The notes under the pieces are model-generated. The model did not search any database. It saw nothing but the letters and a program-made list of their open reading frames with translations, and had not been told where the DNA came from. Both the position numbers and the translations under genes were made by a program. A stretch of 64,000 bases of DNA, taken from an uncultured Christensenella sp. GTDB taxonomy: Bacteria > Bacillota > Clostridia > Christensenellales > CAG-917. The first letter of the stretch is position 1, and every line of letters starts with the position of its first letter. Where the stretch lies: positions 178,431-242,430 of the forward strand of contig CAJTNO010000003.1 in assembly GCA_910577815.1 (NCBI GenBank). The letters run 5' to 3'. Shown here piece after piece: positions 1 through 64,000 of this stretch.

Positions 1-316
1 ATACGTTTGAAAGCAGCTTTGCAACGGCAGGCTTGTCGGGAGTTGCCGAAGGTCGCACATACAAATTATATCTCGTAGACGTGGAGGCAAGTACGTTTCC
101 GTTTCGGTCAAGTATGCTTCCCCTCGGAGCGTCCGTAGGCAAGTCGCGCAGCCATTGGTCAATCGCCTTCATTTGCAGCTTTCCTCCGTCAAGAATTATA
201 ACCGCAAACATTTTTACGAACACCGCAACGAATAAAAAGACCACCAGCAGTAATACTGCCGGCAGTCTTTTGGTTGGGTTATAGAGATGATTGATGTCAG
301 ATTTTTCTTGCTTCAT
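1..316 (-). CDS. class B penicillin-binding protein (FtsI/PBP2B-like), N-terminal ~105 codons only; gene runs off the left edge
   Basis: Absent from the ORF track because the edge truncates it. Hand translation from ATG at 316: MKQEKSDINHLYNPTKRLPAVLLLVVFLFVAVFVKMFAVIILDGGKLQMKAIDQWLRDLPTDAPRGSILDRNGNVLASTSTRYNLYVRPS... This gives a short cytoplasmic stub, one TM helix and the 'RG.I.DRNG..LA' motif typical of class B PBPs. It lies downstream of mraZ-rsmH and the FtsL-position gene. Confidence 0.7.
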   Translation of the reverse strand, partial: MKQEKSDINHLYNPTKRLPAVLLLVVFLFVAVFVKMFAVIILDGGKLQMKAIDQWLRDLPTDAPRGSILDRNGNVLASTSTRYNLYVRPSATPDKPAVAKLLSNV

Positions 317-358
317 ACCATCAAATTTATTTGACGGAAGCAAATTTTATGATAAGAC

Positions 359-925
359 TTACAGATTTGCCGCCTGCGTGGACACAGTTACCGCGCCCTC
401 GTTTGATGCGGGAGTTACGGCGGTACCGCTGTTTATCTTACCTGCGTACGCTATGATGAGCGATACTGTTGTCACAACCAGAGCGAGAAAAGTGCCAATG
501 ATAAGCTTACCCTTCAAATTCAGTCTGCCGCGAGTCTTCTGGTCTGCCTTTGTGTTCTGAAACGCCGCTGTCATCTGAGCGCTGCTATCGCGGTCGAATA
601 CGGGACGTAGGCTTTCGTTGGAGCGCGCAAGTCTCGCATAAAGGTCGGCGTCGGTGGTCTCCTTATTCTGACGCGCAACGTATTCGTAAAAGCTCTGTCC
701 TCTTGTGGACGGTCTTACGATATCCTCAACGTATTCTTCTCTGGGGAGCGAAAGCGCCGACAGCTGATTACGGCTGAATTGAGCATAAGAATTGGTATCG
801 CGCAATTCGCTGTCCGTACGAACGAGCGACCTGTTGCGAGACTGTGCAAATTCCTCGTAAGAAGGAAATCTCTCCGTAGTTGCGGCTTGAGTTTGGTTTC
901 CTAATAATTCGTCGAGTGTCATCAT
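359..925 (-). CDS. bitopic membrane protein in the FtsL position of the dcw cluster (function unverified)
   Basis: 188-aa ORF between rsmH and the PBP gene. Single TM helix (LIIGTFLALVVTTVSLIIAYAG) near the C-terminus. Placement is by gene order only. Confidence 0.6.
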   Translation of the reverse strand: MMTLDELLGNQTQAATTERFPSYEEFAQSRNRSLVRTDSELRDTNSYAQFSRNQLSALSLPREEYVEDIVRPSTRGQSFYEYVARQNKETTDADLYARLARSNESLRPVFDRDSSAQMTAAFQNTKADQKTRGRLNLKGKLIIGTFLALVVTTVSLIIAYAGKINSGTAVTPASNEGAVTVSTQAANL

Positions 926-974
926 AGTTATGCTCCCCTTTTGTGGTTAATTTGATTTGTTAGATGTGCTTTTA

Positions 975-1910
975 TCACAATCTTTGTATTATTCTCAGCT
1001 TTGCGCTTTGCGAGCGCGAATTGTTTTTCAGCTCGTCCTCTGACGGAAGTATCGGCTTTCTGTTTACAAGCTCTGCCTCTTTCTTATTTCCGCATACGCA
1101 GATTGGGAAATCGGGAGGACAAGTGCAATCGGTACTAAGCTCTTTAAACGCGGTCTTAACTATCCTGTCCTCAAGCGAATGAAAGGTTATAACCGCCATT
1201 CTTCCGCCTCTGTTAAGCCTAAGCGCCATTTGCTTTAAGCTTTCCTTTAGAGTGCCCAGCTCGTCGTTTACCGCAATCCTTATCGCCTGAAACGTTCTCT
1301 TTGCGGGATGTCCGTACTTGAACCTTGTCGCGGCAGGATAGCTGTCCTCTACTATCTTCGCAAGCTGCAACGTGGTTTCTATTGTCTGCCTGCTTCTGAA
1401 TTTAACTATATTTTCGGTTATTCGCCTCGCGAGCTTTTCCTCTCCGTAATCAAACAGTATCTTGATTATTTCGGATGCTCCGAACTCGTTTACTATATTG
1501 AACGCGGTGAGATACTGACTTCTGTCCATCCTCATATCCAAAGGCGCGTCCTTCATATAGCTGAACCCGCGTTCGGCGTTGTCAAGCTGATAGCTCGATA
1601 CTCCAAGGTCAATCAGTATTCCGTCTACTCCGCCGACCTTCATAACGTCAAGGTCCTGGATGAGATTTTTGAAATCGTCGTGCAGGAAGCTGACCTTCTT
1701 TCCAAACCTGCTCAGTCTTTCTCCCGCAACCATCAGCGCGTCCGCGTCCTTGTCAACGGCTATAAGCCTTCCGTGTTCTCCAAGTCTTTCGGCTATCTCG
1801 CTCGAATGTCCCGCGCCGCCGACCGTGCAATCCACGTATATTCCGTCAGCCTTGATGTCAAGTCCGTCTATACACTCCTTAAGCATTACCGGCACGTGAT
1901 GAAATTCCAT
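975..1910 (-). CDS. rsmH: 16S rRNA (cytosine1402-N4)-methyltransferase RsmH
   Basis: 311 aa. N-terminus HVPVMLKE..., SAM site DCTVGGAGHS, then ...ITFHSLEDRIVK... Immediately downstream of mraZ. Confidence 0.95.
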   Translation of the reverse strand: MEFHHVPVMLKECIDGLDIKADGIYVDCTVGGAGHSSEIAERLGEHGRLIAVDKDADALMVAGERLSRFGKKVSFLHDDFKNLIQDLDVMKVGGVDGILIDLGVSSYQLDNAERGFSYMKDAPLDMRMDRSQYLTAFNIVNEFGASEIIKILFDYGEEKLARRITENIVKFRSRQTIETTLQLAKIVEDSYPAATRFKYGHPAKRTFQAIRIAVNDELGTLKESLKQMALRLNRGGRMAVITFHSLEDRIVKTAFKELSTDCTCPPDFPICVCGNKKEAELVNRKPILPSEDELKNNSRSQSAKLRIIQRL

Positions 1911-1923
1911 ATTTTAAACTCCG

Positions 1924-2391
1924 TCAGTCGGCTTTGCCGAGCTTTGCCTTAAGGCTTGCAATCAGACTGTCAAACTCGTCCGCGTCTCCGTCAACGTCTC
2001 CGAATTTCTTTGCGTATACCTTCGACGGCCAGGCTTCGATGTAATCGCCCATTCCGCAAAACATAATCGCTTCCGTTCCGACAAGCCCCTTGCAAATTCT
2101 CTTAAGCGTGTCGTCAATAGTTATTCTGCCCTGCGAATCGAGTTCGATTTTGCAGGTAAGACGATTGACCATTCTCGCCATATCCTTAAATTCGGACATA
2201 TACGGGTCATCGGTTTTGACATAGTTTTTAAGCACCGTATCCTTGTTTTCCTCAGGCATAAGCAAAAAGCATCCGTCCGCGCCTATCGTAGCAATAACGT
2301 CCTCGCCGAGAAAGCTCCTGAACTTAGCGGGAATTCTCACGCGATTTGCGCCTACTGCGTTTTCAAAATTGCCGTAAACAGTCTTTTGCAT
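1924..2391 (-). CDS. mraZ: transcriptional regulator MraZ
   Basis: 155 aa with two half-domains carrying the MraZ motifs (RVRIPAKFR; DSQGRITIDDTLK). First gene of the dcw cluster. RBS AAAGGA upstream. Confidence 0.93.
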   Translation of the reverse strand: MQKTVYGNFENAVGANRVRIPAKFRSFLGEDVIATIGADGCFLLMPEENKDTVLKNYVKTDDPYMSEFKDMARMVNRLTCKIELDSQGRITIDDTLKRICKGLVGTEAIMFCGMGDYIEAWPSKVYAKKFGDVDGDADEFDSLIASLKAKLGKAD

Positions 2392-2428
2392 TGCTCATCC
2401 TTTCGGTGTTTTCAACCTTTATGGCAGT

Positions 2429-2457
2429 ATTGTATCATTCATTTATTATGCTGTCAA
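2429..2457 (-). promoter_or_regulatory. sigma-A type promoter of mraZ (Pmra): TTGACA-17 nt-TACAAT
   Basis: Minus strand reads TTGACAgcataataaatgaatgaTACAAT. The -35 is at 2452-2457, the -10 at 2429-2434, with a 17-nt spacer, about 35 nt upstream of the mraZ ATG. Confidence 0.7.
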
Positions 2458-2458
2458 C

Positions 2459-2478
2459 AAAATTGTCCAAAATTGTCC
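2459..2478 (-). repeat. perfect tandem 10-nt direct repeat (minus strand GGACAATTTT x2) abutting the -35 of Pmra; candidate MraZ operator
   Basis: Forward strand reads aaaattgtcc aaaattgtcc. The 10-bp periodicity matches the known direct-repeat architecture of MraZ boxes. Confidence 0.5.
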
Positions 2479-2689
2479 AATAAATTTTTCAGCTATTTTG
2501 TAGGGTTTTTGAAAAATATACAGTTAACAATTTAACTTTATTGACGGCAAATAATTAACTTGTTAAACAATCCAAAAAAAATCCGCACAGGCTTGAATTC
2601 TTCGTCTTAAACGTAGGAAAAAAATTATAATATAATTATAAATTTTAATTTTTCAATATTCGATTAACTCCCCCGATTTTGTTAAAAAC

Positions 2690-2717
2690 ACAATTTTAAA
2701 ATAAATCTCATATATTG
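2690..2717 (+). promoter_or_regulatory. possible mother-cell (sigma-K/sigma-E-like) promoter: AC-17 nt-CATATATTG
   Basis: AC at 2690-2691, a 17-nt spacer, then CATAtatTg at 2709-2717 (sigma-K consensus AC-N16-17-CATA---TA). It sits ~25 nt upstream of the 2743 ATG. Confidence 0.3.
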
Positions 2718-2742
2718 CAGTAAATAAAAAGGAGGTAAAAAG

Positions 2743-3375
2743 ATGTCTTTTTGCAATAACAATTCTACACAAGACAGATGTCCCGGGAACATCAACGGCA
2801 ATCCGATGAACGGTTTGTGCGAAAAAGTCTGCATTCAGACCACTAAAATATTCGATGCCTGTATGATGCAGACAAGCATTGACAGCACCGTAACGCTCAC
2901 AAACCTCACGCCTGCCGACCCTGTGCAGCCATTGACCTTCGTAAGCGGCTCGTCCACCTCGAGCGTTGGCACTATAACCGCCCTTACCGTCACGCCCATA
3001 GCGGACAGACCGGGACTTTCTCGCGTAACAACCACAATCTCTATACCCATTCAGATTGCCTACACCGACGCAAACGGAGTAGCCGGAACAGGTACAGGTA
3101 CAATTTCCATCAATCAGGACGTAATTATGTGCGTACCCACCGGCAGCGTAATCAGCCCCGTTATTGCCGCAACGGTAAATATGGCGGCGCCCAGAGGCTC
3201 GTATGTCGGCGACAACACATTCTCCATTACATCCTGCGTTACCGTAATTCTCAAGGTTCAGGCGGACGTAAACCTGCTCATTCCCTCTTACGGATATTGC
3301 AGAATTCCGCAATGCACGGAATTCAGTCAGGACGTATGCCAGGGAGTATTCGACTTACCCCTGTTTCCGTCGTAA
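2743..3375 (+). CDS. hypothetical Cys-rich, Thr/Val/Ser-rich protein (possible spore-surface or structural protein)
   Basis: 210 aa behind a strong RBS (aaaaGGAGGtaaaaagATG). Cys-rich N- and C-termini (CPGN..LCEKVCIQTTKIFDAC; YGYCRIPQCTEFSQDVC). No family recognised. Confidence 0.7.
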   Translation: MSFCNNNSTQDRCPGNINGNPMNGLCEKVCIQTTKIFDACMMQTSIDSTVTLTNLTPADPVQPLTFVSGSSTSSVGTITALTVTPIADRPGLSRVTTTISIPIQIAYTDANGVAGTGTGTISINQDVIMCVPTGSVISPVIAATVNMAAPRGSYVGDNTFSITSCVTVILKVQADVNLLIPSYGYCRIPQCTEFSQDVCQGVFDLPLFPS

Positions 3376-3522
3376 GCAACAGCATTAGCAAACCGATTAA
3401 AGTCGTACCGCGCCGCATAGGTCGCGGTACTTTTATAAAGATAAAGTAAAATTATAAAGTATTTTCTGTTTTATTTTGTATTACAGAATTACAGACGGAA
3501 TTTTTATGCTATAGTAATTATT

Positions 3523-4269
3523 ATGAAGATATTTGCCATAAGCGATTTACATCTGTCAAGTGCAGTAGAAAAGCCTATGAACGTATTTGGGAACTCCTGG
3601 GACAACCACTTTGAGAAAATACGCGAGGACTGGATAAATAAGGTCGGCGATAACGACCTTGTTCTGCTTGGCGGAGATATGTCCTGGGGAATGACTATTG
3701 AGCAGGCAAAGCCCGATTACGCGCTCGTATCGGCGCTTAAAGGCAAAAAAATAGTAGTAAAAGGCAATCACGACTTATACTGGAACTCCTTAATTAAAAT
3801 GAAGCAGAATTTCCCCGAATTCGACTTTCTTCAAAACAACGCTTATCGCATACCCGCGCACATTTGTAATGATAAAAATATAACCGATAACGCACAAAAT
3901 GCAAACGGAGCGGTAATTTCGGGTACGCGCGGATGGAATCTGCCCGCAAAGGACTCCGACGAAGCGGATATAAAAATCTATAAGCGAGAGCTGATAAGAC
4001 TTGAGCTGTCGCTTAAGCAAGCGGAAAAGCTGAAACGCGACGGCGACAGGCTGATAGTAATGCTGCACTATCCGCCGTTTGAAGCAAATTTTGCAAGCAC
4101 GGAAATCACCCAACTGCTTGAAAGCTACAAGGCGGACTTTGTTTTATACGGACATCTGCACGGCAAAAACGTAAGAGTAAAGCCGACAGTAGAAAAGGGC
4201 GGAATAACATATCTGCTCACCTCCTGCGACCTTATAGACTATAAGCTTGCGGAAGTCTGTGAAATATAA
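3523..4269 (+). CDS. calcineurin-like metallophosphoesterase
   Basis: 248 aa with the ordered motifs SDLHL, GGDMSW, GNHD, HYPP, GHLHG. Confidence 0.85.
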   Translation: MKIFAISDLHLSSAVEKPMNVFGNSWDNHFEKIREDWINKVGDNDLVLLGGDMSWGMTIEQAKPDYALVSALKGKKIVVKGNHDLYWNSLIKMKQNFPEFDFLQNNAYRIPAHICNDKNITDNAQNANGAVISGTRGWNLPAKDSDEADIKIYKRELIRLELSLKQAEKLKRDGDRLIVMLHYPPFEANFASTEITQLLESYKADFVLYGHLHGKNVRVKPTVEKGGITYLLTSCDLIDYKLAEVCEI

Positions 4270-4433
4270 ATTAAAGCGTTTTATAAGGCTAATTTTCTAA
4301 AATTATTATAAATTTCGACATTTATTAGAATACTTTTAACAATTATTACATTCATATTAAAAAAGAAATCGATTGCTATACAATTTTCTTAATGTTCTGA
4401 CGCCCTAACAAAACTATTTTATTAGCAACAAAT

Positions 4434-5024
4434 TTATTTTGAAAGCAAACTATCTATTTTTGCAAGCACGTCATCCTTACCTGTTTTTGCGCTTGCAGAC
4501 GTCAAAATAATATCCGACACACCCACTCCGAAAGCATTGGCAATCAACTGCCTTGCCTTCATCTGCTGCGAACGCGACAGCTTATCCGCCTTAGTTGCAA
4601 TCAGGGTAAAAGGAGTTCCTGTAGCATATAGATATTTTACCATAATCTTATCGTCCTCGGAAGGCTCGTGTCTGACGTCCACCAACATAAAGACGTTTAT
4701 AAGATTTGGGCTCTTTTGCAAATAGCCTTCTATCAGTCCGCCCCACTTTTGCTTTTCCGTCTTATTTACTTTGGCATAACCGTATCCGGGTAAATCGACA
4801 AAATAATACTCGCCCTTATTTATTTTAAAAAAATTGATTAGTCTTGTACGCCCCGGTTCCGACGAAGTCTTTGCAAGCTTATTCTGATTTGTCATAAAGT
4901 TTATAAAGGAGGATTTTCCCACATTTGATTTACCCGCTATAGCAATCTCGGGCATACCGTAATCGGGAATTTTATCGGCGTCTGCTACCGAAATAACAAA
5001 TTCAGCCTGCTTAATCATTTGCAT
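4434..5024 (-). CDS. engB: ribosome biogenesis GTPase EngB/YsxC
   Basis: 196 aa. G1 GKSNVGKSS, G3 DLPGYG, G4 TKADK. Downstream of clpX as in other Firmicutes. Confidence 0.92.
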   Translation of the reverse strand: MQMIKQAEFVISVADADKIPDYGMPEIAIAGKSNVGKSSFINFMTNQNKLAKTSSEPGRTRLINFFKINKGEYYFVDLPGYGYAKVNKTEKQKWGGLIEGYLQKSPNLINVFMLVDVRHEPSEDDKIMVKYLYATGTPFTLIATKADKLSRSQQMKARQLIANAFGVGVSDIILTSASAKTGKDDVLAKIDSLLSK

Positions 5025-5080
5025 AATCTCCTTTTATAATTATGGCGCGTATTCAAACGCGCCACATTTAACATTACTTA

Positions 5081-6370
5081 TCAACAAGAAATCTTTTCAC
5101 CTGCGGACTCAAACGCCTGTATAATTTCTTCCTCGGACGGTTTTACTCCTCGTACTATAGTCGGCGGTTGCTTTTTCTCGATAGCGTCCTTAGTCACTAT
5201 AACCTGCTCTATGCTCTTATCGGAGGGTATTTCGTACATAAGGTCAAGCAACGCGTCCTCCATAATAGCCCTCAAGCCTCTCGCCCCCGTCTTAAGCTCT
5301 ATTGCCTTAGCCGCAACAGCGCGCAAAGCGTCGCTTTCAAACTCAAGCGTAACTCCGTCAAACTCAAATTGCTTTTTATATTGTTTAACAAGCGCGTTTT
5401 TAGGCTCGGTCAATATTTTTATCAATGCCGTTTCATCCAAAGCGTTCAAGCCTACCACAATCGGCACGCGCCCTACAAATTCGGGTATCAAGCCGTATTT
5501 AACCAGGTCCGAGGGCTGCAAATCCTTTATAAGCTCGTCATAGCGATAGTCCATCGTATCCTTAACAGCCGACCCGAAGCCGAGCTTGGAATTATCCTTG
5601 CGACTGTCAACGATTTTATCCAAATCCACAAAAGCGCCGCCGCAAATAAACAGAATATTTGTTGTGTCAAGCTGATAGCACTCCTGATTGGGATGCTTTC
5701 TTCCGCCTTGAGGAGGCACATTGGCAACGGTCCCCTCTATAATCTTAAGCAACGCCTGCTGTACGCCTTCGCCGCTCACGTCGCGCGTAATAGATACATT
5801 TTCGCCCTTCTTTGCAATTTTATCGATTTCGTCGATATAAACAATACCCGTCTGCGCACGCTTAATATCGTTATCGGCTGACTGTATAAGCTTAAGAAGG
5901 ATATTTTCAACGTCCTCGCCGACATATCCCGCCTCCGTAAGCGTAGTGGCGTCGGCAATAGCAAACGGCACGTTCAATATCTGAGCAAGCGTTTTTGCAA
6001 GCAACGTCTTTCCCGAACCGGTAGGACCAAGCAACAGCACGTTGCTCTTTTCAATGACAACGTCGCCGTCGTTGTTTCCGCCTTGAAGTATGCGCTTAAA
6101 ATGATTGTATACCGCAACGGACAGCACGCGTTTTGCGCTATCCTGTCCGACGATATATTCGTCAAGCTTGTCTTTAATCTCCTGCGGCGGCAATAATTTA
6201 ATATCTCCGGAAGTCTTATTCTCCTTGATATTCATTATATCGATGCAACGCGCAACGCATTCGTTGCAAATACTTATGCCGTCCGGACCGCTTACGATTT
6301 CCTTGACCTCGTGTCCGCACTTATGGCAAAAGCTGCAAACCTGTTCCTTTTGATACTTATCGTTATCCAT
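5081..6370 (-). CDS. clpX: ATP-dependent Clp protease ATP-binding subunit ClpX
   Basis: 429 aa. N-terminal zinc ribbon CSFC..C..ICNEC, Walker A GPTGSGKT, Walker B YIDEIDK. Confidence 0.97.
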
Positions 6371-6432
6371 AAATAAACCTCAATAGATTATCGAAAGTCG
6401 CTATATTTATGCGACCGTTTTTTATATTACGC

Positions 6433-7029
6433 TTATTTTCTGGAGTAGAAAATTTTATCCACAAGACCGTATTTTTCAGCTTCCTCTGCGGTCATATAAA
6501 AATCCCTGTCCGTATCGACCTCGATTTTTGACAGCGGCTGAGATGTATTCTCGGAGAGAATTTCGTTCAAGCGCTTCTTTGTTCTCAAAATCTCGCTCGC
6601 CTGAATAGCTATATCGCTTGCCTGTCCCTGAGCGCCGCCGAGCGGTTGATGTATCATAATCTTGGCGTTAGGCAGAGCAAAGCGCTTGCCCTTAGCGCCG
6701 GACGACAGCAGAAACGCGCCCATAGAAGCTGCCATTCCTATGCAAATTGTGGACACGTCGCACTTTATATAGTTCATCGTATCATAAATAGCAAATCCTG
6801 CAGACACCGAGCCTCCCGGACTGTTTATATAAAGACTGATGTCCTTTGTAGAATCTCTGCCCTCAAGATAAATAAGCTGAGCTACAATCAAATCCGCAAC
6901 GGTATCGTCAATCTCTCCCGTAAGAAAGATTATTCTGTCCTCCAAAAGGCGTGAATAAATGTCGTACGAGCGTTCGCCTCTACCGGTCTGCTCTACTACC
7001 ATAGGGATAAGCTGATTTCTTATATCCAT
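6433..7029 (-). CDS. clpP: ATP-dependent Clp protease proteolytic subunit ClpP
   Basis: 198 aa. ...INSPGGSV..., catalytic-Ser context [20 protein letters not shown]. Confidence 0.97.
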
Positions 7030-7170
7030 TTATAACTCCTCCTGCACAAAAGTTTAAATGCGCATCAGTACACAATTATTGCCACGCAAAGGTGGCAAAT
7101 TATTTCCGACGACTGCAAAACTTACGCTTTGCAATCGCCGACGTTTAAGTTTACACAAAATACGGCAATA

Positions 7171-8622
7171 TTATTCTGCATCTGCGGCTTTAGTTTCCGC
7201 AGATTTTGCCGTCTTTTTGGCAGCGGGCTTCTTTTCTTCGGTTTTCGTGTCGCCGTCCGCCGACTTCTTAGCCGTTGATTTTTTTGCGGGCGCTTTCTTC
7301 TCCGCCGAAGCGCCGTCTGCTCCTTCCGACTTTTTAGCGGACTTTCCGCCATTATAGGATTTAATCTTATCCAAAAGCTTTTCGGAGATAATAGAGTTTA
7401 CCAAATAGTTGATATCCTCCTGACGCATCGTTTTTCTGATTTCCTCAACGGTCTGAGAAGCCTCTTCCGCCATTTTCTCTATGCGCGCGTCAATGTCCTT
7501 ATCCTCGATGCCGATGTTTTCCGCTTTGACTATCTCGTTCATTACAAGACGAGTTTTAACGGTTTTCTCCGCCTGCGGCTTGTATTCATCCGCAAGCTGT
7601 TCGCGAGTCATTCCGAGATACTTGAGATAATCGTCCATACGCATTCCCTGATACATAAGACGATATTCCATATCGTGTATCATCTCGTCCGCTTCCTGCT
7701 TAATCATTGCGTCGGGAATTTCAACGGTGCTTCCCTCAACGATTTTCTCAATGAGAGTATCTTCATACTCGCGCTCCGCTCTCTTTGTTTCCTGCTCTGT
7801 AAGCTTGGATTTTACGTCGCTCTTATATTGCTCGAGCGTATCGAATTCGGATACTTCCTTTGCAAACTCGTCGTCAAGAGCGGGAAGCTCCTTTACGCGC
7901 ACCGCCTTGACGGCGCAAGCAAATATAGCCTCTTTACCCGCCAAATTCTCTGCGTGATACTTCTCGGGGAACGTGACCTTAACATCCTTCTGCTCGCCTG
8001 CTTTTACGCCGATGAGCTGGTCTTCAAAGCCGGGGATAAACGTATTGCTGCCAAGCTCAAGCTCATAGTCCTCCGCCGTTCCGCCGTCAAACTTTTCTCC
8101 GTCAACAGAGCCGCTGTAATCGATTAGCACTAAATCGCCTTTTTCGGCAGCCTTTTCCGCATCGATTATACGCGCCTGCTTGGTCTGCTCTGCCTTTATG
8201 TACTCGTCAACCTGCTCCGCGGTTACCTTTGCCTCGGATTTTTTAACGTCTAAATTCTTATACGCGCCAAGCGTGACGTCGGGCTTGACAACCATTGTCA
8301 ACGCATAAACCACGCTTCCGTCATCCTTTATATCAACGTCCTCAACGCTGCCGAATGCTACAAGCTCGTACTCTCCCGCCTTTTCAAGCTCCATAATGGA
8401 ATCGTCTATAAGCTGATTTATTGCGTCGTTCATAAAAACGCCTGCGCCGTATATGCCCTCTATAACCTTCTTGGGCGCGCGTCCCTTTCTGAAGCCGGGA
8501 ACATTGTATTTGTGCTTTGTCTTGTTATAGACGGTTTCGACTGCCTTATTGTATTCCTCAACGCTTGCAGTGTAATTGAATTTGACTTGGCTTTTTTCAA
8601 GCTTTTCGACTGTATAGTTCAT
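7171..8622 (-). CDS. tig: trigger factor (PPIase) with a Lys/Ala-rich C-terminal tail
   Basis: 483 aa. N-terminal ribosome-binding motif GFRKGRAPKKV and a central FKBP-like domain. The last ~55 aa are AKKS/AKKT-rich. Confidence 0.95.
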   Translation of the reverse strand: MNYTVEKLEKSQVKFNYTASVEEYNKAVETVYNKTKHKYNVPGFRKGRAPKKVIEGIYGAGVFMNDAINQLIDDSIMELEKAGEYELVAFGSVEDVDIKDDGSVVYALTMVVKPDVTLGAYKNLDVKKSEAKVTAEQVDEYIKAEQTKQARIIDAEKAAEKGDLVLIDYSGSVDGEKFDGGTAEDYELELGSNTFIPGFEDQLIGVKAGEQKDVKVTFPEKYHAENLAGKEAIFACAVKAVRVKELPALDDEFAKEVSEFDTLEQYKSDVKSKLTEQETKRAEREYEDTLIEKIVEGSTVEIPDAMIKQEADEMIHDMEYRLMYQGMRMDDYLKYLGMTREQLADEYKPQAEKTVKTRLVMNEIVKAENIGIEDKDIDARIEKMAEEASQTVEEIRKTMRQEDINYLVNSIISEKLLDKIKSYNGGKSAKKSEGADGASAEKKAPAKKSTAKKSADGDTKTEEKKPAAKKTAKSAETKAADAE

Positions 8623-8799
8623 TTTTCCTCCGATACGCGATTGAACGGACGCGTATATAAATAATTTACAAAGTATTTAGGATTATAGCATATAAAAAAG
8701 CAAAAAGCAACTTAAAAAATGACTATTTGCTATCTCTTGGCTATAAATAAGTTAATAAAAGGATTGATAAAAGCAGTCTAAGCTGTTAATATAACTTAT

Positions 8800-10491
8800 A
8801 TGGGTAGCGATTTATTTGCACTTTCCGCACTTGCGCAAGAGCTTAACGCCGCGCTTAGCGGAGCAAGAATAGACAAAATACAACAGCCCGAGACCGACGA
8901 GCTGCGTTTTTTTATGCGCAGCGGAGGCAAAAACGTTTGTCTTGTAGCATCCTGTAACGCTAACGTACCAAGACTGCATTTGACCGATAGCAGAAAACAA
9001 AGCCCTATGACCGCGCCCAACCTGTGTATGCTGCTAAGAAAGTATCTGATAAACGCCTCGGTTGATAGCATCGGCGTATATAATTCCGACAGGATAATAT
9101 ATATCAAGATAAACGCAAAAACGGAAATGCGCGACGACGCGTCGTTTTATCTGTTTGTAGAGATTATGAACAGATATTCCAACATTGTCTTCACCGATGA
9201 AAATCTTATAATTCTCGACGCGGTAAAACATCTGCCCTTAGACTCGGCGCGAGAGCATATTGTAGTGCGCGGAATAAAGTATTCGCCCGTAGCACAACCG
9301 AAAATCAGTTATCTAAACGACTATTTCAGTATTTTTGACAGCTATAACGGAAACAATTTGAAAAAGTTTATACTTGACAACATATCCGGCTTTTCGGGCG
9401 CTACCGTCACGGAGCTGTTGACAAGAGCAAGCATTGACGAAAACGTAAACGAGCTTAGCGCGGATATGCTTGAAAAACTACAAAACGAAATAGAATGCTT
9501 CCGCAGTCATAGCGACCTTACGCCCTGCATAATCAACGGAAACGTATATCCCACGGTTTACCGCAGCTTAGCCGAAGGAGCAGACATTCTTAAATTCAAC
9601 ACTATGAGCGAGGCATACGACGCACTCAACACTAATATAGACAATGAAATACGAAATAAAGTAAGACTCAAAGGAATTTCAAACCGGGCAAAGCGACTTC
9701 ACGCGAGAGTGGAAAAGAATATTCAGATAGACCTTGAGCATCTGAAAGAATGCGAAGCTATGGACAAATTCAGGATTTTCGGAGAACTTATAGTTAGCAA
9801 TATTTACAAGCTAAATCGCGGCGATACCGAGCTTGAGTGCACCAACTACTATGATAACACTATTGTAAAAATTCCGCTTGACGCAAAGCTCTCTCCTTCA
9901 AAAAACTCCGCGGCTTACTATAATAAGTACAATAAACTTAAAAGGACAAAGGAGTTTGCAGAAAAAAAACTCGTTGACGACAATAATCTATTGTCATACG
10001 TTTGCTCCATCGAGGATGAAATTGCAAGCCTGCCCTACGGCGCAAGCATAAAGCCAATAGAGGACGAGTTGTCCGCGCTTGGCGGAGGCATCAAGAAATC
10101 GTCAAAGAATAAGGTACGCAAGGAACAGGCAGAGCCTCCCTATGTGTATTTGGTGGACGGTTTTTATATTTATCGCGGGAAAAACAATCTTCAAAACGAA
10201 GAAATTACTTTTAAGCTTGCATCGTCCTGCGATATTTGGATGCATCTGAAAAACGACCACGGCGCGCATACCGTTATCATTACCGAAGGGAGAGAAGTTC
10301 CCGACAAAGTAATTAAAATAGCAAGCGAGATTACGGCAAGCACAAAGCAAGCATCTTCAAACGTTGACTATACCGCGCGTCGGAATGTTAAACGTCAGCC
10401 GAACGGACACCCCGGACAGGTCATTTACGAAAATTATAAAACCGTTTTGGCAACGCCCGACAGCCATAGCGAGTATTTGATAAAATCTTAA
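8800..10491 (+). CDS. rqcH: ribosome quality-control protein RqcH (NFACT / FbpA family)
   Basis: 563 aa. NFACT-N start (..LNAALSGARIDKIQQPETDELRF..), a coiled-coil middle, and a C-terminal NFACT-R/DUF814-like region (DIWMHLKNDHGAHTVI). Confidence 0.85.
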   Translation: MGSDLFALSALAQELNAALSGARIDKIQQPETDELRFFMRSGGKNVCLVASCNANVPRLHLTDSRKQSPMTAPNLCMLLRKYLINASVDSIGVYNSDRIIYIKINAKTEMRDDASFYLFVEIMNRYSNIVFTDENLIILDAVKHLPLDSAREHIVVRGIKYSPVAQPKISYLNDYFSIFDSYNGNNLKKFILDNISGFSGATVTELLTRASIDENVNELSADMLEKLQNEIECFRSHSDLTPCIINGNVYPTVYRSLAEGADILKFNTMSEAYDALNTNIDNEIRNKVRLKGISNRAKRLHARVEKNIQIDLEHLKECEAMDKFRIFGELIVSNIYKLNRGDTELECTNYYDNTIVKIPLDAKLSPSKNSAAYYNKYNKLKRTKEFAEKKLVDDNNLLSYVCSIEDEIASLPYGASIKPIEDELSALGGGIKKSSKNKVRKEQAEPPYVYLVDGFYIYRGKNNLQNEEITFKLASSCDIWMHLKNDHGAHTVIITEGREVPDKVIKIASEITASTKQASSNVDYTARRNVKRQPNGHPGQVIYENYKTVLATPDSHSEYLIKS

Positions 10492-10501
10492 GATTGCAAT
10501 T

Positions 10502-10527
10502 AAAAATCACCGCAAGCGGTGATTTTT
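10502..10527. terminator. bidirectional intrinsic terminator between rqcH and rluD
   Basis: aaaaATCACCGcaagCGGTGATtttt: a GC-rich hairpin flanked by an A-run and a T-run. Confidence 0.8.
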
Positions 10528-10560
10528 AGTTTAATTAGTTTATATAATGATAATAAATTT

Positions 10561-11463
10561 CTATTGAGAGGTTTTATCAAGCTTATCCAAAACCGCACTG
10601 AAATATTTAGGTAGCTCACAGGTAAAGCTCATACACTCACCCGTGTGCGGATGCGTCAGTATAAGCTCGGCAGCGTGCAAAAGCTGTCCGTTATTATATA
10701 GTGCTACAGAGCCTCCGTAAACAGTATCGCCAACTATCGGATGATGTATACTGCTTGCGTGAACTCTGATTTGATGCGTTCGTCCTGTTTCCAATTCGAA
10801 TCTTACTAAAGTGTATTTTCCGTAACGCTTAACTACAGTATAATGAGTAACCGCCCTTCTGCCGCCTTCGACGACCGCCATTTTCTTTCGGTCCTTTTTA
10901 CTGCGCGCAATAGGAGCGTCGACAACGCCGCTATCCTCTTTAAAATTACCGTCGCAAAGCCCCAAATAAATTCTACGCGCCGACTTTTTTTCTATCTGCC
11001 CCGCAAGACTTTTATGCGCTTCGTCATTTTTTGCAACCACTATAAGCCCCGAAGTGTCTTTATCAAGCCTATGCACTATGCCGGGACGTATTACACCGTT
11101 TATCGAACTGAGACTGTCGAGATTATAAAGCAAAGCGTTTACGAGCGTATCCGTTTTAGTATAGGAGCCTGCCTGATGCACAACCATACCCTGCGGCTTG
11201 TTTATAACGGCAAAATATTCGTCCTGATAAACTATATCGAGCGGAATATTTTCCGCCTTGATTTCAAGCTCCTTAGGCGCAGGAGGCTCGAAATCCACAA
11301 TATCGCCGCTACGCAGCTCGTAACCGCTTTTAAAACGCAAAACGCCGTTGACGGATATGCCAAGCCTTTCTATACAGCTTTTGGCATTGGAGCGAGATAT
11401 TGCAAACTTATCCGCAATAAACACATCCAGTCTTGTCTTATCCGTATCAACCGAGTATTTCAT
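10561..11463 (-). CDS. rluD: RluA-family 23S rRNA pseudouridine synthase (RluD-like)
   Basis: 300 aa. N-terminal S4 domain, catalytic motif HRLDKDTSGL, GRTHQIR. Confidence 0.9.
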   Translation of the reverse strand: MKYSVDTDKTRLDVFIADKFAISRSNAKSCIERLGISVNGVLRFKSGYELRSGDIVDFEPPAPKELEIKAENIPLDIVYQDEYFAVINKPQGMVVHQAGSYTKTDTLVNALLYNLDSLSSINGVIRPGIVHRLDKDTSGLIVVAKNDEAHKSLAGQIEKKSARRIYLGLCDGNFKEDSGVVDAPIARSKKDRKKMAVVEGGRRAVTHYTVVKRYGKYTLVRFELETGRTHQIRVHASSIHHPIVGDTVYGGSVALYNNGQLLHAAELILTHPHTGECMSFTCELPKYFSAVLDKLDKTSQ

Positions 11464-11481
11464 ATATACTTTAAATAAATT

Positions 11482-12264
11482 CTATTGAACGTTAATATTC
11501 GATTTATCATCGCAATTCAAATCGCTTTTTGCATCCTCTGTAAAGGCGCCGTTTTCGCTACTTGCAATTTGCGGCTCTGCCTTTCGGCATTCCTCTGTTT
11601 TAGTCGAAGTCGGCTCCTCAAAGGTATAATCGTTTTCGGATTTCATCATAGGATTTAATGCTATAGGCGCTTCGAGCGGGTCGCTTGTCGCTTGCTGAAC
11701 TGTATTTTTTTGTTCCTCCTCAAACGCCTTTCGGTTCTTTTTCCCCTCGGTTACAAGCATAACTATAAGCACAATGACAAGCATAAATACGCCGACGGTC
11801 ACGAAGGAGTCCGCAATATTGAAAATAGCAAATTCATCCCAAAACGCGAATTTTATAAAATCGCGAACATAGCCAAGCCCTATTCTGTCAACAAGATTGC
11901 CGATACCGCCGCCTACTATAAACAGTAACGATACTCTAAGCCACATATTTTCCTTTTGAGCAAGGATAAGATAGATAAGAACGGCAACTATGACGATTGT
12001 TGTAATAACGGTCAGCGCAGTGGTATTTCCCGCAAACAAGCCGAAGCCCGCGCCGGTATTTTCAGTATATGTAAGAGTTATAAAACCTTTTATCAGAGGA
12101 TAGCTCTGACCGTTTTGCGTCATTAAAAACTCAACCGCGTATTTTTTTGTAAGCAAATCCGCAAGCAGAATTATGCCGAGCACGGCAAGCTCTATGAGCA
12201 TTACCCACCAGCGTTTTTTTATAACGTCGATAACGTCCTTCCTCGTAATCTTTATTTTAGCCAT
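11482..12264 (-). CDS. lspA: lipoprotein signal peptidase II with ~90-aa acidic C-terminal extension
   Basis: 260 aa. NTGAGFG, GNLVDR, FNIADS motifs. The core ends near aa 170 and is followed by a hydrophilic tail. Confidence 0.9.
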   Translation of the reverse strand: MAKIKITRKDVIDVIKKRWWVMLIELAVLGIILLADLLTKKYAVEFLMTQNGQSYPLIKGFITLTYTENTGAGFGLFAGNTTALTVITTIVIVAVLIYLILAQKENMWLRVSLLFIVGGGIGNLVDRIGLGYVRDFIKFAFWDEFAIFNIADSFVTVGVFMLVIVLIVMLVTEGKKNRKAFEEEQKNTVQQATSDPLEAPIALNPMMKSENDYTFEEPTSTKTEECRKAEPQIASSENGAFTEDAKSDLNCDDKSNINVQ

Positions 12265-12275
12265 CGTAAAACCTC

Positions 12276-12680
12276 TTATCTGCGAAGCTGAGGAGGAACA
12301 GTAATAGAAACTCCCTTAGGCGCAAACAAAAAGATATTTTTTGTAATCTGCTGAATGCTTCCGCCGAGCGCGTAAATCGCTCCGCTCATAAAATCGAGTA
12401 TGCGGTATACGGACGTCTGATTGACTGTGGAAAAATCTACTATTACCTGCTCCTGCATTTTGAGATGGTCGATAAGCAGCTGCACATCCTCATAAGTTGT
12501 AGGCGAGTTAATTACAACTCCGCCCGAGCCGCTGAAGCCTGCCGAATACTGCGTATCGTGCGGCTGCGGAGGCTGTGGCTGAGCCTGTCTGCTCTCGCGG
12601 GAAAACAATCGGCTTACGCGACTGCCCGCCAAAGGTCTTTCGTTTATTTCATTTGCTCTGCTGAAATATCTTTCGTCCAT
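12276..12680 (-). CDS. sepF: cell division protein SepF
   Basis: 134 aa. The C-terminal SepF core (..VQLLIDHLKMQEQVIVDF..RILDFMSGAIYALGG..) follows ylmE/yggS. Confidence 0.9.
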   Translation of the reverse strand: MDERYFSRANEINERPLAGSRVSRLFSRESRQAQPQPPQPHDTQYSAGFSGSGGVVINSPTTYEDVQLLIDHLKMQEQVIVDFSTVNQTSVYRILDFMSGAIYALGGSIQQITKNIFLFAPKGVSITVPPQLRR

Positions 12681-12687
12681 ACTTACC

Positions 12688-13368
12688 TCACTGCATCTGC
12701 GCCGTATTTACGGTGCGCTCGCCGAATATACATCTGCCAAGGCGCAGCATATTGGCGCCGTGCCTCAGTGCGATTTCATAATCGCCGCTCATACCCGCAG
12801 ATAAATACTTCATTTCCAAATTAGATTGTTTCAATTCCTTAGCGCTTTCAAACAGCATATAAAGCCGCTCATATAACGCGTGTAACTCGGGAGTATCACC
12901 CAAATTCGGCATAACCGCCATAACGCCCTTTATTCTTATATGGCTGAATTTTTCCATTGAGCGAATAAACTCAATAACACTGTCGGGACTTACTCCGCCT
13001 TTTGAAAGCTCGTTGCCCATATTGATTTCCACAAGACAGCTCTGAATTTTGTTTCTTTTAGCCGCCTGCTTTTCTATTTCGACAGCAAGCTCCTCCCTGT
13101 CCAATGAGTGTATCAGCTCAACCTTGTCAATTATATATTTCACCTTATTTGTCTGAAGCTGTCCGATAAAATGCCACTTATATCTGCCGTCAAACTTTGC
13201 CGTCAGCTCCTGCACTCTATTTTCACCCAGTATAAAATCGGGAGCATATGACATAAGCTCGTCGACGGTCGCTTTAGTCTGAGTTTTGCAGGCGGCTATA
13301 AGCACGACGTCTCTGCCGCACGACTTAACCGCATTGCGCACCTTAGCTAAGTTATCGTACAATATCAT
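12688..13368 (-). CDS. YggS/YlmE-family PLP homeostasis protein
   Basis: 226 aa. A PLP-binding Lys context (IAACKTQ) and the ylmE-sepF gene order. Confidence 0.88.
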   Translation of the reverse strand: MILYDNLAKVRNAVKSCGRDVVLIAACKTQTKATVDELMSYAPDFILGENRVQELTAKFDGRYKWHFIGQLQTNKVKYIIDKVELIHSLDREELAVEIEKQAAKRNKIQSCLVEINMGNELSKGGVSPDSVIEFIRSMEKFSHIRIKGVMAVMPNLGDTPELHALYERLYMLFESAKELKQSNLEMKYLSAGMSGDYEIALRHGANMLRLGRCIFGERTVNTAQMQ

Positions 13369-15065
13369 TTATGCTCACGCTTTATATCGGAATATTTGCC
13401 CGTCGACGTATCGAAGGTAAGCGTATACTCCTCTCCGTCCGATACATACCTTATGCGAATAATGCTCTCATCGGCATATTCGGCTGATTTTATTTTTCCG
13501 CCAAAAGGCTGATAGCTGTCAAGTAAAATCCGCATTTGAGTATCGTCGTATTCTCCTACGTTATCGCTTACAAACAACACCGAGCCGAACATATTGTTTA
13601 TTTTTGCAAGCAGCTTTTTCTGCTGCAAACTGTATTTAGCTTTTTTCAAACCGCCTTCGCGCAAGAAGAAAACGTCGGGGTCGTTTGCAAATATTCTTCC
13701 ATTGAGATGACGGCGGAACACTGCGTTATTCATTGCGTTTTTAGTGGACACTATCTCCTGATTTGTCACGCCGGCATAAAATTTATCCTTGAAGGAAATT
13801 TCCGCGTCGCAGCCTATTCTACAGGCGTCCACAACTCCGAAGGCAGGTCCGAGCGGAACTCCGCAACCAAGTATCAGCTTATCGCCGCAGCACTCGCGCA
13901 AGAAATCCATAGCCTCGCACATCAACTGACCTCTGGATTTTCCGTTTCGCGGATAAATCGCCGCCGAATACAGAAAGTCAAGCTTAACCATATCAAAGCC
14001 CCATTCGTTAAAAACTCTGTCGAACAGCGCCTTGATATATTCGCGCACCTCTTTGTTCTCGTAGTCTAACGCGTAAAATCCGCCCCAGGCTACTCCGCTT
14101 ATAATCGGCTTTCCGTTTTTTCCTTTTATAAGCCATTCGGGATGCTCCTTGACTATATTCGCCTTAAACTGCGCCGAATACGGCGCAAGCCATAATCCTG
14201 CTTTAATTCCCTGTCCGTGTATTTTATCCACTATCGGCTTAAGTCCGTTAGGAAACTTTTTACTATCCACGGTCCAGTCCCCAACCATAGTTTCAAAGCC
14301 GTCGTCTATCTGGAATATGTTTGCAGACTCTCCCGCTCTTTTTAAGCCCTCGAGGTCACGCAATATTATATTCTCGTCTATATTCTGATAGTAGTTATAC
14401 CAGCTCGTATACCCGGCAAAATGCTCCGCTCTGCCTGTGTTTTTAAGCGGATAAGCATTGAAGTACGCGTCAAACGCCTCGTCATAGCTACCGTACGTTC
14501 TGATAAAATTAAACAACTCGTACTCGCCCGTGCAAACTACTCCGTCCGCGTCCTTAACGGCTGCGAGTACGTTTTGGTCCATATCCGCGTAAAAAATAGT
14601 ATATCCCGTGCGTTCGTTAAGCGAGCCGAGAAGCTCCACACCGCTGCCGTTTCGCAGATAGCAATAGGTAAATCCGTGGTATAGATTTTTACCGTACCGA
14701 GTAAAGAAATAATCTCCCGACGCTCCCGCAAACTCCCGTATTTTAGGCAGACTGCAAACTGCCGACAAGCCCTTTTGTATATCGCCGTGCGCATACTCTC
14801 TCGATACAGTCCAGGATTGAAAGCCGTTGGCAAAAAATCTCTCGTCGGTAGCAAAATAATGGTCGTATATTACCTCCGCCGACTTGAGCTCAACAGGCTT
14901 ATCGGATTGCAAAATAATATGCACGCTATCGCAATCTCCGTCCTCTTTTACACTGAATACGCCGTTACTAAAGCCGTCGGCAAGCGTGCAGCCGTCAACG
15001 GTCAGCACACAGGGCTTTCCGTCCGCAACGTAGGTTATCTTAAGAGTATAATCCTTCAAATTCAT
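13365..15065 (-). CDS. GH36-like alpha-galactosidase family glycoside hydrolase
   Basis: 566 aa. FQIDDGF, WGFDMVKLDFLY and ANDPD resemble alpha-galactosidase catalytic-barrel motifs. Its stop overlaps the yggS start by 4 nt. Confidence 0.7.
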   Translation of the reverse strand: MNLKDYTLKITYVADGKPCVLTVDGCTLADGFSNGVFSVKEDGDCDSVHIILQSDKPVELKSAEVIYDHYFATDERFFANGFQSWTVSREYAHGDIQKGLSAVCSLPKIREFAGASGDYFFTRYGKNLYHGFTYCYLRNGSGVELLGSLNERTGYTIFYADMDQNVLAAVKDADGVVCTGEYELFNFIRTYGSYDEAFDAYFNAYPLKNTGRAEHFAGYTSWYNYYQNIDENIILRDLEGLKRAGESANIFQIDDGFETMVGDWTVDSKKFPNGLKPIVDKIHGQGIKAGLWLAPYSAQFKANIVKEHPEWLIKGKNGKPIISGVAWGGFYALDYENKEVREYIKALFDRVFNEWGFDMVKLDFLYSAAIYPRNGKSRGQLMCEAMDFLRECCGDKLILGCGVPLGPAFGVVDACRIGCDAEISFKDKFYAGVTNQEIVSTKNAMNNAVFRRHLNGRIFANDPDVFFLREGGLKKAKYSLQQKKLLAKINNMFGSVLFVSDNVGEYDDTQMRILLDSYQPFGGKIKSAEYADESIIRIRYVSDGEEYTLTFDTSTGKYSDIKREHK

Positions 15066-15111
15066 AAAATCCCCCGAATTTGTGATTTTGAATTACATTA
15101 TAAGTCAGTTA

Positions 15112-15140
15112 ATTATATAACATAGTTTAATAATTGTAAA
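15112..15140 (-). promoter_or_regulatory. sigma-A promoter TTTACA-17 nt-TATAAT upstream of the GH36-yggS-sepF-lspA-rluD gene string
   Basis: Minus strand reads TTTACAattattaaactatgttaTATAAT. The -35 is at 15135-15140 and the -10 at 15112-15117. Confidence 0.6.
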
Positions 15141-15236
15141 TAGCTTGACGGATAAAACGATAAACATCTTTCCGAAGCGCCTCCGAATATCTTAAATATT
15201 TGAAAATCCGTTGCTATGAAATCCGATTATTCCACA

Positions 15237-15269
15237 ATAAAAAATAAGGGAGCGATATAAATCGCTCCC
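15237..15269 (-). terminator. intrinsic terminator after the SSB-like gene
   Basis: Minus strand reads GGGAGCGATttatATCGCTCCCttatttttt. Confidence 0.8.
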
Positions 15270-15313
15270 GACCGACCGCGCCGATAACCCCAAGGCACAG
15301 TTAGTATCGATAA

Positions 15314-15943
15314 TTATTCTTCCACCAAATCAAGCTTGGATACGGAAACCTCGTATGCCGTGCGCTCCTCTACGGTTCCGTCCTCAAGCTGCTTCTGATA
15401 GATACGCGACTGTATGCGTCCCATAATGCGCACTCTTTCGCCTACCGAGAAATTACCCGCATATCTTGCGTTTCTTCCCCAGGCGATGGCGGGAATATAA
15501 TCCGACTTGTTATAAGCTCTGTTTACGGCAATCAGCATATCCGTAATTTCACGCTTGAACGGAGTAGTACGGTACACAGGTTGCTTGCATACAAAGCCGT
15601 CTATCTCTATAGTATTCGGGTCCTCCTCGTCGGGCACGACAAGCTCTCTGACAAACACCCTCAAAACCAGCTTGCTTTTGTTTTCCATAAGCTTGTTATA
15701 GCTGCGGAATTGACCTACAATTCCTATCAGGCTTCCGACCTTAAAGTTATCGCTTTCCATAAGACGCTCAGATACCGTGAGCGGAATTATATCCTCCTGC
15801 CCGGACAGCCTCTTAACCGATATGTTAAGGTCGTAGAATCCTTCCCCCATAATCTCGTGAGAAAACTCCGCTTCGGTCACGACTTTGCCCGTAAGGCATA
15901 CTCTGTTGTTCTGCATTTGTTCGTAGCTCATCTTGTCCTCCAT
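15314..15943 (-). CDS. tandem OB-fold, SSB-like nucleic-acid-binding protein
   Basis: The track ORF starts at 16042, but an internal start (MEDKMSYEQ..., 15943) avoids overlapping the upstream gene. It has two SSB-like OB units; the second ends ..RIMGRIQSRIYQKQLEDGTVEERTAYEVSV.. as in SSB proteins. It has no acidic SSB C-terminal tail motif. Confidence 0.65.
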   Translation of the reverse strand: MEDKMSYEQMQNNRVCLTGKVVTEAEFSHEIMGEGFYDLNISVKRLSGQEDIIPLTVSERLMESDNFKVGSLIGIVGQFRSYNKLMENKSKLVLRVFVRELVVPDEEDPNTIEIDGFVCKQPVYRTTPFKREITDMLIAVNRAYNKSDYIPAIAWGRNARYAGNFSVGERVRIMGRIQSRIYQKQLEDGTVEERTAYEVSVSKLDLVEE

Positions 15944-15986
15944 ATACGGAAATCCGTACGGCTGTATTTTAATTATTTTTTGCACT

Positions 15987-16754
15987 TTAATCAAGGTGCT
16001 GTATTCCGTTATTGTCGATGGTGTAGCCCTCTGTCGCCACAAGCTCGCTCAGGGTAACAAACTCAAAGCCCTGCTCCTTCAGCGCGCTAAGCACAAGCGG
16101 GAGTGCGTCAAGCACGTGGTCGCTGTTGTTGTGGAACAAAACTATATCGCCGCTCTTGGCTTTGGGTACTACTCTGTTGAATATCTCCTTTGCGGAAAGT
16201 CCCTTCCAATCGAGACTGTCTATAGACCATTGAACCCCGACCATATCGAGCTCCTCTATCGCCGACATAAGTCTATCGCTGTAATCTCCGAAGGGAGCGC
16301 GGAAGTAAGTCGGCTTAATACCCGTAAGCTCGTTTACTCTGTCGTTTACGTATTCTATTTCAGCTCGAATTTCATCGTCGCTGAGCTTAGGCATATTCAA
16401 ATGATTGCGCGAATGATTGCCGATGTCGAAGCCCGCCTCTGCGATAGCCTTAGTTTCCTTTTCAAACTTATCCAACCAAAAGCCTACAAGAAAAAACGTT
16501 CCTTTTGCGTCGTACTTTTTCATCGTGTCGATTATGCACTGCGTCTTATCCGCACCCCAGGCGGCGTCGAACGTGAGCGCAATAACCTTTCTCTCGCCCT
16601 TAACCTCAACCCCGTAAACAGGTATTTTTCGGGAGCTTTTTCCGAAAAACACAGCCGCAGTAGACGTTACGCCCAATGTGCAGGCAAGAATAATTCCGGC
16701 AATAGCCAGCGACACAACCGTAATCAAACTTTTCTTTCCGACCGTTATAAACAC
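15987..16754 (-). CDS. polysaccharide deacetylase (NodB homology), PdaB-like sporulation type
   Basis: 255 aa. N-terminal TM/signal anchor, LTFDAAWG, GFDIGNHSRNH, ILFHN motifs. Confidence 0.85.
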   Translation of the reverse strand: MFITVGKKSLITVVSLAIAGIILACTLGVTSTAAVFFGKSSRKIPVYGVEVKGERKVIALTFDAAWGADKTQCIIDTMKKYDAKGTFFLVGFWLDKFEKETKAIAEAGFDIGNHSRNHLNMPKLSDDEIRAEIEYVNDRVNELTGIKPTYFRAPFGDYSDRLMSAIEELDMVGVQWSIDSLDWKGLSAKEIFNRVVPKAKSGDIVLFHNNSDHVLDALPLVLSALKEQGFEFVTLSELVATEGYTIDNNGIQHLD

Positions 16755-16971
16755 TCGTTCACCTCGATTATATATTCGATTTCAACATATATTTAAGCTT
16801 ATTTTGTCGTAATATGTCGAATATCGTCATTACTGAAAATGTATTAAATTCTCCGCGTTTTTAGAACGTATTTTCATACATTTCAGGTGCGCTTATAAAA
16901 TGAATATGCGCCCGGTTTAAGAATTATCCTTATATTTGACTTTATATCGAATGGGCGTTATAATTATTTTT

Positions 16972-17898
16972 ATGAAACGAATAGCAACGCAAAAAAACGG
17001 AATAGGAAAGAGAATTTTAATAAACATTCCGTTTATACTTCTCATAGCGCTTATGACCGCCTGCTTCGGAGGCGGTTTGCTGTTGGTTTTTTATTCTATC
17101 GTATCCGTTATAGCGTTCAATTCCGCAATGATTTATATGATTGTGGCAGGCGCGGGAGCGATACTAATAGGCATAGGGCTTTGCCTTATAGCAGTTTACA
17201 AAAAGTACTGCGCGTTTTATAACAAAAAAATGGGCTGGAAATATGAAAAAGAAGAAAAACCTGTAGAAAAAACGGTTACTTACGCCAACAAGCCCGCATC
17301 TGAAAGGATTAAAAAACTGCTTACCGTCTCAAACGTAGGCATTGCAATACTTGCGCTCGGCTCGGTATTTGCCATTATATCCGCCGCGCTCGGCAGCATA
17401 GACAGAGCCAACTGGGTGAACGCGATAGGCGGATTTAAGGAGCAACGCGGTTATTATACGGACGTAAGAAACGAACCGGTATCCTATCCCATAGCGGGAA
17501 TGACCTCCGCGCAGAAGCCTATAAACCTAATTACAATAACCCAACCGACATCCGGAGAGCGCAAAAAAGAAATAGTCGTGGTATACAGTAAATTGGCCGA
17601 CAGACAAGGACGCATCGAAATCAAGGGCTATAAAAAATTTGAAGGCGATTTCAGCGTATCGCGCAAAACCAATGGCAATAACGATACCGTAACCGTGAAC
17701 GTAGGTAACGCCCCTGCGCTCACCTCGCCGCTTGATAAGCTTCTTTTCTTTGTGTTTGACGATTATATTGTAGAAAAGCAAATTTACATATACATTCCCT
17801 ACAGCGAAAAAGATAACATAGCAGTAGACGAAGCGGACAGGATATTGTATGAAAAATCGGACGGAACCATTGATAATAAAACTATGATTATAGGTTAA
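16972..17898 (+). CDS. hypothetical membrane protein (3 TM helices plus extracytoplasmic C-terminal domain)
   Basis: The track ORF begins at a TTG (16936). ATG at 16972 (MKRIATQKNG..) is the more likely start. No family recognised. Confidence 0.65.
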   Translation: MKRIATQKNGIGKRILINIPFILLIALMTACFGGGLLLVFYSIVSVIAFNSAMIYMIVAGAGAILIGIGLCLIAVYKKYCAFYNKKMGWKYEKEEKPVEKTVTYANKPASERIKKLLTVSNVGIAILALGSVFAIISAALGSIDRANWVNAIGGFKEQRGYYTDVRNEPVSYPIAGMTSAQKPINLITITQPTSGERKKEIVVVYSKLADRQGRIEIKGYKKFEGDFSVSRKTNGNNDTVTVNVGNAPALTSPLDKLLFFVFDDYIVEKQIYIYIPYSEKDNIAVDEADRILYEKSDGTIDNKTMIIG

Positions 17899-17919
17899 AT
17901 CAAAAATATGAATAAATTA

Positions 17920-17949
17920 AAAAAGTCCGCAGAAGCTGCGGACTTTTTT
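17920..17949. terminator. bidirectional intrinsic terminator between the membrane-protein gene and icd
   Basis: aaaaaGTCCGCAgaagcTGCGGACtttttt. Confidence 0.85.
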
Positions 17950-17959
17950 AATATCTCAA

Positions 17960-19165
17960 TTATTTTAAGCAATTCTTTTCGTAATTTCTTGCTATTGCTT
18001 CAAGGAACTCTTTGCTGTTCAGTCTTTTTACGCTTACTCCTTCCCGACAAAACAATCCCGCAAGGTCGCCCGTCATCTCTCCGTTCTCTATTGTGCAAAT
18101 AGTAGAATTTTCTATGTCCGTAGCAAATCTTACAAGCTCCGCATTACCGTCAAGCTCTCCGCGCTTTTTCAAGGCTCCCGTCCAGGAAAACAGAGTTGCA
18201 ACCGAGTTTGTCGACGTGCTTTCACCAGCCTGATATTTGCGGTAATGCCTTGTAACCGTGCCGTGCGCCGCCTCGTACTCGTATGCGCCGCTTGGAGAAA
18301 CCAACACCGACGTCATCATAGCAAGAGAACCGAACGCAGTGGCAACCATATCGCTCATAACGTCGCCGTCGTAATTCTTTAAAGCCCAAATAAATCCGCC
18401 GCGCGAACGCATTACCCTTGCAACGGCGTCATCGATTAGAGTATAGAAATACTCTATCCCGTTATCCTCAAACGCTTTTTTATACTTTGTATCGTAAATC
18501 TCCTGAAATATGTCTTTAAAACGGTGGTCGTAAACCTTGGAAATAGTATCCTTTGTTGAAAACCACAGGTCCTTTTTTTCGGATAACGCATACTCGAAGC
18601 AACTTGTTGCAAAGCTTACAATGCTCTTATCGGTATTGTGCTGCGCCTGTAATATTCCGCTATCCGAGCCAAAATCGAATATCTGTCTTTCTTCTCCGTC
18701 GCAAGCGAGCGTAGCAACGCCGCCTTTTGCCTTGATTTCTACCGCCTTATACACGTCCCCGTATGCGTGGCGAGCAATCACGATAGGACTTGTCCAGGTC
18801 GGGACAAGAGGTGTTATGCCTTTAGTCAAAATAGGAGCGCGAAATACAGTGCCGTCCATAATCGCGCGTATAGTAGCGTTTGGGGACGGATACAGTCTTT
18901 TAAGCTTGAATTCCTCCAGTCTTTGAGCATTGGGAGTAATGGTTGCGCATTTTACGCCTACTCCGTACTTCAGGCAGGCATTGCCTGCGTCGCAAGTCAC
19001 CCTATCGTCGGTAGCGTCTCGGTTTTGTATAGATAAATCATAATACTCCGTTTTAAGCTCGACATACGGCGATATCAGAATTTCCTTTACCCATTTCCAA
19101 AGCACTCTTGTCATTTCGTCGCCGTCCATCTCGACAAGCGGAACGGTCATCTTAATTTTATCCAT
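17960..19165 (-). CDS. icd: NADP-dependent isocitrate dehydrogenase (eukaryote-like homodimeric type)
   Basis: 401 aa. The N-terminus ..[14 protein letters not shown]...YV.L...YYDL.I..RD.T.D.VT is typical of the IDH1/2-like subfamily. Confidence 0.92.
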
Positions 19166-19189
19166 ATTAACCTCCGATACTTTGCCGAT

Positions 19190-19218
19190 ATATTAGCACA
19201 CGCGCGCTTAATTGGCAA
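19190..19218 (-). promoter_or_regulatory. sigma-A promoter of icd: TTGCCA-17 nt-TAATAT
   Basis: Minus strand reads TTGCCAattaagcgcgcgtgtgcTAATAT, followed by ..GGAGGttaatATG. Confidence 0.6.
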
Positions 19219-19309
19219 GTGAATAGTACCAAGCACAATGATTGCTATACGCCCGATAATCAAAACCACTCGTTCAATGAGCGGTATTGGTTTCCGCTAA
19301 AGTCTGCAA

Positions 19310-19339
19310 TCAAAATTCAAGTCGCGCACCTGCGCGACT
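19310..19339 (-). terminator. probable intrinsic terminator after ddl
   Basis: Minus strand reads AGTCGCGCaggtGCGCGACTtgaatttt. Confidence 0.55.
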
Positions 19340-19369
19340 CAAAATCCATATAACAATTCATAAATTAGT

Positions 19370-20494
19370 CTACTTAACTATTTTCCCGCCCGACTTGAAC
19401 TTAGACAGCACCTCTGTTTTAAACTTTGACGGAGTCCTGTGCACTGCCTGATAATTTACCGCGTTTTCTATCAGTCTTGTTATAAGCGCCTTAAAATCTA
19501 TTCCCTGTCCTTCAAACAGATAGAACGCCATAGAGCCGGGTACAGTATTTATCTCGTTTATATAAACCTTATTTCTTACCTTATCCACAAGATAATCCAT
19601 ACGCACAACTCCGTTCAGGTCAAGCTCTCGATAAATTCTTTCGGTATTGGCTTTTACAATCAGCTCCAGGTTGCCTATATCGGCAGGAATTACGTGTCCG
19701 CCTCCGCTCATCTTTCCGTTGGTCATATACTTATCGTCAAAGGTAAGAAAATCATTGAGAGTAAGCGGCTGTTCGGTATCCGACAAAACAATTCTGTCTC
19801 CGTCTCTGAACGCGGCGCAATTCACCTCTACAAAATCCGTCAATTTATGCTCTACGATTATTTTAGTGTCGAATCGGCACGCAACCTGCAAGGCAAAATC
19901 AAGCTGTTCGTGATTTTCCGCTACGGTTATGCCTATACTGCTGCCCAGCGTAGACGGCTTAACGATAAGCGGATAGGTTAAAAAGCTCTCCAATCTCTGC
20001 AGGGTACGCTCGGCGTCCTCCTCAAATTCTTCGCGGGTAACCACCTCGTGCGGTAAGGTATTGAGCAGCATACCTTCAAATAATTGCTTGGATAGCGCTT
20101 TATCCATTCCGCAAGCAGACGCTATCACGGACGGACTTGTATACGCTATGCCGTTATACTCAAGTATTGCCTGCAAAATTCCGCTTTCGCCCTCACCGCC
20201 GTGACAGCATATAAATGCCGCGTCGGGCTTAAAATATTTTACAAGTCCGTTATGCTTAACTGTATAAAATTCCCCCTTATACAAAATTGCCTTGGAGTGT
20301 TCAATCGGATTAAATGCTGAAAACGCGTCGAGGCTGTCCAGCTTCTTAACATAAAAATCACCCTCGTACATATAAACGGGTTCTACGTTAAACAAAGACT
20401 TATCTATATTGGATAACGTCTGCATTGCGGTGATGATTGATATATCGCTCTCAAGCGACCTTCCTCCGAAAATCAAAGCAATCTTTTTTTTCAT
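19370..20494 (-). CDS. ddl: D-alanine--D-alanine ligase
   Basis: 374 aa. Starts KKKIALIFGGRS.E..IS, with an ATP-grasp core (..VKPS.LGSSIGI.. and ..EINT.PG..). Confidence 0.93.
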   Translation of the reverse strand: MKKKIALIFGGRSLESDISIITAMQTLSNIDKSLFNVEPVYMYEGDFYVKKLDSLDAFSAFNPIEHSKAILYKGEFYTVKHNGLVKYFKPDAAFICCHGGEGESGILQAILEYNGIAYTSPSVIASACGMDKALSKQLFEGMLLNTLPHEVVTREEFEEDAERTLQRLESFLTYPLIVKPSTLGSSIGITVAENHEQLDFALQVACRFDTKIIVEHKLTDFVEVNCAAFRDGDRIVLSDTEQPLTLNDFLTFDDKYMTNGKMSGGGHVIPADIGNLELIVKANTERIYRELDLNGVVRMDYLVDKVRNKVYINEINTVPGSMAFYLFEGQGIDFKALITRLIENAVNYQAVHRTPSKFKTEVLSKFKSGGKIVK

Positions 20495-20667
20495 AAAAAC
20501 CTCACACTGCTACTATCTATGCTTATCTTTCGGATTTTGTGAGAAACAAGCACAGACAGCTGCAAAACAACCCTTTTATTATTCACTATATTTCAAAGCC
20601 AAATTTATCGATGTATTATAATTTTATTTGATTTTTATAATACTTTTTCTGATTTTATTATTGATAC

Positions 20668-22272
20668 CTATCTTTTTTCATCATATATATCGGGCAAATC
20701 ATTTAATATAAGCAATATATCCCCTACGTGTAATCTGTCTTTAAAATCGTCCTCCGCGCACTTAAGACTGTCGTAAATATGAATTTCTCCGCCATAGCCG
20801 CCGTCTATAAGTCCGCGTCTTATTGCGTCCGTTCTTTTTGCCCCGACAAGCATAACAAGGTCGGCAACGGCGCTCATATTTATGCCAAGCTTATAGTTCT
20901 CCTCACTCTCCTGCGCCCCAAGCTCCACAAGCCCGGGAGTCAGCACAACCTTTCTTCCCTCAAATAGCGAAAGGGTTTCTATCGCCATTCTCGCGCCGTC
21001 GGGATTGGAGTTAAAACTGTCGTCGATAATCTTTATTCCATTGCCGTGTATCAATTCCATTCTGTGCGGAACAGGCTCAAGCTTCTCTATGGCGTCAAGA
21101 ATAAAAGGTATCTCCACCCCAAGCTTATACGCCATAGTAGCGGCAAGCACTATATTCTCGATATTGTGCATTCCTATGAGCTGCGTATGCACATAATAGG
21201 ATTCTCCGTCAAGAATTATATCGAAGTCGCTGCCATTATCCGTCGTGCATATCTGTTCGGCTCTAAACTCGTTTTGCTCGTCAAGCCCTGCGTACACAAG
21301 CTGAGGCTTGCGCTTTGTATTCTTTAAAGCATTTTCCGCACTATCCTTACACGCGCCGCTTACAACGCAAATTCCGTTCTCTCCAACGCCCAGTATTCTG
21401 CACTTTTCTCTGATAATATTGTCCTGTGTACGGAAGGTTTCAAGATGCTGAGAATTTATGCCCGTAAGTATCGTATAGGTCGGCTTTACGATTTTCATAA
21501 GCTCTTTTATATCTCCGACTCGTCTTGCTCCGAATTCCGCAACAAAAACGTCGTAGGTCGCGTCCAGTCCGTTTACGGTTTTTGAAATACCCATCGGAGT
21601 ATTATAGCTTGCGGGAGTCACAAGCACGTTGTATTTTTCAAGCAGCATCGCGCTTAAGAAGTTTTTTACCGAGGTTTTTCCAAAGCTGCCGGTAATAGCA
21701 ATCTTAATCAGCGACGGATTAGCCGCAAGCCGTTTAGCCGTACGTCTTTCATAACGCCTGTTATTGAGTCTTTCAAACACATTGCTGACCGTGCCAAAAA
21801 CCATAAACATAAGCGGATACACGGGAGGAAACACAAACAGAACCAAATAACGAAGATACTGCTGAGATATGTGCGCATTTCCTATTGCGAACGCCAAGGT
21901 TACGAGCACCGTTGTCGCCGCGGACACAAACAAAAGGAATCTTACCGCTCTTTTAGTATATTTAAGCGGCTTTTTGCGTGTCGGCAAATCCTCCATAAAG
22001 TACATTGCAAACTCTGCTATAAAAAAGAACAGCACAGTGATAAAGCCCCAGAACGCGCGCGTCTGCAAAAAGTAGAATATGCACCATATGCCTATAAAAA
22101 GTATGACCGTACACAGGTCTATCAGATATACAAAGCTCAAGCGCTTGTTTTTAAAAATCTCGGTAATTCTGTAATTATCCTGCTGAATCGCATATAAATA
22201 CGGACGCGTAATAAAAAACGCGTCTATAAATATGAGCATCACATAAAACCAATCGCCTCGCAATAGAGTCAT
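20668..22272 (-). CDS. MurF-like Mur ligase (UDP-MurNAc-tripeptide--D-Ala-D-Ala ligase family) with an N-terminal polytopic membrane domain
   Basis: Start moved to ATG 22272, which has the RBS GGAGGGTGG. About 185 hydrophobic aa (~5 TM helices) precede the Mur ligase P-loop ITGSFGKTS and the central and C-terminal domains. Adjacent to ddl. Confidence 0.8.
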   Translation of the reverse strand: MTLLRGDWFYVMLIFIDAFFITRPYLYAIQQDNYRITEIFKNKRLSFVYLIDLCTVILFIGIWCIFYFLQTRAFWGFITVLFFFIAEFAMYFMEDLPTRKKPLKYTKRAVRFLLFVSAATTVLVTLAFAIGNAHISQQYLRYLVLFVFPPVYPLMFMVFGTVSNVFERLNNRRYERRTAKRLAANPSLIKIAITGSFGKTSVKNFLSAMLLEKYNVLVTPASYNTPMGISKTVNGLDATYDVFVAEFGARRVGDIKELMKIVKPTYTILTGINSQHLETFRTQDNIIREKCRILGVGENGICVVSGACKDSAENALKNTKRKPQLVYAGLDEQNEFRAEQICTTDNGSDFDIILDGESYYVHTQLIGMHNIENIVLAATMAYKLGVEIPFILDAIEKLEPVPHRMELIHGNGIKIIDDSFNSNPDGARMAIETLSLFEGRKVVLTPGLVELGAQESEENYKLGINMSAVADLVMLVGAKRTDAIRRGLIDGGYGGEIHIYDSLKCAEDDFKDRLHVGDILLILNDLPDIYDEKR

Positions 22273-22351
22273 ACCACCCTCCGATTTCTCAGGTCTTTTG
22301 TGCTGCAAATATTATACTTATGTATGAGCTTTCAATGCTTATTCTATAAAT

Positions 22352-23116
22352 TCAGGCTATAAAAGCCTTAAGTATGGATATAAATTTTCCGCTGTCCTCC
22401 GCATAAGCAAAATGTCCGCCGTTAAGCCAAAAAATACTGCTGTCGGCTATATTTTTATTCAGCCTTCGCGCCATATAAGCGGGAGTATCCCTGTCACCGT
22501 CTCCCCAAAAGATTGCGGTCGGACACTTAATATTGCCAAGCAGCGACGTCTGGTCGTAATTTACAACTTTTTTAAACGTTTCACGCATAGTCGGTGAAAG
22601 AACTCTGAAATCCGCCGACCCCTTAAGCCCCTTAAGCCCAAGCTTTCTCAAAAGCTTATGAACGCCTATTTTTATGTAATATTTAAGTCCGCGTCTGGGC
22701 TTGAGTCCTGCGCTATCCACTAAAACAAGCTTATAAACCAATTCGGGATAATTGCTTGCAAGCTCCAGACACACTCTCCCGCCAAAGGAATGCCCTACAA
22801 ATACGGCTTTTTCTATTCCGATAAGTCGTGTAAGCGCTATGACGTCGGCGGCATAATCCGCTACAGTGTAAGTCTTATCGGGTTCTTCGCTCTCTCCGAA
22901 GCCCGCAAAATCAAGCAAGGTAACCCTGAATTTTGAGGATATTGTCTTTGCGACAAATAAAAAAGCGGAGATGCTCGCACCCCAGCCGTGTAAAAATACT
23001 ATATCTTCGCCGCTTCCAAAGCTGACGTACTTGACCTTGTGTCCGTTAATAACGGAATATTGCGGAGCATATCCGCTATTCAACGCCGCCGAGCGACGGT
23101 TGCCGTTTTCGCGCAA
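22352..23116 (-). CDS. alpha/beta-fold hydrolase
   Basis: 254 aa. HGWG oxyanion motif, nucleophile elbow GHSFGG, C-terminal His. Confidence 0.85.
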   Translation of the reverse strand: MRENGNRRSAALNSGYAPQYSVINGHKVKYVSFGSGEDIVFLHGWGASISAFLFVAKTISSKFRVTLLDFAGFGESEEPDKTYTVADYAADVIALTRLIGIEKAVFVGHSFGGRVCLELASNYPELVYKLVLVDSAGLKPRRGLKYYIKIGVHKLLRKLGLKGLKGSADFRVLSPTMRETFKKVVNYDQTSLLGNIKCPTAIFWGDGDRDTPAYMARRLNKNIADSSIFWLNGGHFAYAEDSGKFISILKAFIA

Positions 23117-23143
23117 TGCTGCGCCGGAATAATTACTGTCTAT

Positions 23144-23584
23144 TTAGTCCTCCCCGATAGTCAGCCACATTACAAGAGCGTCGTATCTATTTGCATAATA
23201 CCTCTTGCGTATGCCTTCTACCGTGAAGCCGAGCGATTTATACAATTTAACCGCGCGCTCGTTGGTATCCTTTACCTCTAAAGTAATCCTCTTTATGCCT
23301 TCGCGCCTTGCAAGCTCTAAAAGCTTAAGCATAAGCGTTTTTCCATAGCCCCGTCCGCGCATATCCGCGCGCACCGCAATATTTGCTATCTGACCTTCGT
23401 CAAGCACCTTGTGAAAGCCGCCGTAGCAGATGACCTCGCTGTCGCTCACTCCCACTAAATAGTAGGCGTTTTTATCCTCAAGCTCGGGCTCAAACATTCC
23501 TACCGTCCAAGGCTCGTCAAACGCCTCCGCTTCAATCTCTGCCATAAGAGGGAGATGCTCTGCTTTTAAGCTTTCAAATCTCAT
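23144..23584 (-). CDS. rimI: ribosomal-protein-alanine N-acetyltransferase RimI (GNAT)
   Basis: 146 aa. GNAT motif A (RGRGYGKTLM). tsaE-tsaB-rimI gene order. Confidence 0.88.
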   Translation of the reverse strand: MRFESLKAEHLPLMAEIEAEAFDEPWTVGMFEPELEDKNAYYLVGVSDSEVICYGGFHKVLDEGQIANIAVRADMRGRGYGKTLMLKLLELARREGIKRITLEVKDTNERAVKLYKSLGFTVEGIRKRYYANRYDALVMWLTIGED

Positions 23585-24146
23585 CCTTTTCCCTCTCCGC
23601 CTGCGACTTTCTCATATAAAACGGCGACAGAATGTCTTGAAAGCACCCGTTCTCAAGCTTTTTCCGCACTACACCCGCAAGCGCAAGCCAGTTATCGCAA
23701 ACGGGCTTTGTCATTGCCAAGCTCGGAATATTATTCTCTCCGTCAGAAATGAACCGCGCGCTTTTAACCTCGCCGTTTTCACACTCCGCACAGTACAAAT
23801 TTCCGTGTCCCGCGTCCACAGCCGCCAGAACGTTTGCACAATTATATGATATAACTTCAAAAGAGGTGACGCTTATTCTCTTTGCATTATTGGCAAAAGC
23901 TATCGCCGTCATTGCGGACACGCCTATTCTGATACCCGTAAACGAACCCGGACCCACGACGGCGGCAACAGCTTCTACTGCGCTTATATCCGCATCGGCT
24001 TCCTTCAACACTTCGTCGACGGTTGGCATAAGCAAACGCGAATGTCCGGATTTTCCGACCTCTATTTCCCTATGGTATATCTTGTCGTCCTTTAAAAGAA
24101 CTACCGTCAATTTAGTATTTGTTGTATCAATAGCAAGACAATTCAC
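23574..24146 (-). CDS. tsaB: tRNA t6A37 biosynthesis protein TsaB
   Basis: 190 aa. ..LAIDTT.. start and ..GPGSFTGIRIG.. motif. Confidence 0.9.
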   Translation of the reverse strand: MNCLAIDTTNTKLTVVLLKDDKIYHREIEVGKSGHSRLLMPTVDEVLKEADADISAVEAVAAVVGPGSFTGIRIGVSAMTAIAFANNAKRISVTSFEVISYNCANVLAAVDAGHGNLYCAECENGEVKSARFISDGENNIPSLAMTKPVCDNWLALAGVVRKKLENGCFQDILSPFYMRKSQAEREKDEI

Positions 24147-24192
24147 TCGCTCCCTCTCTTAATTAAATGTTGTTTAAATTCTGATTTTATTC

Positions 24193-25470
24193 TTAATCAT
24201 CTAACGTCGGAGTATCAGTCGTTACAATATTTTCATCGTTAGCGTTCCCAACCGTTTCGTTCAAACCTTTAGATACCGCATCCTTTAAATCATTCGTATT
24301 TGATATGTTTATTTCATTTTGTTCAGTTGCAGAATTGCCACGCTTAGATATCTCAAAAATACGGTTTTCGTTATCCTGCGAGATAGATATCTCTATTATT
24401 TTACCTTTTAGGCTATCAAACTTATTCCATTCGATAACCGTTACCGCCTCATCGTCAAAGCAATCCTCTACGCCCAACTCGGCAAGCTCGTCTGAACTCT
24501 CAACCCTGTACATATCCAAATGGTTTAATTTAATACGACCGCTATCGTATGTGTTGAGTATAGTAAACGTGGGGCTTGTAACTTCTTCCTGTATACCCAA
24601 TGACTTTGCAAGTCCTTTAGTAAAAGTAGTCTTGCCTGCGCCAAGCTCGCCGCTGAGAAGAATTACCTCGCCTCCGTCCAGCATATTTGCAACCTTATCG
24701 GCAAGAGCATATGTATCTGCTTCTGTTTTTACCTTATGTTTTCCGTATACTTTATCCTTTCGCAAGCTATCGCCCTCCCAATGCAGCAACACGCTCAATC
24801 TCTTGTAAAGCACAAATGTCAGCGCAGACATTATTATACATCTGATTAAATTAAAAGGCAACACGGCAAGAGGCAAATAATAAGCATAAAAATTATCGAC
24901 TGTAACATTTTTATACAATGCGCTTACCATACCTATTATTGCTTCAAATCCGAATGCCTTGGCATAAAAAGGTATAGAGATAAATCTATTTACAATTAGT
25001 CCCGCCCCAACAAACGCACACGTGCCTACAAGCAAACCTATAAACGCGTGCTTTTTATCCTTTTTAATACTGTAGATAATAGATGCGGGAAGCACAAGCG
25101 CAATTCCCATAAGTATATCTGTGGCTTCGCCGACATAGGCGGTACCCGTCATAGGAAATTTAAATAAGCATTTTAAAATTATGACCAAGCAGCCGCTGAC
25201 AGGTCCCATAGAAAATCCTGCAAGCAAAGCGGGAAGCTCGGAAATCTGCATATCCAAAAAGCTTGGAAACATAAACGGCAAGCTGAATTTGGCAAAGGCA
25301 TACAGAATAAACGATATTGCCGTTAGTATTGCTATTTTGGCAACATATGACGCCGAAAATTTGGGATTGGCAAACTTTTTAATGCTGTTTTTAAACGAAA
25401 CACCGAGCTTTGAAGCTACGTTCTCGTTTTTCATCGCCGAAGCGCCGTTGCCAGACTGTTGCTTTTCCAT
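24193..25470 (-). CDS. fusion protein: ECF-transporter S component RibU/FmnP (riboflavin) :: t6A ATPase TsaE
   Basis: 425 aa in one uninterrupted frame. Residues ~35-230 form the membrane domain with FLDMQISELPALLAGFSMGPVSG, a FmnP/RibU hallmark. Residues ~245-390 carry the TsaE motifs (LLSGELGAGKTTFTKGL.., SPTFT, HLDMYR). An FMN riboswitch lies immediately upstream. Confidence 0.85.
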   Translation of the reverse strand: MEKQQSGNGASAMKNENVASKLGVSFKNSIKKFANPKFSASYVAKIAILTAISFILYAFAKFSLPFMFPSFLDMQISELPALLAGFSMGPVSGCLVIILKCLFKFPMTGTAYVGEATDILMGIALVLPASIIYSIKKDKKHAFIGLLVGTCAFVGAGLIVNRFISIPFYAKAFGFEAIIGMVSALYKNVTVDNFYAYYLPLAVLPFNLIRCIIMSALTFVLYKRLSVLLHWEGDSLRKDKVYGKHKVKTEADTYALADKVANMLDGGEVILLSGELGAGKTTFTKGLAKSLGIQEEVTSPTFTILNTYDSGRIKLNHLDMYRVESSDELAELGVEDCFDDEAVTVIEWNKFDSLKGKIIEISISQDNENRIFEISKRGNSATEQNEINISNTNDLKDAVSKGLNETVGNANDENIVTTDTPTLDD

Positions 25471-25477
25471 AAAAAAA

Positions 25478-25638
25478 CCTCGAATACATCGAGGCGCGCA
25501 AATGGACGTAAATATTGCGTATTTTTACATCCGCTTCTTTCATCCGGACTATACCGTCGGTTTGGGAATTGCACCCAATCAACCTAAAAAGGCTCGCGGA
25601 CTATACCGCCGGTGAGGATTTTCACCTCGCCCCGAAGC
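25478..25638 (-). promoter_or_regulatory. FMN riboswitch (RFN element) with terminator/SD-sequestering hairpin
   Basis: Minus strand reads CTTCGGGGCGAGGTGAAAATCCTCACCGGCGGTATAGTCCGCGAGCC...GATTGGGTGCAATTCCCAAACCGACGGTATAGTCCGGATGAAAGAAGCGG. This matches the conserved RFN core almost base for base. It is followed by CCTCGAtgtatTCGAGG TTTTTTT ATG. Confidence 0.92.
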
Positions 25639-25723
25639 AATTATTATCTTAATCACATTATACGCCCCTGTCAACAATTTTGCGAAAATTATTAAAAAAA
25701 CAAATTTTGTCAACACTAAGCAT

Positions 25724-26053
25724 ATGACGATGATAACAACCGTAGATATTCAACCAAGCGAAAACGTGTTCGGCATTGAGGATATGGTTTCATACGCCTT
25801 GCAACACGAATTTGTACTCGGCGCGCGCGCATTTGAATACAACGACACTTTTGTACTTGCAATACTTGCCACTCCGTTCTGTCTTAAAAGCGAGCGCGAT
25901 AACGCAAAGCTTCAGCTTACAGAAAGTCTGAAATCCTTATTAGGGGATAAAAATTTTATTATAACCTTTGATATGCAGGTATACAGAAATGTTCAGAACG
26001 AGCTTGACGAACAGACGAAAGCATATTTGTTAAATCTCGCAAAACAGCGTTAA
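25724..26053 (+). CDS. hypothetical protein
   Basis: 109 aa with a balanced, non-repetitive composition. No clear RBS and no family recognised. Confidence 0.5.
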   Translation: MTMITTVDIQPSENVFGIEDMVSYALQHEFVLGARAFEYNDTFVLAILATPFCLKSERDNAKLQLTESLKSLLGDKNFIITFDMQVYRNVQNELDEQTKAYLLNLAKQR

Positions 26054-26066
26054 AAGCGCATAAAAT

Positions 26067-26113
26067 CGGGCAAAGTATTATAAAAATCACATAAATTTAT
26101 AGCACTTTGCCCG
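26067..26113. terminator. possible long-loop hairpin terminator between convergent genes
   Basis: CGGGCAAAGT..27 nt..ACTTTGCCCG in an AT-rich context. The loop is unusually large. Confidence 0.35.
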
Positions 26114-26122
26114 TAAATTATT

Positions 26123-26476
26123 TTAATTTTCCGAATTATACTTTTGAATATTGTTTCCGTCCGACCACAATTTTTCAAGACAATAGAACATACGCGTTTC
26201 GTCATTGAAGATATGCACTATAACCCCACCGTAATCGAGAACAGCCCATTTACTGTCGGACATACCGTCTGAGTGCGTAGGAGTAATACCCTCCTCCTTA
26301 AGTCTGTCCTCCACAAACTCAGCAAGCGCTTTTACCTGCTTTGTACTCTTTGCCGTACAAATGACAAAGTAATCCGTCATAACCGTAAGATGCTCTACGT
26401 CAAGTACGGTGATATCCACGGCTTTATGCTCGTCAAGCTCTTTGCAGATAATATCTTTCATTTCGATTGATTCCAT
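26123..26476 (-). CDS. rsfS: ribosome silencing factor RsfS
   Basis: Start set at ATG 26476, which has the RBS GGAGGG. The track ORF extends to 26533. ..DITVLDV...TDYFVICTA.S..QV.A.. is typical of RsfS. Follows nadD-yqeK. Confidence 0.88.
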   Translation of the reverse strand: MESIEMKDIICKELDEHKAVDITVLDVEHLTVMTDYFVICTAKSTKQVKALAEFVEDRLKEEGITPTHSDGMSDSKWAVLDYGGVIVHIFNDETRMFYCLEKLWSDGNNIQKYNSEN

Positions 26477-26529
26477 AGTTCCCTCCAGAATGTTCTTATG
26501 TATATTTAGTATTTCCAAAGACGCAAGCG

Positions 26530-27654
26530 TCATTCGTTATCATTATCTATATAGTATTTATAGGCGTCGAGCGTGAGCGAATATATTGCTCCGCCCTTTG
26601 CTTTCAGTTTGTTATATGTGTAATCAAGCGTTGCGAGAAAGCCCGCCTCAAAATCTTTTTTTGCTATCTCTCTGAGCTTCGGAATAGGCGCGTACTCCCT
26701 GTCGTCGGACAAGCTGTCCGCAGTATATATAAGCTTTTCAAGCTTAGTCATATCTGCTTTTGCCGTTGTATGGTAGCGAATTGCGTCGAGAATGCAACCA
26801 TCCTCTATACCGAAATCGCGTTTAGCCTTTTCAGCGCCTAAAAACTGATGCAGCACAGGAGTTCCTATAGCGTCCTCAGGCACATTTAAGCCATCTACCG
26901 ACGGACGTTGTTTAGCGTTGTCGTGCAGCAATGCAGACAGAAATACACGGTTAAAATTCTGTTGCAAATGGTGCTTGGAATTGAAATCCACCGCTCTTTT
27001 AACCACCGCTATGCTATGTGTAAACAATTCTTCCGTCTGATAGCTTTTCAGCTGCATTACCTTAGACCTGTAATTTTCAAATAACCCACGAAATTTTATC
27101 GCTTCCATTACCTTGACAGGTATTTCGTCCACATATTCGCCAAGCAGCAACCTCGCCTTGATTAAAGACGACGATATGTCCCTCCCCTTGTAATTAAGCA
27201 CGGTAAAATCTCCGCCATAGCTGTTTTTCAGTTCATCAACTTTTTTTTGAGTATCGCCGTAGCCCTCTCGGGATACTACCGCGATAGGACAGACATTTGC
27301 TACTATATCCGGTCTGTGCCAGGTATCGAAGTGCGCAATGCTGTCGCCGCCAATAAGATAAACTATATCTCCGTACTTTTGTTTAAGTATAGGCAAAACC
27401 TCGCTTGAATAGTTATTACAGCCTCTATCACGTTCTATGGTATCTATTTTTACGTCGAAGCCTTCAAACGCAATCTTCGCAAGCGCGCATCGTTCGTCAA
27501 ACGTCAAAAAGCCCTCGCTCTTGTGCGGAGGCAAATACGTAGGCACAAGCACGACGGAGGCTATATCAAGCGTCCGCATAGCATATCTGCACATTTCTAC
27601 GTGTTCGTTGTGCGGAGGGTCGAAGGCTCCTCCGAATATAAGCGTCTTTGACAT
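26530..27654 (-). CDS. nadD: fusion: nicotinate-nucleotide adenylyltransferase NadD :: HD-domain phosphohydrolase YqeK
   Basis: 374 aa. N-terminal GGAFDPPHNEH nucleotidyltransferase (residues 1 to ~190), then an HD domain (H...LLHD...). These are separate adjacent genes in Bacillus. Confidence 0.85.
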   Translation of the reverse strand: MSKTLIFGGAFDPPHNEHVEMCRYAMRTLDIASVVLVPTYLPPHKSEGFLTFDERCALAKIAFEGFDVKIDTIERDRGCNNYSSEVLPILKQKYGDIVYLIGGDSIAHFDTWHRPDIVANVCPIAVVSREGYGDTQKKVDELKNSYGGDFTVLNYKGRDISSSLIKARLLLGEYVDEIPVKVMEAIKFRGLFENYRSKVMQLKSYQTEELFTHSIAVVKRAVDFNSKHHLQQNFNRVFLSALLHDNAKQRPSVDGLNVPEDAIGTPVLHQFLGAEKAKRDFGIEDGCILDAIRYHTTAKADMTKLEKLIYTADSLSDDREYAPIPKLREIAKKDFEAGFLATLDYTYNKLKAKGGAIYSLTLDAYKYYIDNDNE

Positions 27655-27745
27655 ATTTTTATTATACTAAATAAATCCGCACAATTCAATAGATTAAATC
27701 GCCGTTTAAAGTTTTCAGCTCTTAAATTTTGGCAATAATCGTACT

Positions 27746-28582
27746 ATGGCTAAAATTCTGGATTATTTTTCAATGTCGTTCGTGCTGATGCTGCTTACAT
27801 TTGTATGGGCTACTCTTGCGTTTAAAAATTGGATAGGCGCATTGATTTTTTCCATTGCTTTTACGGCAGTTATTATAATTACAGTTAAATACATACTTTC
27901 AAAGAGAAACAGACCTTATTCGTACGAGCGTCTTGCTTTGGAATTTTCAATACGCGGAAACGAATACGTTATCAGTCTTCTAAAAAGCGTTTTAAAATAC
28001 GGATACCTTGATTGCGGAAAAAATTACATCGTACTTGACGATTGTGTAATTATATCCGCTTATAAGTTCTCGATGCTTACAATCGGCGATATGGGCGCAA
28101 TATGCGAGCTTGCGCAGAAATTCAAGGATAAAAGAGTTTACGTATTTGCTCGCGGAATAGACAGACGCGCCTATTCGATAGTTCAGCTCGAAAACGTCAA
28201 GTTTTCGCTTATAAAGATAAAGACTGTTTATAAATTCCTGTTACGACACGATGCGTTACCAGATTTAAAGCCTATCAAAAACAAATTTTCGTTACGCGCG
28301 TTTTTCGACGCCGTGCTTTGTCGCTCGAATTTCAAGTCTTATGCGTTTTCGGGCACGATTTTAATACTTGTATCTTTTATTACTCCTTTAAAAATATATT
28401 ATATAATTTTCGGAAGCATATCATTGATTTTCGCATTACTTACGCTTACTCCGCTCGGCAACGGTACGCTGATGTCGCCGAAGGTGATTTCCGATTTGGA
28501 GAATGCCGCCAACGCAAATAATAATCAAATTACTATAGACGAGCTACTGAATAAAGACGAAACTGAAAACACTGAAAAATAA
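27746..28582 (+). CDS. hypothetical membrane protein (2 N-terminal TM helices, cytosolic middle domain, 2 C-terminal TM helices)
   Basis: 278 aa. Hydrophobic segments at aa ~8-50 and ~200-240. No family recognised. Confidence 0.65.
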   Translation: MAKILDYFSMSFVLMLLTFVWATLAFKNWIGALIFSIAFTAVIIITVKYILSKRNRPYSYERLALEFSIRGNEYVISLLKSVLKYGYLDCGKNYIVLDDCVIISAYKFSMLTIGDMGAICELAQKFKDKRVYVFARGIDRRAYSIVQLENVKFSLIKIKTVYKFLLRHDALPDLKPIKNKFSLRAFFDAVLCRSNFKSYAFSGTILILVSFITPLKIYYIIFGSISLIFALLTLTPLGNGTLMSPKVISDLENAANANNNQITIDELLNKDETENTEK

Positions 28583-28641
28583 AGGAGCGATTTTAATGTT
28601 ATCACCAACAATTAAAACCGCTCTTTATTAAAAAATTTAAA

Positions 28642-31293
<2,652 letters not shown>

Positions 31294-31294
<1 letters not shown>

Positions 31295-32124
31295 TATCTA
31301 CCTCTCAAATTGCACAGATGAGCCTGCTCCTGCTCCCTGTATGTGCGACTGCGCAAAATCGCTTCATCAAAATCCACGCTGTGGCCGTCGAACTCCGGTC
31401 CGTCTATACAGGCATACTTTATTTCTCCGTCTACCGTAAGCCTGCAACAGCCGCACATTCCCGTACCGTCAACCATAAGCGAATTCATACTGACGACTGT
31501 CTTAATACCAAGCTCTTTTGTAAGATTGCAAACCGCTCTCATCATAGGCAGAGGTCCGACGGCAAACACGCAATCGTAGCTTTTTCCGCCCTCTGCAAGC
31601 TGCTTGAGCATATCCGTGACAAATCCCTTATTTCCGTTGGAGCCGTCATCGGTAATAAGATACAGTTTATCGCAGGTCCTTTCAAACTCGTCGGTATACA
31701 TAAGCAAGGATTTATTTCTCGCGCCCACAATTACGTCTACGGACTTACCCTCTGAATGTAATTGCTTTGCCTGCGGATAAATAACCGCGCTTCCGATACC
31801 TCCGCCAACAAGACATACGCGTTTAAACTCCTTCAAATCCGTAGGATTGCCGAGCGGTCCGACGAAATCCGCCAGAGCATCGCCGACGTTCATTTGCGAC
31901 AGCTTAACCGTTGTATAGCCTATCTCCTGAACAAGAATACGCACGGTTCCGTTTTCTCGCGAATAGTCGCATATGGTAAACGGAACACGCTCTCCCTCGT
32001 CGTCCGTGCGCAGAATAATAAACTGTCCCGCAAGACAGTGCTTTACTACAAGCGGAGCATATATCTCATACTCGTGAACGTTTTCGGCAAGTTGTCTTTT
32101 AGCTACTATTTCAAAATTCTTCAT
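31294..32124 (-). CDS. nfnA: NfnA-type subunit (ferredoxin-NADP reductase-like FAD/[2Fe-2S] protein)
   Basis: 276 aa. RPFTI-like motif (VPFTICD), GGGIGSA, C-terminal Cys cluster CGCC..C. Confidence 0.85.
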
Positions 32125-32130
32125 ATACTG

Positions 32131-32766
32131 TCACTTACTCTCCGCGGTGTTCTTTTTATAATGCTTACAGCACTCCTTGAGCGCGCATATTCCGCATTCG
32201 GGCGCACGGGAATGACATACGTATCTTCCGTGAAATATCAGCAAATGATGCAAATGCCCCCACAGCTCCTCGTCGAAGCCCTGCATCAACTGCTGCTCCG
32301 TATTTTCGGGCGTTTTCGCGTCGGCGAGCCCTATCCTGTTTGCAACCCGAAAAACGTGAGTGTCAACGGCAATAGCGTTTCCGCCGTAGGCAACCGCATA
32401 AACTACGTTTGCGGTTTTTCTTCCCACTCCTCTCAGCTGCATAAGCCCTTCTCTCGTTTCAGGCATTCCGCCAAGCTCGATTATACTCGCGCTAAGCTCC
32501 TTGATAGCCTTGGCTTTGTTGTGATAGAATCCGCAGGAGAATATGCGCTGCTCCAGCTCCTCGGTAGGCATAGCCACAAACTGCTCCGGCGTATTTGCCA
32601 CCTTATAAAGCTCCTCTGTAACCTTGTTTACCCGCTTATCCGTACACTGCGCCGACAGAACAACCGCTACAAGCAATTCAAAGGGCGAGCCGAAATTCAG
32701 CTCGCACTCCGCGTTTTTATGCATTCCGTCTAAAATAGTATATATATTATAATTTTCTTTAGTCAT
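32131..32766 (-). CDS. nth: endonuclease III
   Basis: Start set at MTKENYN (32766). LSAQCTD, HhH-GPD LRGVGRKTANVV, C-terminal C-x6-C-x2-C-x5-C cluster. Confidence 0.93.
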   Translation of the reverse strand: MTKENYNIYTILDGMHKNAECELNFGSPFELLVAVVLSAQCTDKRVNKVTEELYKVANTPEQFVAMPTEELEQRIFSCGFYHNKAKAIKELSASIIELGGMPETREGLMQLRGVGRKTANVVYAVAYGGNAIAVDTHVFRVANRIGLADAKTPENTEQQLMQGFDEELWGHLHHLLIFHGRYVCHSRAPECGICALKECCKHYKKNTAESK

Positions 32767-32829
32767 ATTGCCATTATTGCACAGCAATGCGGATTTGGCA
32801 AGCACAGGTTGATTTCTTTGTGCATTTAT

Positions 32830-33078
32830 TTACACCTTTATCGCAGTTCCGTTAGTCGAGAAGTAGTAAAAGCCTATAGCCGAATTGAAACGGCCGCGCT
32901 CAAGCACTTTCTTGGCAAGAGGCATATCCTTTGCAAACAGCTTAACCGACAAGCCGCAGCCGACCTTAGCCGACGACGGAGTATTTATAATTTTACACAT
33001 TACGCGGTATCCGAGCAGAGCTTCGTAAAACGCAATCGCCTCCGAGCGCGAACGGAACGCTATAAAAAATTCTCTCAT
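32830..33078 (-). CDS. small DUF3343-like protein (putative S/Se-metabolism accessory protein)
   Basis: The track ORF starts at a TTG. ATG 33078 has the RBS GGAGGA. 82 aa. It is divergent from a class V aminotransferase gene. The family call is from memory of sequence pattern and context. Confidence 0.5.
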   Translation of the reverse strand: MREFFIAFRSRSEAIAFYEALLGYRVMCKIINTPSSAKVGCGLSVKLFAKDMPLAKKVLERGRFNSAIGFYYFSTNGTAIKV

Positions 33079-33246
33079 ATCATCCTCCAATATATGTATC
33101 CGTTCTTAAAAATCTGCCGTATATCCGATAATTTTACATAAAATACCGTGATAATTACGCATACCTCTACATTTAATATATTCTCGCGCACATATTTGGT
33201 GATATAAAGCATAGATTAGCCTATAAACGCGCACAAGGAGAATTAT

Positions 33247-34368
33247 ATGCTATATCTTGACAATGCCGCAACGTCCAGATTCAAACCGCAGGGAGTAATC
33301 GACGCGGTAAATCACGACCTGAGAAACTCGGCAAACAGCGGACGCAGCGGACATTCGGACGCCATAAGCGCGGGAATGCGCATAGAAAATTGCAGATATT
33401 ACCTTAAATCCGCACTCGGAGCAGACGACGGATATCAGGTTATATTCACAAAAAACTGTACGGAAGCGTTGAATCTTGCCATATTCGGATTGATAAAGGG
33501 AGGAGAGCGCGTTCTCACTACAAGCAACGAGCATAACTCCGTGCTACGCCCGTTGTACGAGCTTGAAAGACAAGGAAAAATATGTCTTACGATACATAAC
33601 ACTTTAGGACAAAGCATAGATATGGCGCTGTTTACTCAACAGGCTGAGCAAGCGGACGTTATAATAGTAGGCGGAGCCTGCAACGTTACGGGATATACGG
33701 CAGACCTAAAGGAAATAGGAAAAATAGCAAAAACGGTCAACGCAGTACTGATTGTAGACGGAGCGCAATCCGTACCCATTATACCTATTGATATAAAGGA
33801 ATACGGAATAGATATGCTCGCCTGCCCGGGACACAAGGGCTTGCACGGCATACAAGGCACAGGCTTTTTGATTTTTAAAAACGGAACAGAGCTGCGCCCT
33901 CTCCTGTACGGCGGAACAGGCTCTTTCTCCTCGAGCGTTTATCAGCCAGTCGACGCACCCGACGCATTTGAAGCGGGAACGCTGTTCGCAGGCGGAATTG
34001 CCGCATTATACGAGGGTGCTAAATGGTCGTTCAATCACGCCGACAATACCAGAAGTAATTACGCGCAGCTGACTAAAACGGCATTATACAACCTTAAAAC
34101 GATAGGCTGTACACTGTATACCAAAGAAACCGCAACGGGCGTGATAGCGTTTAACATCGGCGATACGGACAGCTCGTATATAGCCGAGCTCTTAAACGAA
34201 TACGGAATAGCGGTACGCAGCGGTTTACACTGCGCTCCGCTTGTGCATAAAGCGCTCGGCACCGAAAATCAGGGAGCGGTACGCGCAAGCATAGGCGTTG
34301 AAACTACTGTGAAGGATATCGCCTATTTTTGCAAAGCTATAGAAAAAATCAAAAGAAAGCTAAAATAA
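33247..34368 (+). CDS. class V aminotransferase / cysteine desulfurase-family protein
   Basis: 373 aa. LDNAATS start, PLP-Lys context PGHKGLHG, RBS AAGGAG. Confidence 0.88.
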   Translation: MLYLDNAATSRFKPQGVIDAVNHDLRNSANSGRSGHSDAISAGMRIENCRYYLKSALGADDGYQVIFTKNCTEALNLAIFGLIKGGERVLTTSNEHNSVLRPLYELERQGKICLTIHNTLGQSIDMALFTQQAEQADVIIVGGACNVTGYTADLKEIGKIAKTVNAVLIVDGAQSVPIIPIDIKEYGIDMLACPGHKGLHGIQGTGFLIFKNGTELRPLLYGGTGSFSSSVYQPVDAPDAFEAGTLFAGGIAALYEGAKWSFNHADNTRSNYAQLTKTALYNLKTIGCTLYTKETATGVIAFNIGDTDSSYIAELLNEYGIAVRSGLHCAPLVHKALGTENQGAVRASIGVETTVKDIAYFCKAIEKIKRKLK

Positions 34369-34399
34369 AACTCCCATAATTTATAGGTATATATTCCAT

Positions 34400-34437
34400 A
34401 AAGCAAAGCGCAGGAGTTACCTGCGCTTTGCTTTATT
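34400..34437. terminator. bidirectional intrinsic terminator between convergent genes
   Basis: AAAGCAAAGCGCAGGagttaCCTGCGCTTTGCTTT: a 15-bp perfect stem. Confidence 0.85.
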
Positions 34438-34439
34438 AT

Positions 34440-35555
34440 TTACAGTCTGAATATTTTATTGCCGTCTACGATATTCGCGCTGTTGATTATGGCGTGCTTA
34501 ATCTGTCTTGGCGTTATATTCCTGTATTTCTGACACAAAAGACAGCAAGCACCTGCTACATACGGCGCGGCGGCGGACGTACCCGTCATTGTAGAATAAG
34601 TACCTCCCGCGCTTATACCCTTAATCTCAACACCGTCCGCAAAAACGTCGGGACGAAGCGCGCCCTGATAAACTCCTCTTGAAGTAAACGGAGCAAGCTT
34701 ATCGTTTCCGTCCACAGCTCCAACGGCAATTACTTCATTGCTTATAGCCGGCGATTTCAAGGCGTTTTCTCCGCTGTTGCCCGAGGCTACAACCACGGTC
34801 AAGCCGCTTCGCGAAAGCATTTCCGCGCCTATCTTGAGCGGGTCTGCATAACTCTGCGGCTCTGCGCCGAAGCTCATACAAACAACCCGTATTCCATATT
34901 GTCTGAAATTATCAAACAGCCATTGCATTCCGTCAAGAATCTTAAAAGTTCCGCTTTCGCCGCTCGCGCCTATGACCTTGAGTCCCACAATATTTGCGCG
35001 AGGCGCAACTCCCATTATTCTTCCGCCCGAAAGCGTTCCGTTTCCGCAGGCTACGCCCGCAACAAACGTTCCGTGTCCGTTATCGTCATAAGGCTCGCTA
35101 TCAGAGCCTATCATATCAACAAAATGCACTATTCTTTCGCGCGGAATTGATAAATCGCTATGCGGAGATACGCCCGTATCCATAACGCACATAGTCACGC
35201 CGTCGCCGTCAAGGTCGGTGGAAAGCGACAATGAATTTGCACTATTTCGGCTATCTAAGCCACCAAAATCGTTATCGAGCGCAAAAACCTTACCCTGTGC
35301 CGAAACATACTCCACCTCTTGCATACGCTCAAGCTTTATTGCGTCCTTAAGCTCGCACATTATTCCCACCGAGCGTATAAACGGATACATAGCCGTAACC
35401 TTAAAATTTCGCTCGAGCATACCGAGATGCAGCGGATTATGTACTCTTACCAGCGCGCTTACGCTCTGATGAACTCCCAGGACGTTTACAAGATTGCCGT
35501 CGAATTTTCTGTCCGTTCGCATCATATCGATGATGCTTCTGTCAATCTTGTCCAT
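34440..35555 (-). CDS. subtilisin-family (S8) serine protease, apparently intracellular, with N-terminal propeptide-like region
   Basis: 371 aa. Catalytic triad contexts MDTGV, HGTFVAG, GTSAAAPYVAG. No signal peptide. Confidence 0.88.
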   Translation of the reverse strand: MDKIDRSIIDMMRTDRKFDGNLVNVLGVHQSVSALVRVHNPLHLGMLERNFKVTAMYPFIRSVGIMCELKDAIKLERMQEVEYVSAQGKVFALDNDFGGLDSRNSANSLSLSTDLDGDGVTMCVMDTGVSPHSDLSIPRERIVHFVDMIGSDSEPYDDNGHGTFVAGVACGNGTLSGGRIMGVAPRANIVGLKVIGASGESGTFKILDGMQWLFDNFRQYGIRVVCMSFGAEPQSYADPLKIGAEMLSRSGLTVVVASGNSGENALKSPAISNEVIAVGAVDGNDKLAPFTSRGVYQGALRPDVFADGVEIKGISAGGTYSTMTGTSAAAPYVAGACCLLCQKYRNITPRQIKHAIINSANIVDGNKIFRL

Positions 35556-35557
35556 AT

Positions 35558-35848
35558 TCAGCCCTTAAACATATCGATAATCGAGCGCATACGCTGCTTC
35601 TGCTCCTCATTTAAAAACGGAGCGGCGGTATTATATAAATTCTCCATCGCTGCGGCGTCAAACGAGCCGTCTTTTTTCATACGCGCAACCGTAGCGGATA
35701 ACTCGCTCATAAGCTGGTCCTCGCTTTTACTGCTGTACCGGTCAAATTTTTCCTTGACGTCTTTGTCGATATTGCAGCTCTCCGCCGTCTTATTTTCATT
35801 ATTTACGTCGTTTTGCGTATTATAACTATTACGTTCCCAAAAATTCAT
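35558..35848 (-). CDS. small hypothetical protein
   Basis: Start set at ATG 35848, which has the RBS GGAGGA (MNFWERNSYN...). 96 aa. Its stop is 2 nt from the S8 protease start. Confidence 0.6.
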   Translation of the reverse strand: MNFWERNSYNTQNDVNNENKTAESCNIDKDVKEKFDRYSSKSEDQLMSELSATVARMKKDGSFDAAAMENLYNTAAPFLNEEQKQRMRSIIDMFKG

Positions 35849-35906
35849 ACTGTCCTCCGTCACATTCAATATATGTCGGCATATTATGATTGTGACAAGG
35901 TGAAAT

Positions 35907-36566
35907 ATGAATTTTGACGTCAACACTCTATCAACGCTTATGCAGCTTATGAACTCGCAGCGCCCTAAAGAACCCGAGACACCTCCCTCGCAAAACGTCG
36001 GGGGCGACGGTTATAACAATAGCGCATATCGCGAAAACGGATACGCTTCGCAAAGTCAATCGGAACCGATGCCGCAGCAATCGCTTTTTGCTATGCAGAA
36101 CGGCTTGGGTCAGCGCATTGACCTAAGCCCTAAACAGGAGAAAAGACAAACGGCGCAACCATCGTCAAATCCTATGTCCTCGCTATTTGATATGATGGCA
36201 GGTAAAAGCTCGGGAGGAGGCGACGCGCTTACAAGCCTTATGCCTATGCTAATGAATATGATGGGCGCCAATAAAAACGCACAGGTAGCGCAAAGCAATG
36301 CAAGTAATCAACAGCGTGGCTCAAATAACCTCAATAGCTTTGAGCAAAAGCTGAAGGAGGCAAAGGAAAAAGCCGACAGCGCCCAAAGCTCGCACGAAAC
36401 AAACGCCAGTAACAAGGACAGCGGCGAGCAAGCAAAAAAGCATACATCAATAAAAAACTCGCGCGACAGATACGAGCCTATAACTTTTGCAGGATACACG
36501 CTTATAAGCTCTCTCAACAAGCTATTTGTCGCCAAAAAGCACGAAGCAGGACTTGCGCGTAAATAG
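35907..36566 (+). CDS. hypothetical Gln/Ser/Met-rich low-complexity protein
   Basis: 219 aa with the RBS AAGGTGA. Contains ..SLMPMLMNMMGANKN... Confidence 0.6.
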   Translation: MNFDVNTLSTLMQLMNSQRPKEPETPPSQNVGGDGYNNSAYRENGYASQSQSEPMPQQSLFAMQNGLGQRIDLSPKQEKRQTAQPSSNPMSSLFDMMAGKSSGGGDALTSLMPMLMNMMGANKNAQVAQSNASNQQRGSNNLNSFEQKLKEAKEKADSAQSSHETNASNKDSGEQAKKHTSIKNSRDRYEPITFAGYTLISSLNKLFVAKKHEAGLARK

Positions 36567-36595
36567 CATAATTATTTATTCATATTTCAAATAGT

Positions 36596-36624
36596 AAAAA
36601 ACAGCGCATATCTGCGCTGTTTTC
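36596..36624. terminator. bidirectional intrinsic terminator (glyA and the 35907 gene)
   Basis: aaaaaACAGCGCAtatcTGCGCTGTtttc. Confidence 0.8.
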
Positions 36625-36649
36625 AATTTATATGGTGTTGGTTATGTAA

Positions 36650-37903
36650 TTACATAAGTATGTCGTTCTCGTATATCGGGAATTTCCTGCAAAGCTCTAT
36701 GACCTTAGCCTTGACGCCTTCTATTGCGGCTACCTGATTATAGATTATATCCGCAATGCAATCTCCGATAATCGCCATCTCCGCTTCCTTCATTCCGCGC
36801 GTAGTAACCGCGGGAGTACCGATACGCACGCCGCTGGTGATAGAGGGCTTTTGCGGGTCGTTGGGAATAGCATTTTTGTTGAGAGTAATGTGCGCCGCGT
36901 CGAGCAAGACTTCAAGCTGCTTGCCCGTAACGCCGTTTTCAACAAGATTGAGCAGCATAAGATGATTGTCCGTTCCGCCGCTTATGATGTTGAGTCCGCG
37001 CTCTATAAGCCTGTTTGCAAGGGCTTTGGCGTTAAGCACAACCTGATGCTGATATGCCTTGAATTCGGGCGAAAGAGCTTCCTTAAAAGCCACAGCCTTT
37101 GCCGCCACGATATGCATAAGCGGACCGCCCTGAGTGCCGGGGAAGATAGTTTTGTCTATAGCCTTGGCAACGTCCTCGTTATTTGTAAGAATAAGTCCAC
37201 CGCGAGGTCCTCTCAACGTCTTATGCGTAGTAGAGGTAACTATATCCGCGTAAGGCATAGGACTCATATGCTCCCCTGCCGCCACAAGACCTGCGATATG
37301 CGCCATATCAACCATAAGATACGCGCCGACCTCGTCGGCTATTTCGCGGAAGCGTTTAAAATCGATGGCACGCGGATATGCGCTTGCGCCCGCAACAATC
37401 AGACGGGGCTTGCACTCGCGCGCTATTCTGAGCACCTCGTCGTAATCGAGATAGCCTTCGTCGTTCACCCCATAGGACACCGAGTTAAATACCTTTCCGC
37501 TCATACTGACCTTCGCGCCGTGAGTAAGGTGTCCGCCTGCGTTAAGGTCCATACCCAAAATTGTGTCGCCCGGCTTAAGAAGGCTGTAGTACGCCGTAAA
37601 ATTGGCATTGGAGCCGCTGTGAGCCTGCACGTTGGCATACTTCGCGCCGAAAAGCTCCTTTGCGCGTTCGATGGCAAGCACTTCGGATTTATCCACAAAT
37701 TCGCAGCCGCCATAGTAACGCCTGCCGGGATAGCCCTCGGCATACTTATTTGTGTAAAAACTGCCTGCAACCGCTAAAACTGCGGGACTGACTATGTTTT
37801 CGCTTGCAATAAGCTCCAAGTTGTACTGTTGGCGATGGAGTTCCTCCACCATCGAGGTATAAAGCTCCTCGTCGGCGGCTTTGATAACTTTGAGGTCGAC
37901 CAT
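36650..37903 (-). CDS. glyA: serine hydroxymethyltransferase
   Basis: Start set at ATG 37903, which has the RBS AGGAGA. ..LIASEN.VS.. and the PLP site [14 protein letters not shown]. Confidence 0.96.
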
Positions 37904-38034
37904 AATAGTATCTCCTATATAAAATTGAGTCTGCTTTGAGATTTGACGCGTGGCAGTCAAACCGTTTATAATATCCTATCAAATCCGCGCGCAATTTGTC
38001 AAAGCTACAGCGCAGATTTGAGGACTTAAATTTA

Positions 38035-38346
38035 TCAGAGGTATTTATCGAGCACCTCTGCTATCTGACTTTTTACGCGGAAGCCGACAAGCTTCTCCTT
38101 TACGTCGCCTTCCTTAAAAATAAATACCGAAGGAATGGAATAAACTCCGTATCTCTCTGCAAGCTCGGGATATTCGTCCACGTCCACCTTGCAAATCTGC
38201 GCCCTGCCGTCGTAATCCTCCGCAAGCTCCTTAATAGAGGGCGCAAGCATCTTGCACGGACCGCACCAGGACGCCCAGAAATCAACAAGAGTAACGCCCT
38301 GCTTTATCGTAAAATCAAAATTGTCTGTTGTCAAAATCTTTTCCAT
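38035..38346 (-). CDS. trxA: thioredoxin
   Basis: 103 aa with the active site WASWCGPCK. Confidence 0.95.
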   Translation of the reverse strand: MEKILTTDNFDFTIKQGVTLVDFWASWCGPCKMLAPSIKELAEDYDGRAQICKVDVDEYPELAERYGVYSIPSVFIFKEGDVKEKLVGFRVKSQIAEVLDKYL

Positions 38347-38385
38347 ATTAACTCCTTTGCCGTTATCGGCTAAAATATGTAGCTG

Positions 38386-38829
38386 TCAGTTGTGATTTTT
38401 TTCGGGCTTGGCGTTGAGATAATCTACCTCGCGGCAAGCCCCGAGCATTCTCGGCTTATATCCGTTTTTCTTACGCAAAACAAATACGTCTATAGGTATC
38501 GCAAACGCAAAGCCGACAACCAAGCCTGCAAGCGCAATCAGAATACCCGCGCCCACGCTTGCAAGAGAGCCGACTCCCGCGCCTATTGCCGTAAGAAAAA
38601 GCGGAAGCAGGTATATGAGCATAGACGTCCTGAATACCCGTTTATTGTATATTTCGACCTTCACGTAGTCGTCAACGCTGAGTTCAAGCGAATTTTCAAG
38701 CTCAAGTTCTACGTATGCGCCGTCCTTAATCACGCTACAGATGCCGCACCCGTCGCATTTACCTCTACGGTAAAATCTGACTACGGCGTTGCTATCCTTT
38801 AGTTTAACTATTCTGCCGATTTCGGTCAT
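38386..38829 (-). CDS. RseC/MucC-family (SoxR-reducing system) membrane protein
   Basis: 147 aa. N-terminal Cys motif CDGCGIC followed by two TM helices. Confidence 0.7.
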   Translation of the reverse strand: MTEIGRIVKLKDSNAVVRFYRRGKCDGCGICSVIKDGAYVELELENSLELSVDDYVKVEIYNKRVFRTSMLIYLLPLFLTAIGAGVGSLASVGAGILIALAGLVVGFAFAIPIDVFVLRKKNGYKPRMLGACREVDYLNAKPEKNHN

Positions 38830-40073
38830 CTTACAAATTCGGCAATTCTGTCAATCTCGCACGGAATTTCTTTGCCGTCGCTCATATTCTTCAGCTTTAT
38901 CGTGCCGCTTGCGATTTCGTCGTCGCCGAGCGCGACGACATAACGCGCTCCCGATTTATCGGCATACTTCATCTGCGCCTTTATGCCTCTGTCCATTATA
39001 TCGGTTTCCGCGCTTATTCCCTCGCTTCTAAGTTTTGACACAAGCGACAGCGCGTATTCCTTTGCGTTTTCGCCGATAGGCAGAACGTACAAATCCGTAT
39101 GCTCCTCGCAGGCATTCAGTTTATTTAGATTTTCAAGGACAAGCAGCAGTCTTTCAAGTCCTAATCCGAATCCGACCGCAGGCGTCGGCTTTCCGCCGAC
39201 CTCCTCGACAAGATTGTTATATCTACCTCCGCCGCACACGGTACCCTGCGCGCCTATATCGGTAGAAACAAACTCAAAGACGGTACGCGTATAATAGTCG
39301 AGTCCGCGGACTATACCCGGATTCACCTTATATGTTATGCCTTGCTTTGAAAGCAAATTCTGCACTTTTTCAAAATGCGTCTTACAATCCTCGCAAAGAT
39401 AATCGGTAATTTTAGGCGCTTTTGCCGTAATAGCTTTACAGGTTTCCTCCTTACAGTCGAGTATTCTAAGCGGGTTTTTATCAAATCTCTGCCTGCACTG
39501 TCCGCACATATTTTGCAGATTTTCCCCGATATAAGCTTTCAGAGCCGCATTATATTCCGCCCGACACTTCGGACAGCCTATGCTGTTTATATTCAGCTCG
39601 AGGCTGTCAAGCCCGACTTCAGATAAAAAGGAATGCGCAAGCGCGATAACCTCTGCGTCCGCACTCGGGCTGTCGCTGCCGTAGCACTCAACGCCAAACT
39701 GATGATGCTCGCGCAACCTTCCGTTTTGTGGCTTTTCATATCTGAATACAGATGCTATATAATACGCCTTCATAGGCATTACGCCCTGAAACAAGCCGTT
39801 TTCGATAAAGCACCGCGCGACTCCCGCCGTTCCCTCGGGACGAAGCGTCATACTTCTGCCGCCCTTATCCTCAAAGGTATACATCTCCTTTGTAACTATG
39901 TCTGTTGTTTCGCCCACTCCGCGCAAAAACAGCTCGGTATGCTCAAACATAGGCGTGCGTATCTCTTTAAAGCCGAATTTAGCCGCCGTACTGCGAGCTA
40001 CACTCTCAACATAATGCCATTTATACGCATCCTGCGGCAGCATATCCTTTGTACCCTTAGGAATACTTATCAT
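38826..40073 (-). CDS. hisS: histidine--tRNA ligase
   Basis: Start set at ATG 40073, which has the RBS GAGGA (MISIPKGTKDMLP..). Class II motifs ..FRYEKPQNGRLREHHQFG.. and GGGRY..L. Confidence 0.95.
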   Translation of the reverse strand: MISIPKGTKDMLPQDAYKWHYVESVARSTAAKFGFKEIRTPMFEHTELFLRGVGETTDIVTKEMYTFEDKGGRSMTLRPEGTAGVARCFIENGLFQGVMPMKAYYIASVFRYEKPQNGRLREHHQFGVECYGSDSPSADAEVIALAHSFLSEVGLDSLELNINSIGCPKCRAEYNAALKAYIGENLQNMCGQCRQRFDKNPLRILDCKEETCKAITAKAPKITDYLCEDCKTHFEKVQNLLSKQGITYKVNPGIVRGLDYYTRTVFEFVSTDIGAQGTVCGGGRYNNLVEEVGGKPTPAVGFGLGLERLLLVLENLNKLNACEEHTDLYVLPIGENAKEYALSLVSKLRSEGISAETDIMDRGIKAQMKYADKSGARYVVALGDDEIASGTIKLKNMSDGKEIPCEIDRIAEFVR

Positions 40074-40101
40074 ACAATCCTCGACCACTAAACTTGATTG
40101 A

Positions 40102-41454
40102 TTAAATAATATATCTTCTCAGATTGCGCTCTTTAAGCGTATTGGAAAGATGCGCCTCGACATACGCCCTGTCAACGGAAATTTCCTTGGCTGTATTGTC
40201 GTCCGCCTCGTAAAGCACGTCCTTAAGCAAAGCCTCGAGCACTGCGTGTAAGCGGCGCGCGCCGAGGTTTTCGCTGTTTTCATTTTCCTCGAATGCCACG
40301 TGAGCAATCTCCTCTATAGCGTCGTCGGTAAACACAAGCTTAACTCCGTCAACGGCAAGCAGCTCCTTGTACTGCTTAAGCACCGCGTTATCGGGCTCGG
40401 TAAGAATCTTTACAAAATCATCCTTTGTAAGATTGTCGAGCTCTACTCTAATCGGAAAACGTCCCTGAAGCTCGGGAATAAGGTCCTCCATACGCGAAAT
40501 GTGGAACGCGCCCGCCGCAACAAACAGGATAAAATCCGTACGTATCGCGCCGTGCTTGGTTTGCACCGTGCTTCCCTCGACTATGGGCAGAATATCCCTC
40601 TGCACGCCCTCGCGGGAAACGTCGTGCCCCTGCTGCATACCGCCGTTATTGTTGGCAATCTTGTCTATCTCGTCAAGGAAAACCACACCGTCCTGCTCCG
40701 CGCGCTGTAAAGCCTCGGTTATTATCGCGTCCTCGTCCACCATCTTCTCGGACTCCTTCGCAATAATCATATCCATAGCCTGCTTAACGGTGACCTTGCG
40801 CTTCTTTACGGTGCCTCCGCCCATACTCGACTTCATACTGTCGAAGATATTGCCGAGGTTAATTGAGGTATCCGAGCCTATGCCGATAGGAATCTGAATG
40901 GGCTTTGACTGCTGATGCAATTTCATCTCTACGTTCAGCGTATCGAGATGTCCCGCCTTTATTTCGCTTATTATCTCCTCGTTGAGCTCGGCGTCGCTTT
41001 TTTCCCCGTCCTCGGGGTTCATTGCCGCCTTACGCATAGGAAGGATGATTTTTGCAAGCTCGTTTTCCGCGACCTCGGTAGCTCTGGGTAAAACCTCCTT
41101 ATACTTTTCGTCGCGCACAAGACGGATAGAGGCTTCGACCAAATCGCGGATAATGCTTTCCACGTCTCTGCCGACATAGCCAACCTCTGTAAACTTAGTT
41201 GCCTCCACCTTTACAAACGGAGCCTTTACAACCTTTGCAAGCCTGCGGGCTATCTCGGTTTTACCTACGCCCGTAGGTCCCTTCATAATAATATTCTTAG
41301 GAGTTATCTCCTCGCGCATCTCGGCGGAAAGCTTACTGCGGCGATAACGGTTGCGAAGCGCGATAGCTACCGCGACCTTCGCCTCGTGCTGACCGATAAT
41401 AAACCTGTCCAGCTCGGCTACGATTTGTTTTGGAGTCATAACGCTGTTATCCAT
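40102..41454 (-). CDS. hslU: ATP-dependent protease ATPase subunit HslU
   Basis: 450 aa. Walker A GPTGVGKTEIARRLA, Walker B VFLDEIDKI. Confidence 0.97.
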   Translation of the reverse strand: MDNSVMTPKQIVAELDRFIIGQHEAKVAVAIALRNRYRRSKLSAEMREEITPKNIIMKGPTGVGKTEIARRLAKVVKAPFVKVEATKFTEVGYVGRDVESIIRDLVEASIRLVRDEKYKEVLPRATEVAENELAKIILPMRKAAMNPEDGEKSDAELNEEIISEIKAGHLDTLNVEMKLHQQSKPIQIPIGIGSDTSINLGNIFDSMKSSMGGGTVKKRKVTVKQAMDMIIAKESEKMVDEDAIITEALQRAEQDGVVFLDEIDKIANNNGGMQQGHDVSREGVQRDILPIVEGSTVQTKHGAIRTDFILFVAAGAFHISRMEDLIPELQGRFPIRVELDNLTKDDFVKILTEPDNAVLKQYKELLAVDGVKLVFTDDAIEEIAHVAFEENENSENLGARRLHAVLEALLKDVLYEADDNTAKEISVDRAYVEAHLSNTLKERNLRRYII

Positions 41455-41464
41455 AATTCACCTC

Positions 41465-41998
41465 TTACACAGTTTCAACCGTAATATGGTCGTTTGTAAA
41501 TACGCATATCTCGCTTGCGATTTCAAGCGCGGAGCGCGCTATGCTTTTAGCGTCCATATCCGTATTTTTTGCAAGCGCGCGAGCCGCGGCAAGCGCGTAA
41601 TTGCCGCCGCTGCCTATAGCGCATATTCCGTTTTCAGGCTCTATAACCTCGCCCGTACCCGAAATGACAAACAGAGAGGTTTTATCCGCCGCTATAAGCA
41701 GCGCCTCAAGTCTTCTGCCGCCCTTATCGGAGCGCCAAAGCTCGGCAAGCTCTACGGCGGAGCGCATCAGATTTCCGCTGAATTTCTGAAGCATAGCTTC
41801 AAACTTCTCGGACAGCGCAAAGGCGTCGGATACCGAGCCTGCAAAGCCTACGACCACCTTGTCGTTATATATACGCTTTACCTTAACGGCATTGCCCTTC
41901 ATTATAACGCTATCGCCCATAGTGACCTGTCCGTCACCGGCGATTGCAGTCATACCATCGCGCTTGACCGCGCAAATAGTAGTTCCGCGAAATTCCAT
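41465..41998 (-). CDS. hslV: ATP-dependent protease subunit HslV
   Basis: 177 aa. The N-terminus ..GTTICAVK.. supplies the catalytic Thr, with GSGGNYA further on. Confidence 0.96.
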
Positions 41999-42081
41999 AT
42001 TTTTACCTCCAATAGCTTCATATGCGGAGCATCGAAGCGCATTATATATTTTTTGTACGCGCGCTTACACGCGCGCAAGCT

Positions 42082-43386
42082 TTAAAAATCGTTAAGCAGC
42101 ATAGGAATACTTGATATAGACCTTTCGTAATACGCCTGCTTCCTTGCCTTTTTGTCCTTTACATCCGTAATGGGCGGAAGTATCCCGAAATTGGCGTTCA
42201 TCGGTTTGAAATCCGTAGGACAGGAGGCTATGTATCTGCACAGCGCGCCTACTACGGTGATATCCCGAGGCAGCTCGTACGGAGCATCTCCGAACAGCTC
42301 GCAAATCATAGCGTAGCCCGCTATCATTCCGCTCATTATGCTTTCCACATAACCCTCAACTCCCGACAGCTGTCCCGCGATATAAAGCGGAGTTACCGAG
42401 CCTTTTACTCTGAAACGCTCGTCAAGCACCTTCGGCGCATAGACGTAGGTATTGCGGTGCATTATTCCGTATCTTAAAAACTCTGCGTTTTTAAGAGCGG
42501 GTATCAGCCCGAACACCCTTTTCTGTTCGGCATACGTCAGATTTGTCTGAAAGCCAACCAGATTAAAGCAATCTCCCGCGACGTTCTCTCTGCGAAGCTG
42601 AACAACGGCATATGCCTTTTCGCCGGTATCGGGATTTCTCAGTCCTATAGGCTTTAACGGACCGAATCTTATAGTATCGCTCCCGCGCTTTGCCATCTCC
42701 TCGATTGGCATACAGCCCTCGAAAAGCTCACTTTTTTCAAAGTCGTGCAATACAACGGTTTGAGCCGACACAAGCTCGGAGTAAAACTGCTCGTATTCAT
42801 CCCTTTGCATAGGCAGATTGAGGTAGTCGTCGCCGCCCTTGCCGTATCTGCCGCCGAAATACGCCTTGCTATAGTCAATGCTTTCCGCGGAAACTATCGG
42901 AGCTATGGCGTCATAAAAGAATAACCTTTTTTCGCCGCTTAATTCGCTTATCTCAGCCGCCATTGCATCGGAGGTAAGCGGTCCTGTAGCTATAACTGTA
43001 GGAGTATCGTCAAGCTCCGTCACTTCTTCTCTAATCAGCCTGAAATGCTCATAGGAATTCAGTTTATTTTCCACAAGCTCGGAAAACATCTTTCTGTCTA
43101 CCGACAGCGCGCTTCCAGACGGAACTCTCGCCTCTCTCGCAAGAGAAAGCAGTTTGCAGCCAAGCGCGTCAAGCTCCGCTTTTAGCAGCCCCGAGGCGGT
43201 GGTAGGTTCTTCGGATTTAAGCGAGTTGGAGCAAACAAGCTCCGCAAGTCCGTCCGTACTGTGCGCGCCCGTACCTTTAAACGGTCGCATTTCGTACATA
43301 TCGACAGGATGTCCCGCTTCAAGCAGCTGCAAGGCGCATTCGCACCCGGCAAGTCCGCCTCCTATCACCTTTACCTTTTGCTTCAT
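42082..43386 (-). CDS. trmFO: methylenetetrahydrofolate--tRNA-(uracil54-C5)-methyltransferase TrmFO
   Basis: 434 aa. FAD fold VIGGGLAGCE, with ..AGQ..G.EGY.ES.. downstream. topA-trmFO-hslVU order. Confidence 0.95.
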   Translation of the reverse strand: MKQKVKVIGGGLAGCECALQLLEAGHPVDMYEMRPFKGTGAHSTDGLAELVCSNSLKSEEPTTASGLLKAELDALGCKLLSLAREARVPSGSALSVDRKMFSELVENKLNSYEHFRLIREEVTELDDTPTVIATGPLTSDAMAAEISELSGEKRLFFYDAIAPIVSAESIDYSKAYFGGRYGKGGDDYLNLPMQRDEYEQFYSELVSAQTVVLHDFEKSELFEGCMPIEEMAKRGSDTIRFGPLKPIGLRNPDTGEKAYAVVQLRRENVAGDCFNLVGFQTNLTYAEQKRVFGLIPALKNAEFLRYGIMHRNTYVYAPKVLDERFRVKGSVTPLYIAGQLSGVEGYVESIMSGMIAGYAMICELFGDAPYELPRDITVVGALCRYIASCPTDFKPMNANFGILPPITDVKDKKARKQAYYERSISSIPMLLNDF

Positions 43387-45503
43387 TCTTCCTCGTCTCC
43401 GCCGTTTACAAGCTCCTTATGCTTACACTGTCTGTCCGTGCAAACATAATAGGTTTTGTCGTCGCGCTTTACAACCTTCATAGTGTTGCCGCAGTCGGGA
43501 CAGTAATAAGGAGCGGGTATATCCCAGCTTATAAAATCGCATTGCGGATAGTTTGTGCAGCCGTAAAAGGTCTTTCCGTTTTTGGATACCCTCTTGCTGA
43601 CGTCGCCGCCGCACTTGGGACACTTACCTACCACTTCTACGATTTTCTTGATATTCTTACACTTCGGATAATTGGGACAAGCAAGGAAAGGACCGTATTT
43701 GCCGTGGCGCACAACCATTTTTGCGCCGCACTTATCGCAAACCTCGTCGCTCTCCTCGTCGGGAAGATACGAAACTCCGCTCGCCTTTGCGGCTCTGTCC
43801 AAAAACCTTTGCAGCCTCGGATAAAACGCGCCTATAAGCTCCTGCCAATGCTGTCCTCCGTCCGCAACCTTGTCGAGCGCTCCCTCCAGCCTTGCCGTAA
43901 AATCAAGGCTCATTATATCCGGGAAATTATGCTCCATATATTCGCTTACAGCCTCTCCGAGCTGCGTCGGAGCAATCGCCTTTTGCTGTTTTTCGGTGTA
44001 TTCGCGCTTGGACAGTACGGATATTATGGAGGCGTATGTCGACGGTCTGCCGATTCCGTTCTCCTCAAGAGCCTTTACAAGCGTAGCGTCGTTATATCTC
44101 GCGGGCGGCTTAGTGAACTTCTGCTCGCTCAGCACGTCCTCGAGGCTCAGCTTATCGCCCTCGTTTAAATCGGGCATAGTATCGAGCTCCTTGTTGTTGT
44201 CCTCTTCCTCCTCGACCGTTGCGGAGTAAACAACGGTAAAGCCCTTAAATTTGACGCTCTTTCCCTTTACTACAAAGCCGAGATTATCCGAGCCGCTCGA
44301 GCCCAGAATGTGTACGCGCATCGTATTATACTGCGCGCTTGACATCTGAGACGCCATATATCTTTCATAAATAAGCTTGTAAAGACGGTACGCGTCCTTA
44401 TCCATCTTACCTTCGAGAGACTTCGGTGTAAACGACAGGTTTATAGGTCTTATAGCCTCGTGCGCGTCCTGAGCGTTGTCGCTCGTTTTATAAACGTTCG
44501 GTGATTTGGGAGCGTATTCCTCCCCGTAATTCTCCGCTATATATCCAAGCGTAGCCTTTGCAAAGTCGGGTGAAATTCGCACGCTGTCCGTTCTAATGTA
44601 GGTGATGAGCGCGTGCAAGCCCTCTCCCTCTATATTTACGCCCTCATACAGCGACTGCGCAACGCGGCTGGTGCGGTCGGCGGTAAAGTTCAGTTTATGA
44701 CTCGCCTCCTGCTGCATAGTAGACGTTGTAAACGGAGGAGCGGGTCTTGATGTGGATACGCTCTTTTTTACCTCGTCCACGATATAATCGCAGCCCTTCA
44801 TAAAATTGCAAATTATGTTCGCTTCTTCCGCGTTTGTAACCTTAATCTTCTTTCCGTTGCTGTCGTTAAGCGCGGCGTTGAAAATATTGGCTTTAGTCTT
44901 TTTTACGCCCGTCTTAAGCAGTATCGCGTTAATATTCCAATACTCCTCGGGCACGAACTCGCGGATTTCCTTTTCCCTGTCCACAATCATCTTGAGCGCC
45001 GCCGATTGAACGCGTCCCGCCGACAGTCCCGGCTTGAGCTTTCTGGAAAGTATAGGAGAAATCTTGTAGCCGACAAGTCTGTCCAGCACTCTGCGCGCCT
45101 GCTGACTGTCCACAAGGTCCATATTTATCTCTCTCGGCTTCGCCATAGCCGCGCGTACGGCTTTGGGAGAAATCTCGTTAAACTCTATACGAACGTTGTC
45201 GTCTTCCACCCCAAGCACGTTCTTCAGATGCCAGCTTATCGCCTCGCCCTCGCGGTCCGGGTCGGTTGCGAGATATACTTTGTCATACTTCTTAACTGCC
45301 TGAGAAAGTTGTTTGATGGTTGCTTCCTTATCCTCGGACACGACATACTGCGGTTTATATCCGTTTTCTATGTCAATGCCCAGTGAGCGCTGCGGCAAGT
45401 CGCAAACGTGTCCTTTGGACGCCATAACCTGCGCTTCGCCGCCAAGATATTTTTGTATCGTCTGCGCCTTATGCGGGGACTCAACAATAATAAGCTGTTT
45501 CAT
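43383..45503 (-). CDS. topA: DNA topoisomerase I
   Basis: 706 aa. Toprim start LIIVESP.KA, active-site region YIRTDS, C-terminal Cys4 zinc ribbons. Confidence 0.97.
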   Translation of the reverse strand: MKQLIIVESPHKAQTIQKYLGGEAQVMASKGHVCDLPQRSLGIDIENGYKPQYVVSEDKEATIKQLSQAVKKYDKVYLATDPDREGEAISWHLKNVLGVEDDNVRIEFNEISPKAVRAAMAKPREINMDLVDSQQARRVLDRLVGYKISPILSRKLKPGLSAGRVQSAALKMIVDREKEIREFVPEEYWNINAILLKTGVKKTKANIFNAALNDSNGKKIKVTNAEEANIICNFMKGCDYIVDEVKKSVSTSRPAPPFTTSTMQQEASHKLNFTADRTSRVAQSLYEGVNIEGEGLHALITYIRTDSVRISPDFAKATLGYIAENYGEEYAPKSPNVYKTSDNAQDAHEAIRPINLSFTPKSLEGKMDKDAYRLYKLIYERYMASQMSSAQYNTMRVHILGSSGSDNLGFVVKGKSVKFKGFTVVYSATVEEEEDNNKELDTMPDLNEGDKLSLEDVLSEQKFTKPPARYNDATLVKALEENGIGRPSTYASIISVLSKREYTEKQQKAIAPTQLGEAVSEYMEHNFPDIMSLDFTARLEGALDKVADGGQHWQELIGAFYPRLQRFLDRAAKASGVSYLPDEESDEVCDKCGAKMVVRHGKYGPFLACPNYPKCKNIKKIVEVVGKCPKCGGDVSKRVSKNGKTFYGCTNYPQCDFISWDIPAPYYCPDCGNTMKVVKRDDKTYYVCTDRQCKHKELVNGGDEEE

Positions 45504-45576
45504 TCAATCTCCTTGATGTCACAAATATTTTACAGCCGATTGCTGCTTTTATTTATAAGTATACTGCGCCGTCGGC

Positions 45577-46665
45577 TTACATTCCCGAAAGCGAGTAATA
45601 GTTTCCGCCGGTATCCTGAATAAGTCCGTTCATACTCAGATTAAACAGCATAGAGGTAAGCTCGCTTACGCCTAACTCCGTTTCGGCAAGCAACTCCTCA
45701 AAGTGCTTCTCTCCGTCGCGCAAAGCCTCGAGTATCTGACTCTCGGCAAGGCTGATTTCCACAACCTCTTTCCTGAACACATTGCGCTTTATTCCCATCG
45801 CGTCAAGCACGTCCTGCGGACTGATAACCAATGCGTGCGGACACTCCCTCAGCAGTTCGTTTCCGCCCTCGTTTTCGGCGGCGTATATGTTGCCAGGCAC
45901 TACAAATATGCTTCTATTCTGGTCGTCGTTTGCAATTCTCATAGTTATAAGCGAGCCGCTTTTCTTAGCCGCCTGCGCAAGGAAAACTCCTTTGCTAAGC
46001 CCGCTGATTATTCGGTTGCGCTCGGGGAAATGATACTGTAACGGCTTTGTACCCAAGGGATATTCGCTTACTATTGCGCCGCCGCTCATAAGTATCCCGT
46101 CCATAAGACCTCGGTGCTCCGCGGGATATACCACATCAAGTCCGCTTGCAAATACCGCAATCGTAGGCATTCCGCTGCTCACGCACGCCTTATGAGCAAT
46201 TCCGTCTATTCCTCTTGCAAAGCCCGACACAACCGTCAGACCTGCCCTTGCAAACTCTCTTGAAAATTCGTCCGCAACCTTTTCGCCGTATCTGCTTGCT
46301 CGGCGCGAACCGACTACGGCTATGCAGTCCGATTTAAGAGCATCTACGTTACCCTTCACAAAAAGCACGTGCGGCGGGTCGGGTATATTGGACAAAAGCT
46401 GAGGATAATCCGCGTCAAGATATGTAAGCCAATGAATATCCTGCTTTCTCATATCATTGACGATATTATCGATTTCGTCAAGTTTTTTGTAAAACTCTTT
46501 TGCTTTTTCACCGCCTAAAATTTTGGTCGCAGCGTCACGGTTAAACTCGAGCGCGGCGGGAGCGTCGTTTACTGCCTTCAAAAGAGTCGCCTTTTTTCTG
46601 TAGCCAAGCTCCTCTACGCTTTGCAAAGCGAGCAAGGCTTTTGTATTTACGTCTATTAAATCCAT
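45577..46665 (-). CDS. dprA: DNA processing protein DprA/Smf
   Basis: 362 aa. ..VVGSRRAS.YG.. and ..SG.A.GID..AH.. Rossmann-like core, with a C-terminal winged-helix-like tail. Confidence 0.93.
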   Translation of the reverse strand: MDLIDVNTKALLALQSVEELGYRKKATLLKAVNDAPAALEFNRDAATKILGGEKAKEFYKKLDEIDNIVNDMRKQDIHWLTYLDADYPQLLSNIPDPPHVLFVKGNVDALKSDCIAVVGSRRASRYGEKVADEFSREFARAGLTVVSGFARGIDGIAHKACVSSGMPTIAVFASGLDVVYPAEHRGLMDGILMSGGAIVSEYPLGTKPLQYHFPERNRIISGLSKGVFLAQAAKKSGSLITMRIANDDQNRSIFVVPGNIYAAENEGGNELLRECPHALVISPQDVLDAMGIKRNVFRKEVVEISLAESQILEALRDGEKHFEELLAETELGVSELTSMLFNLSMNGLIQDTGGNYYSLSGM

Positions 46666-48194
46666 CAGTTGTATTTCCTGTCGAGCCCTCTGTACTGGAT
46701 TGCCTCCGCTATATGCTGCTGCTGAATATTCTCACTTCCCGCAAGGTCGGCGATTGTACGCGCTACCTTGAGTATTCTCGTAGTACCTCTCGCGCTAAGA
46801 TTCAGCTTATCGAACGCCTTTTGCAAAAGCCTCTCGCAATCATCGTCTACGGCGCAAAATTTATTCAGCTCTCTCGAGCCCATCTCCGCGTTTGTAAGTA
46901 TGTTCAAGCCCTTAAATCTCTCGAGCTGTATAGCTCTTGCGGCGTTTATTCGCTTTTTAATCTGCGCGGAGGTTTCGGTCCTGGCGGAGTGTCCGCGCAA
47001 TTCGCCGTAGGTTATATTATCAACCTCTATCTGCAAATCTATTCTGTCCATAAGAGGACCGGACAGCTTGGATACATAGTTGTGTATTTGCGTAGGAGTA
47101 CAGCGGCAAACCTGAGTTTTGGAGCCGTAATTTCCGCAGGGACACGGATTCATACTTGCAAGCAGCATAAAATTGGCGGGATATTCCACAGTATTTTGCA
47201 CTCTTGCAACCGTCACCTTTCTGTCCTCGAGAGGCTGGCGCAGAGTTTCAAGCGCTCTACGCGAGTATTCGGGCATCTCGTCCAAAAACAGCACTCCGTG
47301 ATTGGCAAGGCTCACCTCTCCCGGCTTAGCCTTAGCCCCTCCGCCCACAAGCGCGGGGACGGTGGTCGTATGGTGCGGAGTTCTGAACGGACGCGTAGTC
47401 ACTATACCTACATTACTGTCCAAAATTCCCGCCACGCTGTGTATCTTGGTGACCTCAATAGCCTCGTCGAACGTCATCTCAGGCATAATGGTAGGCACGC
47501 ATTTTGCAAGCATAGTTTTACCTGCTCCGGGAGGTCCTATCATAATGGCGTTGTGTCCGCCCGCTACGGCAATTTCCAAAGCGCGCTTTGCAACCAGCTG
47601 TCCTTTTACATCAGCAAAATCCACTCCGTAGCCGTTACCCTGACAGCTCGCCTCATAGCTTGACGTGCTTACGGGCTCGTATTCCACTCCGCTTAAAAAT
47701 TCTATAACCTGACGCAGATTTTCAAACGCGTAAACCTCGATGCCCTCAATATAGCTTGCCTCTCTCGCATCCGCAAGCGGAATAATAAATTTTTTGTTTC
47801 CGTCCTGCATAGCGGAAATTAAAAGCGACATTATGCCGTTTACGTGTCTGAGCTCTCCGTCAAGCGACAGCTCGCCTACAATAACGTAGTCTTTGTAAAG
47901 CTTATTTTCAAGCTGTCCCGAAGCCGCAATTATTCCCACCGCGGCGGCAAGGTCGAAAACAGGACCTTCCTTTTTTGTATCGGCAGGCGCAAGATTTACG
48001 GTAATCCTTTTTGCAGGATACTGAAATCCGCTGTTTTTTATTGCGGAACGCACGCGTTCCTTACTCTCCTTGGTCGCTGTAGAGGCAAGTCCCACCATTT
48101 CGTAGCCGGGAATGCCGCTGTTTATATCAAGTTCGACATCCACAGCGTAACCGTTAAGTCCCTCCAAGGCATAGCTTTTTATCTTTGCAAGCAT
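46665..48194 (-). CDS. comM: YifB/ComM-family Mg-chelatase-like ATPase
   Basis: Start set at MLAKIKSYAL (48194). Lon-like N-terminal domain, Walker A GPPGAGKT, Walker B LFLDE. Confidence 0.93.
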   Translation of the reverse strand: MLAKIKSYALEGLNGYAVDVELDINSGIPGYEMVGLASTATKESKERVRSAIKNSGFQYPAKRITVNLAPADTKKEGPVFDLAAAVGIIAASGQLENKLYKDYVIVGELSLDGELRHVNGIMSLLISAMQDGNKKFIIPLADAREASYIEGIEVYAFENLRQVIEFLSGVEYEPVSTSSYEASCQGNGYGVDFADVKGQLVAKRALEIAVAGGHNAIMIGPPGAGKTMLAKCVPTIMPEMTFDEAIEVTKIHSVAGILDSNVGIVTTRPFRTPHHTTTVPALVGGGAKAKPGEVSLANHGVLFLDEMPEYSRRALETLRQPLEDRKVTVARVQNTVEYPANFMLLASMNPCPCGNYGSKTQVCRCTPTQIHNYVSKLSGPLMDRIDLQIEVDNITYGELRGHSARTETSAQIKKRINAARAIQLERFKGLNILTNAEMGSRELNKFCAVDDDCERLLQKAFDKLNLSARGTTRILKVARTIADLAGSENIQQQHIAEAIQYRGLDRKYN

Positions 48195-48332
48195 ATTATT
48201 ATCCGTCACTATTAAAATAAAGTTAATAAATAATACCATATACCGCCGCAAATTGCAATAAAATTGAGGGGGCGACGGATATTTTAAAAAGCCGCAAAAT
48301 ATGCGATTTTATTTGAATAGATATACGCTTTG

Positions 48333-48361
48333 ATTAAAAATAAATTCGGCTTAACGCCGAA
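48333..48361 (-). terminator. intrinsic terminator closing the four-gene SipW/McrB-like operon
   Basis: Minus strand reads TTCGGCgttaaGCCGAAtttatttttaatc. It lies 38 nt after the stop of the last gene. Confidence 0.6.
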
Positions 48362-48398
48362 ATAAAAAATTTTTATATTGCAAACATTGCAAAGTTTA

Positions 48399-49091
48399 CT
48401 ATTTTTCGTCACCGCCGTCTTTATTCCGCGACGTTAAAATCTCATCCAACAAACGCTTCTTTTGCTCGTCCGTAAGGTTATCAATAGAGCTTGCGTCAAG
48501 CTTAGCCGACTTGGATTTTTCCGCCGCGACCTTATCCTGCACAAATCCTACAATAATAAGTACTCCCACAATACTCAAAGGTAAAGCGATAAGCAAAACA
48601 TATCCGTACCAATGGCTTAAAAATCTTCTGAGCCCTCCGATAAATACGGATTTACGCACAAATTTAGCTTTAACCGAATCGGGACTGAGCTGCCAGTTGT
48701 CAACGCCGACGTTGGGATTGTCGCCCTTGGTTATAAAATACTCCACGGCTCCGTTCTCCGCACGGTGAACCTCTATTATTCTATGAGTAATATTCTGCCC
48801 CTTAAGCACGCCGCTCGGAGCGACAAAGGTGATTATATCCCCCTCTTTTAACGCGTTTTTGTCGTCAATGCTCTTGCAAAGAATGACGTCCGCAGGCTCG
48901 ATAGTTCCCGACATACTGTCCGTAACCACGTCGTACATATAATATCCGAAAATCTTAGAATCTCCGCCGTTCTTGCGTTGCGCAAGCATCAAGGATACAA
49001 TCACAACCAAAAATACAAAAATCACCGCAATAATCGTTGTGGATACAATGTTGTATATTTTCTTTGCTTTGGTCGGTTGCGGCTTGCTCAT
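48399..49091 (-). CDS. SipW-type (S26B, Ser/His/Asp) signal peptidase I, paralog 2
   Basis: 230 aa. N-terminal TM helix, TDSMSGTIEP (Ser), ITHRII (His), KGDNP (Asp), a C-terminal TM helix and a ~45-aa cytosolic tail. Its start codon is 2 nt after the stop of the 751-aa gene. Confidence 0.85.
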   Translation of the reverse strand: MSKPQPTKAKKIYNIVSTTIIAVIFVFLVVIVSLMLAQRKNGGDSKIFGYYMYDVVTDSMSGTIEPADVILCKSIDDKNALKEGDIITFVAPSGVLKGQNITHRIIEVHRAENGAVEYFITKGDNPNVGVDNWQLSPDSVKAKFVRKSVFIGGLRRFLSHWYGYVLLIALPLSIVGVLIIVGFVQDKVAAEKSKSAKLDASSIDNLTDEQKKRLLDEILTSRNKDGGDEK

Positions 49092-49093
49092 TT

Positions 49094-51349
49094 TTATTCT
49101 TTGCCCTCGCCGCTACCGTCCTCTGCTTTTTTTGCGCCGTCCTTAGCAGTATTTGAATGCGGTTGCTCCGTACCGTTTGATATTTCCGCTTTGCTTTTAA
49201 GGTTGGCGGGACGCTTTCTTCCCGTATTTGCAACAAACATAGTGTCGTATGGCAACTGACTGCCGTCGGTAAATCGAATAGAGCCGATACCAACCTTGCT
49301 TTCGTCTACGACGTCTATTTTTTTCGGGCGCTTCGGTTTAGCGGGAGTAATGTCCGCTTTGGGTTTATTCGTAGTTTGCGGATTCTTACGGTTACTCGGT
49401 TTTTTCTCCTCTTTTACCTCTTTGTTATCGCCGACTTCGGCAACATCCTTCTCTGCCGCAAGCTCCTCCGCAACCTCTGATTTTTCAGATAAAGCTTCAG
49501 CTTTATCTTCCGTAGAGCTATTCTCTACGGTTTCAGGCGCATTCAAGTCCTCGCTTGTTTGCGCAATATTTATATCCTGCAACACGTCGTCAGAAATGTT
49601 TTCTCCGGTATTTTCTTCTACTGCGACGCCTTCCTGCTCGGCTGTCTTTGCCGTCTCCAATTCCTCAAGCTTTCTTCTGCGCTCCTCGGCAAGCACGGCT
49701 TCCTTCTTTTCCGCGGCAATCTTTGCGCGCTGATATCCAAACGGGTCAATGCCGAAGCGAAGTTTACTCTTATCCTCCGCCGTCACCGTCTGCTCCAGCT
49801 CCTTACGCAGTTTATTATAGGACTCCGCACGCTTAGCCATATCCTCTTTACGGCGGCGTATACGATAGTTCCTATCCTTCTCGTCAACCTCGTCCTGCTT
49901 GATAGTACGGTATGCATTAAGACAACGGTCGATAGCGTCCTTAACCTTGGAAATATCCTCGGCTGTAAGTCTGTCGTCCTCGGGCTTCTTGTAAAGCTTT
50001 CTTACTTCAAACAGATGCTTATCGAATTTATCGGCGTCATCGTCGATATCGGGCTCCTCCTGGTCGGCTTTAGGCGGCATTTCCTTTATAATCTCCACCT
50101 CTACGCGCTTTTCGACCTCTACCTCCTGCACTATCTCCTTGCCGCGCTTGGACTGCTCCTGCGGAGTAAATTCCGGCTGCTGCTCAGGCTCCTTTTCGGG
50201 TTCCTTTTTCGGCTCAATCTCATCGGGCTGCTCGGTGGGCGCAGGCTCGTCGTTCTCATTCTTATGCGTTTCCTCGAGATTGTCCTTTTCGTCCTCGTTT
50301 TCCAGCTGCTCGTCTAACTTTTGAGCAAACTCGTCGCGGTTGAGCTCGTCCTTTTCAAAGTCCATTTCTCCCACGCGCAGGAAATCGCCGAACTCCTTGT
50401 CCTCCATATCCAAATCGGTCTCGTGCTGGTCGTACATACTTTCAAAAAGCATAGTATTTAAGGTGACCATATTCTTGAGTTCGTCTACGCTTTCGCCGTC
50501 TATGTCATAATCCTCCACCTCGTCGGAGGTAGAAAAACCGCCCGATACGTTATAGGTTTCTATAAACTGCCACAGCGTAAGCGCCTTTTTAAAGTTAGGC
50601 TCCTTCAATATGACGTTTGTACGCATAATGGGCGGTCTCACGGGCGCGGAATTGCGCATAGATTTTGCAAAAGAGGATGATAAAAAGTCGGTTATAATTC
50701 TGTCTATTTTGGCAACGCGCTCGATTTTAGTCAAGGTCTCCGGGTCAAGGCGCATTACCTCGTCAAAGCTGAGCTGAGCAAAATATTCCGTTCGGAAGGT
50801 AACCTTTTTACTTGGCAGACTAAAGCGCGACTCCACGTCCAACGCCAACACGTCCTGCGTTGCGGATGCCTTTTTGATTTTGTCGTAGCGCATAGTGACA
50901 AAATCCTTAAGCTTTAACAGCAAGGTGTATATAAAGCGGTTTTCGTAAATCTCGAATGATTCTTCCTTTGTAATATTAAGTATCTTGCTTGGCGTAACCA
51001 TTCCGTCCTTATCGACCTTGGAAATCATATTGGTATGCTGCGCGAGAAACTTGACCGATTCGGTAGAGATACTTCGTGCAAGCGATACGTCCACGATATC
51101 CTCTTCCTGAACGATAAACTTACGCGGATTACGCACAATCGTATCGAGATTAGGCAAAATTTCTTCTATTGTATCAATCCAATCAATGGAAATGTCCTGT
51201 ATAAGCCTTTTTTTTGCAAGCTTAAAGCTTGACGAGCCTTTATCGACGCGCTTTTTAAACTGCTCGTAAAACTCCTCGTTTTTCAGAACGGATACAATCT
51301 TATGAGCGTATTGCTTATATACGTCTTTTGTGATTTGGTTATCTGCCAT
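49094..51349 (-). CDS. 751-aa hypothetical protein: folded N-terminal ~270 aa in the McrC position with no nuclease motif seen, ~330 aa of Glu/Asp/Lys-rich low complexity, then a basic Lys/Pro tail
   Basis: RBS GGAGAG. No signal peptide or TM helix. ..EESFEIYENRFIYTLLLKLKDF.. recalls the N-terminal helix of McrC-type partners. I could not find a hydrophobic-(D/E)xK nuclease core. The central region reads EQLENEDEKDNLEETHKNENDEPAPTEQPDEIEPKKEPEKEPEQQPE... Confidence 0.8.
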   Translation of the reverse strand: MADNQITKDVYKQYAHKIVSVLKNEEFYEQFKKRVDKGSSSFKLAKKRLIQDISIDWIDTIEEILPNLDTIVRNPRKFIVQEEDIVDVSLARSISTESVKFLAQHTNMISKVDKDGMVTPSKILNITKEESFEIYENRFIYTLLLKLKDFVTMRYDKIKKASATQDVLALDVESRFSLPSKKVTFRTEYFAQLSFDEVMRLDPETLTKIERVAKIDRIITDFLSSSFAKSMRNSAPVRPPIMRTNVILKEPNFKKALTLWQFIETYNVSGGFSTSDEVEDYDIDGESVDELKNMVTLNTMLFESMYDQHETDLDMEDKEFGDFLRVGEMDFEKDELNRDEFAQKLDEQLENEDEKDNLEETHKNENDEPAPTEQPDEIEPKKEPEKEPEQQPEFTPQEQSKRGKEIVQEVEVEKRVEVEIIKEMPPKADQEEPDIDDDADKFDKHLFEVRKLYKKPEDDRLTAEDISKVKDAIDRCLNAYRTIKQDEVDEKDRNYRIRRRKEDMAKRAESYNKLRKELEQTVTAEDKSKLRFGIDPFGYQRAKIAAEKKEAVLAEERRRKLEELETAKTAEQEGVAVEENTGENISDDVLQDINIAQTSEDLNAPETVENSSTEDKAEALSEKSEVAEELAAEKDVAEVGDNKEVKEEKKPSNRKNPQTTNKPKADITPAKPKRPKKIDVVDESKVGIGSIRFTDGSQLPYDTMFVANTGRKRPANLKSKAEISNGTEQPHSNTAKDGAKKAEDGSGEGKE

Positions 51350-51429
51350 AACTCTCCGAAATCACCCGACCTATCAAAGCATAAGCGTATAAGGTCGGAA
51401 TTATATAGCAACGGCATAAGCCGCAAGTA

Positions 51430-52944
51430 TCAGAACAGCTTTTTCAATCTGTTGATATACTCCTTGCTCTCCTGCATATTTTCCTCGCCGAACAGCTCGC
51501 TGAGATACAGCACAAGCCCGTCTATTTCGTCGCGGATATAGGACAGGTTAAGCGACTCGAACTTTCTGAAAATCTTATTGCAAAGCACGTAATCCAGTCC
51601 ATCGAGTTCGTTTCCGCCGCAACCTACGTAAGAAGGAACAAACTCCTTAAGCTGCTTTACGATACGGTTGCCGAACGCCAGTCGGAAATGCTCTATAACA
51701 TAATCGTCCAGCTGATTTATCTTGTCAAGATTGTCCTGCGACACCTTATACAACTCCTGCGACTTTTTAAACTCAGCCTCGAGGTGCTTATAGCTTATAA
51801 ACAGATTGTCCTCCCAAGGCGCCTCGAATGCGATACCCTTGCTGTTTATGTTGATAGGCATAGCACGGTCGTAAACCTTATCCGAGATAGCAAAGGTCGA
51901 GTCGTCGTTGTTTGCGGTGCCTATAAACCACATATTCTGCGGAAGCTGAAATCTGCCCTTTTCAATATGCTTGGGGTCGTTCGGCCAGCCTGACGGAACA
52001 AGGTCGACAATCCACTCGTCGCGCGAGGGCATTTCGAGTATGGACAGCATTTCCGCAAAGTAGTACTCTACACGCGCTATATTCATTTCGTCGAGAACGG
52101 TAAGATAAATCTGGTCGTTCCAGGTAGCCTCGTACATCTTTTTAAGCACCTCGGTTTCATTGAAGCGCTTTGTAAATTCGTTGAAGTAGCCGAACAGCTC
52201 CGTACGGTCTCTCCAGGACGGCTGAACCGACGCAATCGTTGCGGGATTGTTTAAGAAAATTCCCATCGCGTGCGGCAAAGAGGTTTTACCCGTACCTGAT
52301 ATACCCTGCAAAATCAACAGGCGCGACGTCGACAGACTTGCAACAAACAGCCTTATTATTCGCGGCTGATAAAACAGCTTCATACGCGAGCAGGCAAAGT
52401 TACGGAACTTATCGCAAAACTGCGGTAGAGTAATTTCGTCGTCGTAAACGGGCGGAACGTAATTTTCGTAAATCTTATCGATTTCGGTAAGCTTATAAAA
52501 ACGCGATTCTCCGCTTGGGCTTTTCTCCTTGCCTTCCTCGCCCTCGGGCGCTTCCTCACCCTCGTACTTTCCTATGTCGCTGACGCGCATAGAAAGTATG
52601 CGGTCCTTTTCCGCACTCATTTTAATAATCTGCTTTTTAAGGTTGGCGCACTCCTCTACTAAGTCCTGCGGCAATACCTTTGCCTTGCCAAGCTTGGCAA
52701 GCTTGCGAAGTCCAAGCGCGATAAGCACTATTATGGACACTATTACGGCAACGATTAGTATAATGAAAATTATAGCGACAGCCCATTCGCCCGCACCGAA
52801 GTACTGAGTATAATTCTTGAATGCGTCGGAATACCCATCATTATAAAAGATGTGTAAAAAACCCCAGAAAATACTACCTAATCCCTTGTCGTAAAACGCT
52901 CCTAAAAACGCTTTAAGAAACTCAAATACAAGATTGATATTCAT
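51430..52944 (-). CDS. membrane-anchored McrB-like AAA+ (AAA_5-type) NTPase
   Basis: 504 aa. TM helix AVAIIFIILIVAVIVSIIVLIALGL followed by RKLAKLGKAK, a coiled linker, Walker A LQGISGTGKTS, McrB-style Walker B/NxxR region LTVLDEMNIARVEYYFAEMLSILE, then FIGTANNDDSTFAISDKVYDRA. Confidence 0.8.
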   Translation of the reverse strand: MNINLVFEFLKAFLGAFYDKGLGSIFWGFLHIFYNDGYSDAFKNYTQYFGAGEWAVAIIFIILIVAVIVSIIVLIALGLRKLAKLGKAKVLPQDLVEECANLKKQIIKMSAEKDRILSMRVSDIGKYEGEEAPEGEEGKEKSPSGESRFYKLTEIDKIYENYVPPVYDDEITLPQFCDKFRNFACSRMKLFYQPRIIRLFVASLSTSRLLILQGISGTGKTSLPHAMGIFLNNPATIASVQPSWRDRTELFGYFNEFTKRFNETEVLKKMYEATWNDQIYLTVLDEMNIARVEYYFAEMLSILEMPSRDEWIVDLVPSGWPNDPKHIEKGRFQLPQNMWFIGTANNDDSTFAISDKVYDRAMPININSKGIAFEAPWEDNLFISYKHLEAEFKKSQELYKVSQDNLDKINQLDDYVIEHFRLAFGNRIVKQLKEFVPSYVGCGGNELDGLDYVLCNKIFRKFESLNLSYIRDEIDGLVLYLSELFGEENMQESKEYINRLKKLF

Positions 52945-53080
52945 AGTCCTAAAATATTTATTCTAAAACGCTTACGCAAATGCCATCCGTATAGAGAAGT
53001 ATGTAAAGTCTTGTGCAAATGCACTGATTTGCTTGCGCAAGCAACGGATTATTTCTCCGTCATTTTCCCCGCTTACTATA

Positions 53081-54088
53081 TTATTCGGCTTTATCCGCAT
53101 CGATACCATCGCCGATTACGTCGACCTTCTGTTCGGGCGCGGCGCTGCCTTCAGACTCTGCATTTTCAACTTCGGTCGCAATTTCGCCGCTTTCCGAATT
53201 CTCGACGTTCTCCACACTCTCGGAAGTAGAATCTGCAACGTCGGCTTCCGATTTTTGAGATGCCAAAAGCTGCGCGATAAGCGCCTGCTTTTCCTCCTCG
53301 GTCATTGCGTCAACGGAAATAGCCGTCTCTCCCGCAACCTTCTTTTCTTTTTCGAGCTTGGCAATAATGAGCGTGCGCACCAAAATAAACGCGTAAATAA
53401 CAAACAGCAATATAAGCGGCAGCACAATCAAACAGAAAAAGCGGGTTTTGCCGTGTATGGGATGCTGCATAAAGTTTGCAAGACCGCCCACTCCCTTGAG
53501 CATTTTACCGCTTGTAAAATTCAGATTTTCGTCAACATCGCCCCAGGTTGCCACTACATCGCCGACAACCACCTTGCGCAAATCCCAGGAGGATTGGTCA
53601 ACTGCGGACATATCGTCCCCGTCCTTTACGGCGCAATCCTGCCAGTTTCCCTCCTGATTGTCGCCCCTCGTACGTAAAGCGGCAACCGAACCGTCCTTAT
53701 TCCTTTCGATAGCTACTAATCTGTGTGAATTAAACTCGTCGTAGCTGTCGCCGTTTTCGTATGTACGGACAAACTTAAACGTAATGACCTGACCGACCTT
53801 CAAGTCGGAGCCGTCTCCTTCATAGGCTTTGGCAATTATAACGTCGTCTGTGTCGAAAGTGGGCTTCATCGAATCCGACGCGACGTTAAAATAGCAATTA
53901 TCGCCCACACGGGTTATCTTATCGGGATTGGTAGAGCGGATTATAGTAAAAATCGCCACCACTAAAGCAAAAATAATCAAAATTATACAAAGGACGTTAA
54001 CAGTCCAGTTAAGCGCAATCTTGACCTTTTGTTGCGTAGGCGTAAGCTCCTTCTTCTCATTTTGAGAAGACTTTTCAAACAGTTTCAT
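53081..54088 (-). CDS. SipW-type (S26B, Ser/His/Asp) signal peptidase I, paralog 1, with a long acidic C-terminal tail
   Basis: 335 aa with the RBS AAGGAG. N-terminal TM helix, ASDSMKPTFD (Ser), NSHRLV (His), RGDNQ (Asp), a C-terminal TM helix (aa ~216-243), then ~90 aa of Glu/Ser-rich tail. Confidence 0.85.
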   Translation of the reverse strand: MKLFEKSSQNEKKELTPTQQKVKIALNWTVNVLCIILIIFALVVAIFTIIRSTNPDKITRVGDNCYFNVASDSMKPTFDTDDVIIAKAYEGDGSDLKVGQVITFKFVRTYENGDSYDEFNSHRLVAIERNKDGSVAALRTRGDNQEGNWQDCAVKDGDDMSAVDQSSWDLRKVVVGDVVATWGDVDENLNFTSGKMLKGVGGLANFMQHPIHGKTRFFCLIVLPLILLFVIYAFILVRTLIIAKLEKEKKVAGETAISVDAMTEEEKQALIAQLLASQKSEADVADSTSESVENVENSESGEIATEVENAESEGSAAPEQKVDVIGDGIDADKAE

Positions 54089-54273
54089 AAAACTTTCTCC
54101 TTATGCCGTGTTGCGCCCTCTCCCAAGACTTTTTGCCATAACCGATGCGACTCCGCACCGCCGAGATAAAACTCAACCGCTATTGACGTCACCGAGCCAT
54201 ACTTATTGTCCTTAAAAGCATAACGCCCTTCACCCGAATGACTTTGCTGTAGTATAGATTTCTATACGTTAGA

Positions 54274-54302
54274 ATTATAAAAGATTTCGTACACTATGTC
54301 AA
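54274..54302 (-). promoter_or_regulatory. perfect consensus sigma-A promoter TTGACA-17 nt-TATAAT driving the four-gene operon
   Basis: Minus strand reads TTGACAtagtgtacgaaatctttTATAAT. The -35 is at 54297-54302 and the -10 at 54274-54279. The first ATG of the operon is ~185 nt downstream. Confidence 0.75.
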
Positions 54303-54357
54303 TATACAAATATTAAAATTATTTAATAAAATCTATATAAAAATCAAAATTTCAAGT

Positions 54358-54392
54358 GTTTTAAAATGAAAAGCACCCGCCTTCGGGTGCTT
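54358..54392 (-). terminator. intrinsic terminator after the EF-G paralog, insulating it from the downstream operon promoter
   Basis: Minus strand reads AAGCACCCGaaggCGGGTGCTTttcatttt. Confidence 0.8.
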
Positions 54393-54422
54393 TCGTTATT
54401 TAAGCTATAAATAATGTCTGTT

Positions 54423-56471
54423 TTATGCTTCGCGTGATTTTGCGTCGGCAATAATCTTATCGTTATTCATTGCAGGCACTTCCTCATAGCGCACGAGATG
54501 CATTTCAAACTTGCCTCTGCCCTGCGTCATCGAGCGCAAATCGGTTGCGTATCTAAACATTTCCGCCTGCGGAACCTCCGCAGTAATTATCTGCTTGCCG
54601 TTTGCCATATCCGTGCCGAGGATTCTGCCTCTGCGCTTATTCATATCGCCGAGAATATCGCCGAGGTACTCGTCTGGTACGGTGATTTTAGCCTCCATAA
54701 TAGGCTCGAGGAAGCAAGGCGCCGCCGCCGCAATTCCGTCGGCATACGAAAGCTTCGCCGCTGTAACAAACGCAATTTCCTTACTGTCTACGGGATGGTA
54801 TTTCCCGTCATACAGAGTAGCCTTGAGATTTACCATAGGATATCCCGCAAGCACGCCGTGCTTAATAGCCTCTCTAAGTCCCTTTTCAACCGCGGGAATA
54901 AACTGACGGGGAACCGCGCCGCCAACTACCGCGTCGACGAACTCGAATACTCCGTCCTCTGCGCCCGGCTCGTACTTGATGAATACGTCGCCGTACTGTC
55001 CTGCGCCGCCCGACTGCTTCTTATGCTTTCCTTCCGCCTGCGCGGTCTTCTTTATGGTTTCGCGATACGCAACCTTTGGCTCCTGCCAGGAGATGTCTAT
55101 GCCGAGCTTTGCCTTTACGCGCTTGCACATAATATCAAGCTGAGCCTCGCCCAAGCCGCTGATTAGCACGTCGCCGGTTTCCACGTTCTTCTCAACCTTG
55201 AACGTCGCGTCCTCCTCCTGCATTTTGATTAGCCCCTGTATAGCCTTTTCCTCGTCCTTCGCCGCCTTTACAGCGTATGAAATTACGGGACTCGGGAACT
55301 CTATCTTCTCATACACAAGCTTATTTCCGTTAGCCGCAAGCGTATCGTTCGTATTGGTATATACAAGCTTTGCAACCGCGCCGATATCTCCGGCGTTAAG
55401 GCTGTCAACCGTTTCCTGCTTCTTACCCTTGAGGATGTAGAGCGCGCCGACCTTTTCGGGCTTATCCTGCGAATTGTTGTAAACGGAATCGCCGCTTGAA
55501 AGCTTGCCCTGAATAACCTTGAAAATAAGCAGCTTGCCTACGTACGGGTCTACAACCGACTTAATTACCTGCGCGCTGAACGGAGCCGAGCCGTCTACGC
55601 CGATTTCCTTGATATCACCGTCTACGCTCGCTTTGATTTTATGCACGCGGTTGGGAGACGGCATAAGGTCCACTATCTTTTCCATAAGTCTGGCGACGCC
55701 CTTTGAAGTTATCGCGTTGCCCGCCATAAGAGGAATAAATACCTCGCCCGCGATAGCGGCGTGAAGTCCCTTCTGTATTTCTTCGTTTGTGAACTGCTCG
55801 CCGTCAAAGAACTTCATCATAAGCTCCTCGTCGGTTTCGGCAATCATTTCCATAAGCTTGGCGTTATACTCGTCAACGTCGGCTTTCATTGCCGCGGGAG
55901 CGTCTATAGCCTTGCCCGCAAGGTCGTACGCCTTGCCTGTAAGCACGTCTACGGAGCCGACCATAGCGCCGCCTTCCATAATGGGAAGCTCAACGGGAAC
56001 TACGTTGTTATACTTTGCCATTATAGCTCTTGCCGTTCCGTTGAAATCGGAATTATCCTTATCGACCGCGTTTACAAATATAAATGTAGGTATCTTTTTC
56101 TCGCCGCACAAATCGAGTGCCTTCTCGGTGCCGACGGTAACCGAGCCCGTAGCCGAGGTAACCACAATAGCGCTGTCCGCCGCCTGAAGCGCGGATTGCA
56201 TCTCGCCTTCGAAATCAAAAAATCCCGGAACGTCCAAAAGATTTATTTTTACGTCGCGATACACCGCGTAACCGAGCGCAAGAGATATGGAAATTTTACG
56301 CTTTATTTCTTCGTCGTCGTAATCCATAGTTGACGAACCGTCGTCAACCTTGCCAAGACGGGAAATGGTTTTAGCCTCGAACATAATAGCCTCGGCAAGC
56401 GACGTTTTGCCCTCTCCCGAGTGTCCGATAAGTGCGACGTTGCGAATTGAATCGGTATCAAAAGTTTTCAT
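54423..56471 (-). CDS. elongation factor G-family GTPase (EF-G paralog)
   Basis: 682 aa. G1 GHSGEGKTS, DVPGF, NAVD, and EF-G domains II-V by length and motif order. The N-terminus differs from canonical FusA (no AHIDAGKTT). Confidence 0.88.
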   Translation of the reverse strand: MKTFDTDSIRNVALIGHSGEGKTSLAEAIMFEAKTISRLGKVDDGSSTMDYDDEEIKRKISISLALGYAVYRDVKINLLDVPGFFDFEGEMQSALQAADSAIVVTSATGSVTVGTEKALDLCGEKKIPTFIFVNAVDKDNSDFNGTARAIMAKYNNVVPVELPIMEGGAMVGSVDVLTGKAYDLAGKAIDAPAAMKADVDEYNAKLMEMIAETDEELMMKFFDGEQFTNEEIQKGLHAAIAGEVFIPLMAGNAITSKGVARLMEKIVDLMPSPNRVHKIKASVDGDIKEIGVDGSAPFSAQVIKSVVDPYVGKLLIFKVIQGKLSSGDSVYNNSQDKPEKVGALYILKGKKQETVDSLNAGDIGAVAKLVYTNTNDTLAANGNKLVYEKIEFPSPVISYAVKAAKDEEKAIQGLIKMQEEDATFKVEKNVETGDVLISGLGEAQLDIMCKRVKAKLGIDISWQEPKVAYRETIKKTAQAEGKHKKQSGGAGQYGDVFIKYEPGAEDGVFEFVDAVVGGAVPRQFIPAVEKGLREAIKHGVLAGYPMVNLKATLYDGKYHPVDSKEIAFVTAAKLSYADGIAAAAPCFLEPIMEAKITVPDEYLGDILGDMNKRRGRILGTDMANGKQIITAEVPQAEMFRYATDLRSMTQGRGKFEMHLVRYEEVPAMNNDKIIADAKSREA

Positions 56472-56731
56472 AATAGCCCCTTATTGTTCGTCGATACTGA
56501 AATTTTATAATAAACGAAGTCAAATTTCAATACCAAATTTCAAACAAGCCGCATTTTTACAGGCAAGTTCTCTGCAATATTATTAGGACGGTATTAAAAA
56601 AATGAACACGTTTTATAAATAAAACGGAAAATCAAAATCGAAAATTTAAACAAAACACTAAAAATCCAAAAAAAATTACACAAATCGCAAACGCGCTCAT
56701 AGATAAAACCCTCTCTACATATATTTTTGCT

Positions 56732-57439
56732 ATGGCAGTTATAGGAATTTACGACAGCGGCATAGGCGGACTCACAAGCGCAAAAATAATACTCGAACGC
56801 TTTGGCGGAAACGACGTTTACTATCTTGCAGACAATCTCAATCACCCGTTTGGAACCAAGGACGAGGACGCGCTTAAGGACATAGTTTTTGAGGGCATAA
56901 AGCGCGTACGCGCGCACTCCGATACAGTAGTGATAGCCTGCAACACGGCGTCAAGCATTACGGAGGATAACGACGTAATAAAGCTGCTTCCTCCGATAGA
57001 ACAGAACGCGCAGGACGCAGACTCCACACTGCTTATGGCAACCGTGCGTACGCTTGGCAAAATTCAAAACACGGGCGGATGCAAGGTAGCCGAAACCGCC
57101 GAGCTTGCGACGCTAATAGAGGTGCAGGCAGGCTTAAACTACCTTAAAAACAGCTTGGATATGAGCGAGCTATTGCCTTACCTTGCTCCGAGACTGCACA
57201 AATTCAAGGGCGTAAAAAAGGTGATACTGGGATGCTCCCATTATTTGTTCTGCAAGCCGCAAATAACAAAATGCCTCGGCAACGTGGAATTTTGCGACGG
57301 AAACGAAAGGCTTTGCGCAAGCCTTGCCGAAAGAGTACAAAGCAGACCTGATATGCCCGCAAAAATCACATTTGACTTTACCGCTTTAAACGAAAGCAAA
57401 AAATACAACGCAATTTTAAAAATGCTCTTAAACAATTAA
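56732..57439 (+). CDS. murI: glutamate racemase (short form)
   Basis: 235 aa. IGIYDSGIGGLT, catalytic Cys contexts IACNTAS and LGCSHY. Confidence 0.85.
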   Translation: MAVIGIYDSGIGGLTSAKIILERFGGNDVYYLADNLNHPFGTKDEDALKDIVFEGIKRVRAHSDTVVIACNTASSITEDNDVIKLLPPIEQNAQDADSTLLMATVRTLGKIQNTGGCKVAETAELATLIEVQAGLNYLKNSLDMSELLPYLAPRLHKFKGVKKVILGCSHYLFCKPQITKCLGNVEFCDGNERLCASLAERVQSRPDMPAKITFDFTALNESKKYNAILKMLLNN

Positions 57440-57440
57440 A

Positions 57441-57479
57441 ATTTTACGACGGACGCTTACCTTGCTCCCGTCGTAAAAT
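57441..57479. terminator. bidirectional hairpin terminator between murI and gpr
   Basis: ATTTTACGACGG..15 nt..CCGTCGTAAAAT: a 12-bp stem. Confidence 0.65.
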
Positions 57480-57526
57480 ATCGTCGCCAATCAAATTTAT
57501 TATTTATTTTCGTTATTCTAAACGGG

Positions 57527-58390
57527 TTAATTGTGAAAAGCTCTGTTGATAGCGGTAGCAATTACGCCGGCTGCGGCATTTACCAAAAAGTCTATTTCCT
57601 TAGGCGCAACCACCAGATGCGACAAATCCTTTTCAACCATTTCCGCCCTTAAACGGTATTCGTCCACGGTTATTTCCATCTTGGATAGATAATCCTTTAC
57701 AAACCCGTAAACGGCAGTCCGCATAGACAGCATAAGCGGCACACCTATGGCGATTACAGGCACGCCCAAAACGCTCTTGTCTATTCTCTGCTTGTCCTGT
57801 CCCACGCCTCCGCCGGGAGATATTCCTGCGGTGCTTATCTGAAACGACGTACCCACCCGTGAAACCGTACCCGTTGCAAGGCTGTCTATGAGTATGACCG
57901 CGCACGGCTTTACTTTGTCGGTTACCGCGCTCGCTATATCCGCCGACTGCATTCCCGTAGTTCCCAAGACGCCGGTGGTCATCGCGTATACGCATTGCTT
58001 TGTGTATGACACTGGATATTCCTTTGTAACCTCAACGCCCTCTACCGCGCGCTGTCCGAGCGCGTCCGCAATTACACCGCCGTTGCCCAAGCCTATAACC
58101 AGCACGGGAGTTGTTTTACGCACCGTTCCTATAAGTCCGGCAAGCGCAGTCGCAATATAAGCGGCAAGGCTTTTTAGAGCTTTTTCACTGCCGTAAACGT
58201 TCTTCGGGCAATCAAAGGTAATATATACGCCTCTGTCCCGACCTATCTGCTTGGCAAGCTCCAGGCTCTTAATGTTTAAGTAGTGCTGTACAATCCCGCA
58301 GCCAAGCTCCGTGCGCTTGCTAAGCTCTCCAAGTCCGCCGGCTTCCGCCGCCTCGATAGCCATATCCGAAATAAAATCGATATTTTTCAT
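57527..58390 (-). CDS. gpr: germination protease GPR (spore endopeptidase, A25 family)
   Basis: 287 aa. ..DMAIEA.., VLVIGLGNGGVIADALG, GVLGTTGMQSADI, IDSLA, STAGISPGGGVG, LGVPVIAIGVP. Adjacent to rpsT as in Bacillus. Confidence 0.85.
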   Translation of the reverse strand: MKNIDFISDMAIEAAEAGGLGELSKRTELGCGIVQHYLNIKSLELAKQIGRDRGVYITFDCPKNVYGSEKALKSLAAYIATALAGLIGTVRKTTPVLVIGLGNGGVIADALGQRAVEGVEVTKEYPVSYTKQCVYAMTTGVLGTTGMQSADIASAVTDKVKPCAVILIDSLATGTVSRVGTSFQISTAGISPGGGVGQDKQRIDKSVLGVPVIAIGVPLMLSMRTAVYGFVKDYLSKMEITVDEYRLRAEMVEKDLSHLVVAPKEIDFLVNAAAGVIATAINRAFHN

Positions 58391-58432
58391 AGTCTTATTA
58401 TGTATAATAGTAAAAAATCAATGCAAAAACGG

Positions 58433-58461
58433 TTGCAAGTTATTACGCATTGTGTTAATAT
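58433..58461 (+). promoter_or_regulatory. sigma-A promoter of rpsT: TTGCAA-17 nt-TAATAT
   Basis: TTGCAAgttattacgcattgtgtTAATAT, followed by ..GAGGAGaaaaatATG. Confidence 0.65.
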
Positions 58462-58503
58462 ATCAAGGATATTTAGTCAGTACAGAAGTACGAGGAGAAA
58501 AAT

Positions 58504-58776
58504 ATGCCAAATATAAAGTCAGCAAAAAAGAGAGTCATCACTTCGGCAAAGAGAAATGAAATCAACACCGCTAAAAAATCGCGCGTAAGAACCGCTATCA
58601 AAAAGTACAATGCCGCTATCGACGCAAAGGACATTGCGCTTGCGGAAAAACTTCTTCCCGAAACTATGTCGGTTATCGATTGCGCTATGAAGGACGGCAT
58701 CTATAAGGCAAATACCGCAGCAAGAAAAAAAGCGACCGTCTGCCGCGCGCTCGACGCTATAAAAGCCGCAAAATAA
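58504..58776 (+). CDS. rpsT: 30S ribosomal protein S20
   Basis: 90 aa starting MPNIKSAKKRV... Confidence 0.96.
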   Translation: MPNIKSAKKRVITSAKRNEINTAKKSRVRTAIKKYNAAIDAKDIALAEKLLPETMSVIDCAMKDGIYKANTAARKKATVCRALDAIKAAK

Positions 58777-58796
58777 TCCATACATAAAATTACAAC

Positions 58797-58826
58797 AAAA
58801 GGCTGTTGAAATACAGCCTTTTTTTC
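58797..58826. terminator. bidirectional intrinsic terminator (rpsT and the S8 protease gene)
   Basis: aaaaGGCTGTtgaaatACAGCCttttttt. Confidence 0.85.
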
Positions 58827-58846
58827 GTGTTAAAATTATATCTTGC

Positions 58847-60751
58847 CTACTCCTGCGAAGTATTCTTTCTTTGCTTATGACGATAGATTACAACCGCGGC
58901 AACCGCAAAAGCAAACACCGATACTATAACGCCCACTACTATAGTAAATATTTTTAATTCGTAAGTGCGTGCATAATCCGCCTTTCGTCCCCCGACAATA
59001 AAGCGCGCCGCCTTACCTTCAAAGCCGTTTACCTCGATTTCAATTTCATAGGTGCCCTTCTGAGTAGGCGTAAAATCGAAGCTATTTCCCTTATGATTGT
59101 AAACTCCGTTTACAAACCACAGACAATTATCGGCATCCTCCTTGGGTATATAATTAAGACTGTCAACGGTCAGCTTATAAGTTTTTCCGACCTCGCAACC
59201 GGACAAATCCTTTAACGGATTTCCGTTTAAGCTTGCGCTTATTTCAAATGAGGATACATTCTCTGCCGTGACAAGCATATATCCAACGGATATTCCTACG
59301 CTTGCCTCTTTTACTGCTTCCTCGCCGTGTTCGTCACAGCTATGCCGCCAAACCGCTCTAATCTCCGTATCGCCTACAACCGGCTTAGGCATATACGACG
59401 CTTCAAAGCCTTCCGCAAATTTATCCTCTCCCGCAAACCACTCTACCTTACCCTGTCCGTAATGCGACAATGGCACAACGCTCAGTTTTAAAGGTATAGC
59501 TTTTAAAGCTCCCAAACGTTGTTTTAACAACGAAACGTCTGCCGTTTCGATTTTTGCCTCGCACATTGTATATCCTATTAACGCATTTAAATCAAAAATC
59601 CTGCAATCGCCTACCGTCTTTCCACCCTCGGTTTTATTAAGAACCTTAGTCGAAGCTTTTTTCACGAGTCTTGCAAGCTCAACGGAATCCATTTCCTCGC
59701 CGTTATTTCCCGCCAACGCCTTATATTTCATTGCAAGCAGCGCCGCGCCGAATGACACTATCGGAGCAGCCATACTTGTTCCCGACAGAGCTTTATAATC
59801 AAATCCGCTATCGCCAATCACACCGTTTGCGCTGTATATATCAGCCCCCGGAGCGCACAAATCATATCCGTAGGTATTCCAAAAGCCGTAATTTGACGTA
59901 TTACTCAAAACCGCTTCGCCGTTTACGTTCTTGTAGTTCATAACTCCTATAACATTAGGAAGCGCCGCAGGATAACGCTTGACCTCGCTTCCGTCATTCC
60001 CTGCCGCGGCAACAAGCACAGCTTTGGTATGCGCCGTGGACTGGTCCAAGCCCGCAAACGTCCTCGCATCAGACGATAACGACATATTTATTACGTCAGC
60101 GCCCTGCTGTAAGGCAAAATCGACGGCGCTTTTAACGTCAGCGCCCGAAAATTTATCCTCTCCCGTAAATGCTACGTGATAGGACGCTTTTATAGGCAGA
60201 ATTTTTATATATCGCTCTATATTAAGGGCGTGTATCAATGTTGCCACAATGCCTGCAACGTGCGTGCCGTGCCTTCTGTTTTCATCATCGGACACATCGT
60301 TCTCGGTATATATGGAGGGATTATGCGACACTGCTGTATTCTTAACAATAGGCGTGCCGTCTGACCTGCGCAATATTACGTCGTATTTCCCTGTTCCGTT
60401 GTTATCTACGGCTTCGTTATCCGTAAGCCCGCCGTCATTGTATTTCCCGCTAAACAGCTCGTGCTCAAGATTTACTCCGCTATCTATTACAGCTATGACA
60501 ACAGGATTATCTTCAAGATATTTAAAATCAAAAGAATCGTCCTGCTTCCAGTCTTCAACCGCAGCTTTAAGTCCGTCTATTCCTATTACGTCCGACCACC
60601 AGTCAAGCTCCTGATTTTGCACCTTATCCACATAACTAATCGGCAAAAGAGCGTCGGCAATTTCATAAGAAAACAAAAATGTAAGAATTGCGCTTAAAGC
60701 AAACGCAATTAAGAATACATATAGAGCTTTTCGCTTAAAACTGCTATGCAT
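58847..60751 (-). CDS. cell-surface subtilisin-family (S8) protease with N-terminal signal/anchor and C-terminal TM anchor
   Basis: 634 aa. VIAVIDSGV, HGTHVAGIV, GTSMAAPIV. A beta-rich (Ig-like?) C-terminal region is followed by the TM helix IFTIVVGVIVSVFAFAVAAVVIY and RHKQRK. Confidence 0.88.
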   Translation of the reverse strand: MHSSFKRKALYVFLIAFALSAILTFLFSYEIADALLPISYVDKVQNQELDWWSDVIGIDGLKAAVEDWKQDDSFDFKYLEDNPVVIAVIDSGVNLEHELFSGKYNDGGLTDNEAVDNNGTGKYDVILRRSDGTPIVKNTAVSHNPSIYTENDVSDDENRRHGTHVAGIVATLIHALNIERYIKILPIKASYHVAFTGEDKFSGADVKSAVDFALQQGADVINMSLSSDARTFAGLDQSTAHTKAVLVAAAGNDGSEVKRYPAALPNVIGVMNYKNVNGEAVLSNTSNYGFWNTYGYDLCAPGADIYSANGVIGDSGFDYKALSGTSMAAPIVSFGAALLAMKYKALAGNNGEEMDSVELARLVKKASTKVLNKTEGGKTVGDCRIFDLNALIGYTMCEAKIETADVSLLKQRLGALKAIPLKLSVVPLSHYGQGKVEWFAGEDKFAEGFEASYMPKPVVGDTEIRAVWRHSCDEHGEEAVKEASVGISVGYMLVTAENVSSFEISASLNGNPLKDLSGCEVGKTYKLTVDSLNYIPKEDADNCLWFVNGVYNHKGNSFDFTPTQKGTYEIEIEVNGFEGKAARFIVGGRKADYARTYELKIFTIVVGVIVSVFAFAVAAVVIYRHKQRKNTSQE

Positions 60752-60880
60752 ATTCGCTCATCCTCGATATTCTAAAATAATTATATTATAACGATAGCTT
60801 TTTGTACATATCTAAATTAAAAAAGCATTATTTTCAAATGAAACCGACAATCTAACGATATATTTTTAACATAATAAATA

Positions 60881-60908
60881 AAAAAAACAGTCCCGTTTGA
60901 CGCGGGAC
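60881..60908 (-). terminator. intrinsic terminator after the WG-repeat gene
   Basis: Minus strand reads GTCCCGcgtcaaaCGGGACtgttttttt. Confidence 0.8.
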
Positions 60909-60917
60909 CGATAAATT

Positions 60918-61814
60918 TTAAATCCAGGTAAGCTTATTCTCCTTGGTAACGGTTGCCCATTTACCGTCCTTTTTAACCTTAGCCTCTCCGTCCTCGAACG
61001 GTGTTGCCGCATCATACTCGAAAGGAATTATAAGCTCGTTATTCTTATTGATATAGCCGCACTTTTCGCCCTTGGCTACCATTGCAAGCCCGTCGGAAAA
61101 ACTCATAGCAATATCGTAATCAAAAGGTATCGCTATATTATTGTCTCCGTCGATATATCCGCATTTGCCGTCAATCTCAACCGAAGCAAGACCGTCTTTA
61201 AAACAGAAAACCTCGTCATACATTGCGGGTATAACGGTCTTAAAGCCGTCGCTGAAGCCCCACTTGCCGCCCTTCATAATCTTACGCCAGTTGTCGATAG
61301 TGAGAGGCTCGGTAAGCTTCTCGGGTTTTTGCGGACGTTGCTGTTTTACAGACTGCGAGGTCTGCCTTTGTTTATTATCCGCGCGCCTGTCCGCAAGTCC
61401 GAACTTGGAAGTATGCTCCTGTCTTTCGCCTTTAACCGTATTTGTTTCGCCGCTTTGCTCGCGTTTCTGTCTTTTCGACTTTTCTGCCGATTGCTCCGTC
61501 TTGTTATTCCCCGACTTCTCGGCGTCTACTCTCAACGCCATTCCCGACGCGCGAAGCGAATCCTTTACTTCAAAAAGCATCTTCTTATTGAAGCCCTGTA
61601 TTTTATACATATCCTTATCGGTACGTTTTATCAAATCACCGGCAGTAGAAATTCTGTTTTTAAGCAACAGCTCGCAGGTTGCTTCGCAAATACCCATTTC
61701 CTCCGTCGTTTTTGATAACTGCTCCGCAGAATATATAACGTCCGCAACAGCCTCGGTCTGAGCACCCTGCGGTTTTTTATTTTTGTTACGATAATAAAAT
61801 TTTTTGTTAGCCAT
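60918..61814 (-). CDS. RpoA-alphaCTD-like helix-hairpin-helix domain :: basic linker :: WG-containing (KWG) repeats
   Basis: 298 aa. Residues ~35-95 (ICEATCELLLKNRISTAGDLIKRTDKDMYKIQGFNKKMLFEVKDSLRASGMAL) follow the alphaCTD HhH pattern. The C-terminus has four WG-type repeats (GKWGFSDG.., GKCGYIDG.., EKCGYINK.., GKWATV). Confidence 0.75.
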   Translation of the reverse strand: MANKKFYYRNKNKKPQGAQTEAVADVIYSAEQLSKTTEEMGICEATCELLLKNRISTAGDLIKRTDKDMYKIQGFNKKMLFEVKDSLRASGMALRVDAEKSGNNKTEQSAEKSKRQKREQSGETNTVKGERQEHTSKFGLADRRADNKQRQTSQSVKQQRPQKPEKLTEPLTIDNWRKIMKGGKWGFSDGFKTVIPAMYDEVFCFKDGLASVEIDGKCGYIDGDNNIAIPFDYDIAMSFSDGLAMVAKGEKCGYINKNNELIIPFEYDAATPFEDGEAKVKKDGKWATVTKENKLTWI

Positions 61815-61990
61815 ATTTAACCTTTACGTTTATATTAACATAATTATAAGCTTTTTTCAAGCAATCGGCGTAAACAATATAAATTGCCATAATAATAAGG
61901 TTAAATACGCAAGCAAAGCAACCAAATCAAATTGATAATCCGCCCTGCAACCGTAAAGTTGAGAACGATTTTATAAACATATGAAGTGAG

Positions 61991-62019
61991 TTGACTTTTG
62001 GTTATAGTATAGTTATACT
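61991..62019 (+). promoter_or_regulatory. sigma-A promoter TTGACT-17 nt-TATACT, only ~10 nt upstream of the ATG at 62029
   Basis: TTGACTtttggttatagtatagtTATACT. No Shine-Dalgarno sequence lies between it and the ATG. Confidence 0.55.
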
Positions 62020-62028
62020 ATAAATATT

Positions 62029-64000
62029 ATGAAATCGTCAAAAAATGCTAATTTTCGCAGCGATAAGCATCGCTATATGATAATCGCTGCCGCCGTTCTT
62101 TTAATTTCGGCGGTATTTTTTGCATCGTTGTTTAACTCAAATAATCCGATAGCGATTGCCGATGACGAGCAAACGTCTTTTGCCAATGATACTTTTTCGG
62201 TATTATTTCCTACGGTAAGTTATATACAAGCCGACGACCCGACGCTTATCGCCGCTAACGAAAGCTATCTTATAATCTACGACAAAACCGAATCCGCTAT
62301 GTTCGTTCGCGGAGGAGACAGAATTGGCACCTACGCATTTCCCCTCGACATCGAAAACGTCGAATATATAAAAGCGGTCGGCAATACCGCATTTATTCAC
62401 GCCGACGGTGAAAATTATACCGTCGACATCAGCAACACCTCCGCTACCCCGATTAAACGCGAGCTTTCCTCGCCCGAGAACGCCAACTATTTCAGAAGCG
62501 ACGGAAAGTATCTTTATGCCAAAAACGGATACGGAGCGATTTCCATTTACGACGAAAATCTTGAAATAGTGACCTTTGAGTACGAAGCCGAGGACGGCAC
62601 AAAGAGCGTGACGGTTGACAACCACACATATGTAGACTCCACAAGCAATCCGGTCTTTGCAGGCGAACAGGTTCTGGCAGGCAACAACCATTTGTTATAT
62701 TTCTTTAAAACTGTACAGAGCGACCCGTACTTTATCGTTTACGACCCCGTATTGCAAAAAGAGCTTGTAAACGAATTTATGCATAACTATATAACCGAAG
62801 CGTATGTAGGCGACAACATAATAGTAGGACAACTGGCTCGCGGACTGGACGAAACAAAAAACACGCGCCTTGTGGGCATAGACAAAAACACGGGAGCAAC
62901 CCTGTTCCCCTCGGATATTACTCCCGATAGCTTTTGTGTTTTCGGCGACAAACTGTATACCATAGAAGGCAAGCAAATTATGACTTACACGCTTGAAAAG
63001 TCTGCCGACGGCGCATATACGGGCTTCAGAAAGATATCCACCATCAGTATGGCGGGCGACGACGCATATCATTTGGACAGTCCTAATGACGTTGCTGTGT
63101 TCGGAGCGGACCTTGCGGTTGCCGACACCGATAACAAACGCGTAGGATTTATAAACTCCGCGTCGATTATGACTTCTATAGAACTTAACGCCTCGCCGCT
63201 TCGTATAACCTCTGACAAAACAGGAGTATATGCCCTGTGCGACAATCAAAAGGTATACAAAATAGAAAGCAATCAGATTGTACAGACGCTGACTACCGAA
63301 GGCGCTGTCGATATTACCTATCTCGATAAGCTTTATTTCATAGACGAAAACGGTCTTTATACGTTGCTTGGCGGCGAAAAACTGCCGCTTGCCGAGATAC
63401 AGAACGCGAGACGGCTGACCTCCGCCAAAGATGGCACTAATCTATACCTGCTTAAGGACAACTCTATTGAAGTATATACCGTCAACGGAACGCACATATG
63501 CTCGCTTACGGGAGATTTTAATGACGTCAAGGATATATCGGTAGACTACGCAGGTCAGATATTTGCTTTGCGTGAAAACGGCTTTGACGTTTATATAAAC
63601 GAAAACGGCAGTCTGATAAAATTCTCATCAACCGATTTTTACAATGCTACGGCGCACGTAAAAGCAAACTCCGTTTGCGTAGAGGACTCCTCTTTATACT
63701 TCTCAAGCTTTGAATGCCTTATAGGCAAATCCGAGGTAAAAGCTTATTCAAAGGACAGCTATATATCGGCTCCGTATGTTCCCGCAGGGAATGTACCCTA
63801 TCGCTTTGCTAAGCTTAAAGAAAATGCGACCTCGTTTGCAATCCCGTCCGACGGCAGAATGGAGGGAATATTCCCCGCCCCCGCAGAAACCGTACTCATC
63901 CTTGAAAGCGGAAAGATGGACGGAGGATTTGAATACGCGCTGTTAAACGGCGAATTCTTTAAAGTGAGATTATCTGACTTTGAAAACGTGGATATTAACA
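62029..64000 (+). CDS. large secreted or membrane-anchored protein with NHL/beta-propeller-like repeats; 657 codons visible, continues past the right edge
   Basis: Absent from the ORF track (no stop inside the window). I translated all 657 codons by hand and found no stop. MKSSKNANFRSDKHRYMIIAAAVLLISAVFFASLF (signal anchor), then repeats such as SPNDVAVFGADLAVADTDNKRVGFI and DISVDYAGQIFALRENG. Confidence 0.8.
   Translation, partial: MKSSKNANFRSDKHRYMIIAAAVLLISAVFFASLFNSNNPIAIADDEQTSFANDTFSVLFPTVSYIQADDPTLIAANESYLIIYDKTESAMFVRGGDRIGTYAFPLDIENVEYIKAVGNTAFIHADGENYTVDISNTSATPIKRELSSPENANYFRSDGKYLYAKNGYGAISIYDENLEIVTFEYEAEDGTKSVTVDNHTYVDSTSNPVFAGEQVLAGNNHLLYFFKTVQSDPYFIVYDPVLQKELVNEFMHNYITEAYVGDNIIVGQLARGLDETKNTRLVGIDKNTGATLFPSDITPDSFCVFGDKLYTIEGKQIMTYTLEKSADGAYTGFRKISTISMAGDDAYHLDSPNDVAVFGADLAVADTDNKRVGFINSASIMTSIELNASPLRITSDKTGVYALCDNQKVYKIESNQIVQTLTTEGAVDITYLDKLYFIDENGLYTLLGGEKLPLAEIQNARRLTSAKDGTNLYLLKDNSIEVYTVNGTHICSLTGDFNDVKDISVDYAGQIFALRENGFDVYINENGSLIKFSSTDFYNATAHVKANSVCVEDSSLYFSSFECLIGKSEVKAYSKDSYISAPYVPAGNVPYRFAKLKENATSFAIPSDGRMEGIFPAPAETVLILESGKMDGGFEYALLNGEFFKVRLSDFENVDIN

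Follow-up and report, generated by a model that had tools for sequence, protein, structure and literature searches.

The locus consists of four co-directional genes on the minus strand of the 64-kb window (the whole stretch of DNA that was analysed), encoding in this order a SipW-type signal peptidase (sip335), a McrB-type GTPase, a McrC-like protein and a second SipW-type peptidase (sip230). They lie between a promoter that agrees with the consensus at every scored position and an intrinsic-terminator-like hairpin that is followed by a T-run (Table 1). The operon comprises these four genes only, and none of them gives a nuclease match in Pfam or NCBIfam. The first-pass annotation of this DNA had described four minus-strand genes served by one promoter and one terminator, a gap of 2 nt between the stop codon of the McrC-like gene and the ATG of sip230, a surrounding of core genes free of mobility genes, and the absence of a substrate encoded in cis. 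All of this was found again: the gene coordinates give the same arrangement, the neighbours in the window were identified as TopA, DprA, ComM, an EF-G-like protein and Gpr, and no SipW-class substrate is encoded within the 64 kb. The EF-G paralog has a separate terminator, a 10-bp hairpin at 54370-54393. When 18 orthologous loci were aligned, the -35 box of the operon promoter was invariant and the -10 box was kept as TAnAAT, and a TTGACA box was found upstream in 38 of 41 orthologous loci.

Table 1 Features of the operon, with positions in the window or residues of the encoded protein
Feature	Position	Strand	Length or detail
Sigma-70-type operon promoter	54302-54274	-	TTGACA-17-TATAAT, score 12/12
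Structured leader RNA, two tandem modules	54119-54250	-	covariation, covariance model
SipW-type (S26B) peptidase paralog 1 (sip335)	54088-53081	-	335 aa
sip335 TM helices	residues 32-50 (TM1), 219-237 (TM2)		
sip335 catalytic motifs	residues 71-74, 121-125, 141-144		SDSM, SHRLV, RGDN
sip335 cytoplasmic tail motif	residues 262-277 (nt 53258-53305)		MTEEEKQALIAQLLAS
McrB-type GTPase, membrane-anchored, NxD branch	52944-51430	-	504 aa
GTPase N-terminal parts	residues 1-53, 54-79, ~93-119		aromatic-rich segment, TM helix, short coiled coil
GTPase motifs	residues 214-221, 284-288, 345-348		Walker A GISGTGKT, Walker B LDEMN, signature N-N-D-D
McrC-like partner, nuclease-less (DUF2357)	51349-49094	-	751 aa
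McrC-like DUF2357 core	residues ~60-160		RNPRKF 73-78, YENRF 135-139
McrC-like second conserved block	residues 221-260		
SipW-type (S26B) peptidase paralog 2 (sip230)	49091-48399	-	230 aa
sip230 TM helices	residues 19-37 (TM1), ~162-184 (TM2)		
sip230 catalytic motifs	residues 57-60, 102-106, 122-125		TDSM, THRII, KGDN
sip230 tail motif	residues 206-221 (nt 48429-48476)		LTDEQKKRLLDEILTS
Intrinsic-terminator-like hairpin, then T-run	48361-48345	-	sequence scan

The proposed McrB-like nature of the 504-aa protein is borne out by matches to E. coli McrB in both profile (NF008457, E 6.6e-7) and PDB sequence searches (6hz4, E 5.9e-7), with residues 190-395 aligning to the AAA+ core from Walker A through Walker B to the signature region. 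In the window this signature reads GTANNDDS, of which N-N-D-D taken alone could also be read as NxxD. All of 32 diverse relatives keep N-x-D, and the position after it holds D or E except in P0272 (Q) and P0390 (A). As judged from these residues, the protein is an NxD variant as defined by Bell et al. (2024; PMC11090510). Its N-terminal part holds a single strong TM helix and a heptad-like segment, and the profile of this module matches PDB coiled coils at positions 80-130, while a DNA-reader domain match was not found in residues 1-140. Thus, the earlier description of a membrane anchor replacing the DNA reader stands, although the anchor is accompanied by an aromatic segment of about 53 aa and a coiled coil and is not the sole element of the N-terminus.

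The McrC-like protein matches the Pfam family DUF2357 (PF09823), the domain that engages the GTPase, with 32.9 bits against a gathering score of 23.3. Beyond this domain no match was obtained in Pfam, NCBIfam or PDB sequence searches, nuclease families included, and the invariant residues past position 160 lack the combination of an acidic pair and a lysine. The first-pass annotation, which placed here a protein with an McrC-like ENRF helix and no PD-(D/E)xK core, was therefore right on both counts, the motif being conserved as YENRF. It had also regarded the remainder as charged low-complexity sequence; the variable, helical tail is indeed charged, but it resembles a charged single alpha helix or coiled coil rather than plain low-complexity sequence, since a profile of its C-terminal part finds the KER helix of CAF-1 (E 2.3e-5) and the single alpha helix of myosin VI (E 5.3e-4). 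A Foldseek search of the PDB with the predicted structure gave nothing at E<0.2, McrC included; this model is of moderate quality (pLDDT 67.8) and uninformative on fold.

With respect to the peptidases, sip230 exceeds the cutoff of 51.85 bits for TIGR02228, the archaeal-type signal peptidase I family, with a score of 68.8 bits, and sip335 stays under it with 43.6 bits. The HR and GDN motifs align with human SEC11A/C (E 4.1e-5). Across homologs of both paralogs the catalytic residues are kept almost without exception (Ser in 142/142, His in 142/143, Asp in 138/143), and both enzymes look catalytically intact, as had been proposed from their motifs. Two SipW-like genes are present at nearly every related locus with sufficient flank. 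A feature that had not been described is a helix motif in the cytoplasmic tail, located some 20 residues beyond TM2 in most of these peptidases. It occurs in 103 of 134 long tails when a defined looser motif is used (an earlier strict pattern undercounted it, at 65/144), as compared to 0.4 expected from a shuffle control, and in none of ten short-tail peptidases.

The 5' untranslated region of the operon is about 180 nt long and contains a structured RNA that the first-pass annotation overlooked. Besides its outer stem, each module has an inner hairpin, and a mini-hairpin sits on GGCAAUAAG, which is nearly invariant. RNAalifold predicted 30 base pairs, 19 of which show compensatory changes, from the 19 closer leader sequences, because divergent rows were misaligned in a broad alignment of 26 sequences. 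Paired cells amount to 98.1% against 85.3% in shuffled alignments, a value that none of 500 shuffles reached, and the covariation score is 0.512 against 0.242. A covariance model, R1, scores 130.8 bits on the leader of the window and gives a strong match (at least 75 bits) in each of 33 loci, immediately 5' of the first peptidase gene; weaker matches at this position occur in loci that diverge further, and three loci have theirs directly upstream of the GTPase gene. In metagenomes, all 46 true instances end 41-43 nt 5' of the sip335 ortholog, apart from one with a truncated alignment (101 nt). The pattern matched 49 metagenome sites, of which three (L110, L111, L117) have neither a covariance-model match nor operon genes and were set aside as chance. 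The leader RNA has no match in Rfam at E<=1, and an Rfam search over 47900-54700 returned nothing but one chance sRNA match. By covariance-model and metagenome searches, this RNA is specific to the operon type described here and is found nowhere else.

The four-gene set occurs in at least 80 Christensenellales-type species, and it is complete in 80/80 species-level loci where the flank allows this to be seen. The first-pass annotation had made its case depend on such co-occurrence, and with this recurrence the arrangement is not due to chance. The synteny with comM-dprA-topA is kept across many species, in the absence of mobility genes. Among ten neighbouring genes the GTPase gene has the lowest dN (0.026-0.031, as compared to 0.048-0.050 for EF-G and 0.071-0.079 for TopA); dS is saturated (1.3 to >3), so that dN/dS is rough and the comparison rests on dN. 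Both the slow evolution of the GTPase and the conserved core synteny argue against a mobile defence island. Related pairs with a membrane-bound NxD GTPase and no nearby peptidase gene exist in L085 and L081. In L074 and L139 the operon begins with a gene for an EAL-domain protein, and in L138 such a gene lies two genes upstream. The 634-aa upstream membrane protein of the window was considered as the counterpart of this EAL protein and rejected, as it is a subtilase.

In relatives down to 34% GTPase identity, the gene set is adjoined by one to six unannotated, paralogous, secreted beta-sandwich proteins, which we call pilin-like. Of 80 genome loci, 28 have such genes at a distance of no more than 8 kb. 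They are present in a close relative with a GTPase that is 91% identical (L016), and L083, at 34% GTPase identity, shows the association as well. In L074 the order is HD-EAL, a 254-aa protein, a pilin-like gene, sip, McrB, McrC, four pilin-like paralogs and sip. The reverse test gave the same picture, since four out of four pilin-like homologs on long contigs adjoin sip, GTPase and McrC-like genes, the latter with a DUF2357 match in three. The signal anchors of these paralogs are 82-87% identical and end in (A/G)T(Y/F/L)AW(F/L), whereas the mature parts share only 26-30% identity. For one pilin-like protein, an AlphaFold2 model (pLDDT 75, pTM 0.69) predicts an all-beta domain that follows a TM helix and an N-terminal segment of low confidence. 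Searches of Pfam, NCBIfam and PDB profiles gave no match for the family, and Peptidase_M73 was not matched by any of the pilin-like neighbours. With Foldseek the model retrieved weak beta-sandwich or jelly-roll matches only (best E 1.2e-3, TM-score 0.24), with TasA outside the top 50, and a TasA fold is not claimed; the term 'TasA-like' may be used for this family by analogy, on the basis of its signal-peptide class and the linkage to SipW. The window itself has no pilin-like gene and no SipW-class signal peptide, so the substrate link rests on the relatives.

The combination of genes had been put forward as an undescribed system, which does not hold because it was already named CoCoPALM in 2024. 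Under that name, Bell et al. (2024; PMC11090510) described a McrB GTPase of the NxD type with a fused TM segment and coiled coil that resemble FtsB, together with a McrC homolog and signal-peptidase-family proteins, and by the architecture of its GTPase, McrC homolog and peptidases the present locus is a CoCoPALM system. The original account is one paragraph without analysis, in which the peptidase-family proteins are called 'likely pilus assembly factors'. In our literature search no follow-up was found, the term being confined among relevant results to that paper and its preprint; the preprint adds nothing, and the supplements of the paper contain no CoCoPALM text. Nothing else was found that links McrB or DUF2357 with SipW or TasA. 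A mention of McrB in a preprint on BsaA merely concerns an E. coli strain genotype.

Most likely, the operon aids the maturation or assembly of secreted surface-fibre proteins and does not serve phage defence. It is on balance probable that the CoCoPALM locus is a module in which GTP controls the maturation or assembly of surface fibres. The pilin-like proteins would be exported by the Sec route and stay tethered through their unusually conserved signal anchors, after which the two SipW enzymes may cut them on the outer side of the membrane, freeing an N-terminus for fibre assembly; this step is modelled by analogy on donor-strand fibres of the SipW/TasA type. On the inner side, a GTPase ring with an inserted McrC-like subunit could dock on the tail helix of the peptidases, a putative contact, and GTP binding and hydrolysis could gate, time or energise the maturation or assembly of the subunits. 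The dedicated leader RNA would control expression of the operon. In the organism from which the window stems, substrate genes would have to lie beyond the 64 kb. Points that count against the fibre reading are that the known SipW/TasA systems have no NTPase requirement, that the window lacks a pilin-like gene, that some related membrane NxD GTPase pairs (L085, L081) lack a neighbouring peptidase gene, and that the GTPase domain matches a PADLOC defence-candidate model. An extended form of the proposal, in which CoCoPALM is a new class of fibre (pilus) machine, with a hexameric GTPase of restriction-enzyme descent as a membrane motor or gate that docks on the tails of both SipW enzymes and drives maturation and assembly of the tethered subunits, a new tandem riboswitch-like leader as the switch of the operon, and the status of a near-core trait of gut Christensenellales, is possible and is offered tentatively.

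Both working hypotheses that accompanied the first description, defence or abortive infection and an NTPase-driven envelope or surface assembly module, can be weighed against these data. A McrBC-derived sensor that recognizes invading nucleic acid and triggers membrane proteolysis through the peptidases is attractive in so far as the GTPase/McrC-like pair descends from McrBC, the sister clade CoCoNuT is predicted to be defensive (PMC11090510), and in relatives defence genes can lie beside the locus, namely a Pycsar-like pair (L136) and Abi_2 (L137). The PADLOC defence-candidate model PDC-M26A also matches the GTPase domain (E 8.8e-37), although it covers the core only (profile positions 313-436 of 724); the second PDC-M26 component is absent, as the McrC-like protein matches nothing in PADLOC, sip230 likewise matches no model and sip335 gives weak TM-segment matches only (E 0.004-0.02). 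PDC-M26 is mentioned in no paper that we found. A nucleic-acid reader domain, a nuclease or another toxic effector are all absent from the set, whose GTPase evolves more slowly than EF-G and TopA and which keeps its core synteny across many species and is consistently linked to secreted structural-looking paralogs. Surface assembly is favoured over defence because pilin-like substrates are encoded in cis in relatives and the GTPase has the lowest dN, and a defence function is thus quite unlikely.

The GTPase could also belong to a housekeeping module for envelope, division or sporulation functions unrelated to the pilin-like proteins, in which an FtsB-like TM segment and coiled coil bring it to the septum or the forespore membrane, with general or spore-surface proteins as substrates of the peptidases. 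The extreme conservation of the GTPase, its position among core genes, the lack of a pilin-like gene in the window, and the peptidase-less multi-TM relative in L085, which is flanked by rplI, thyA and leuS, would all suit such a role, as would the nearby gene for the germination protease Gpr, which indicates that the lineage probably sporulates. However, the resemblance to FtsB/DivIC (PF04977; three of ten N-terminal modules, best E 0.015) is sub-threshold and of a generic kind for a TM helix followed by a leucine zipper, and the coiled coil of the GTPase must be cytoplasmic whereas that of FtsB is extracytoplasmic. Furthermore, division or sporulation genes are not co-conserved in any of the three gene orders, and the partners that recur are pilin-like genes. 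Overall, this explanation is unlikely. Signal peptidases may also act in signalling, as they are reported to be capable of site-1 cleavage of anti-sigma factors (PMC8844934, PMC6066255). By comparison with RsiV/RsiP, the GTPase/McrC pair might sense a cytoplasmic cue and switch the peptidases onto a membrane regulator, and the conserved cytoplasmic tails do suggest control from the cell interior. Since no locus type has a conserved regulator, whether a sigma factor, an anti-sigma factor or another, and a structural pathway better accounts for two peptidase paralogs together with several secreted ones, regulated proteolysis seems very improbable.

McrBC is the textbook example of a modification-dependent restriction system. 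Here, its GTPase/McrC core has lost all nucleic-acid-related parts, carries a membrane anchor and evolves at a lower rate than EF-G, and a role in fibre assembly would make it a clear example of a motor taken over from defence into cell-surface biology. To our knowledge, SipW/TasA-like fibre assembly has so far been regarded as NTPase-independent, and if the proposed link holds, there is a variant of it that is energised or gated. The carriers belong to the Christensenellales, gut bacteria that are of interest for host health and whose surface structures are almost unknown. Experimental handles are provided by the two active-site serines, the Walker A motif, the tail helix, the leader RNA, and a family of substrates for which the signal anchor is diagnostic.

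It is useful to compare the locus with better-studied systems. With canonical McrBC of E. coli (PDB 6hz4, 6ut6, 7vsr) it shares the AAA+ GTPase core and the N-terminal DUF2357 domain of the McrC partner, but it differs by its membrane anchor, the missing DNA-binding domain and PD-(D/E)xK nuclease, an NxD instead of an NxxD signature, and conservation like that of core genes. The CoCoNuTs (PMC11090510) are likewise of the NxD branch, with coiled-coil fusions and McrC homologs in which an active nuclease is often missing; they always carry tandem HEPN or other nucleases and predicted RNA-binding domains, whereas the present locus has none of these and has peptidases and a membrane anchor instead. 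The tapA-sipW-tasA operon of B. subtilis and sipW-bsaA-bsaB-bsaC of C. perfringens (PMC11580942) similarly link an S26B SipW-type peptidase to secreted subunits of fibres or matrix, and the signal peptides are alike in having a small-X-small site followed by aromatic residues. These operons have one peptidase and no NTPase, whereas here two peptidases accompany a GTPase; unlike in tapA-sipW-tasA, the substrates in relatives form a distinct unannotated family without a Peptidase_M73/TasA match, and the window has no substrate gene. The type IV pilus provides a functional analogy only, by its hexameric cytoplasmic NTPase (PilB) at the membrane, its dedicated peptidase, and pilins in which a hydrophobic N-terminal segment is highly conserved while the globular parts vary. 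There is no homology, as the components here are a McrB-type AAA+ NTPase, S26B enzymes instead of the aspartyl protease PilD, and Sec-type signal peptides. From the published CoCoPALM architecture nothing defining differs: the NxD GTPase has a TM helix and coiled coil, signal-peptidase-family genes adjoin it, and the McrC homolog combines DUF2357 with a coiled-coil or charged-helix extension, to which can be added that both peptidases appear to be active enzymes. Bell et al. do not describe the leader RNA, the peptidase tail motif, the family of substrates or the pattern of selection.

The four minus-strand genes of the operon were found as the first-pass annotation had given them, with lengths and strand both matching, and they lie between a promoter and a terminator as it had described (see the table). 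Its view of the surroundings as core genes, with none for mobility, was equally correct: the neighbours encode TopA, DprA, ComM, an EF-G-like protein and the germination protease Gpr, and overall its anatomy of the locus proved accurate. Because Gpr and a membrane-anchored subtilase are encoded upstream of the operon, the lineage is probably spore-forming.

Features of the operon and its upstream region (window coordinates)
Feature	Position	Strand	Remark
SipW-type peptidase 1, 335 aa	54088-53081	minus	ORF
McrB-like GTPase, 504 aa	52944-51430	minus	ORF
McrC-like protein, 751 aa	51349-49094	minus	ORF
SipW-type peptidase 2, 230 aa	49091-48399	minus	ORF; ATG 2 nt past stop of McrC-like gene
Operon promoter TTGACA-17-TATAAT	54302-54274	minus	12/12 consensus
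Tandem structured leader RNA	54119-54250	minus	inside 5' UTR 54089-54267; covariation
Terminator-like hairpin	48361-48345	minus	3' end of operon
Strong hairpin ending the upstream EF-G paralog	54370-54393		EF-G paralog's own
Gpr	57527-58390	minus	Peptidase_A25, E 4.5e-40; upstream of operon
Membrane-anchored subtilase	58847-60751	minus	Peptidase_S8; upstream of operon

The 504-aa protein is McrB-like, as had been proposed: residues 190-395 match E. coli McrB (NF008457, E 6.6e-7; PDB 6hz4, E 5.9e-7), and the PADLOC candidate model PDC-M26A matches over the GTPase core (E 8.8e-37). A single strong TM helix (residues 54-79) has basic residues on its C-terminal side, from which a topology is predicted with the GTPase in the cytoplasm and the aromatic-rich residues 1-53 outward or on the membrane surface. 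A short heptad-like segment follows the helix (about residues 93-119), and the profile of the N-terminal module matched coiled coils in the PDB, next to a DivIC/FtsB match that was below threshold and seen in 3/10 members.

In the 751-aa protein, Pfam DUF2357, the McrC N-terminal domain, scores above its gathering threshold (32.9 vs 23.3 bits), beyond which nothing matched in Pfam, NCBIfam, PADLOC or the PDB sequences. Among 69 McrC-like orthologs, which range from 492 to 1017 aa, strong conservation is confined to residues 60-160 and 221-260. RNPR (73-76) and YENRF (135-139) are among the invariant residues; past residue 160 these lack the acidic pair and Lys that a PD-(D/E)xK site would require, in agreement with the earlier description of an ENRF helix without nuclease core. 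An AlphaFold2 model of residues 1-345 was moderate (pLDDT 67.8) and gave no PDB match with Foldseek; its least confident stretch, residues 79-129, is the most conserved, which would fit a finger that is ordered only within the GTPase ring. The C-terminal tail is similar to charged single alpha helices (CAF-1 KER domain, myosin VI).

Of the two peptidases, the 230-aa enzyme exceeds the cutoff of TIGR02228 (NCBIfam, archaeal-type signal peptidase I; 68.8 vs 51.85 bits), and the 335-aa paralog stays under it with 43.6 bits. Each has two TM helices and the Ser, His and Asp motifs, and the 230-aa peptidase can be aligned with human SEC11C/A, the catalytic subunits of the signal peptidase complex (E 4.1e-5), with VHRV opposite THRII and KGDN opposite KGDN. 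Two peptidase genes are present in nearly every related locus. Since the catalytic residues are kept in an alignment of 144 peptidases (Ser 142/142, His 142/143, GD Asp 138/143), both paralogs appear active, as their motifs had already suggested and in contrast to the SipA/LepA-type pilus chaperones, which are catalytically inactive. Past TM helix 2, the motif (L/M)S(D/E)EEK(R/K)(R/K)LA(E/Q)EYLAS occurs in 103 of the 134 long peptidase tails, against 0.4 in composition-matched shuffles, and starts at a median of 20 residues after this helix; in the two peptidases of the window it reads MTEEEKQALIAQLLAS and LTDEQKKRLLDEILTS. It was found in 0/10 short-tail peptidases, which close pilin clusters in one clade. 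The motif is read as a putative docking helix for the cytoplasmic GTPase/McrC pair.

Co-occurrence of the gene set in other Clostridia genomes, a check proposed with the original finding, was established with a scan of one genome per species. The best 80 of the 109 relatives returned were used, all uncultured Christensenellales-type gut Clostridia with GTPase identities of 60-97%. GTPase, McrC-like and SipW-like genes occur together in all of these loci with enough flank, in three orders: the window type sip-B-C-sip (B, GTPase; C, McrC-like; sip, peptidase), which adjoins comM-dprA-topA, B-sip-C-sip, and sip-B-C followed by further genes.

In relatives, the operon is associated in cis with paralogous secreted proteins, here called pilin-like, whose genes lie within 8 kb of the set in 28 of the best 80 loci. 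In L074, a locus with 60% GTPase identity, the order is HD-EAL, 254-aa protein, pilin-like, sip, McrB, McrC, four pilin-like paralogs, sip. Each pilin-like protein starts with basic residues, followed by a hydrophobic helix and a site of the kind TGVTYAWFS or LTYSWFT, and has a C-terminal motif (V/I)W(L/V)(E/D)GxDxxC; the cleavage-site pattern is presumably similar to that of the TasA/CalY class of SipW substrates. Two pilin-like genes are situated just upstream of the first peptidase gene in L016 (91% GTPase identity), and in L083 (34%) two of them, the GTPase gene and a SipW gene stand in a row. Conversely, 4/4 pilin-like homologs chosen on long contigs were located beside sip, GTPase and McrC-like genes, with a precomputed DUF2357 match on the McrC-like protein in 3/4. 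The family has 520 detectable members, all 'hypothetical' and with no Pfam domain. Across species the signal anchors are 82-87% identical and the mature parts 26-30%. Sec signal peptides are seldom so conserved, which suggests that the machinery recognises these anchors specifically. An AlphaFold2 model (pLDDT 75, pTM 0.69) has a TM helix and an all-beta domain, joined by a low-confidence segment that follows the predicted cleavage site; with this model, Foldseek gave only weak beta-sandwich or jelly-roll matches and did not return TasA.

Some relatives show further features around these genes. Two convergent pilin-like genes of L016 share a 175-nt, 97% inverted repeat (L016:1343-1517 and 5361-5535) that takes in the promoter region plus about 29 initial codons; it could allow mature domains to be swapped by inversion, or simply be a recent inverted duplication. 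Between a pilin-like gene and more distal genes lies a variable island (L136:11227-12445; L137:11874-12881, 15509-15790) with an Abi_2 gene, a GIY-YIG gene and a Pycsar-like pair, the last made up of a weak nucleotide-cyclase match and PycTM. Directly after the operon, L139 (14410-19719) and L138 (15888-20921) encode giant surface-type proteins, an LRR_5 protein of 1769 aa and another of 2392 aa, which may be further cargo or fibre-associated adhesins.

We propose that the pilin-like proteins would be the peptidase substrates, that the tail helices may link the peptidases to the GTPase/McrC pair, and that GTP turnover would gate or energise maturation or assembly of the subunits; taken as a whole, this reading is somewhat more probable than its opposite. 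Of the two hypotheses put forward initially, assembly is the better supported. Defence or abortive infection, the other one, is improbable. L001 and L003 are the two relatives in which all ten neighbouring genes are shared. In comparison with them, non-synonymous divergence is lower for the GTPase than for any other of these genes (dN 0.026 and 0.031, respectively; its protein is 97% identical to the L001 ortholog); dN is 0.048 and 0.050 for the EF-G paralog, 0.071 and 0.079 for TopA, 0.127 and 0.098 for ComM, and about 0.28 in either comparison for both peptidases. This pattern, together with the fixed core synteny and the absence of mobility genes, is not what defence islands show.

The 64-kb window itself has no pilin-like gene by motif, tblastn or signal-peptide screen, in keeping with the initial remark that a substrate is missing in cis; the EF-G paralog, murI and gpr take the pilin position here, as they do in L001 and L003. 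A division, envelope or spore module with no relation to the pilin-like proteins is unlikely, though slightly less so than defence, and signalling by regulated proteolysis is the least probable of these alternatives to subunit maturation or assembly; a small share of the probability falls to none of the four readings.

The roughly 180 nt between promoter and first ATG contain a leader RNA that the first-pass annotation had missed. Its nucleotide identity is 54-69% with closer and 34-49% with more divergent relatives, and the peptidase downstream has 43-62% protein identity. RNAalifold (19 sequences) predicts two tandem modules with 30 pairs, 19 of them with compensatory changes, each module comprising an outer stem, an inner hairpin and a mini-hairpin of two or three pairs on the near-invariant GGCAAUAAG. 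Leader cells were paired for 98.1% (85.3% in shuffles, with the observed value reached by 0/500; 28-50% in a slid-register control), and the covariation score was 0.512 vs 0.242 in shuffles. Rfam gave no match. Each of 33 window-type loci gave a strong covariance-model match (75 bits or more), located directly 5' of the first peptidase gene. More divergent loci had weaker matches at this site, and three loci had them immediately 5' of the GTPase gene; the model detected no second copy in the 64-kb window. Among 49 matches of a pattern scan of metagenome contigs, 46 end 41-43 nt 5' of the ATG of an ortholog of the 335-aa peptidase gene, except that one of them, with an alignment beginning at residue 22, ends at 101 nt; the remaining three matches were set aside as chance. 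Because the matches fall upstream of this operon only (46/46 true metagenomic instances), the leader is a candidate new, dedicated cis-regulatory RNA.

EAL or HD-EAL genes, of cyclic-di-GMP phosphodiesterase type, head the operon at L074:3922-5328 and L139:2505-3914, lie two genes upstream in L138 (7382-8128) and about 10 kb off in L136 (18364-20286) and L137; the window has none. Their place at the head of the operon or next to it in other clades hints at possible control by cyclic-di-GMP.

More distant GTPase homologues occur in other arrangements. At L082:3317-8267, a phage holin and an M23/LysM-like endolysin directly precede a 43%-identical GTPase and its short 324-aa McrC-like partner, possibly a prophage-borne variant, with no peptidases in view. 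L081:4692-12923 has tandem McrB-like/McrC-like pairs (465+604 aa and 493+1141 aa) and then a 2193-aa protein, with no SipW gene called.

The first-pass annotation knew of no precedent for the gene combination, which is incorrect. Within the NxD branch of McrB GTPases, a large clade was described in which the GTPase carries a fused FtsB-like TM plus coiled-coil domain, coiled coils are usual on both McrB and McrC homologs, and associated signal-peptidase-family proteins are taken as likely pilus assembly factors; it was named CoCoPALM, and its treatment was deferred to a forthcoming paper (Bell et al., eLife 2024, PMC11090510, section 7). Our literature search found neither that paper nor any other description. 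The present family, which is large (747 clusters at 50% identity, below E 1e-30), conforms to the NxD type: in 32 diverse representatives N-x-D is followed by D or E, and some have Q or A instead. At L085:8001-11397, between rplI and thyA/folA/leuS, a multi-TM NxD GTPase of 608 aa and 36% identity is paired with a 519-aa protein and has no peptidase nearby, which implies that membrane-anchored NxD McrBC-like pairs in core-gene contexts reach beyond CoCoPALM. The locus is a real, conserved system, and a member of a kind that has been named but never analysed.

Follow-up and report, generated by a model that had tools for sequence, protein, structure and literature searches.

A predicted nuclease-less McrC homologue encoded with a membrane-anchored McrB-like GTPase and two SipW-like signal peptidases

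McrBC is the textbook GTP-dependent restriction enzyme. In the window, which is the whole stretch of 64,000 nucleotides that was analysed, the place of mcrC is taken by an open reading frame for a 751-aa protein, and an earlier note on this DNA had described the product as lacking a nuclease motif and carrying a giant charged region. The locus raises the question of whether this protein is a McrC at all, and of what a McrC without a nuclease would do.

The McrC-like protein and its parts

The 751-aa ORF (P0001; 49094..51349) exists as it had been reported and lies, like every feature of the window described below, on the minus strand; the plus-strand frame of the same interval is riddled with stops. 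The earlier note had allowed that the low-complexity region could be an artefact. An assembly or frameshift artefact was rejected, because a database record (P0002) holds an identical 751-aa protein and contigs of further mouse-gut samples cover the ORF at ~99% identity; for X12, X13 and X2, no indel was listed within the ORF. The ORF, Pfam, the structure model and structural matches together point to a nuclease-less McrC homologue.

Residues 1-311 (50417..51349) form the McrC N-terminal (DUF2357) domain, a mixed alpha/beta fold modelled at a pLDDT of mostly 85-98. Pfam DUF2357 (PF09823) matched the protein at 32.9 bits (cut-off 23.3; 5.2e-8), and was found at E<=1e-4 in 58 of 80 family members. 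Foldseek gave no match at E<=0.001 when the full-length model was searched against the PDB, and because the disordered two-thirds of the protein probably spoil a global Foldseek search, VIA-align was used. Among 48,161 chains, it ranked McrC 6ut5_G first (Z 8.9, rmsd 4.0, 137 residues aligned) and McrC 6hz4_M second (Z 8.6, 141 aligned); with Z of about 9, these matches stand barely above the third, which was helical bundle noise at Z 8.2. Since the ORF directly follows the gene of an McrB-like AAA+ protein, the McrC position assigned to it was correct, and the DUF2357 match and the two top structural ranks indicate a true McrC relative. When hhalign compared the family alignment with E. coli McrC as a lone sequence, it found nothing (probability 0.1, 15 columns). 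PADLOC and NCBIfam contain no model for the protein, and a search for McrB-McrC fusions among representatives with an internal domain (P0257, P0266, P0268, P0250) found none. In the N-domain, W57, Y135-E136-N137, P240, T244 and N245 are invariant.

The nuclease half of McrC is absent, and a predicted insertion, helical module and disordered tail stand in its place. In the structure model, no beta strand was predicted after residue 281, and PD-(D/E)xK families were absent from the protein and from the 80 relatives scanned. Strings of the form hydrophobic-(D/E)-x-K were found only at 315, 378 and 488, all three in helical or disordered sequence, and across 131 sequences the acid was conserved in at most 27% and the lysine in at most 21%; the lack of a nuclease signature was thereby upheld. 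The long charged region was also confirmed by composition, as residues 271-640 consist of 30.5% D+E and 15.4% K+R with a net charge of -56. The hydrophobic share of residues 1-270 is 37%, and the net charge of the whole protein is -43. The middle of the protein, which had been called almost entirely low-complexity, is indeed charged but is not uniform, for it contains a confident helix of the N-domain at 285-311 and the helices of residues 438-572. The short repeats that had been described there were not recovered: no 5-mer recurs, and no DNA tandem repeat was found in the variable part of the gene.

The acidic, Pro-rich insertion (residues 312-437; 50039..50416) is mostly predicted to be disordered, with a mean pLDDT of 39-60 per 10-residue block that is mostly below 50 from 359 on, and with two short helices at 315-324 and 341-355. 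Its column occupancy in 131 relatives is mostly 0.2-0.6 (0.82 at 351-360), and therefore the insertion is missing from most relatives. The helical module (residues 438-572; 49634..50038) has predicted helices at 438-452, 463-521, 524-530 and 536-572 with a pLDDT of up to 90 (82-90 over 461-520), and residues 441-480 (D..E.RK ... AIDR.L) are conserved throughout the family, with an occupancy of at least 0.92 in 131 sequences. Its structural matches were only generic long helices, coiled coils and single-helix structures, and a crude heptad count for the helices of the McrC-like protein gave 0.5-0.75.

Residues 573-751 (49097..49633) are predicted to be a disordered tail, with pLDDT below 50 throughout. 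Among close homologues the median identity of the tail was 34%, against 91% for the N-domain, and across 117 homologues the tail varied from 22 to 54% in identity and from 373 to 907 aa in length. Within the tail, residues 649-705 (49235..49405) comprise a Lys/Pro-rich basic patch at 649-677 and the linear motif IDVVDESKVGIGSIRFTDGSQLPYDTMF at 678-705. Composition agreed with the Lys/Pro-rich patch reported earlier (25% K+R and seven Pro in residues 641-700), and close homologues likewise have KPRKPRK-type patches ahead of the linear motif. The 'possibly folded end' of the earlier note has a pLDDT below 50 and turned out to be this short conserved motif. Of 120 close homologues, 113 carry it in the form [VILT][DN]x x[KR][VIL]x[VIL][GD]; of 147 distant representatives, 3 matched, one of them off-target at residue 336. 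The motif is duplicated in some homologues. Binding to teichoic acid, another earlier suggestion, is unlikely, because the McrC-like protein lacks a signal peptide and the GTPase domain of its partner is predicted to be cytoplasmic.

The four-gene unit, its distribution and its linked partners

The unit is ordered peptidase, TM-anchored McrB-like GTPase, McrC-like protein, peptidase. A promoter-like site (TTGACA-17-TATAAT, 12/12 matches; 54274..54302), which is a consensus match only, lies upstream of the unit, and a terminator-like hairpin (48345..48361), which is a pattern match only, follows its last gene. Metatranscriptomic contigs from two runs of one sample span the whole unit; such contigs may derive from DNA, and the four-gene unit is possibly transcribed.

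The McrB-like AAA+ GTPase (504 aa; 51430..52944), whose gene is located 80 nt upstream of the McrC-like gene, was assigned from NCBIfam McrB (6.6e-7, far under the cut-off), PADLOC PDC-M26A (8.8e-37, AAA core only) and its Walker motifs. Walker A GISGTGKTS, Walker B LDEMN and the string GTANNDDST, which is readable as NxD or as NxxD, were invariant in 12 orthologues. The predicted N-terminus consists of an amphipathic segment, one TM helix and a juxtamembrane coiled-coil-like helix, and in 12 orthologues the TM helix is followed by the conserved helix DLVEE.A.LK.Q...L..EKDRIL.LKV. In all 20 loci that were fetched, the McrB-like and McrC-like genes were direct or near neighbours, and their trees had 11 of 18 bipartitions in common (shuffled mean 0.3).

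The first gene, pepA, encodes an 'upstream' SipW-like (ER/archaeal-type) signal peptidase of 335 aa (53081..54088). Its predicted layout is an N-terminal TM segment (32-50), the catalytic domain, a C-terminal TM segment (219-237) and a cytoplasmic tail that bears the helix motif TEEEKQALIAQLL. The protein matched NCBIfam sigpep_I_arch (2.7e-11) and SipW (3.9e-10), both under their cut-offs, and was placed in the 'upstream' lineage of the peptidase tree. The last gene, pepB, encodes the 'downstream' SipW-like signal peptidase of 230 aa (48399..49091), with matches to NCBIfam SipW (3.6e-25) and sigpep_I_arch (TIGR02228; 68.8 bits, above the cut-off of 51.85) and with the predicted cytoplasmic tail helix TDEQKKRLLDEIL. 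The downstream lineage formed one branch (14/14, support 100/99). S59, M60 and H103 in pepB numbering were invariant in 30 peptidases, and the Gly-Asp columns were invariant or nearly so; to our knowledge, SipA of S. pyogenes lacks the catalytic Ser and His. On visual inspection, 27 of 38 peptidases had a recognisable tail helix, for which the consensus is EEIKxKAIEEYL. To judge from their sequences, pepA and pepB are ancient paralogues that have kept the catalytic Ser/His, and this paralogy, the kept residues and a tail helix conserved in most cases are new here. Of the 20 loci, 17 had two SipW-like genes, 2 had a single one and 1 had none.

The gap of 2 nt between the McrC-like gene and pepB had been taken as a sign of translational coupling. 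The gap itself was confirmed (TAA-AA-ATG), and 'stoichiometric co-production' would be no more than a suggestion drawn from it. A complex prediction of pepB 176-230 against residues 85-504 of the McrB-like protein and 1-330 of the McrC-like protein, which had no controls, returned a score of 0.00 and a mark of 0.32, a result that weighs neither way on their binding.

McrC-like matches were found in 35 of 201 genomes of the order, with up to three per genome, and in 3 of 8 genomes at the family level, the present genome included. A single-protein query gave no match at 1e-10 in 400 other genomes across the phylum. The neighbours of the module include comM, dprA and topA; a housekeeping role, which these neighbours would suggest, was rejected since a congeneric genome that is 98% complete yielded no match to the module and has other genes upstream of comM. 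With PADLOC at 1e-10, 81 of 86 neighbour ORFs had no match. The five that matched look like housekeeping cross-matches, two of them at the dprA/topA positions beside comM and the other three judged from model names only. The module neighbourhoods are not defence islands. The patchy distribution, the several matches per genome and the hypervariable tails fit a conflict system and an accessory surface structure alike.

A further new result is the co-occurrence of the module with fam5, which is a family of membrane-anchored proteins, with TasA-like secreted proteins and with EAL (c-di-GMP) proteins. Among the 20 module loci, fam5 was present in 15, EAL ORFs in 13 and AWFS-signal proteins in 9. 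With profiles that were built from module-linked genes, McrC-like matches were present in 20 of the 22 genomes positive for fam5 and in 19 of the 20 positive for the AWFS model, where 35 of the 201 genomes are McrC-like-positive; this co-occurrence is possibly inflated, because such profiles may under-detect divergent homologues in module-negative genomes. The genomes that break the co-occurrence are 75-86% complete. In the present genome, the fam5, AWFS and EAL genes are located on another contig (C5), away from the module, and the EAL gene adjoins fam5. A jackhmmer search seeded with one EAL domain missed the divergent EAL protein of the present genome, which Pfam finds. The EAL proteins encoded by most of the linked genes lack canonical catalytic motifs.

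The model of the AWFS protein (G000 C5:4971-5966) had a pLDDT of 82.6, and its best structural match was the TasA fibre 8aur (rmsd 4.0, 150 aligned) at Z 7.0, which is in the middling range by the structure tool's own scale, followed by the next match at 5.8. Further structural matches were the pilus or fibre subunits FimA, CanA, RrgB and AbpA. In Foldseek, TasA was at rank 24 with an E-value of 1.2e-2. Pfam and NCBIfam gave no match for fam5 or the AWFS protein, and Peptidase_M73 (Pfam) was absent in the latter; the nearest named Atlas cluster was Peptidase_M73 at 0.87, which is a lead only. The cleavage region is aromatic-rich (..TATYAWFSS..). The secreted AWFS proteins may thus carry a TasA-like signal peptide and fold.

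Proposed function and rival explanations

By analogy, we infer with some confidence that the McrC-like protein is a GTPase-activating adaptor of a cytoplasmic motor that controls surface-fibre assembly. As in the solved McrBC complexes, the N-domain would insert in a hexamer ring of the McrB-like protein on the cytoplasmic face of the membrane and stimulate its GTPase, and the helical module and tail would form a tether or docking arm of variable length, and not an effector enzyme. The gene linkage suggests that the motor would act on the peptidases and/or fam5 at their cytoplasmic ends, and that it would time cleavage, polymerisation or release of the TasA-like fibre, probably under the control of c-di-GMP. 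A more specific version is tentative: the McrB ring and McrC plug might have been rebuilt as a GTP-driven, c-di-GMP-gated motor that sets, from the cytoplasm, the moment at which the two SipW-type peptidases release TasA-like subunits from the membrane, with the McrC-like protein as the plug that activates the ring and its hypervariable charged arm as a tether or ruler reaching the cytoplasmic tails of the peptidases or of fam5.

Several observations could be read in favor of an anti-phage or conflict adaptor derived from Type IV restriction, in which the complex would sense infection and the peptidases or membrane damage would be the effector. These are the descent from the McrBC restriction system, the match of the McrB-like protein to a PADLOC model named 'phage defence candidate', the patchy distribution with several matches in some genomes, and the fast tail beside a conserved core. 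We nevertheless consider this reading unlikely. That match covers the AAA core only and the other three proteins have no meaningful defence match, the neighbours are housekeeping, EAL and secreted-protein genes that are largely PADLOC-free, and none of the known effector families, nucleases and toxins included, turned up. In addition, fam5, the AWFS protein and the peptidase paralogues are tightly co-retained, and all linked products but EAL are exported or membrane proteins.

It seems still less probable that the protein is mainly a nucleic-acid tether, whose Lys/Pro-rich patch would hold DNA or RNA and connect the membrane complex to the nucleoid or to a transcript, in keeping with the DNA-directed ancestry of McrBC. 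The basic patch with its K+R content, its counterparts in close homologues, and the RNA targeting that is predicted for the sister CoCoNuT class in the abstract of Bell et al. (eLife 2024) would agree with such a tether, but the protein is strongly acidic overall and most so over residues 271-640, and no nucleic-acid-binding family or fold was found in it. The patch and the motif are confined to the close clade, and therefore this cannot be the core function of the family. Finally, a decaying McrC remnant that has no function of its own and is kept by operon position is very improbable. The loss of the nuclease and the large insertions and deletions tolerated by the tail would be expected of a remnant; however, the N-domain keeps 86-96% identity across the 117 close homologues with their divergent tails, nine alignment columns show no variation among 131 sequences that reach down to about 22% identity, the McrC-like family has 1470 representative clusters at E<=0.001, and the ORF is intact, with 39 of 40 McrC-like matches in the genomes examined stop-free inside.

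What the locus presents is a membrane-anchored branch of McrBC that has no nuclease left and keeps company with secretion peptidases. If the partnership with TasA-like and c-di-GMP proteins is true, a DNA-translocating defence motor would have been re-used for building or regulating a surface structure. TasA-type fibres are not known to require a cytoplasmic energy source for their assembly, and a dedicated GTPase module would alter this picture for one group of mouse-gut Clostridia, which has genomes of 1-2 Mb and has seen little experimental work. If the motor proposed above exists, fibres of Gram-positive bacteria would be assembled or released from inside the cell by NTP-powered action, a pathway without a described counterpart. 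The extended gene set (EAL, fam5, TasA-like protein, peptidase, McrB-like, McrC-like, peptidase) provides a testable parts list.

Comparison with known systems

The McrC-like protein is not the orphan oddity for which it had been taken, as it fits a class already in print, CoCoPALM. The four-gene unit matches this class, a fit by domain architecture and gene content in which the GTANNDDST string is readable as NxD or NxxD: the McrB-like GTPase also has an N-terminal TM and coiled-coil-like helix, the McrC homologue has DUF2357 and long helices, and genes of the signal peptidase family adjoin. The class was named by Bell et al. (eLife 2024), who devote one paragraph and two rows of a supplement to it and defer its analysis. 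There, the peptidases of the class are likened to SipA, a pilus assembly factor of S. pyogenes (HHpred 8.1e-8), and the GTPase helix is described as FtsB-like with an HHpred E-value of 1.2; both peptidases here differ in keeping the catalytic Ser/His. The passages of Bell et al. make no mention of fam5, EAL or the peptidase-tail motif, and the words TasA and SipW are absent from the paper. In the literature that was searched, only the naming paper and its preprint dealt with CoCoPALM, and no further analysis was found.

Canonical McrC (E. coli K-12, 6hz4; T. gammatolerans, 6ut5) shares with the present protein the DUF2357 N-domain, by Pfam family and by best structural match, and the position directly downstream of an McrB-like gene. 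The protein here differs in that it has no PD-(D/E)xK nuclease and carries an extra 440 residues of charged helical or disordered sequence, that its partner GTPase is predicted to be membrane-anchored and to lack the DNA-binding N-domain, and that hhalign detects no similarity to E. coli McrC. CoCoNuT (CnuB/CnuC) is likewise an McrBC derivative and has coiled coils, and some CnuC proteins have inactivated nucleases according to the passages of Bell et al. Unlike CoCoNuT, however, no tandem nuclease, HEPN, cold-shock, zinc-ribbon or Hsp70-like domains were found here, and the partners are membrane and secretory proteins.

For the operons tapA-sipW-tasA of Bacillus subtilis and sipW-bsaA-bsaB-bsaC of Clostridium perfringens, published work reports that TasA has Phe at P2' and needs SipW (PMC10269814), and that BsaA forms polymers through donor-strand exchange, where cleavage by SipW is proposed to follow binding of the oligomer (PMC11580942). 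A dedicated SipW-type peptidase is common to these operons and the present system, as are the aromatic-rich cleavage region of the AWFS protein and its best structural match, the TasA fibre. A cytoplasmic NTPase is missing from those operons, which have a single peptidase, whereas the present system has two paralogous peptidases with cytoplasmic tail helices, the McrB-like/McrC-like pair, fam5 and EAL.

LapD/LapG provides inside-out control of a surface adhesin by c-di-GMP. Its components have no homology to those described here, and the analogy would be functional only; the likeness lies in EAL proteins that are mostly without canonical catalytic motifs and whose genes are linked to those of extracytoplasmic proteases and of a surface protein.

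A McrC relative that has lost its nuclease

The 751-aa McrC-like ORF lies on the minus strand at 49094..51349 of the window, where the plus-strand frame is riddled with stops. Pfam matched DUF2357, the N-terminal domain of McrC, to residues 7-161 with 32.9 bits against a cut-off of 23.3, and DUF2357 was also found at E<=1e-4 in 58 of the 80 family members scanned. In an AlphaFold2 model based on 131 homologues, residues 1-311 formed a mixed alpha/beta domain with pLDDT mostly 85-98. When the model was compared with 48,161 PDB representatives, the top two matches were the McrC chains of two solved McrBC complexes, 6ut5_G (Z 8.9, rmsd 4.0, 137 residues) and 6hz4_M (Z 8.6, 141 residues). An unrelated helical protein already followed at rank 3 with Z 8.2; because the margin over helical proteins is small, the structural matches back the Pfam call and do not stand alone. 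Foldseek returned no match for the whole model, and E. coli McrC was not matched by the family profile in a profile-versus-sequence comparison.

The absence of a nuclease motif, claimed in the earlier note, was borne out. Only three hydrophobic-(D/E)-x-K strings occur in the protein (at 315, 378 and 488), all of them unconserved, and PD-(D/E)xK nuclease families were found in none of the 80 family members scanned. AlphaFold2 predicted no strands beyond residue 281, which leaves no room for the alpha/beta core of such a nuclease. We concluded that the protein is a DUF2357-containing relative of McrC from which the nuclease has been lost.

Two of the 80 scanned members, P0165 (652 aa) and P0167 (453 aa), carried unrelated pieces C-terminal to DUF2357: AAA_15 with OLD-TOPRIM, a nuclease-type domain, in one and NTP_transferase in the other. 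These may be gene fusions or chimeric contigs.

The composition described for the remainder of the protein, an acidic stretch and a Lys/Pro-rich patch, agreed with the computed values: Asp and Glu make up 30.5% of residues 271-640 (net charge -56), and Lys and Arg 25% of residues 641-700, which include 7 Pro. The short repeats reported there were not recovered, as no 5-mer recurs in the protein and the variable part of the gene contains no DNA tandem repeat. What had been described as one giant low-complexity region comprises three parts, an acidic, Pro-rich insertion, a conserved helical module and a disordered tail. In the 131-sequence alignment, column occupancy was near 1 in the core (residues 1-310) and mostly 0.2-0.6 at residues 311-440, indicating an insertion without counterpart in most relatives; pLDDT was mostly below 50 at residues 329-436. 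Occupancy was at least 0.92 at residues 441-480, with the conserved pattern D..E.RK ... AIDR.L, and helices were predicted at 438-452, 463-521 (pLDDT 82-90), 524-530 and 536-572.

Among 117 close homologues, identity was 86-96% (median 91%) in the N-domain and 22-54% (median 34%) in the tail, whose length ranged from 373 to 907 residues. The tails of distant relatives span about 90 to 1100 residues and are 28-56% charged, many being K/E-rich repeats that resemble single alpha-helices or coiled coils. The C-terminal end had been thought possibly folded; we found instead a linear motif at residues 678-705, IDVVDESKVGIGSIRFTDGSQLPYDTMF, which follows a basic patch at 649-677 and lies within a region of pLDDT essentially below 50 from residue 576 to the end. 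A loose regular expression located the motif, duplicated in some proteins, in 113 of 120 close homologues and 3 of 147 distant representatives, where one match was off-target. Being clade-specific, it cannot be the core function of the family.

A co-inherited four-gene module

The McrC-like gene belongs to a unit of four genes, all on the minus strand: a SipW-like signal peptidase, pepA (54088..53081, 335 aa), the McrB-like AAA+ protein (52944..51430, 504 aa), the McrC-like protein and a second SipW-like peptidase, pepB (49091..48399, 230 aa). The 2-nt gap between the McrC-like gene and pepB is real: just AA separates the TAA stop from the ATG of pepB. A sigma-70-like promoter match (54302-54274, minus strand, 12/12 consensus positions) and a terminator-like hairpin (48361-48345, minus strand) bracket the four genes as one unit; each is a pattern match only. 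Housekeeping genes flank the unit: one side has an EF-G-like gene, the other comM, dprA, topA, trmFO, hslVU and hisS. Contigs of two metatranscriptomic runs from one sample covered the unit in all 30 bins at ~99% identity, which is compatible with, but not proof of, its transcription.

Several other features were observed around the unit. A perfect palindrome with a 10-bp stem (6 GC pairs) at 54370-54393, between the EF-G-like gene and the promoter-like site, is probably the terminator of the former. One base at 52951, in the spacer between pepA and the McrB-like gene, is missing in contigs X12, X13 and X2 from three other samples, with no coding effect. A few kb from the module, a 634-aa ORF (58847-60751, minus strand) has a hydrophobic segment at its N-terminal end, a TM anchor at its C-terminal end and, on visual inspection, subtilisin-like catalytic strings; no link of this ORF to the module was seen in relatives.

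The N-domain query retrieved 1746 proteins at E<=0.001 from a 90%-clustered collection, and 1470 clusters at E<=0.001 (471 at E<=1e-30) among 50% representatives; the relatives are labelled Christensenellales or Clostridia. Near-identical DNA was found in mouse-gut samples from 6 studies. Matches occurred in 35 of 201 sampled genomes of the order (23 of 119 genera), some with two or three, and in 3 of 8 genomes of the family, this one counted. A single query at 1e-10 gave none in a further 400 genomes sampled across the phylum. Of the genus's two other genomes, one that is 98% complete lacks a match and has unrelated genes upstream of comM. This patchy distribution indicates that the module is accessory, not housekeeping. 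In the same-family genome G036, which is module-negative, a lone SipW-like gene (836-1477 of the fetched locus L039) lies directly upstream of comM, where this genome has the module; it could be a remnant or mark an integration hot spot.

The McrB-like and McrC-like genes were adjacent or nearly so in each of the 20 larger loci obtained from relatives, accompanied by two SipW-like genes in 17 loci, one in 2 and none in 1. The McrB-like and McrC-like trees had 11 of 18 bipartitions in common, against a mean of 0.3 and a maximum of 3 after shuffling. The module is co-inherited with its partners.

The NTPase motifs of the McrB-like protein are intact, with GISGTGKTS, LDEMN and GTANNDDST invariant in 12 orthologues. 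Its amphipathic N-terminus precedes a single TM helix, which basic residues follow, and the protein also carries a conserved helix, DLVEE.A.LK.Q...L..EKDRIL.LKV. Both pepA and pepB match models of SipW and of archaeal-type signal peptidase I. An alignment of 30 sequences showed invariant Ser-Met and His columns and a nearly invariant Gly-Asp; this conservation suggests that the peptidases are active. Each has one N-terminal and one C-terminal TM segment, and from this layout, hydropathy and charge we infer a cytoplasmic C-terminal tail. A helix there with the consensus EEIKxKAIEEYL was counted by eye in 27 of 38 peptidases of the loci, the versions in the window being TDEQKKRLLDEIL and TEEEKQALIAQLL. 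The tail of the lone L039 peptidase, a single example, has no motif of this type. In a tree of the two peptidases of the window and 28 from L014-L031, all 14 encoded downstream of the McrC-like gene fell on one branch (support 100/99), apart from the lineage upstream of the McrB-like gene, indicating two paralogues kept since before the loci diverged.

Families linked to the module

Clustering of ORFs neighbouring the module yielded two families known to neither Pfam nor NCBIfam. The fam5 proteins (260-407 aa, 15 of 20 loci) cross the membrane by a single TM helix, with a basic N-tail in the cytoplasm and, on the outside, a domain that ends in W(L/I)EG.D..C.D.I.GG. The AWFS proteins (9 of 20 loci) are secreted, with a signal peptide ending ..S(T)ATYAWFS... 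At genome level, 20 of 22 fam5-positive genomes and 19 of 20 AWFS-profile-positive genomes were among the 35 McrC-like-positive ones, the exceptions being 75% and 86% complete. These counts carry the caveats that module-linked genes were the source of both profiles and that related genomes do not count as independent.

A confident AWFS model (99 sequences, pLDDT 82.6, pTM 0.80) matched best, among 48,161 chains, the TasA fibre 8aur (Z 7.0, rmsd 4.0, 150 residues). The next match had Z 5.8, and FimA, cannula CanA, RrgB, CfaB and archaeal AbpA subunits came after TasA; by Foldseek, TasA ranked only 24. The nearest named Atlas clusters were Peptidase_M73 for both AWFS (0.87) and fam5 (0.85), as leads only. 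Because the AWFS profile also matches fam5 ORFs in their C-terminal half, a relationship between the two families is probable.

EAL-domain ORFs were present in 13 of 20 loci (L016, L018-L020, L023-L026, L028-L032), 9 of them confirmed by Pfam. Short EAL genes immediately precede fam5, their stop codon often overlapping its start codon; in L026 and L028, the McrB-like and McrC-like genes are separated by an EAL gene. We searched by regular expression for the EAL catalytic motifs ExLxR, DDFGTGY and EGVE. Of 14 short ORFs listed, 12, including that of this genome, matched none of the three, and the two with matches were both in L032; the short genes coupled to fam5 are among those that lack the motifs. 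ExLxR and DDFGTGY were present in the three long EAL proteins encoded downstream of pepB (762-795 aa), and EGVE in two of these.

In relatives, the fam5, AWFS and EAL genes lie directly beside the module, unlike in this genome, where they are on another contig, C5: AWFS at 4971-5966, fam5 at 6374-7582 and EAL at 7648-9351 (Pfam EAL 2.9e-17). An open-ended surface protein gene (1-4621, >1500 aa) adjoins them. This cluster (4971-9351, locus L040) is also beside recA.

A named class and comparison with McrBC

Bell et al. (eLife 2024) describe CoCoPALM systems as GTPases fused to an FtsB-like TM and coiled-coil domain and linked with signal-peptidase-family proteins, with coiled coils in the McrB homologue as well as the McrC homologue, and leave the analysis to a later paper. 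The four-gene module matches this description, the long predicted helices of the McrC-like protein being a putative coiled coil. Full-text searches for CoCoPALM, or for McrB/McrC/DUF2357 with TasA/SipW, gave only Bell et al. (eLife 2024) and its preprint. The McrC-like protein is a new member of a class that is named but without published analysis in the literature searched, and the partner families fam5 and AWFS are new here. The observation in the earlier note was confirmed with the corrections described, while its interpretation was right only in part.

In the solved McrBC structures, DUF2357 enters the McrB hexamer and stimulates its GTPase activity. By analogy, the McrC-like domain would do the same in the McrB-like hexamer, the ring being tethered to the inner face of the membrane. 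The gene linkage suggests that this ring-plus-plug acts on the cytoplasmic ends of pepA, pepB and/or fam5 and thereby sets the time at which TasA-like subunits undergo cleavage, polymerisation or release. A study of C. perfringens BsaA (PMC11580942) proposes that cleavage by SipW waits until the growing oligomer has taken hold of the monomer anchored in the membrane, so cleavage timing could govern fibre growth.

We favour fibre assembly or regulation as the role of the module, as the gene linkage and middling structural scores suggest. A defence role seems unlikely: PADLOC at 1e-10 gave matches in five neighbouring ORFs, but these look like cross-matches of housekeeping genes, and 81 of 86 had none (96 ORFs minus 4 off the locus ends and 6 shadow ORFs over module genes). 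Two of the matches, ShosA/PsyrA and DpdF, involve the genes next to comM that occupy the dprA and topA positions; the others, judged by model name, were RecD-type, PsyrT and mad3.

In canonical McrBC, the nuclease dimerises. In place of that nuclease, the McrC-like protein carries a charged arm, whose role may be that of a spacer, a tether or a coiled coil that dimerises.

Follow-up and report, generated by a model that had tools for sequence, protein, structure and literature searches.

The mcrB-like gene at positions 51430..52944 (minus strand) of the window, a 64,000-nucleotide stretch of DNA from an uncultured Christensenella sp., encodes a 504-residue protein that is predicted to be a membrane-tethered McrB-like (NxD-branch) AAA+ GTPase. 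Together with an McrC-like partner and two SipW-type signal peptidases it forms a four-gene cassette that, judged by sequence, matches the already named CoCoPALM class as a new member; the architecture itself is not new. The protein is probably a CoCoPALM-type NTPase subunit of a GTP-driven cytoplasmic complex that takes part in SipW-dependent processing or assembly of surface fibres, and not in DNA restriction. A partner that lacks a detectable nuclease and the two SipWs beside the pair put the cassette in this class, for which the handling of secreted surface-fibre proteins is more likely than the cutting of DNA. An earlier, sequence-only reading of this gene proposed a McrB-type NTPase with a membrane anchor, on the cytoplasmic side, and implicitly treated it as part of a restriction-like system. 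The NTPase, the anchor and the cytoplasmic side stand, the restriction-like target is not supported, and the architecture had already been described (PMC11090510). That reading was only partly right because the gene neighbourhood was left unused.

The gene is an ORF that starts with ATG, and an ORF check confirmed the coordinates exactly. Further, the same N-terminal sequence begins the ORF in two orthologues of 83-90% identity (L006 and L007), and in alignment A2 near-invariant residues are found from position 9 onward. Residues 1-33 show weak hydrophobicity (Kyte-Doolittle ~0.9) and are modelled as a helix by AlphaFold. An amphipathic helix precedes the TM helix, which spans residues 54-79 (WAVAIIFIILIVAVIVSIIVLIALGL; 52708..52785, minus strand) and reaches a mean hydropathy of 3.7 in a 19-residue Kyte-Doolittle window, far higher than the TM cut-off used, ~1.9. 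AlphaFold models a helix at residues 51-86 with a pLDDT of ~80, and the segment is kept in orthologues: among 79 full-length orthologues from different species, 78 have a single TM segment at the N-terminus and the remaining one has two, so the TM helix is no chance feature. Directly after the helix comes RKLAKLGKAK, with a charge of +5 (52678-52707, minus strand). A strong TM helix followed by this basic stretch was what the sequence-only reading had described, and both are there. Topology was assigned from hydropathy and the positive-inside rule; since the strongly basic flank comes after the helix, the NTPase domain should be cytoplasmic, as had been predicted.

Between the membrane and the NTPase lie a juxtamembrane helix and a linker. 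The helix, residues 92-122 (52579..52671, minus strand), is modelled by AlphaFold and is a predicted coiled coil: L95, L102, M109 and I116 are in heptad register, while E98, L102, E112 and K113 are invariant in alignment A2. Here and in the partner, coiled-coil character is deduced from helices and heptads. The acidic linker, residues 123-149 (52498-52578, minus strand), is predicted to be disordered, with pLDDT below 50 at residues 117-145. In residues 1-149 neither the Pfam search nor the layout gives a match to a DNA-binding or modification-reader domain, in agreement with the proposal that a membrane anchor and not a DNA reader occupies the N-terminus. Nor does Pfam hmmscan at E <= 1 match this module to FtsB/DivIC.

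The remainder of the protein, residues 150-504 (51433..52497, minus strand), is an AAA+ module with a helical lid, whose motifs align to E. coli McrB. On the minus strand it holds Walker A GISGTGKTS at residues 214-222 (52279-52305), Walker B VLDEMN at residues 283-288 (within 52081-52107), the signature ANNDDST, or N345-x-D347-D-S-T, inside GTANNDDSTF at residues 342-351 (51892-51921), and a candidate arginine finger, R360, within DKVYDRA at residues 355-361 (51862-51882). The ORF and the motifs quoted from it beforehand, GISGTGKTS and the FIGTANNDDS..DRA region, are in this way all accounted for. Residues G214, K220, T221, D285, N288, N345, D347, S349, T350, R360 and R427 are invariant in the alignment, position 348 is D or E, and the signature x-N-x-D-(D/E)-S-T-(F/Y) holds across the family (150 representatives at 50% clustering). 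In the published NxD branch the signature has likewise lost one position, NxD in place of NxxD, and E or D mostly comes next (PMC11090510).

The protein matches the NCBIfam McrB model PRK11331 (E 6.6e-7), and Pfam AAA_5 with an E-value of 0.0036, under the gathering score. Significant PDB sequence matches are to E. coli McrB only (6hz4, 6ut6 and 7vsr; E ~6e-7 to 1e-6; residues 189-395). When the AlphaFold model is searched with Foldseek, the McrB subunit of E. coli McrBC ranks first (6ut6_D, E 6.9e-6), with MCM, NorQ and dynein close behind by a small margin. A MoxR- or dynein-type AAA+ identity was considered and rejected: Pfam gives no match to MoxR (AAA_3), and NorQ and dynein rank under McrB in Foldseek, again by a small margin. 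The assignment to the McrB family, with an intact AAA+ core, is supported; despite the small Foldseek margin, the best HMM, PDB and Foldseek matches are all McrB. The sequence-only reading had named a non-McrB clade or a missing TM helix as the outcomes that would speak against it, and we find neither.

The McrC-like partner, a protein of 751 aa (49094..51349, minus strand), was characterized by Pfam, conservation and AlphaFold. The McrC N-terminal domain (DUF2357, PF09823) is found at residues 7-161 (50867-51331, minus strand; E 5.2e-8, with 32.9 bits where the cut-off is 23.3). The domain belongs to a stretch of ~345 aa at the N-terminus that is conserved, and homologues, 650-1245 aa long, carry the annotation DUF2357 protein. 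In E. coli McrBC the N-terminal domain of McrC sits in the McrB hexamer as a plug and raises its GTP hydrolysis. The AlphaFold model of the partner has a mean pLDDT of 50; after DUF2357 it is all-helical at low confidence, with long confident helices at ~463-575. Its tail is rich in E, K and D, with a net charge of -38, and near the C-terminus there is a conserved VDESKVG motif (49235-49318, minus strand). No nuclease is matched in the partner by Pfam, NCBIfam or PADLOC, the motif scan for PD-(D/E)xK finds no credible D…(D/E)xK, and a profile of the partner against PDB returns low-complexity noise only and no McrC. On this lack of matches, we regard the partner as having no detectable nuclease.

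The pair is flanked directly upstream and downstream by SipW genes, in the order sipW, mcrB-like, mcrC-like, sipW. The first encodes a SipW-type (ER/archaeal-type) signal peptidase I of 335 aa (53081..54088, minus strand), with NCBIfam matches to TIGR02228 (E 2.7e-11) and SipW NF046067 (E 3.9e-10), TM segments at residues 32-50 and 219-237, and the catalytic motifs SDSMKPT, SHRLV and GDN; in its acidic cytoplasmic tail a motif search finds MTEEEKQALIAQLLASQ (53255-53305, minus strand). The second, of 230 aa (48399..49091, minus strand), starts 2 nt past the stop codon of the partner. It matches SipW NF046067 (E 3.6e-25) and TIGR02228 (E 4.7e-19, over its cut-off), has TM segments at residues 19-37 and 165-183 and the motifs DSMSGT, THRII and GDN, and carries the cytoplasmic tail motif LTDEQKKRLLDEILTS (48429-48476, minus strand). 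In both proteins the Ser/His/Asp catalytic motifs are intact. An amphipathic, conserved tail motif of the form ~K(K/R)AIEEYLAxQ occurs in 66 of 113 SipW tails, compared with at most 4 in shuffles.

A membrane-tethered Type IV restriction-like McrBC that acts on DNA, the model implicit in the sequence-only reading, would explain why a McrB-like core is found with an McrC-like partner. It is nevertheless very improbable, given that neither a DNA-binding domain nor a nuclease, be it PD-(D/E)xK or another, is detected, that the signature is the NxD variant and not NxxD, and that the operon partners are signal peptidases.

The four genes form one transcription unit, because they share a promoter with 12/12 matches (TTGACA, a 17-nt spacer and TATAAT; 54274..54302, minus strand), a terminator-like hairpin and a single RNA contig. 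The hairpin, which has a T-run, ends the cassette before comM (48345..48361, minus strand), and another, at 54370-54393, ends the upstream EF-G-like gene and precedes the cassette promoter; the promoter and the cassette's own hairpin were located by scans and sequence, the other by the terminator scan. The RNA contig, 5.7 kb long and from metatranscriptome run X3, spans all four genes (48564-54252); the family is transcribed in the mouse gut. The contig is distinct from the EF-G and comM contigs, its end at 54252 lies ~20 nt downstream of the -10 box, and contigs of the RNA library break between ~48157 and 48563. In the ~175-nt leader no riboswitch is matched by Rfam, and the folding z-score is -1.3.

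The neighbours of the cassette are housekeeping genes: an EF-G paralogue, murI-like, rpsT, comM, dprA, topA, trmFO and hslVU. They do not support a prophage or defence-island context. In Christensenellales comM-dprA-topA adjoin the cassette, and a functional link to competence was considered; it was rejected, as the adjacency is lineage-specific, a terminator-like hairpin and breaks between RNA contigs separate the units, and a supposed ComM beside distant 4-TM relatives proved to be a permease.

These surroundings bear on a second explanation, in which McrBC has given rise to an anti-phage or abortive-infection system at the membrane: an invader (for example injected DNA or a phage protein) would be sensed there and answered by an effector other than a nuclease, for which the signal peptidases or damage to the membrane are conceivable. 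Besides the McrB-family core, it can draw on the nearest PADLOC family of the protein, the candidate defence protein PDC-M26A (E 8.8e-37), whose profile soluble relatives match over a longer span, and on the placement of the CoCoPALM clade beside the CoCoNuT defence systems (PMC11090510). PDC-M26 is, however, a candidate system only. Pfam and PADLOC find no methyltransferase, HEPN domain, nuclease or other known effector in the transcription unit, and the cassette does not sit in a defence island. Further, conservation is very high, with the same context in hundreds of assemblies: at least 596 species genomes have the AAA+ protein at 50-90% identity, and an exact copy of it is present in ~700 assembly blocks. 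A gene in an arms race would be expected to be less conserved, and structural machinery is the better fit. An anti-phage role also leaves unexplained why SipW and secreted proteins with a dedicated signal are linked to the cassette almost everywhere, and we consider it rather unlikely.

This linkage is seen in a synteny sample of 81 related loci from different species. The partner is directly downstream of the McrB-like gene in 66 of 68 loci, and a SipW lies at most 8 kb away in 58 of 59, with two SipWs in 31 of the 59. Secreted proteins with a SipW/TasA-like signal (…ATYA-WF…), here called "Sub", are present in 56/59. Their signal reads …(S/T)(A/S)T(Y/F)A-W-F, where A, W and F are invariant, the predicted mature N-terminus is WF, and a W-x-EG-x-D-x-x-C motif lies at the C-terminus. 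PMC10269814 reports that an aromatic P2' residue makes TasA SipW-dependent. Related loci contain both cleaved subunits and an uncleaved membrane-anchored paralogue. With relatives that sit amid SipW-dependent secreted proteins, SipWs in the unit and a partner without nuclease, the notion of a restriction-like system that meets its "target" at the membrane is not supported. Distant 4-TM relatives are also found beside SipW and secreted proteins, here with a GFA(S/A)W signal; a ~530-aa neighbour in these loci, at first taken as ComM, is actually a membrane permease beside an ABC ATPase. The carriers of the family are Clostridia of gut and rumen, and some are in culture, such as Ruminococcus flavefaciens MC2020, Ruminococcus sp. 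FC2018 and Eubacterium ruminantium FB3002.

In the 64-kb window itself, motif scans, tblastn with the substrates of the 83-90% identical relatives and a survey of all ORFs with an N-terminal hydrophobic segment find no SipW substrates, and a 95%-identical relative has no Sub-type gene either. Short substrate matches occur on another contig of equal depth, and the candidate substrate genes of this Christensenella sp. appear to lie elsewhere in the genome. Searched against PDB and Pfam, a Sub profile shows no similarity to TasA or camelysin, the best match being an endoglucanase at E 0.087. As the Sub proteins do not detectably resemble TasA or any entry of Pfam or PDB, the identity of the product as a fibre is something that we infer.

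A surface-fibre machine built from these parts might work as follows. The predicted single-pass helix would hold the McrB-like protein in the membrane, with the juxtamembrane coiled coil, the flexible acidic linker and the McrB-type AAA+ module in the cytoplasm. Six such subunits may form a ring beneath the membrane around one partner, whose long, charged and partly coiled-coil tail would take the place of the McrC nuclease. The complex of ring and partner would dock on the SipW tails, and possibly also on the cytoplasmic tail of a membrane-anchored subunit. Through GTP hydrolysis it would then gate or power one of the steps by which the proteins with TasA-like signals are processed, released or polymerised in order, and the end product would be a surface fibre or "pilus".

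The same synteny would also fit a membrane quality-control or regulatory module, in which an AAA+ extractase or regulator removes cleaved signal peptides or uncleaved anchors, or switches SipW activity on and off, for example on a cytoplasmic signal read by the long tail of the partner. The core four genes persist in the window without adjacent substrates, the conserved motif in the cytoplasmic SipW tails suits regulation, and AAA+ rings commonly remodel or extract proteins. Against this, no sensor domain is recognised in the partner by Pfam or by its profile against PDB. Further, McrB-type rings bind McrC in the pore and thread no substrate, according to Niu et al. 2020 as cited in PMC11090510. 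Such a module overlaps largely with the fibre model and is hard to tell apart from it by sequence; we hold it to be distinctly unlikely.

Beyond the favoured role in fibre processing or assembly, a bolder possibility, put forward tentatively, is a previously unrecognised Gram-positive surface-filament machine. A GTP motor docked via the SipW tails would control both cleavage and ordered polymerisation of the new Sub family; many Clostridia of gut and rumen would have the machine, with an ABC transporter coupled to its 4-TM variant. The textbook example of a modification-dependent restriction enzyme is McrBC. A large and strongly conserved branch of it seems to have given up DNA reader and nuclease and to have settled at the membrane, next to signal peptidases. 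If the fibre model is true, a defence motor would clearly have been put to new use in building the cell surface, and an NTP-dependent step would be added to SipW/TasA-type fibre assembly, for which, to our knowledge, no energy source is at present considered necessary. Should the fibres take part in adhesion or biofilm formation, they would bear on host colonisation. For the annotation of the window, the four genes are best described as a CoCoPALM-type cassette and not as a restriction system.

When compared with E. coli McrBC (6ut6, 6hz4), the cassette shares the AAA+ fold, Walker A and B, the asparagine sensor and the candidate arginine finger, and the partner shares the N-terminal DUF2357 domain of McrC; by analogy, its proteins likely assemble as a hexamer plus plug. 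In contrast, the signature is MNxxDRS in McrBC and NxD(D/E)ST here, the N-terminal DNA reader is replaced by a TM anchor, the PD-(D/E)xK nuclease of McrC has no detectable counterpart in the partner, and the genes share their operon with signal peptidases. Among soluble proteins, those of CoCoNuT/PDC-M26A are most closely related to the AAA+ core (E ~1e-37 to 1e-44); they belong to the same NxD branch and also have coiled-coil extensions. They are soluble, however, have a long region at the N-terminus and are associated with HEPN or other nucleases, whereas the cassette has a TM anchor and SipW neighbours and no nuclease; the partner has no PADLOC match.

The operons tapA-sipW-tasA of Bacillus subtilis and sipW-bsaA of Clostridium perfringens have, like the related loci, an ER/archaeal-type SipW beside its clients. 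The client signals end in small-x-A followed by aromatics, as in the Sub proteins, and the cleaved subunits with an uncleaved membrane-anchored paralogue recall TasA and TapA. However, these operons encode no NTPase and the cassette does; we know of no SipW-dependent fibre (TasA, BsaA) that needs one. In sequence the Sub proteins resemble neither TasA nor camelysin nor BsaA, and in the related loci SipW usually comes as two paralogues, both of which have a cytoplasmic tail that is conserved.

The closest known system is CoCoPALM, named by Bell et al. (eLife 2024, PMC11090510) in one paragraph, without experiments or a description of substrates. It is defined as an NxD-branch McrB GTPase fused to an FtsB-like TM and coiled-coil module, and it has been linked to signal peptidases, coiled-coil McrC homologues and pilus assembly (PMC11090510). 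A search of a library of papers found no follow-up paper on CoCoPALM and none on PDC-M26, and the texts of the eLife supplement do not mention CoCoPALM. It should be noted that the coiled coil of FtsB is periplasmic, while that of the McrB-like protein is predicted to be inside the cell, the opposite topology. The cassette shares with CoCoPALM the NxD-branch GTPase (N345 and D347 invariant), the layout of an N-terminal TM (54-79) and helix (92-122), signal-peptidase-family genes at the locus and, next to the GTPase, an McrC homologue that has DUF2357 and an extension of coiled-coil or charged character. In the window it takes a minimal four-gene form, with no adjacent genes for secreted proteins, and no tested feature of the cassette contradicts its membership of the class.

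The McrB-like GTPase is encoded by an ATG-initiated open reading frame of 504 residues on the minus strand (51430-52944), as an earlier sequence-only reading had proposed, and the Walker-type and signature motifs quoted there are all found in it. The catalytic motifs are intact: GISGTGKTS occupies residues 214-222, VLDEMN 283-288, GTANNDDSTF 342-351 and DKVYDRA 355-361, and N345, D347, S349 and T350 are invariant across the close family. The original observation holds and is not a chance one. Every public run examined lacks one base at 52951, an intergenic position 7 nt upstream of the start codon.

Residues 54-79 (WAVAIIFIILIVAVIVSIIVLIALGL) reach a Kyte-Doolittle mean of 3.7 over 19 residues and form the single N-terminal transmembrane (TM) helix, followed by RKLAKLGKAK, that had been described; the hydrophobicity of residues 1-33 is weak. 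The flank preceding the helix is net acidic and the following one carries a charge of +5, so the positive-inside rule puts the bulk of the protein, C-terminal to the helix, in the cytoplasm, which is where the ATPase had been placed and where an NTPase needs to be. In the AlphaFold model, for which 57 homologues were used (mean pLDDT 75), helices span 3-27, 51-86 and 92-122, an acidic linker is disordered up to about residue 149, and residues 150-504 are confidently modelled as an alpha/beta AAA+ module that includes a helical lid.

The proposal of an McrB-type core also stands. The sole protein-family match of note is NCBIfam McrB (E 6.6e-7); Pfam AAA_5 scores E 0.0036, under its gathering score. 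In the whole PDB, significant sequence matches are confined to three entries, all of them E. coli McrB (E about 6e-7 to 1e-6, residues 189-395), and the Walker A, Walker B, asparagine sensor and an arginine are aligned between the two proteins. Foldseek ranks McrB from the E. coli McrBC complex first for the model (6ut6_D, E 6.9e-6) and places Thermococcus McrB among the six best matches. With low TM-scores, and with MCM, NorQ, dynein and Lon no more than one to two orders of magnitude behind, the fold search fits McrB but discriminates weakly. In these searches neither a best match in a non-McrB AAA+ clade nor a lack of the TM helix was found.

When 1.84 billion cluster representatives were searched exhaustively with HMMER, 8149 clusters of relatives passed E <= 1e-3, of which 747 also passed E <= 1e-30. 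By hydropathy scan of the best 150, N-terminal TM segments number one or two in the nearest relatives (about 450-580 aa), a second group (about 550-680 aa) has four, and the remaining ones (about 700-870 aa) are soluble; all three share the signature x-N-x-D-(D/E)-S-T-(F/Y). With one genome scanned per GTDB species, a relative is present in at least 596 species genomes. Among the matches listed, the carriers are mostly Christensenellales, Oscillospiraceae, Acutalibacteraceae and Ruminococcus, and cultured carriers include R. flavefaciens MC2020, Ruminococcus sp. FC2018 and Eubacterium ruminantium FB3002.

To study synteny, open reading frames were called in 81 loci and classed by phmmer. Both the anchor and its linkage to SipW, and to proteins with a SipW-type signal, are conserved. 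Exactly one N-terminal TM segment is found in 78/79 full-length AAA+ proteins, and the DUF2357 partner gene is directly downstream in 66 of 68 cases. A SipW lies directly upstream in 51/67 and within 8 kb in 58/59; 31 of 59 loci have two SipWs, and 56 of 59 encode at least one Sub protein, as we call unannotated secreted proteins with a SipW/TasA-like signal. This near-universal linkage bears on the main rival explanation, a membrane-associated defence system, which the ancestry of the family and a match to PDC-M26A, a PADLOC candidate defence family, would favour. That match spans more of the soluble relatives than of the TM forms. Defence explains neither the linkage to SipW and secreted proteins, nor the housekeeping context, nor the strong conservation, and we consider it rather unlikely.

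The 4-TM relatives belong to a separate but related conserved locus (L084-L163, e.g. L095:5493-16884). It encodes two secreted proteins (signal …GFA(S/A)W…), a SipW-like protein (about 340 aa), the 4-TM GTPase, a protein in the partner position (about 420-460 aa), an ABC ATPase, a permease (about 530 aa), an anchored protein (about 810 aa) and a lipoprotein (about 370 aa). The tie of membrane-anchored NxD McrB-like GTPases to SipW-dependent secretion therefore reaches beyond the clade of the literature. The published paragraph on CoCoPALM, the class named by Bell et al., has no mention of a 4-TM variant.

In the window the cassette runs sipW, mcrB-like, mcrC-like, sipW, and the four genes are co-transcribed. 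On the minus strand a perfect promoter, TTGACA-17-TATAAT (54302-54274), lies just past the hairpin closing the EF-G-like gene upstream, and a hairpin with a T-run (48361-48345, minus) follows the second sipW. In the mouse-gut metatranscriptomic library X3 one contig of 5711 nt covers 48564-54252, that is all four genes, and stops some 20 nt past the -10 box on its downstream side, while EF-G and comM are on other contigs at different depths. The X3 contigs are unstranded and may include carried-over DNA; their breaks at both intergenic regions fit an RNA origin.

The leader of the first sipW measures about 175 nt from the predicted transcription start to the start codon (54089-54268); it has no Rfam match and folds no better than shuffles (z -1.3). 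An extra A is present at 54345, upstream of the promoter and intergenic, in all public runs examined. The upstream neighbours are an EF-G paralogue (54423-56471), a germination protease (Peptidase_A25, 57527-58390), which implies that the host forms spores, and a subtilisin-like S8 peptidase with a membrane anchor (58847-60751). Overall the window is a housekeeping region, with mraZ/mraW, tig-clpP-clpX, hslVU, trmFO, topA, dprA and comM.

The two SipW-type (ER/archaeal-type) signal peptidases, of 335 aa (53081-54088, minus) and 230 aa (48399-49091, minus), both match TIGR02228 and NF046067 and keep the Ser, His and Asp motifs. Each has one N-terminal and one C-terminal TM helix, and the segment after the second should be cytoplasmic. 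In the SipW genes of loci L004-L083 these tails share a conserved amphipathic motif, approximately K(K/R)AIEEYLAxQ, which some tails carry two or three times. Scanned with a loose regular expression, 66/113 tails contain it, against a maximum of 4 across 200 shuffles; many "misses" are obvious variants. In the window it reads MTEEEKQALIAQLLASQ in the 335-aa protein (53255-53305) and LTDEQKKRLLDEILTS in the 230-aa protein (48429-48476). We see in it a candidate docking site for a cytoplasmic McrB/McrC-like complex.

There are 172 Sub open reading frames in L001-L083, the first of them met in L001 (5471-7141, 11465-15064). In most of them a basic n-region leads into a hydrophobic core and then (S/T)(A/S)T(Y/F)A-W-F, in which A, W and F are invariant, and the C-terminal end is W-x-EG-x-D-x-x-C with an invariant Cys. 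No similarity to TasA, or to anything in Pfam, NCBIfam or PDB, is detectable. TasA reportedly needs SipW, and not a peptidase of LepB type, on account of an aromatic P2' residue (PMC10269814). In the S1-type paralogue AWF is missing, and the protein resembles a membrane anchor that stays uncleaved; such a protein beside cleaved Sub proteins is reminiscent of TapA beside TasA.

The 64-kb window contains no Sub-type gene, and its cassette is the minimal form. A 95%-identical relative has the four-gene unit in the same position, with the EF-G paralogue on one side and comM-dprA-topA on the other, and so do assemblies with an identical GTPase, indexed in about 700 blocks. In L006 and L007 (83-90% identity) Sub genes are directly upstream of the first sipW. 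Further, in two DNA runs (X15 and X16) of a strain about 99% identical to the window, short Sub matches occur on a contig other than that of the cassette (66.6 kb in X16). Compared with L007:3350-4083 and L004:1061-1101, they correspond to the conserved Sub359 C-terminus and the Sub383/Sub347 signal-peptide region, in the right order, and so resemble the Sub359 and Sub383 of the 90% relative in tandem. Depths on this contig and on that of the cassette are 19.8 vs 19.1 in one run and 46.8 vs 49.1 in the other. These matches suggest another locus of this genome as the probable home of the substrate genes.

On the model of E. coli McrBC, the GTPase would form a hexameric ring with the N-domain of the partner in its pore, stimulating GTP hydrolysis. 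Judging from the context, the ring would sit beneath the membrane, touching the SipW tails and possibly also an anchored S1-type subunit, and hydrolysis may be coupled to processing, release or ordered polymerisation of secreted subunits. We give such a fibre-processing or assembly function an even chance, and favour modestly the combined reading, in which this function goes with membership of CoCoPALM. That the ring is instead a regulatory or quality-control factor at SipW overlaps with this main model and appears quite improbable.

The partner (751 aa, 49094-51349, minus), directly downstream of the GTPase gene, begins with an McrC N-terminal domain (DUF2357, residues 7-161, E 5.2e-8, above cut-off). 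No nuclease was matched in Pfam, NCBIfam or PADLOC, and a scan gave no credible PD-(D/E)xK motif. Its final 440 or so residues are E/K/D-rich (net charge -38), and the full-length AlphaFold model is poor (pLDDT 50) except for long helices at about 463-575. Among homologues the first 345 or so residues are about 85-93% identical and total length is 650-1245 aa. The tail (49097-50419) is hypervariable in length across species, with conserved islands at residues ~434-520, 533-537 (G-x-DPF) and ~681-689 (VDESKVG). One RNA-library contig has an in-frame 69-nt skip at 49979-50049, suggesting strain-level length variation.

Canonical McrBC has a DNA-reader N-domain on McrB and a nuclease on McrC; neither of these two defining features was detected in the GTPase and its partner. 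Annotation as a restriction enzyme is unsuitable, and a membrane-tethered DNA restriction enzyme is very unlikely indeed. Of the earlier interpretation the architecture holds and the restriction framing does not.

FtsB homology of the N-terminal module was not reproduced by hmmscan. The coiled coil of FtsB is periplasmic, whereas that of the GTPase is predicted inside the cell, so the resemblance may be architectural only.

Bell et al. (eLife 2024, PMC11090510, section 7) defined the NxD branch of McrB GTPases and named CoCoPALM, a clade in which the GTPase is fused to an FtsB-like module of TM helix plus coiled coil and associated with signal-peptidase-family genes, and in which McrB and McrC homologues alike usually carry coiled coils. 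They deferred its analysis to a later paper; our literature search found none. The cassette of the window shares with CoCoPALM the NxD motif, the TM-plus-helix architecture of the GTPase, signal-peptidase genes as neighbours and, next to the GTPase, a DUF2357 partner that has long helices; every feature that could be tested is present. Membership is very probable, and the cassette is a new member of a class already named.
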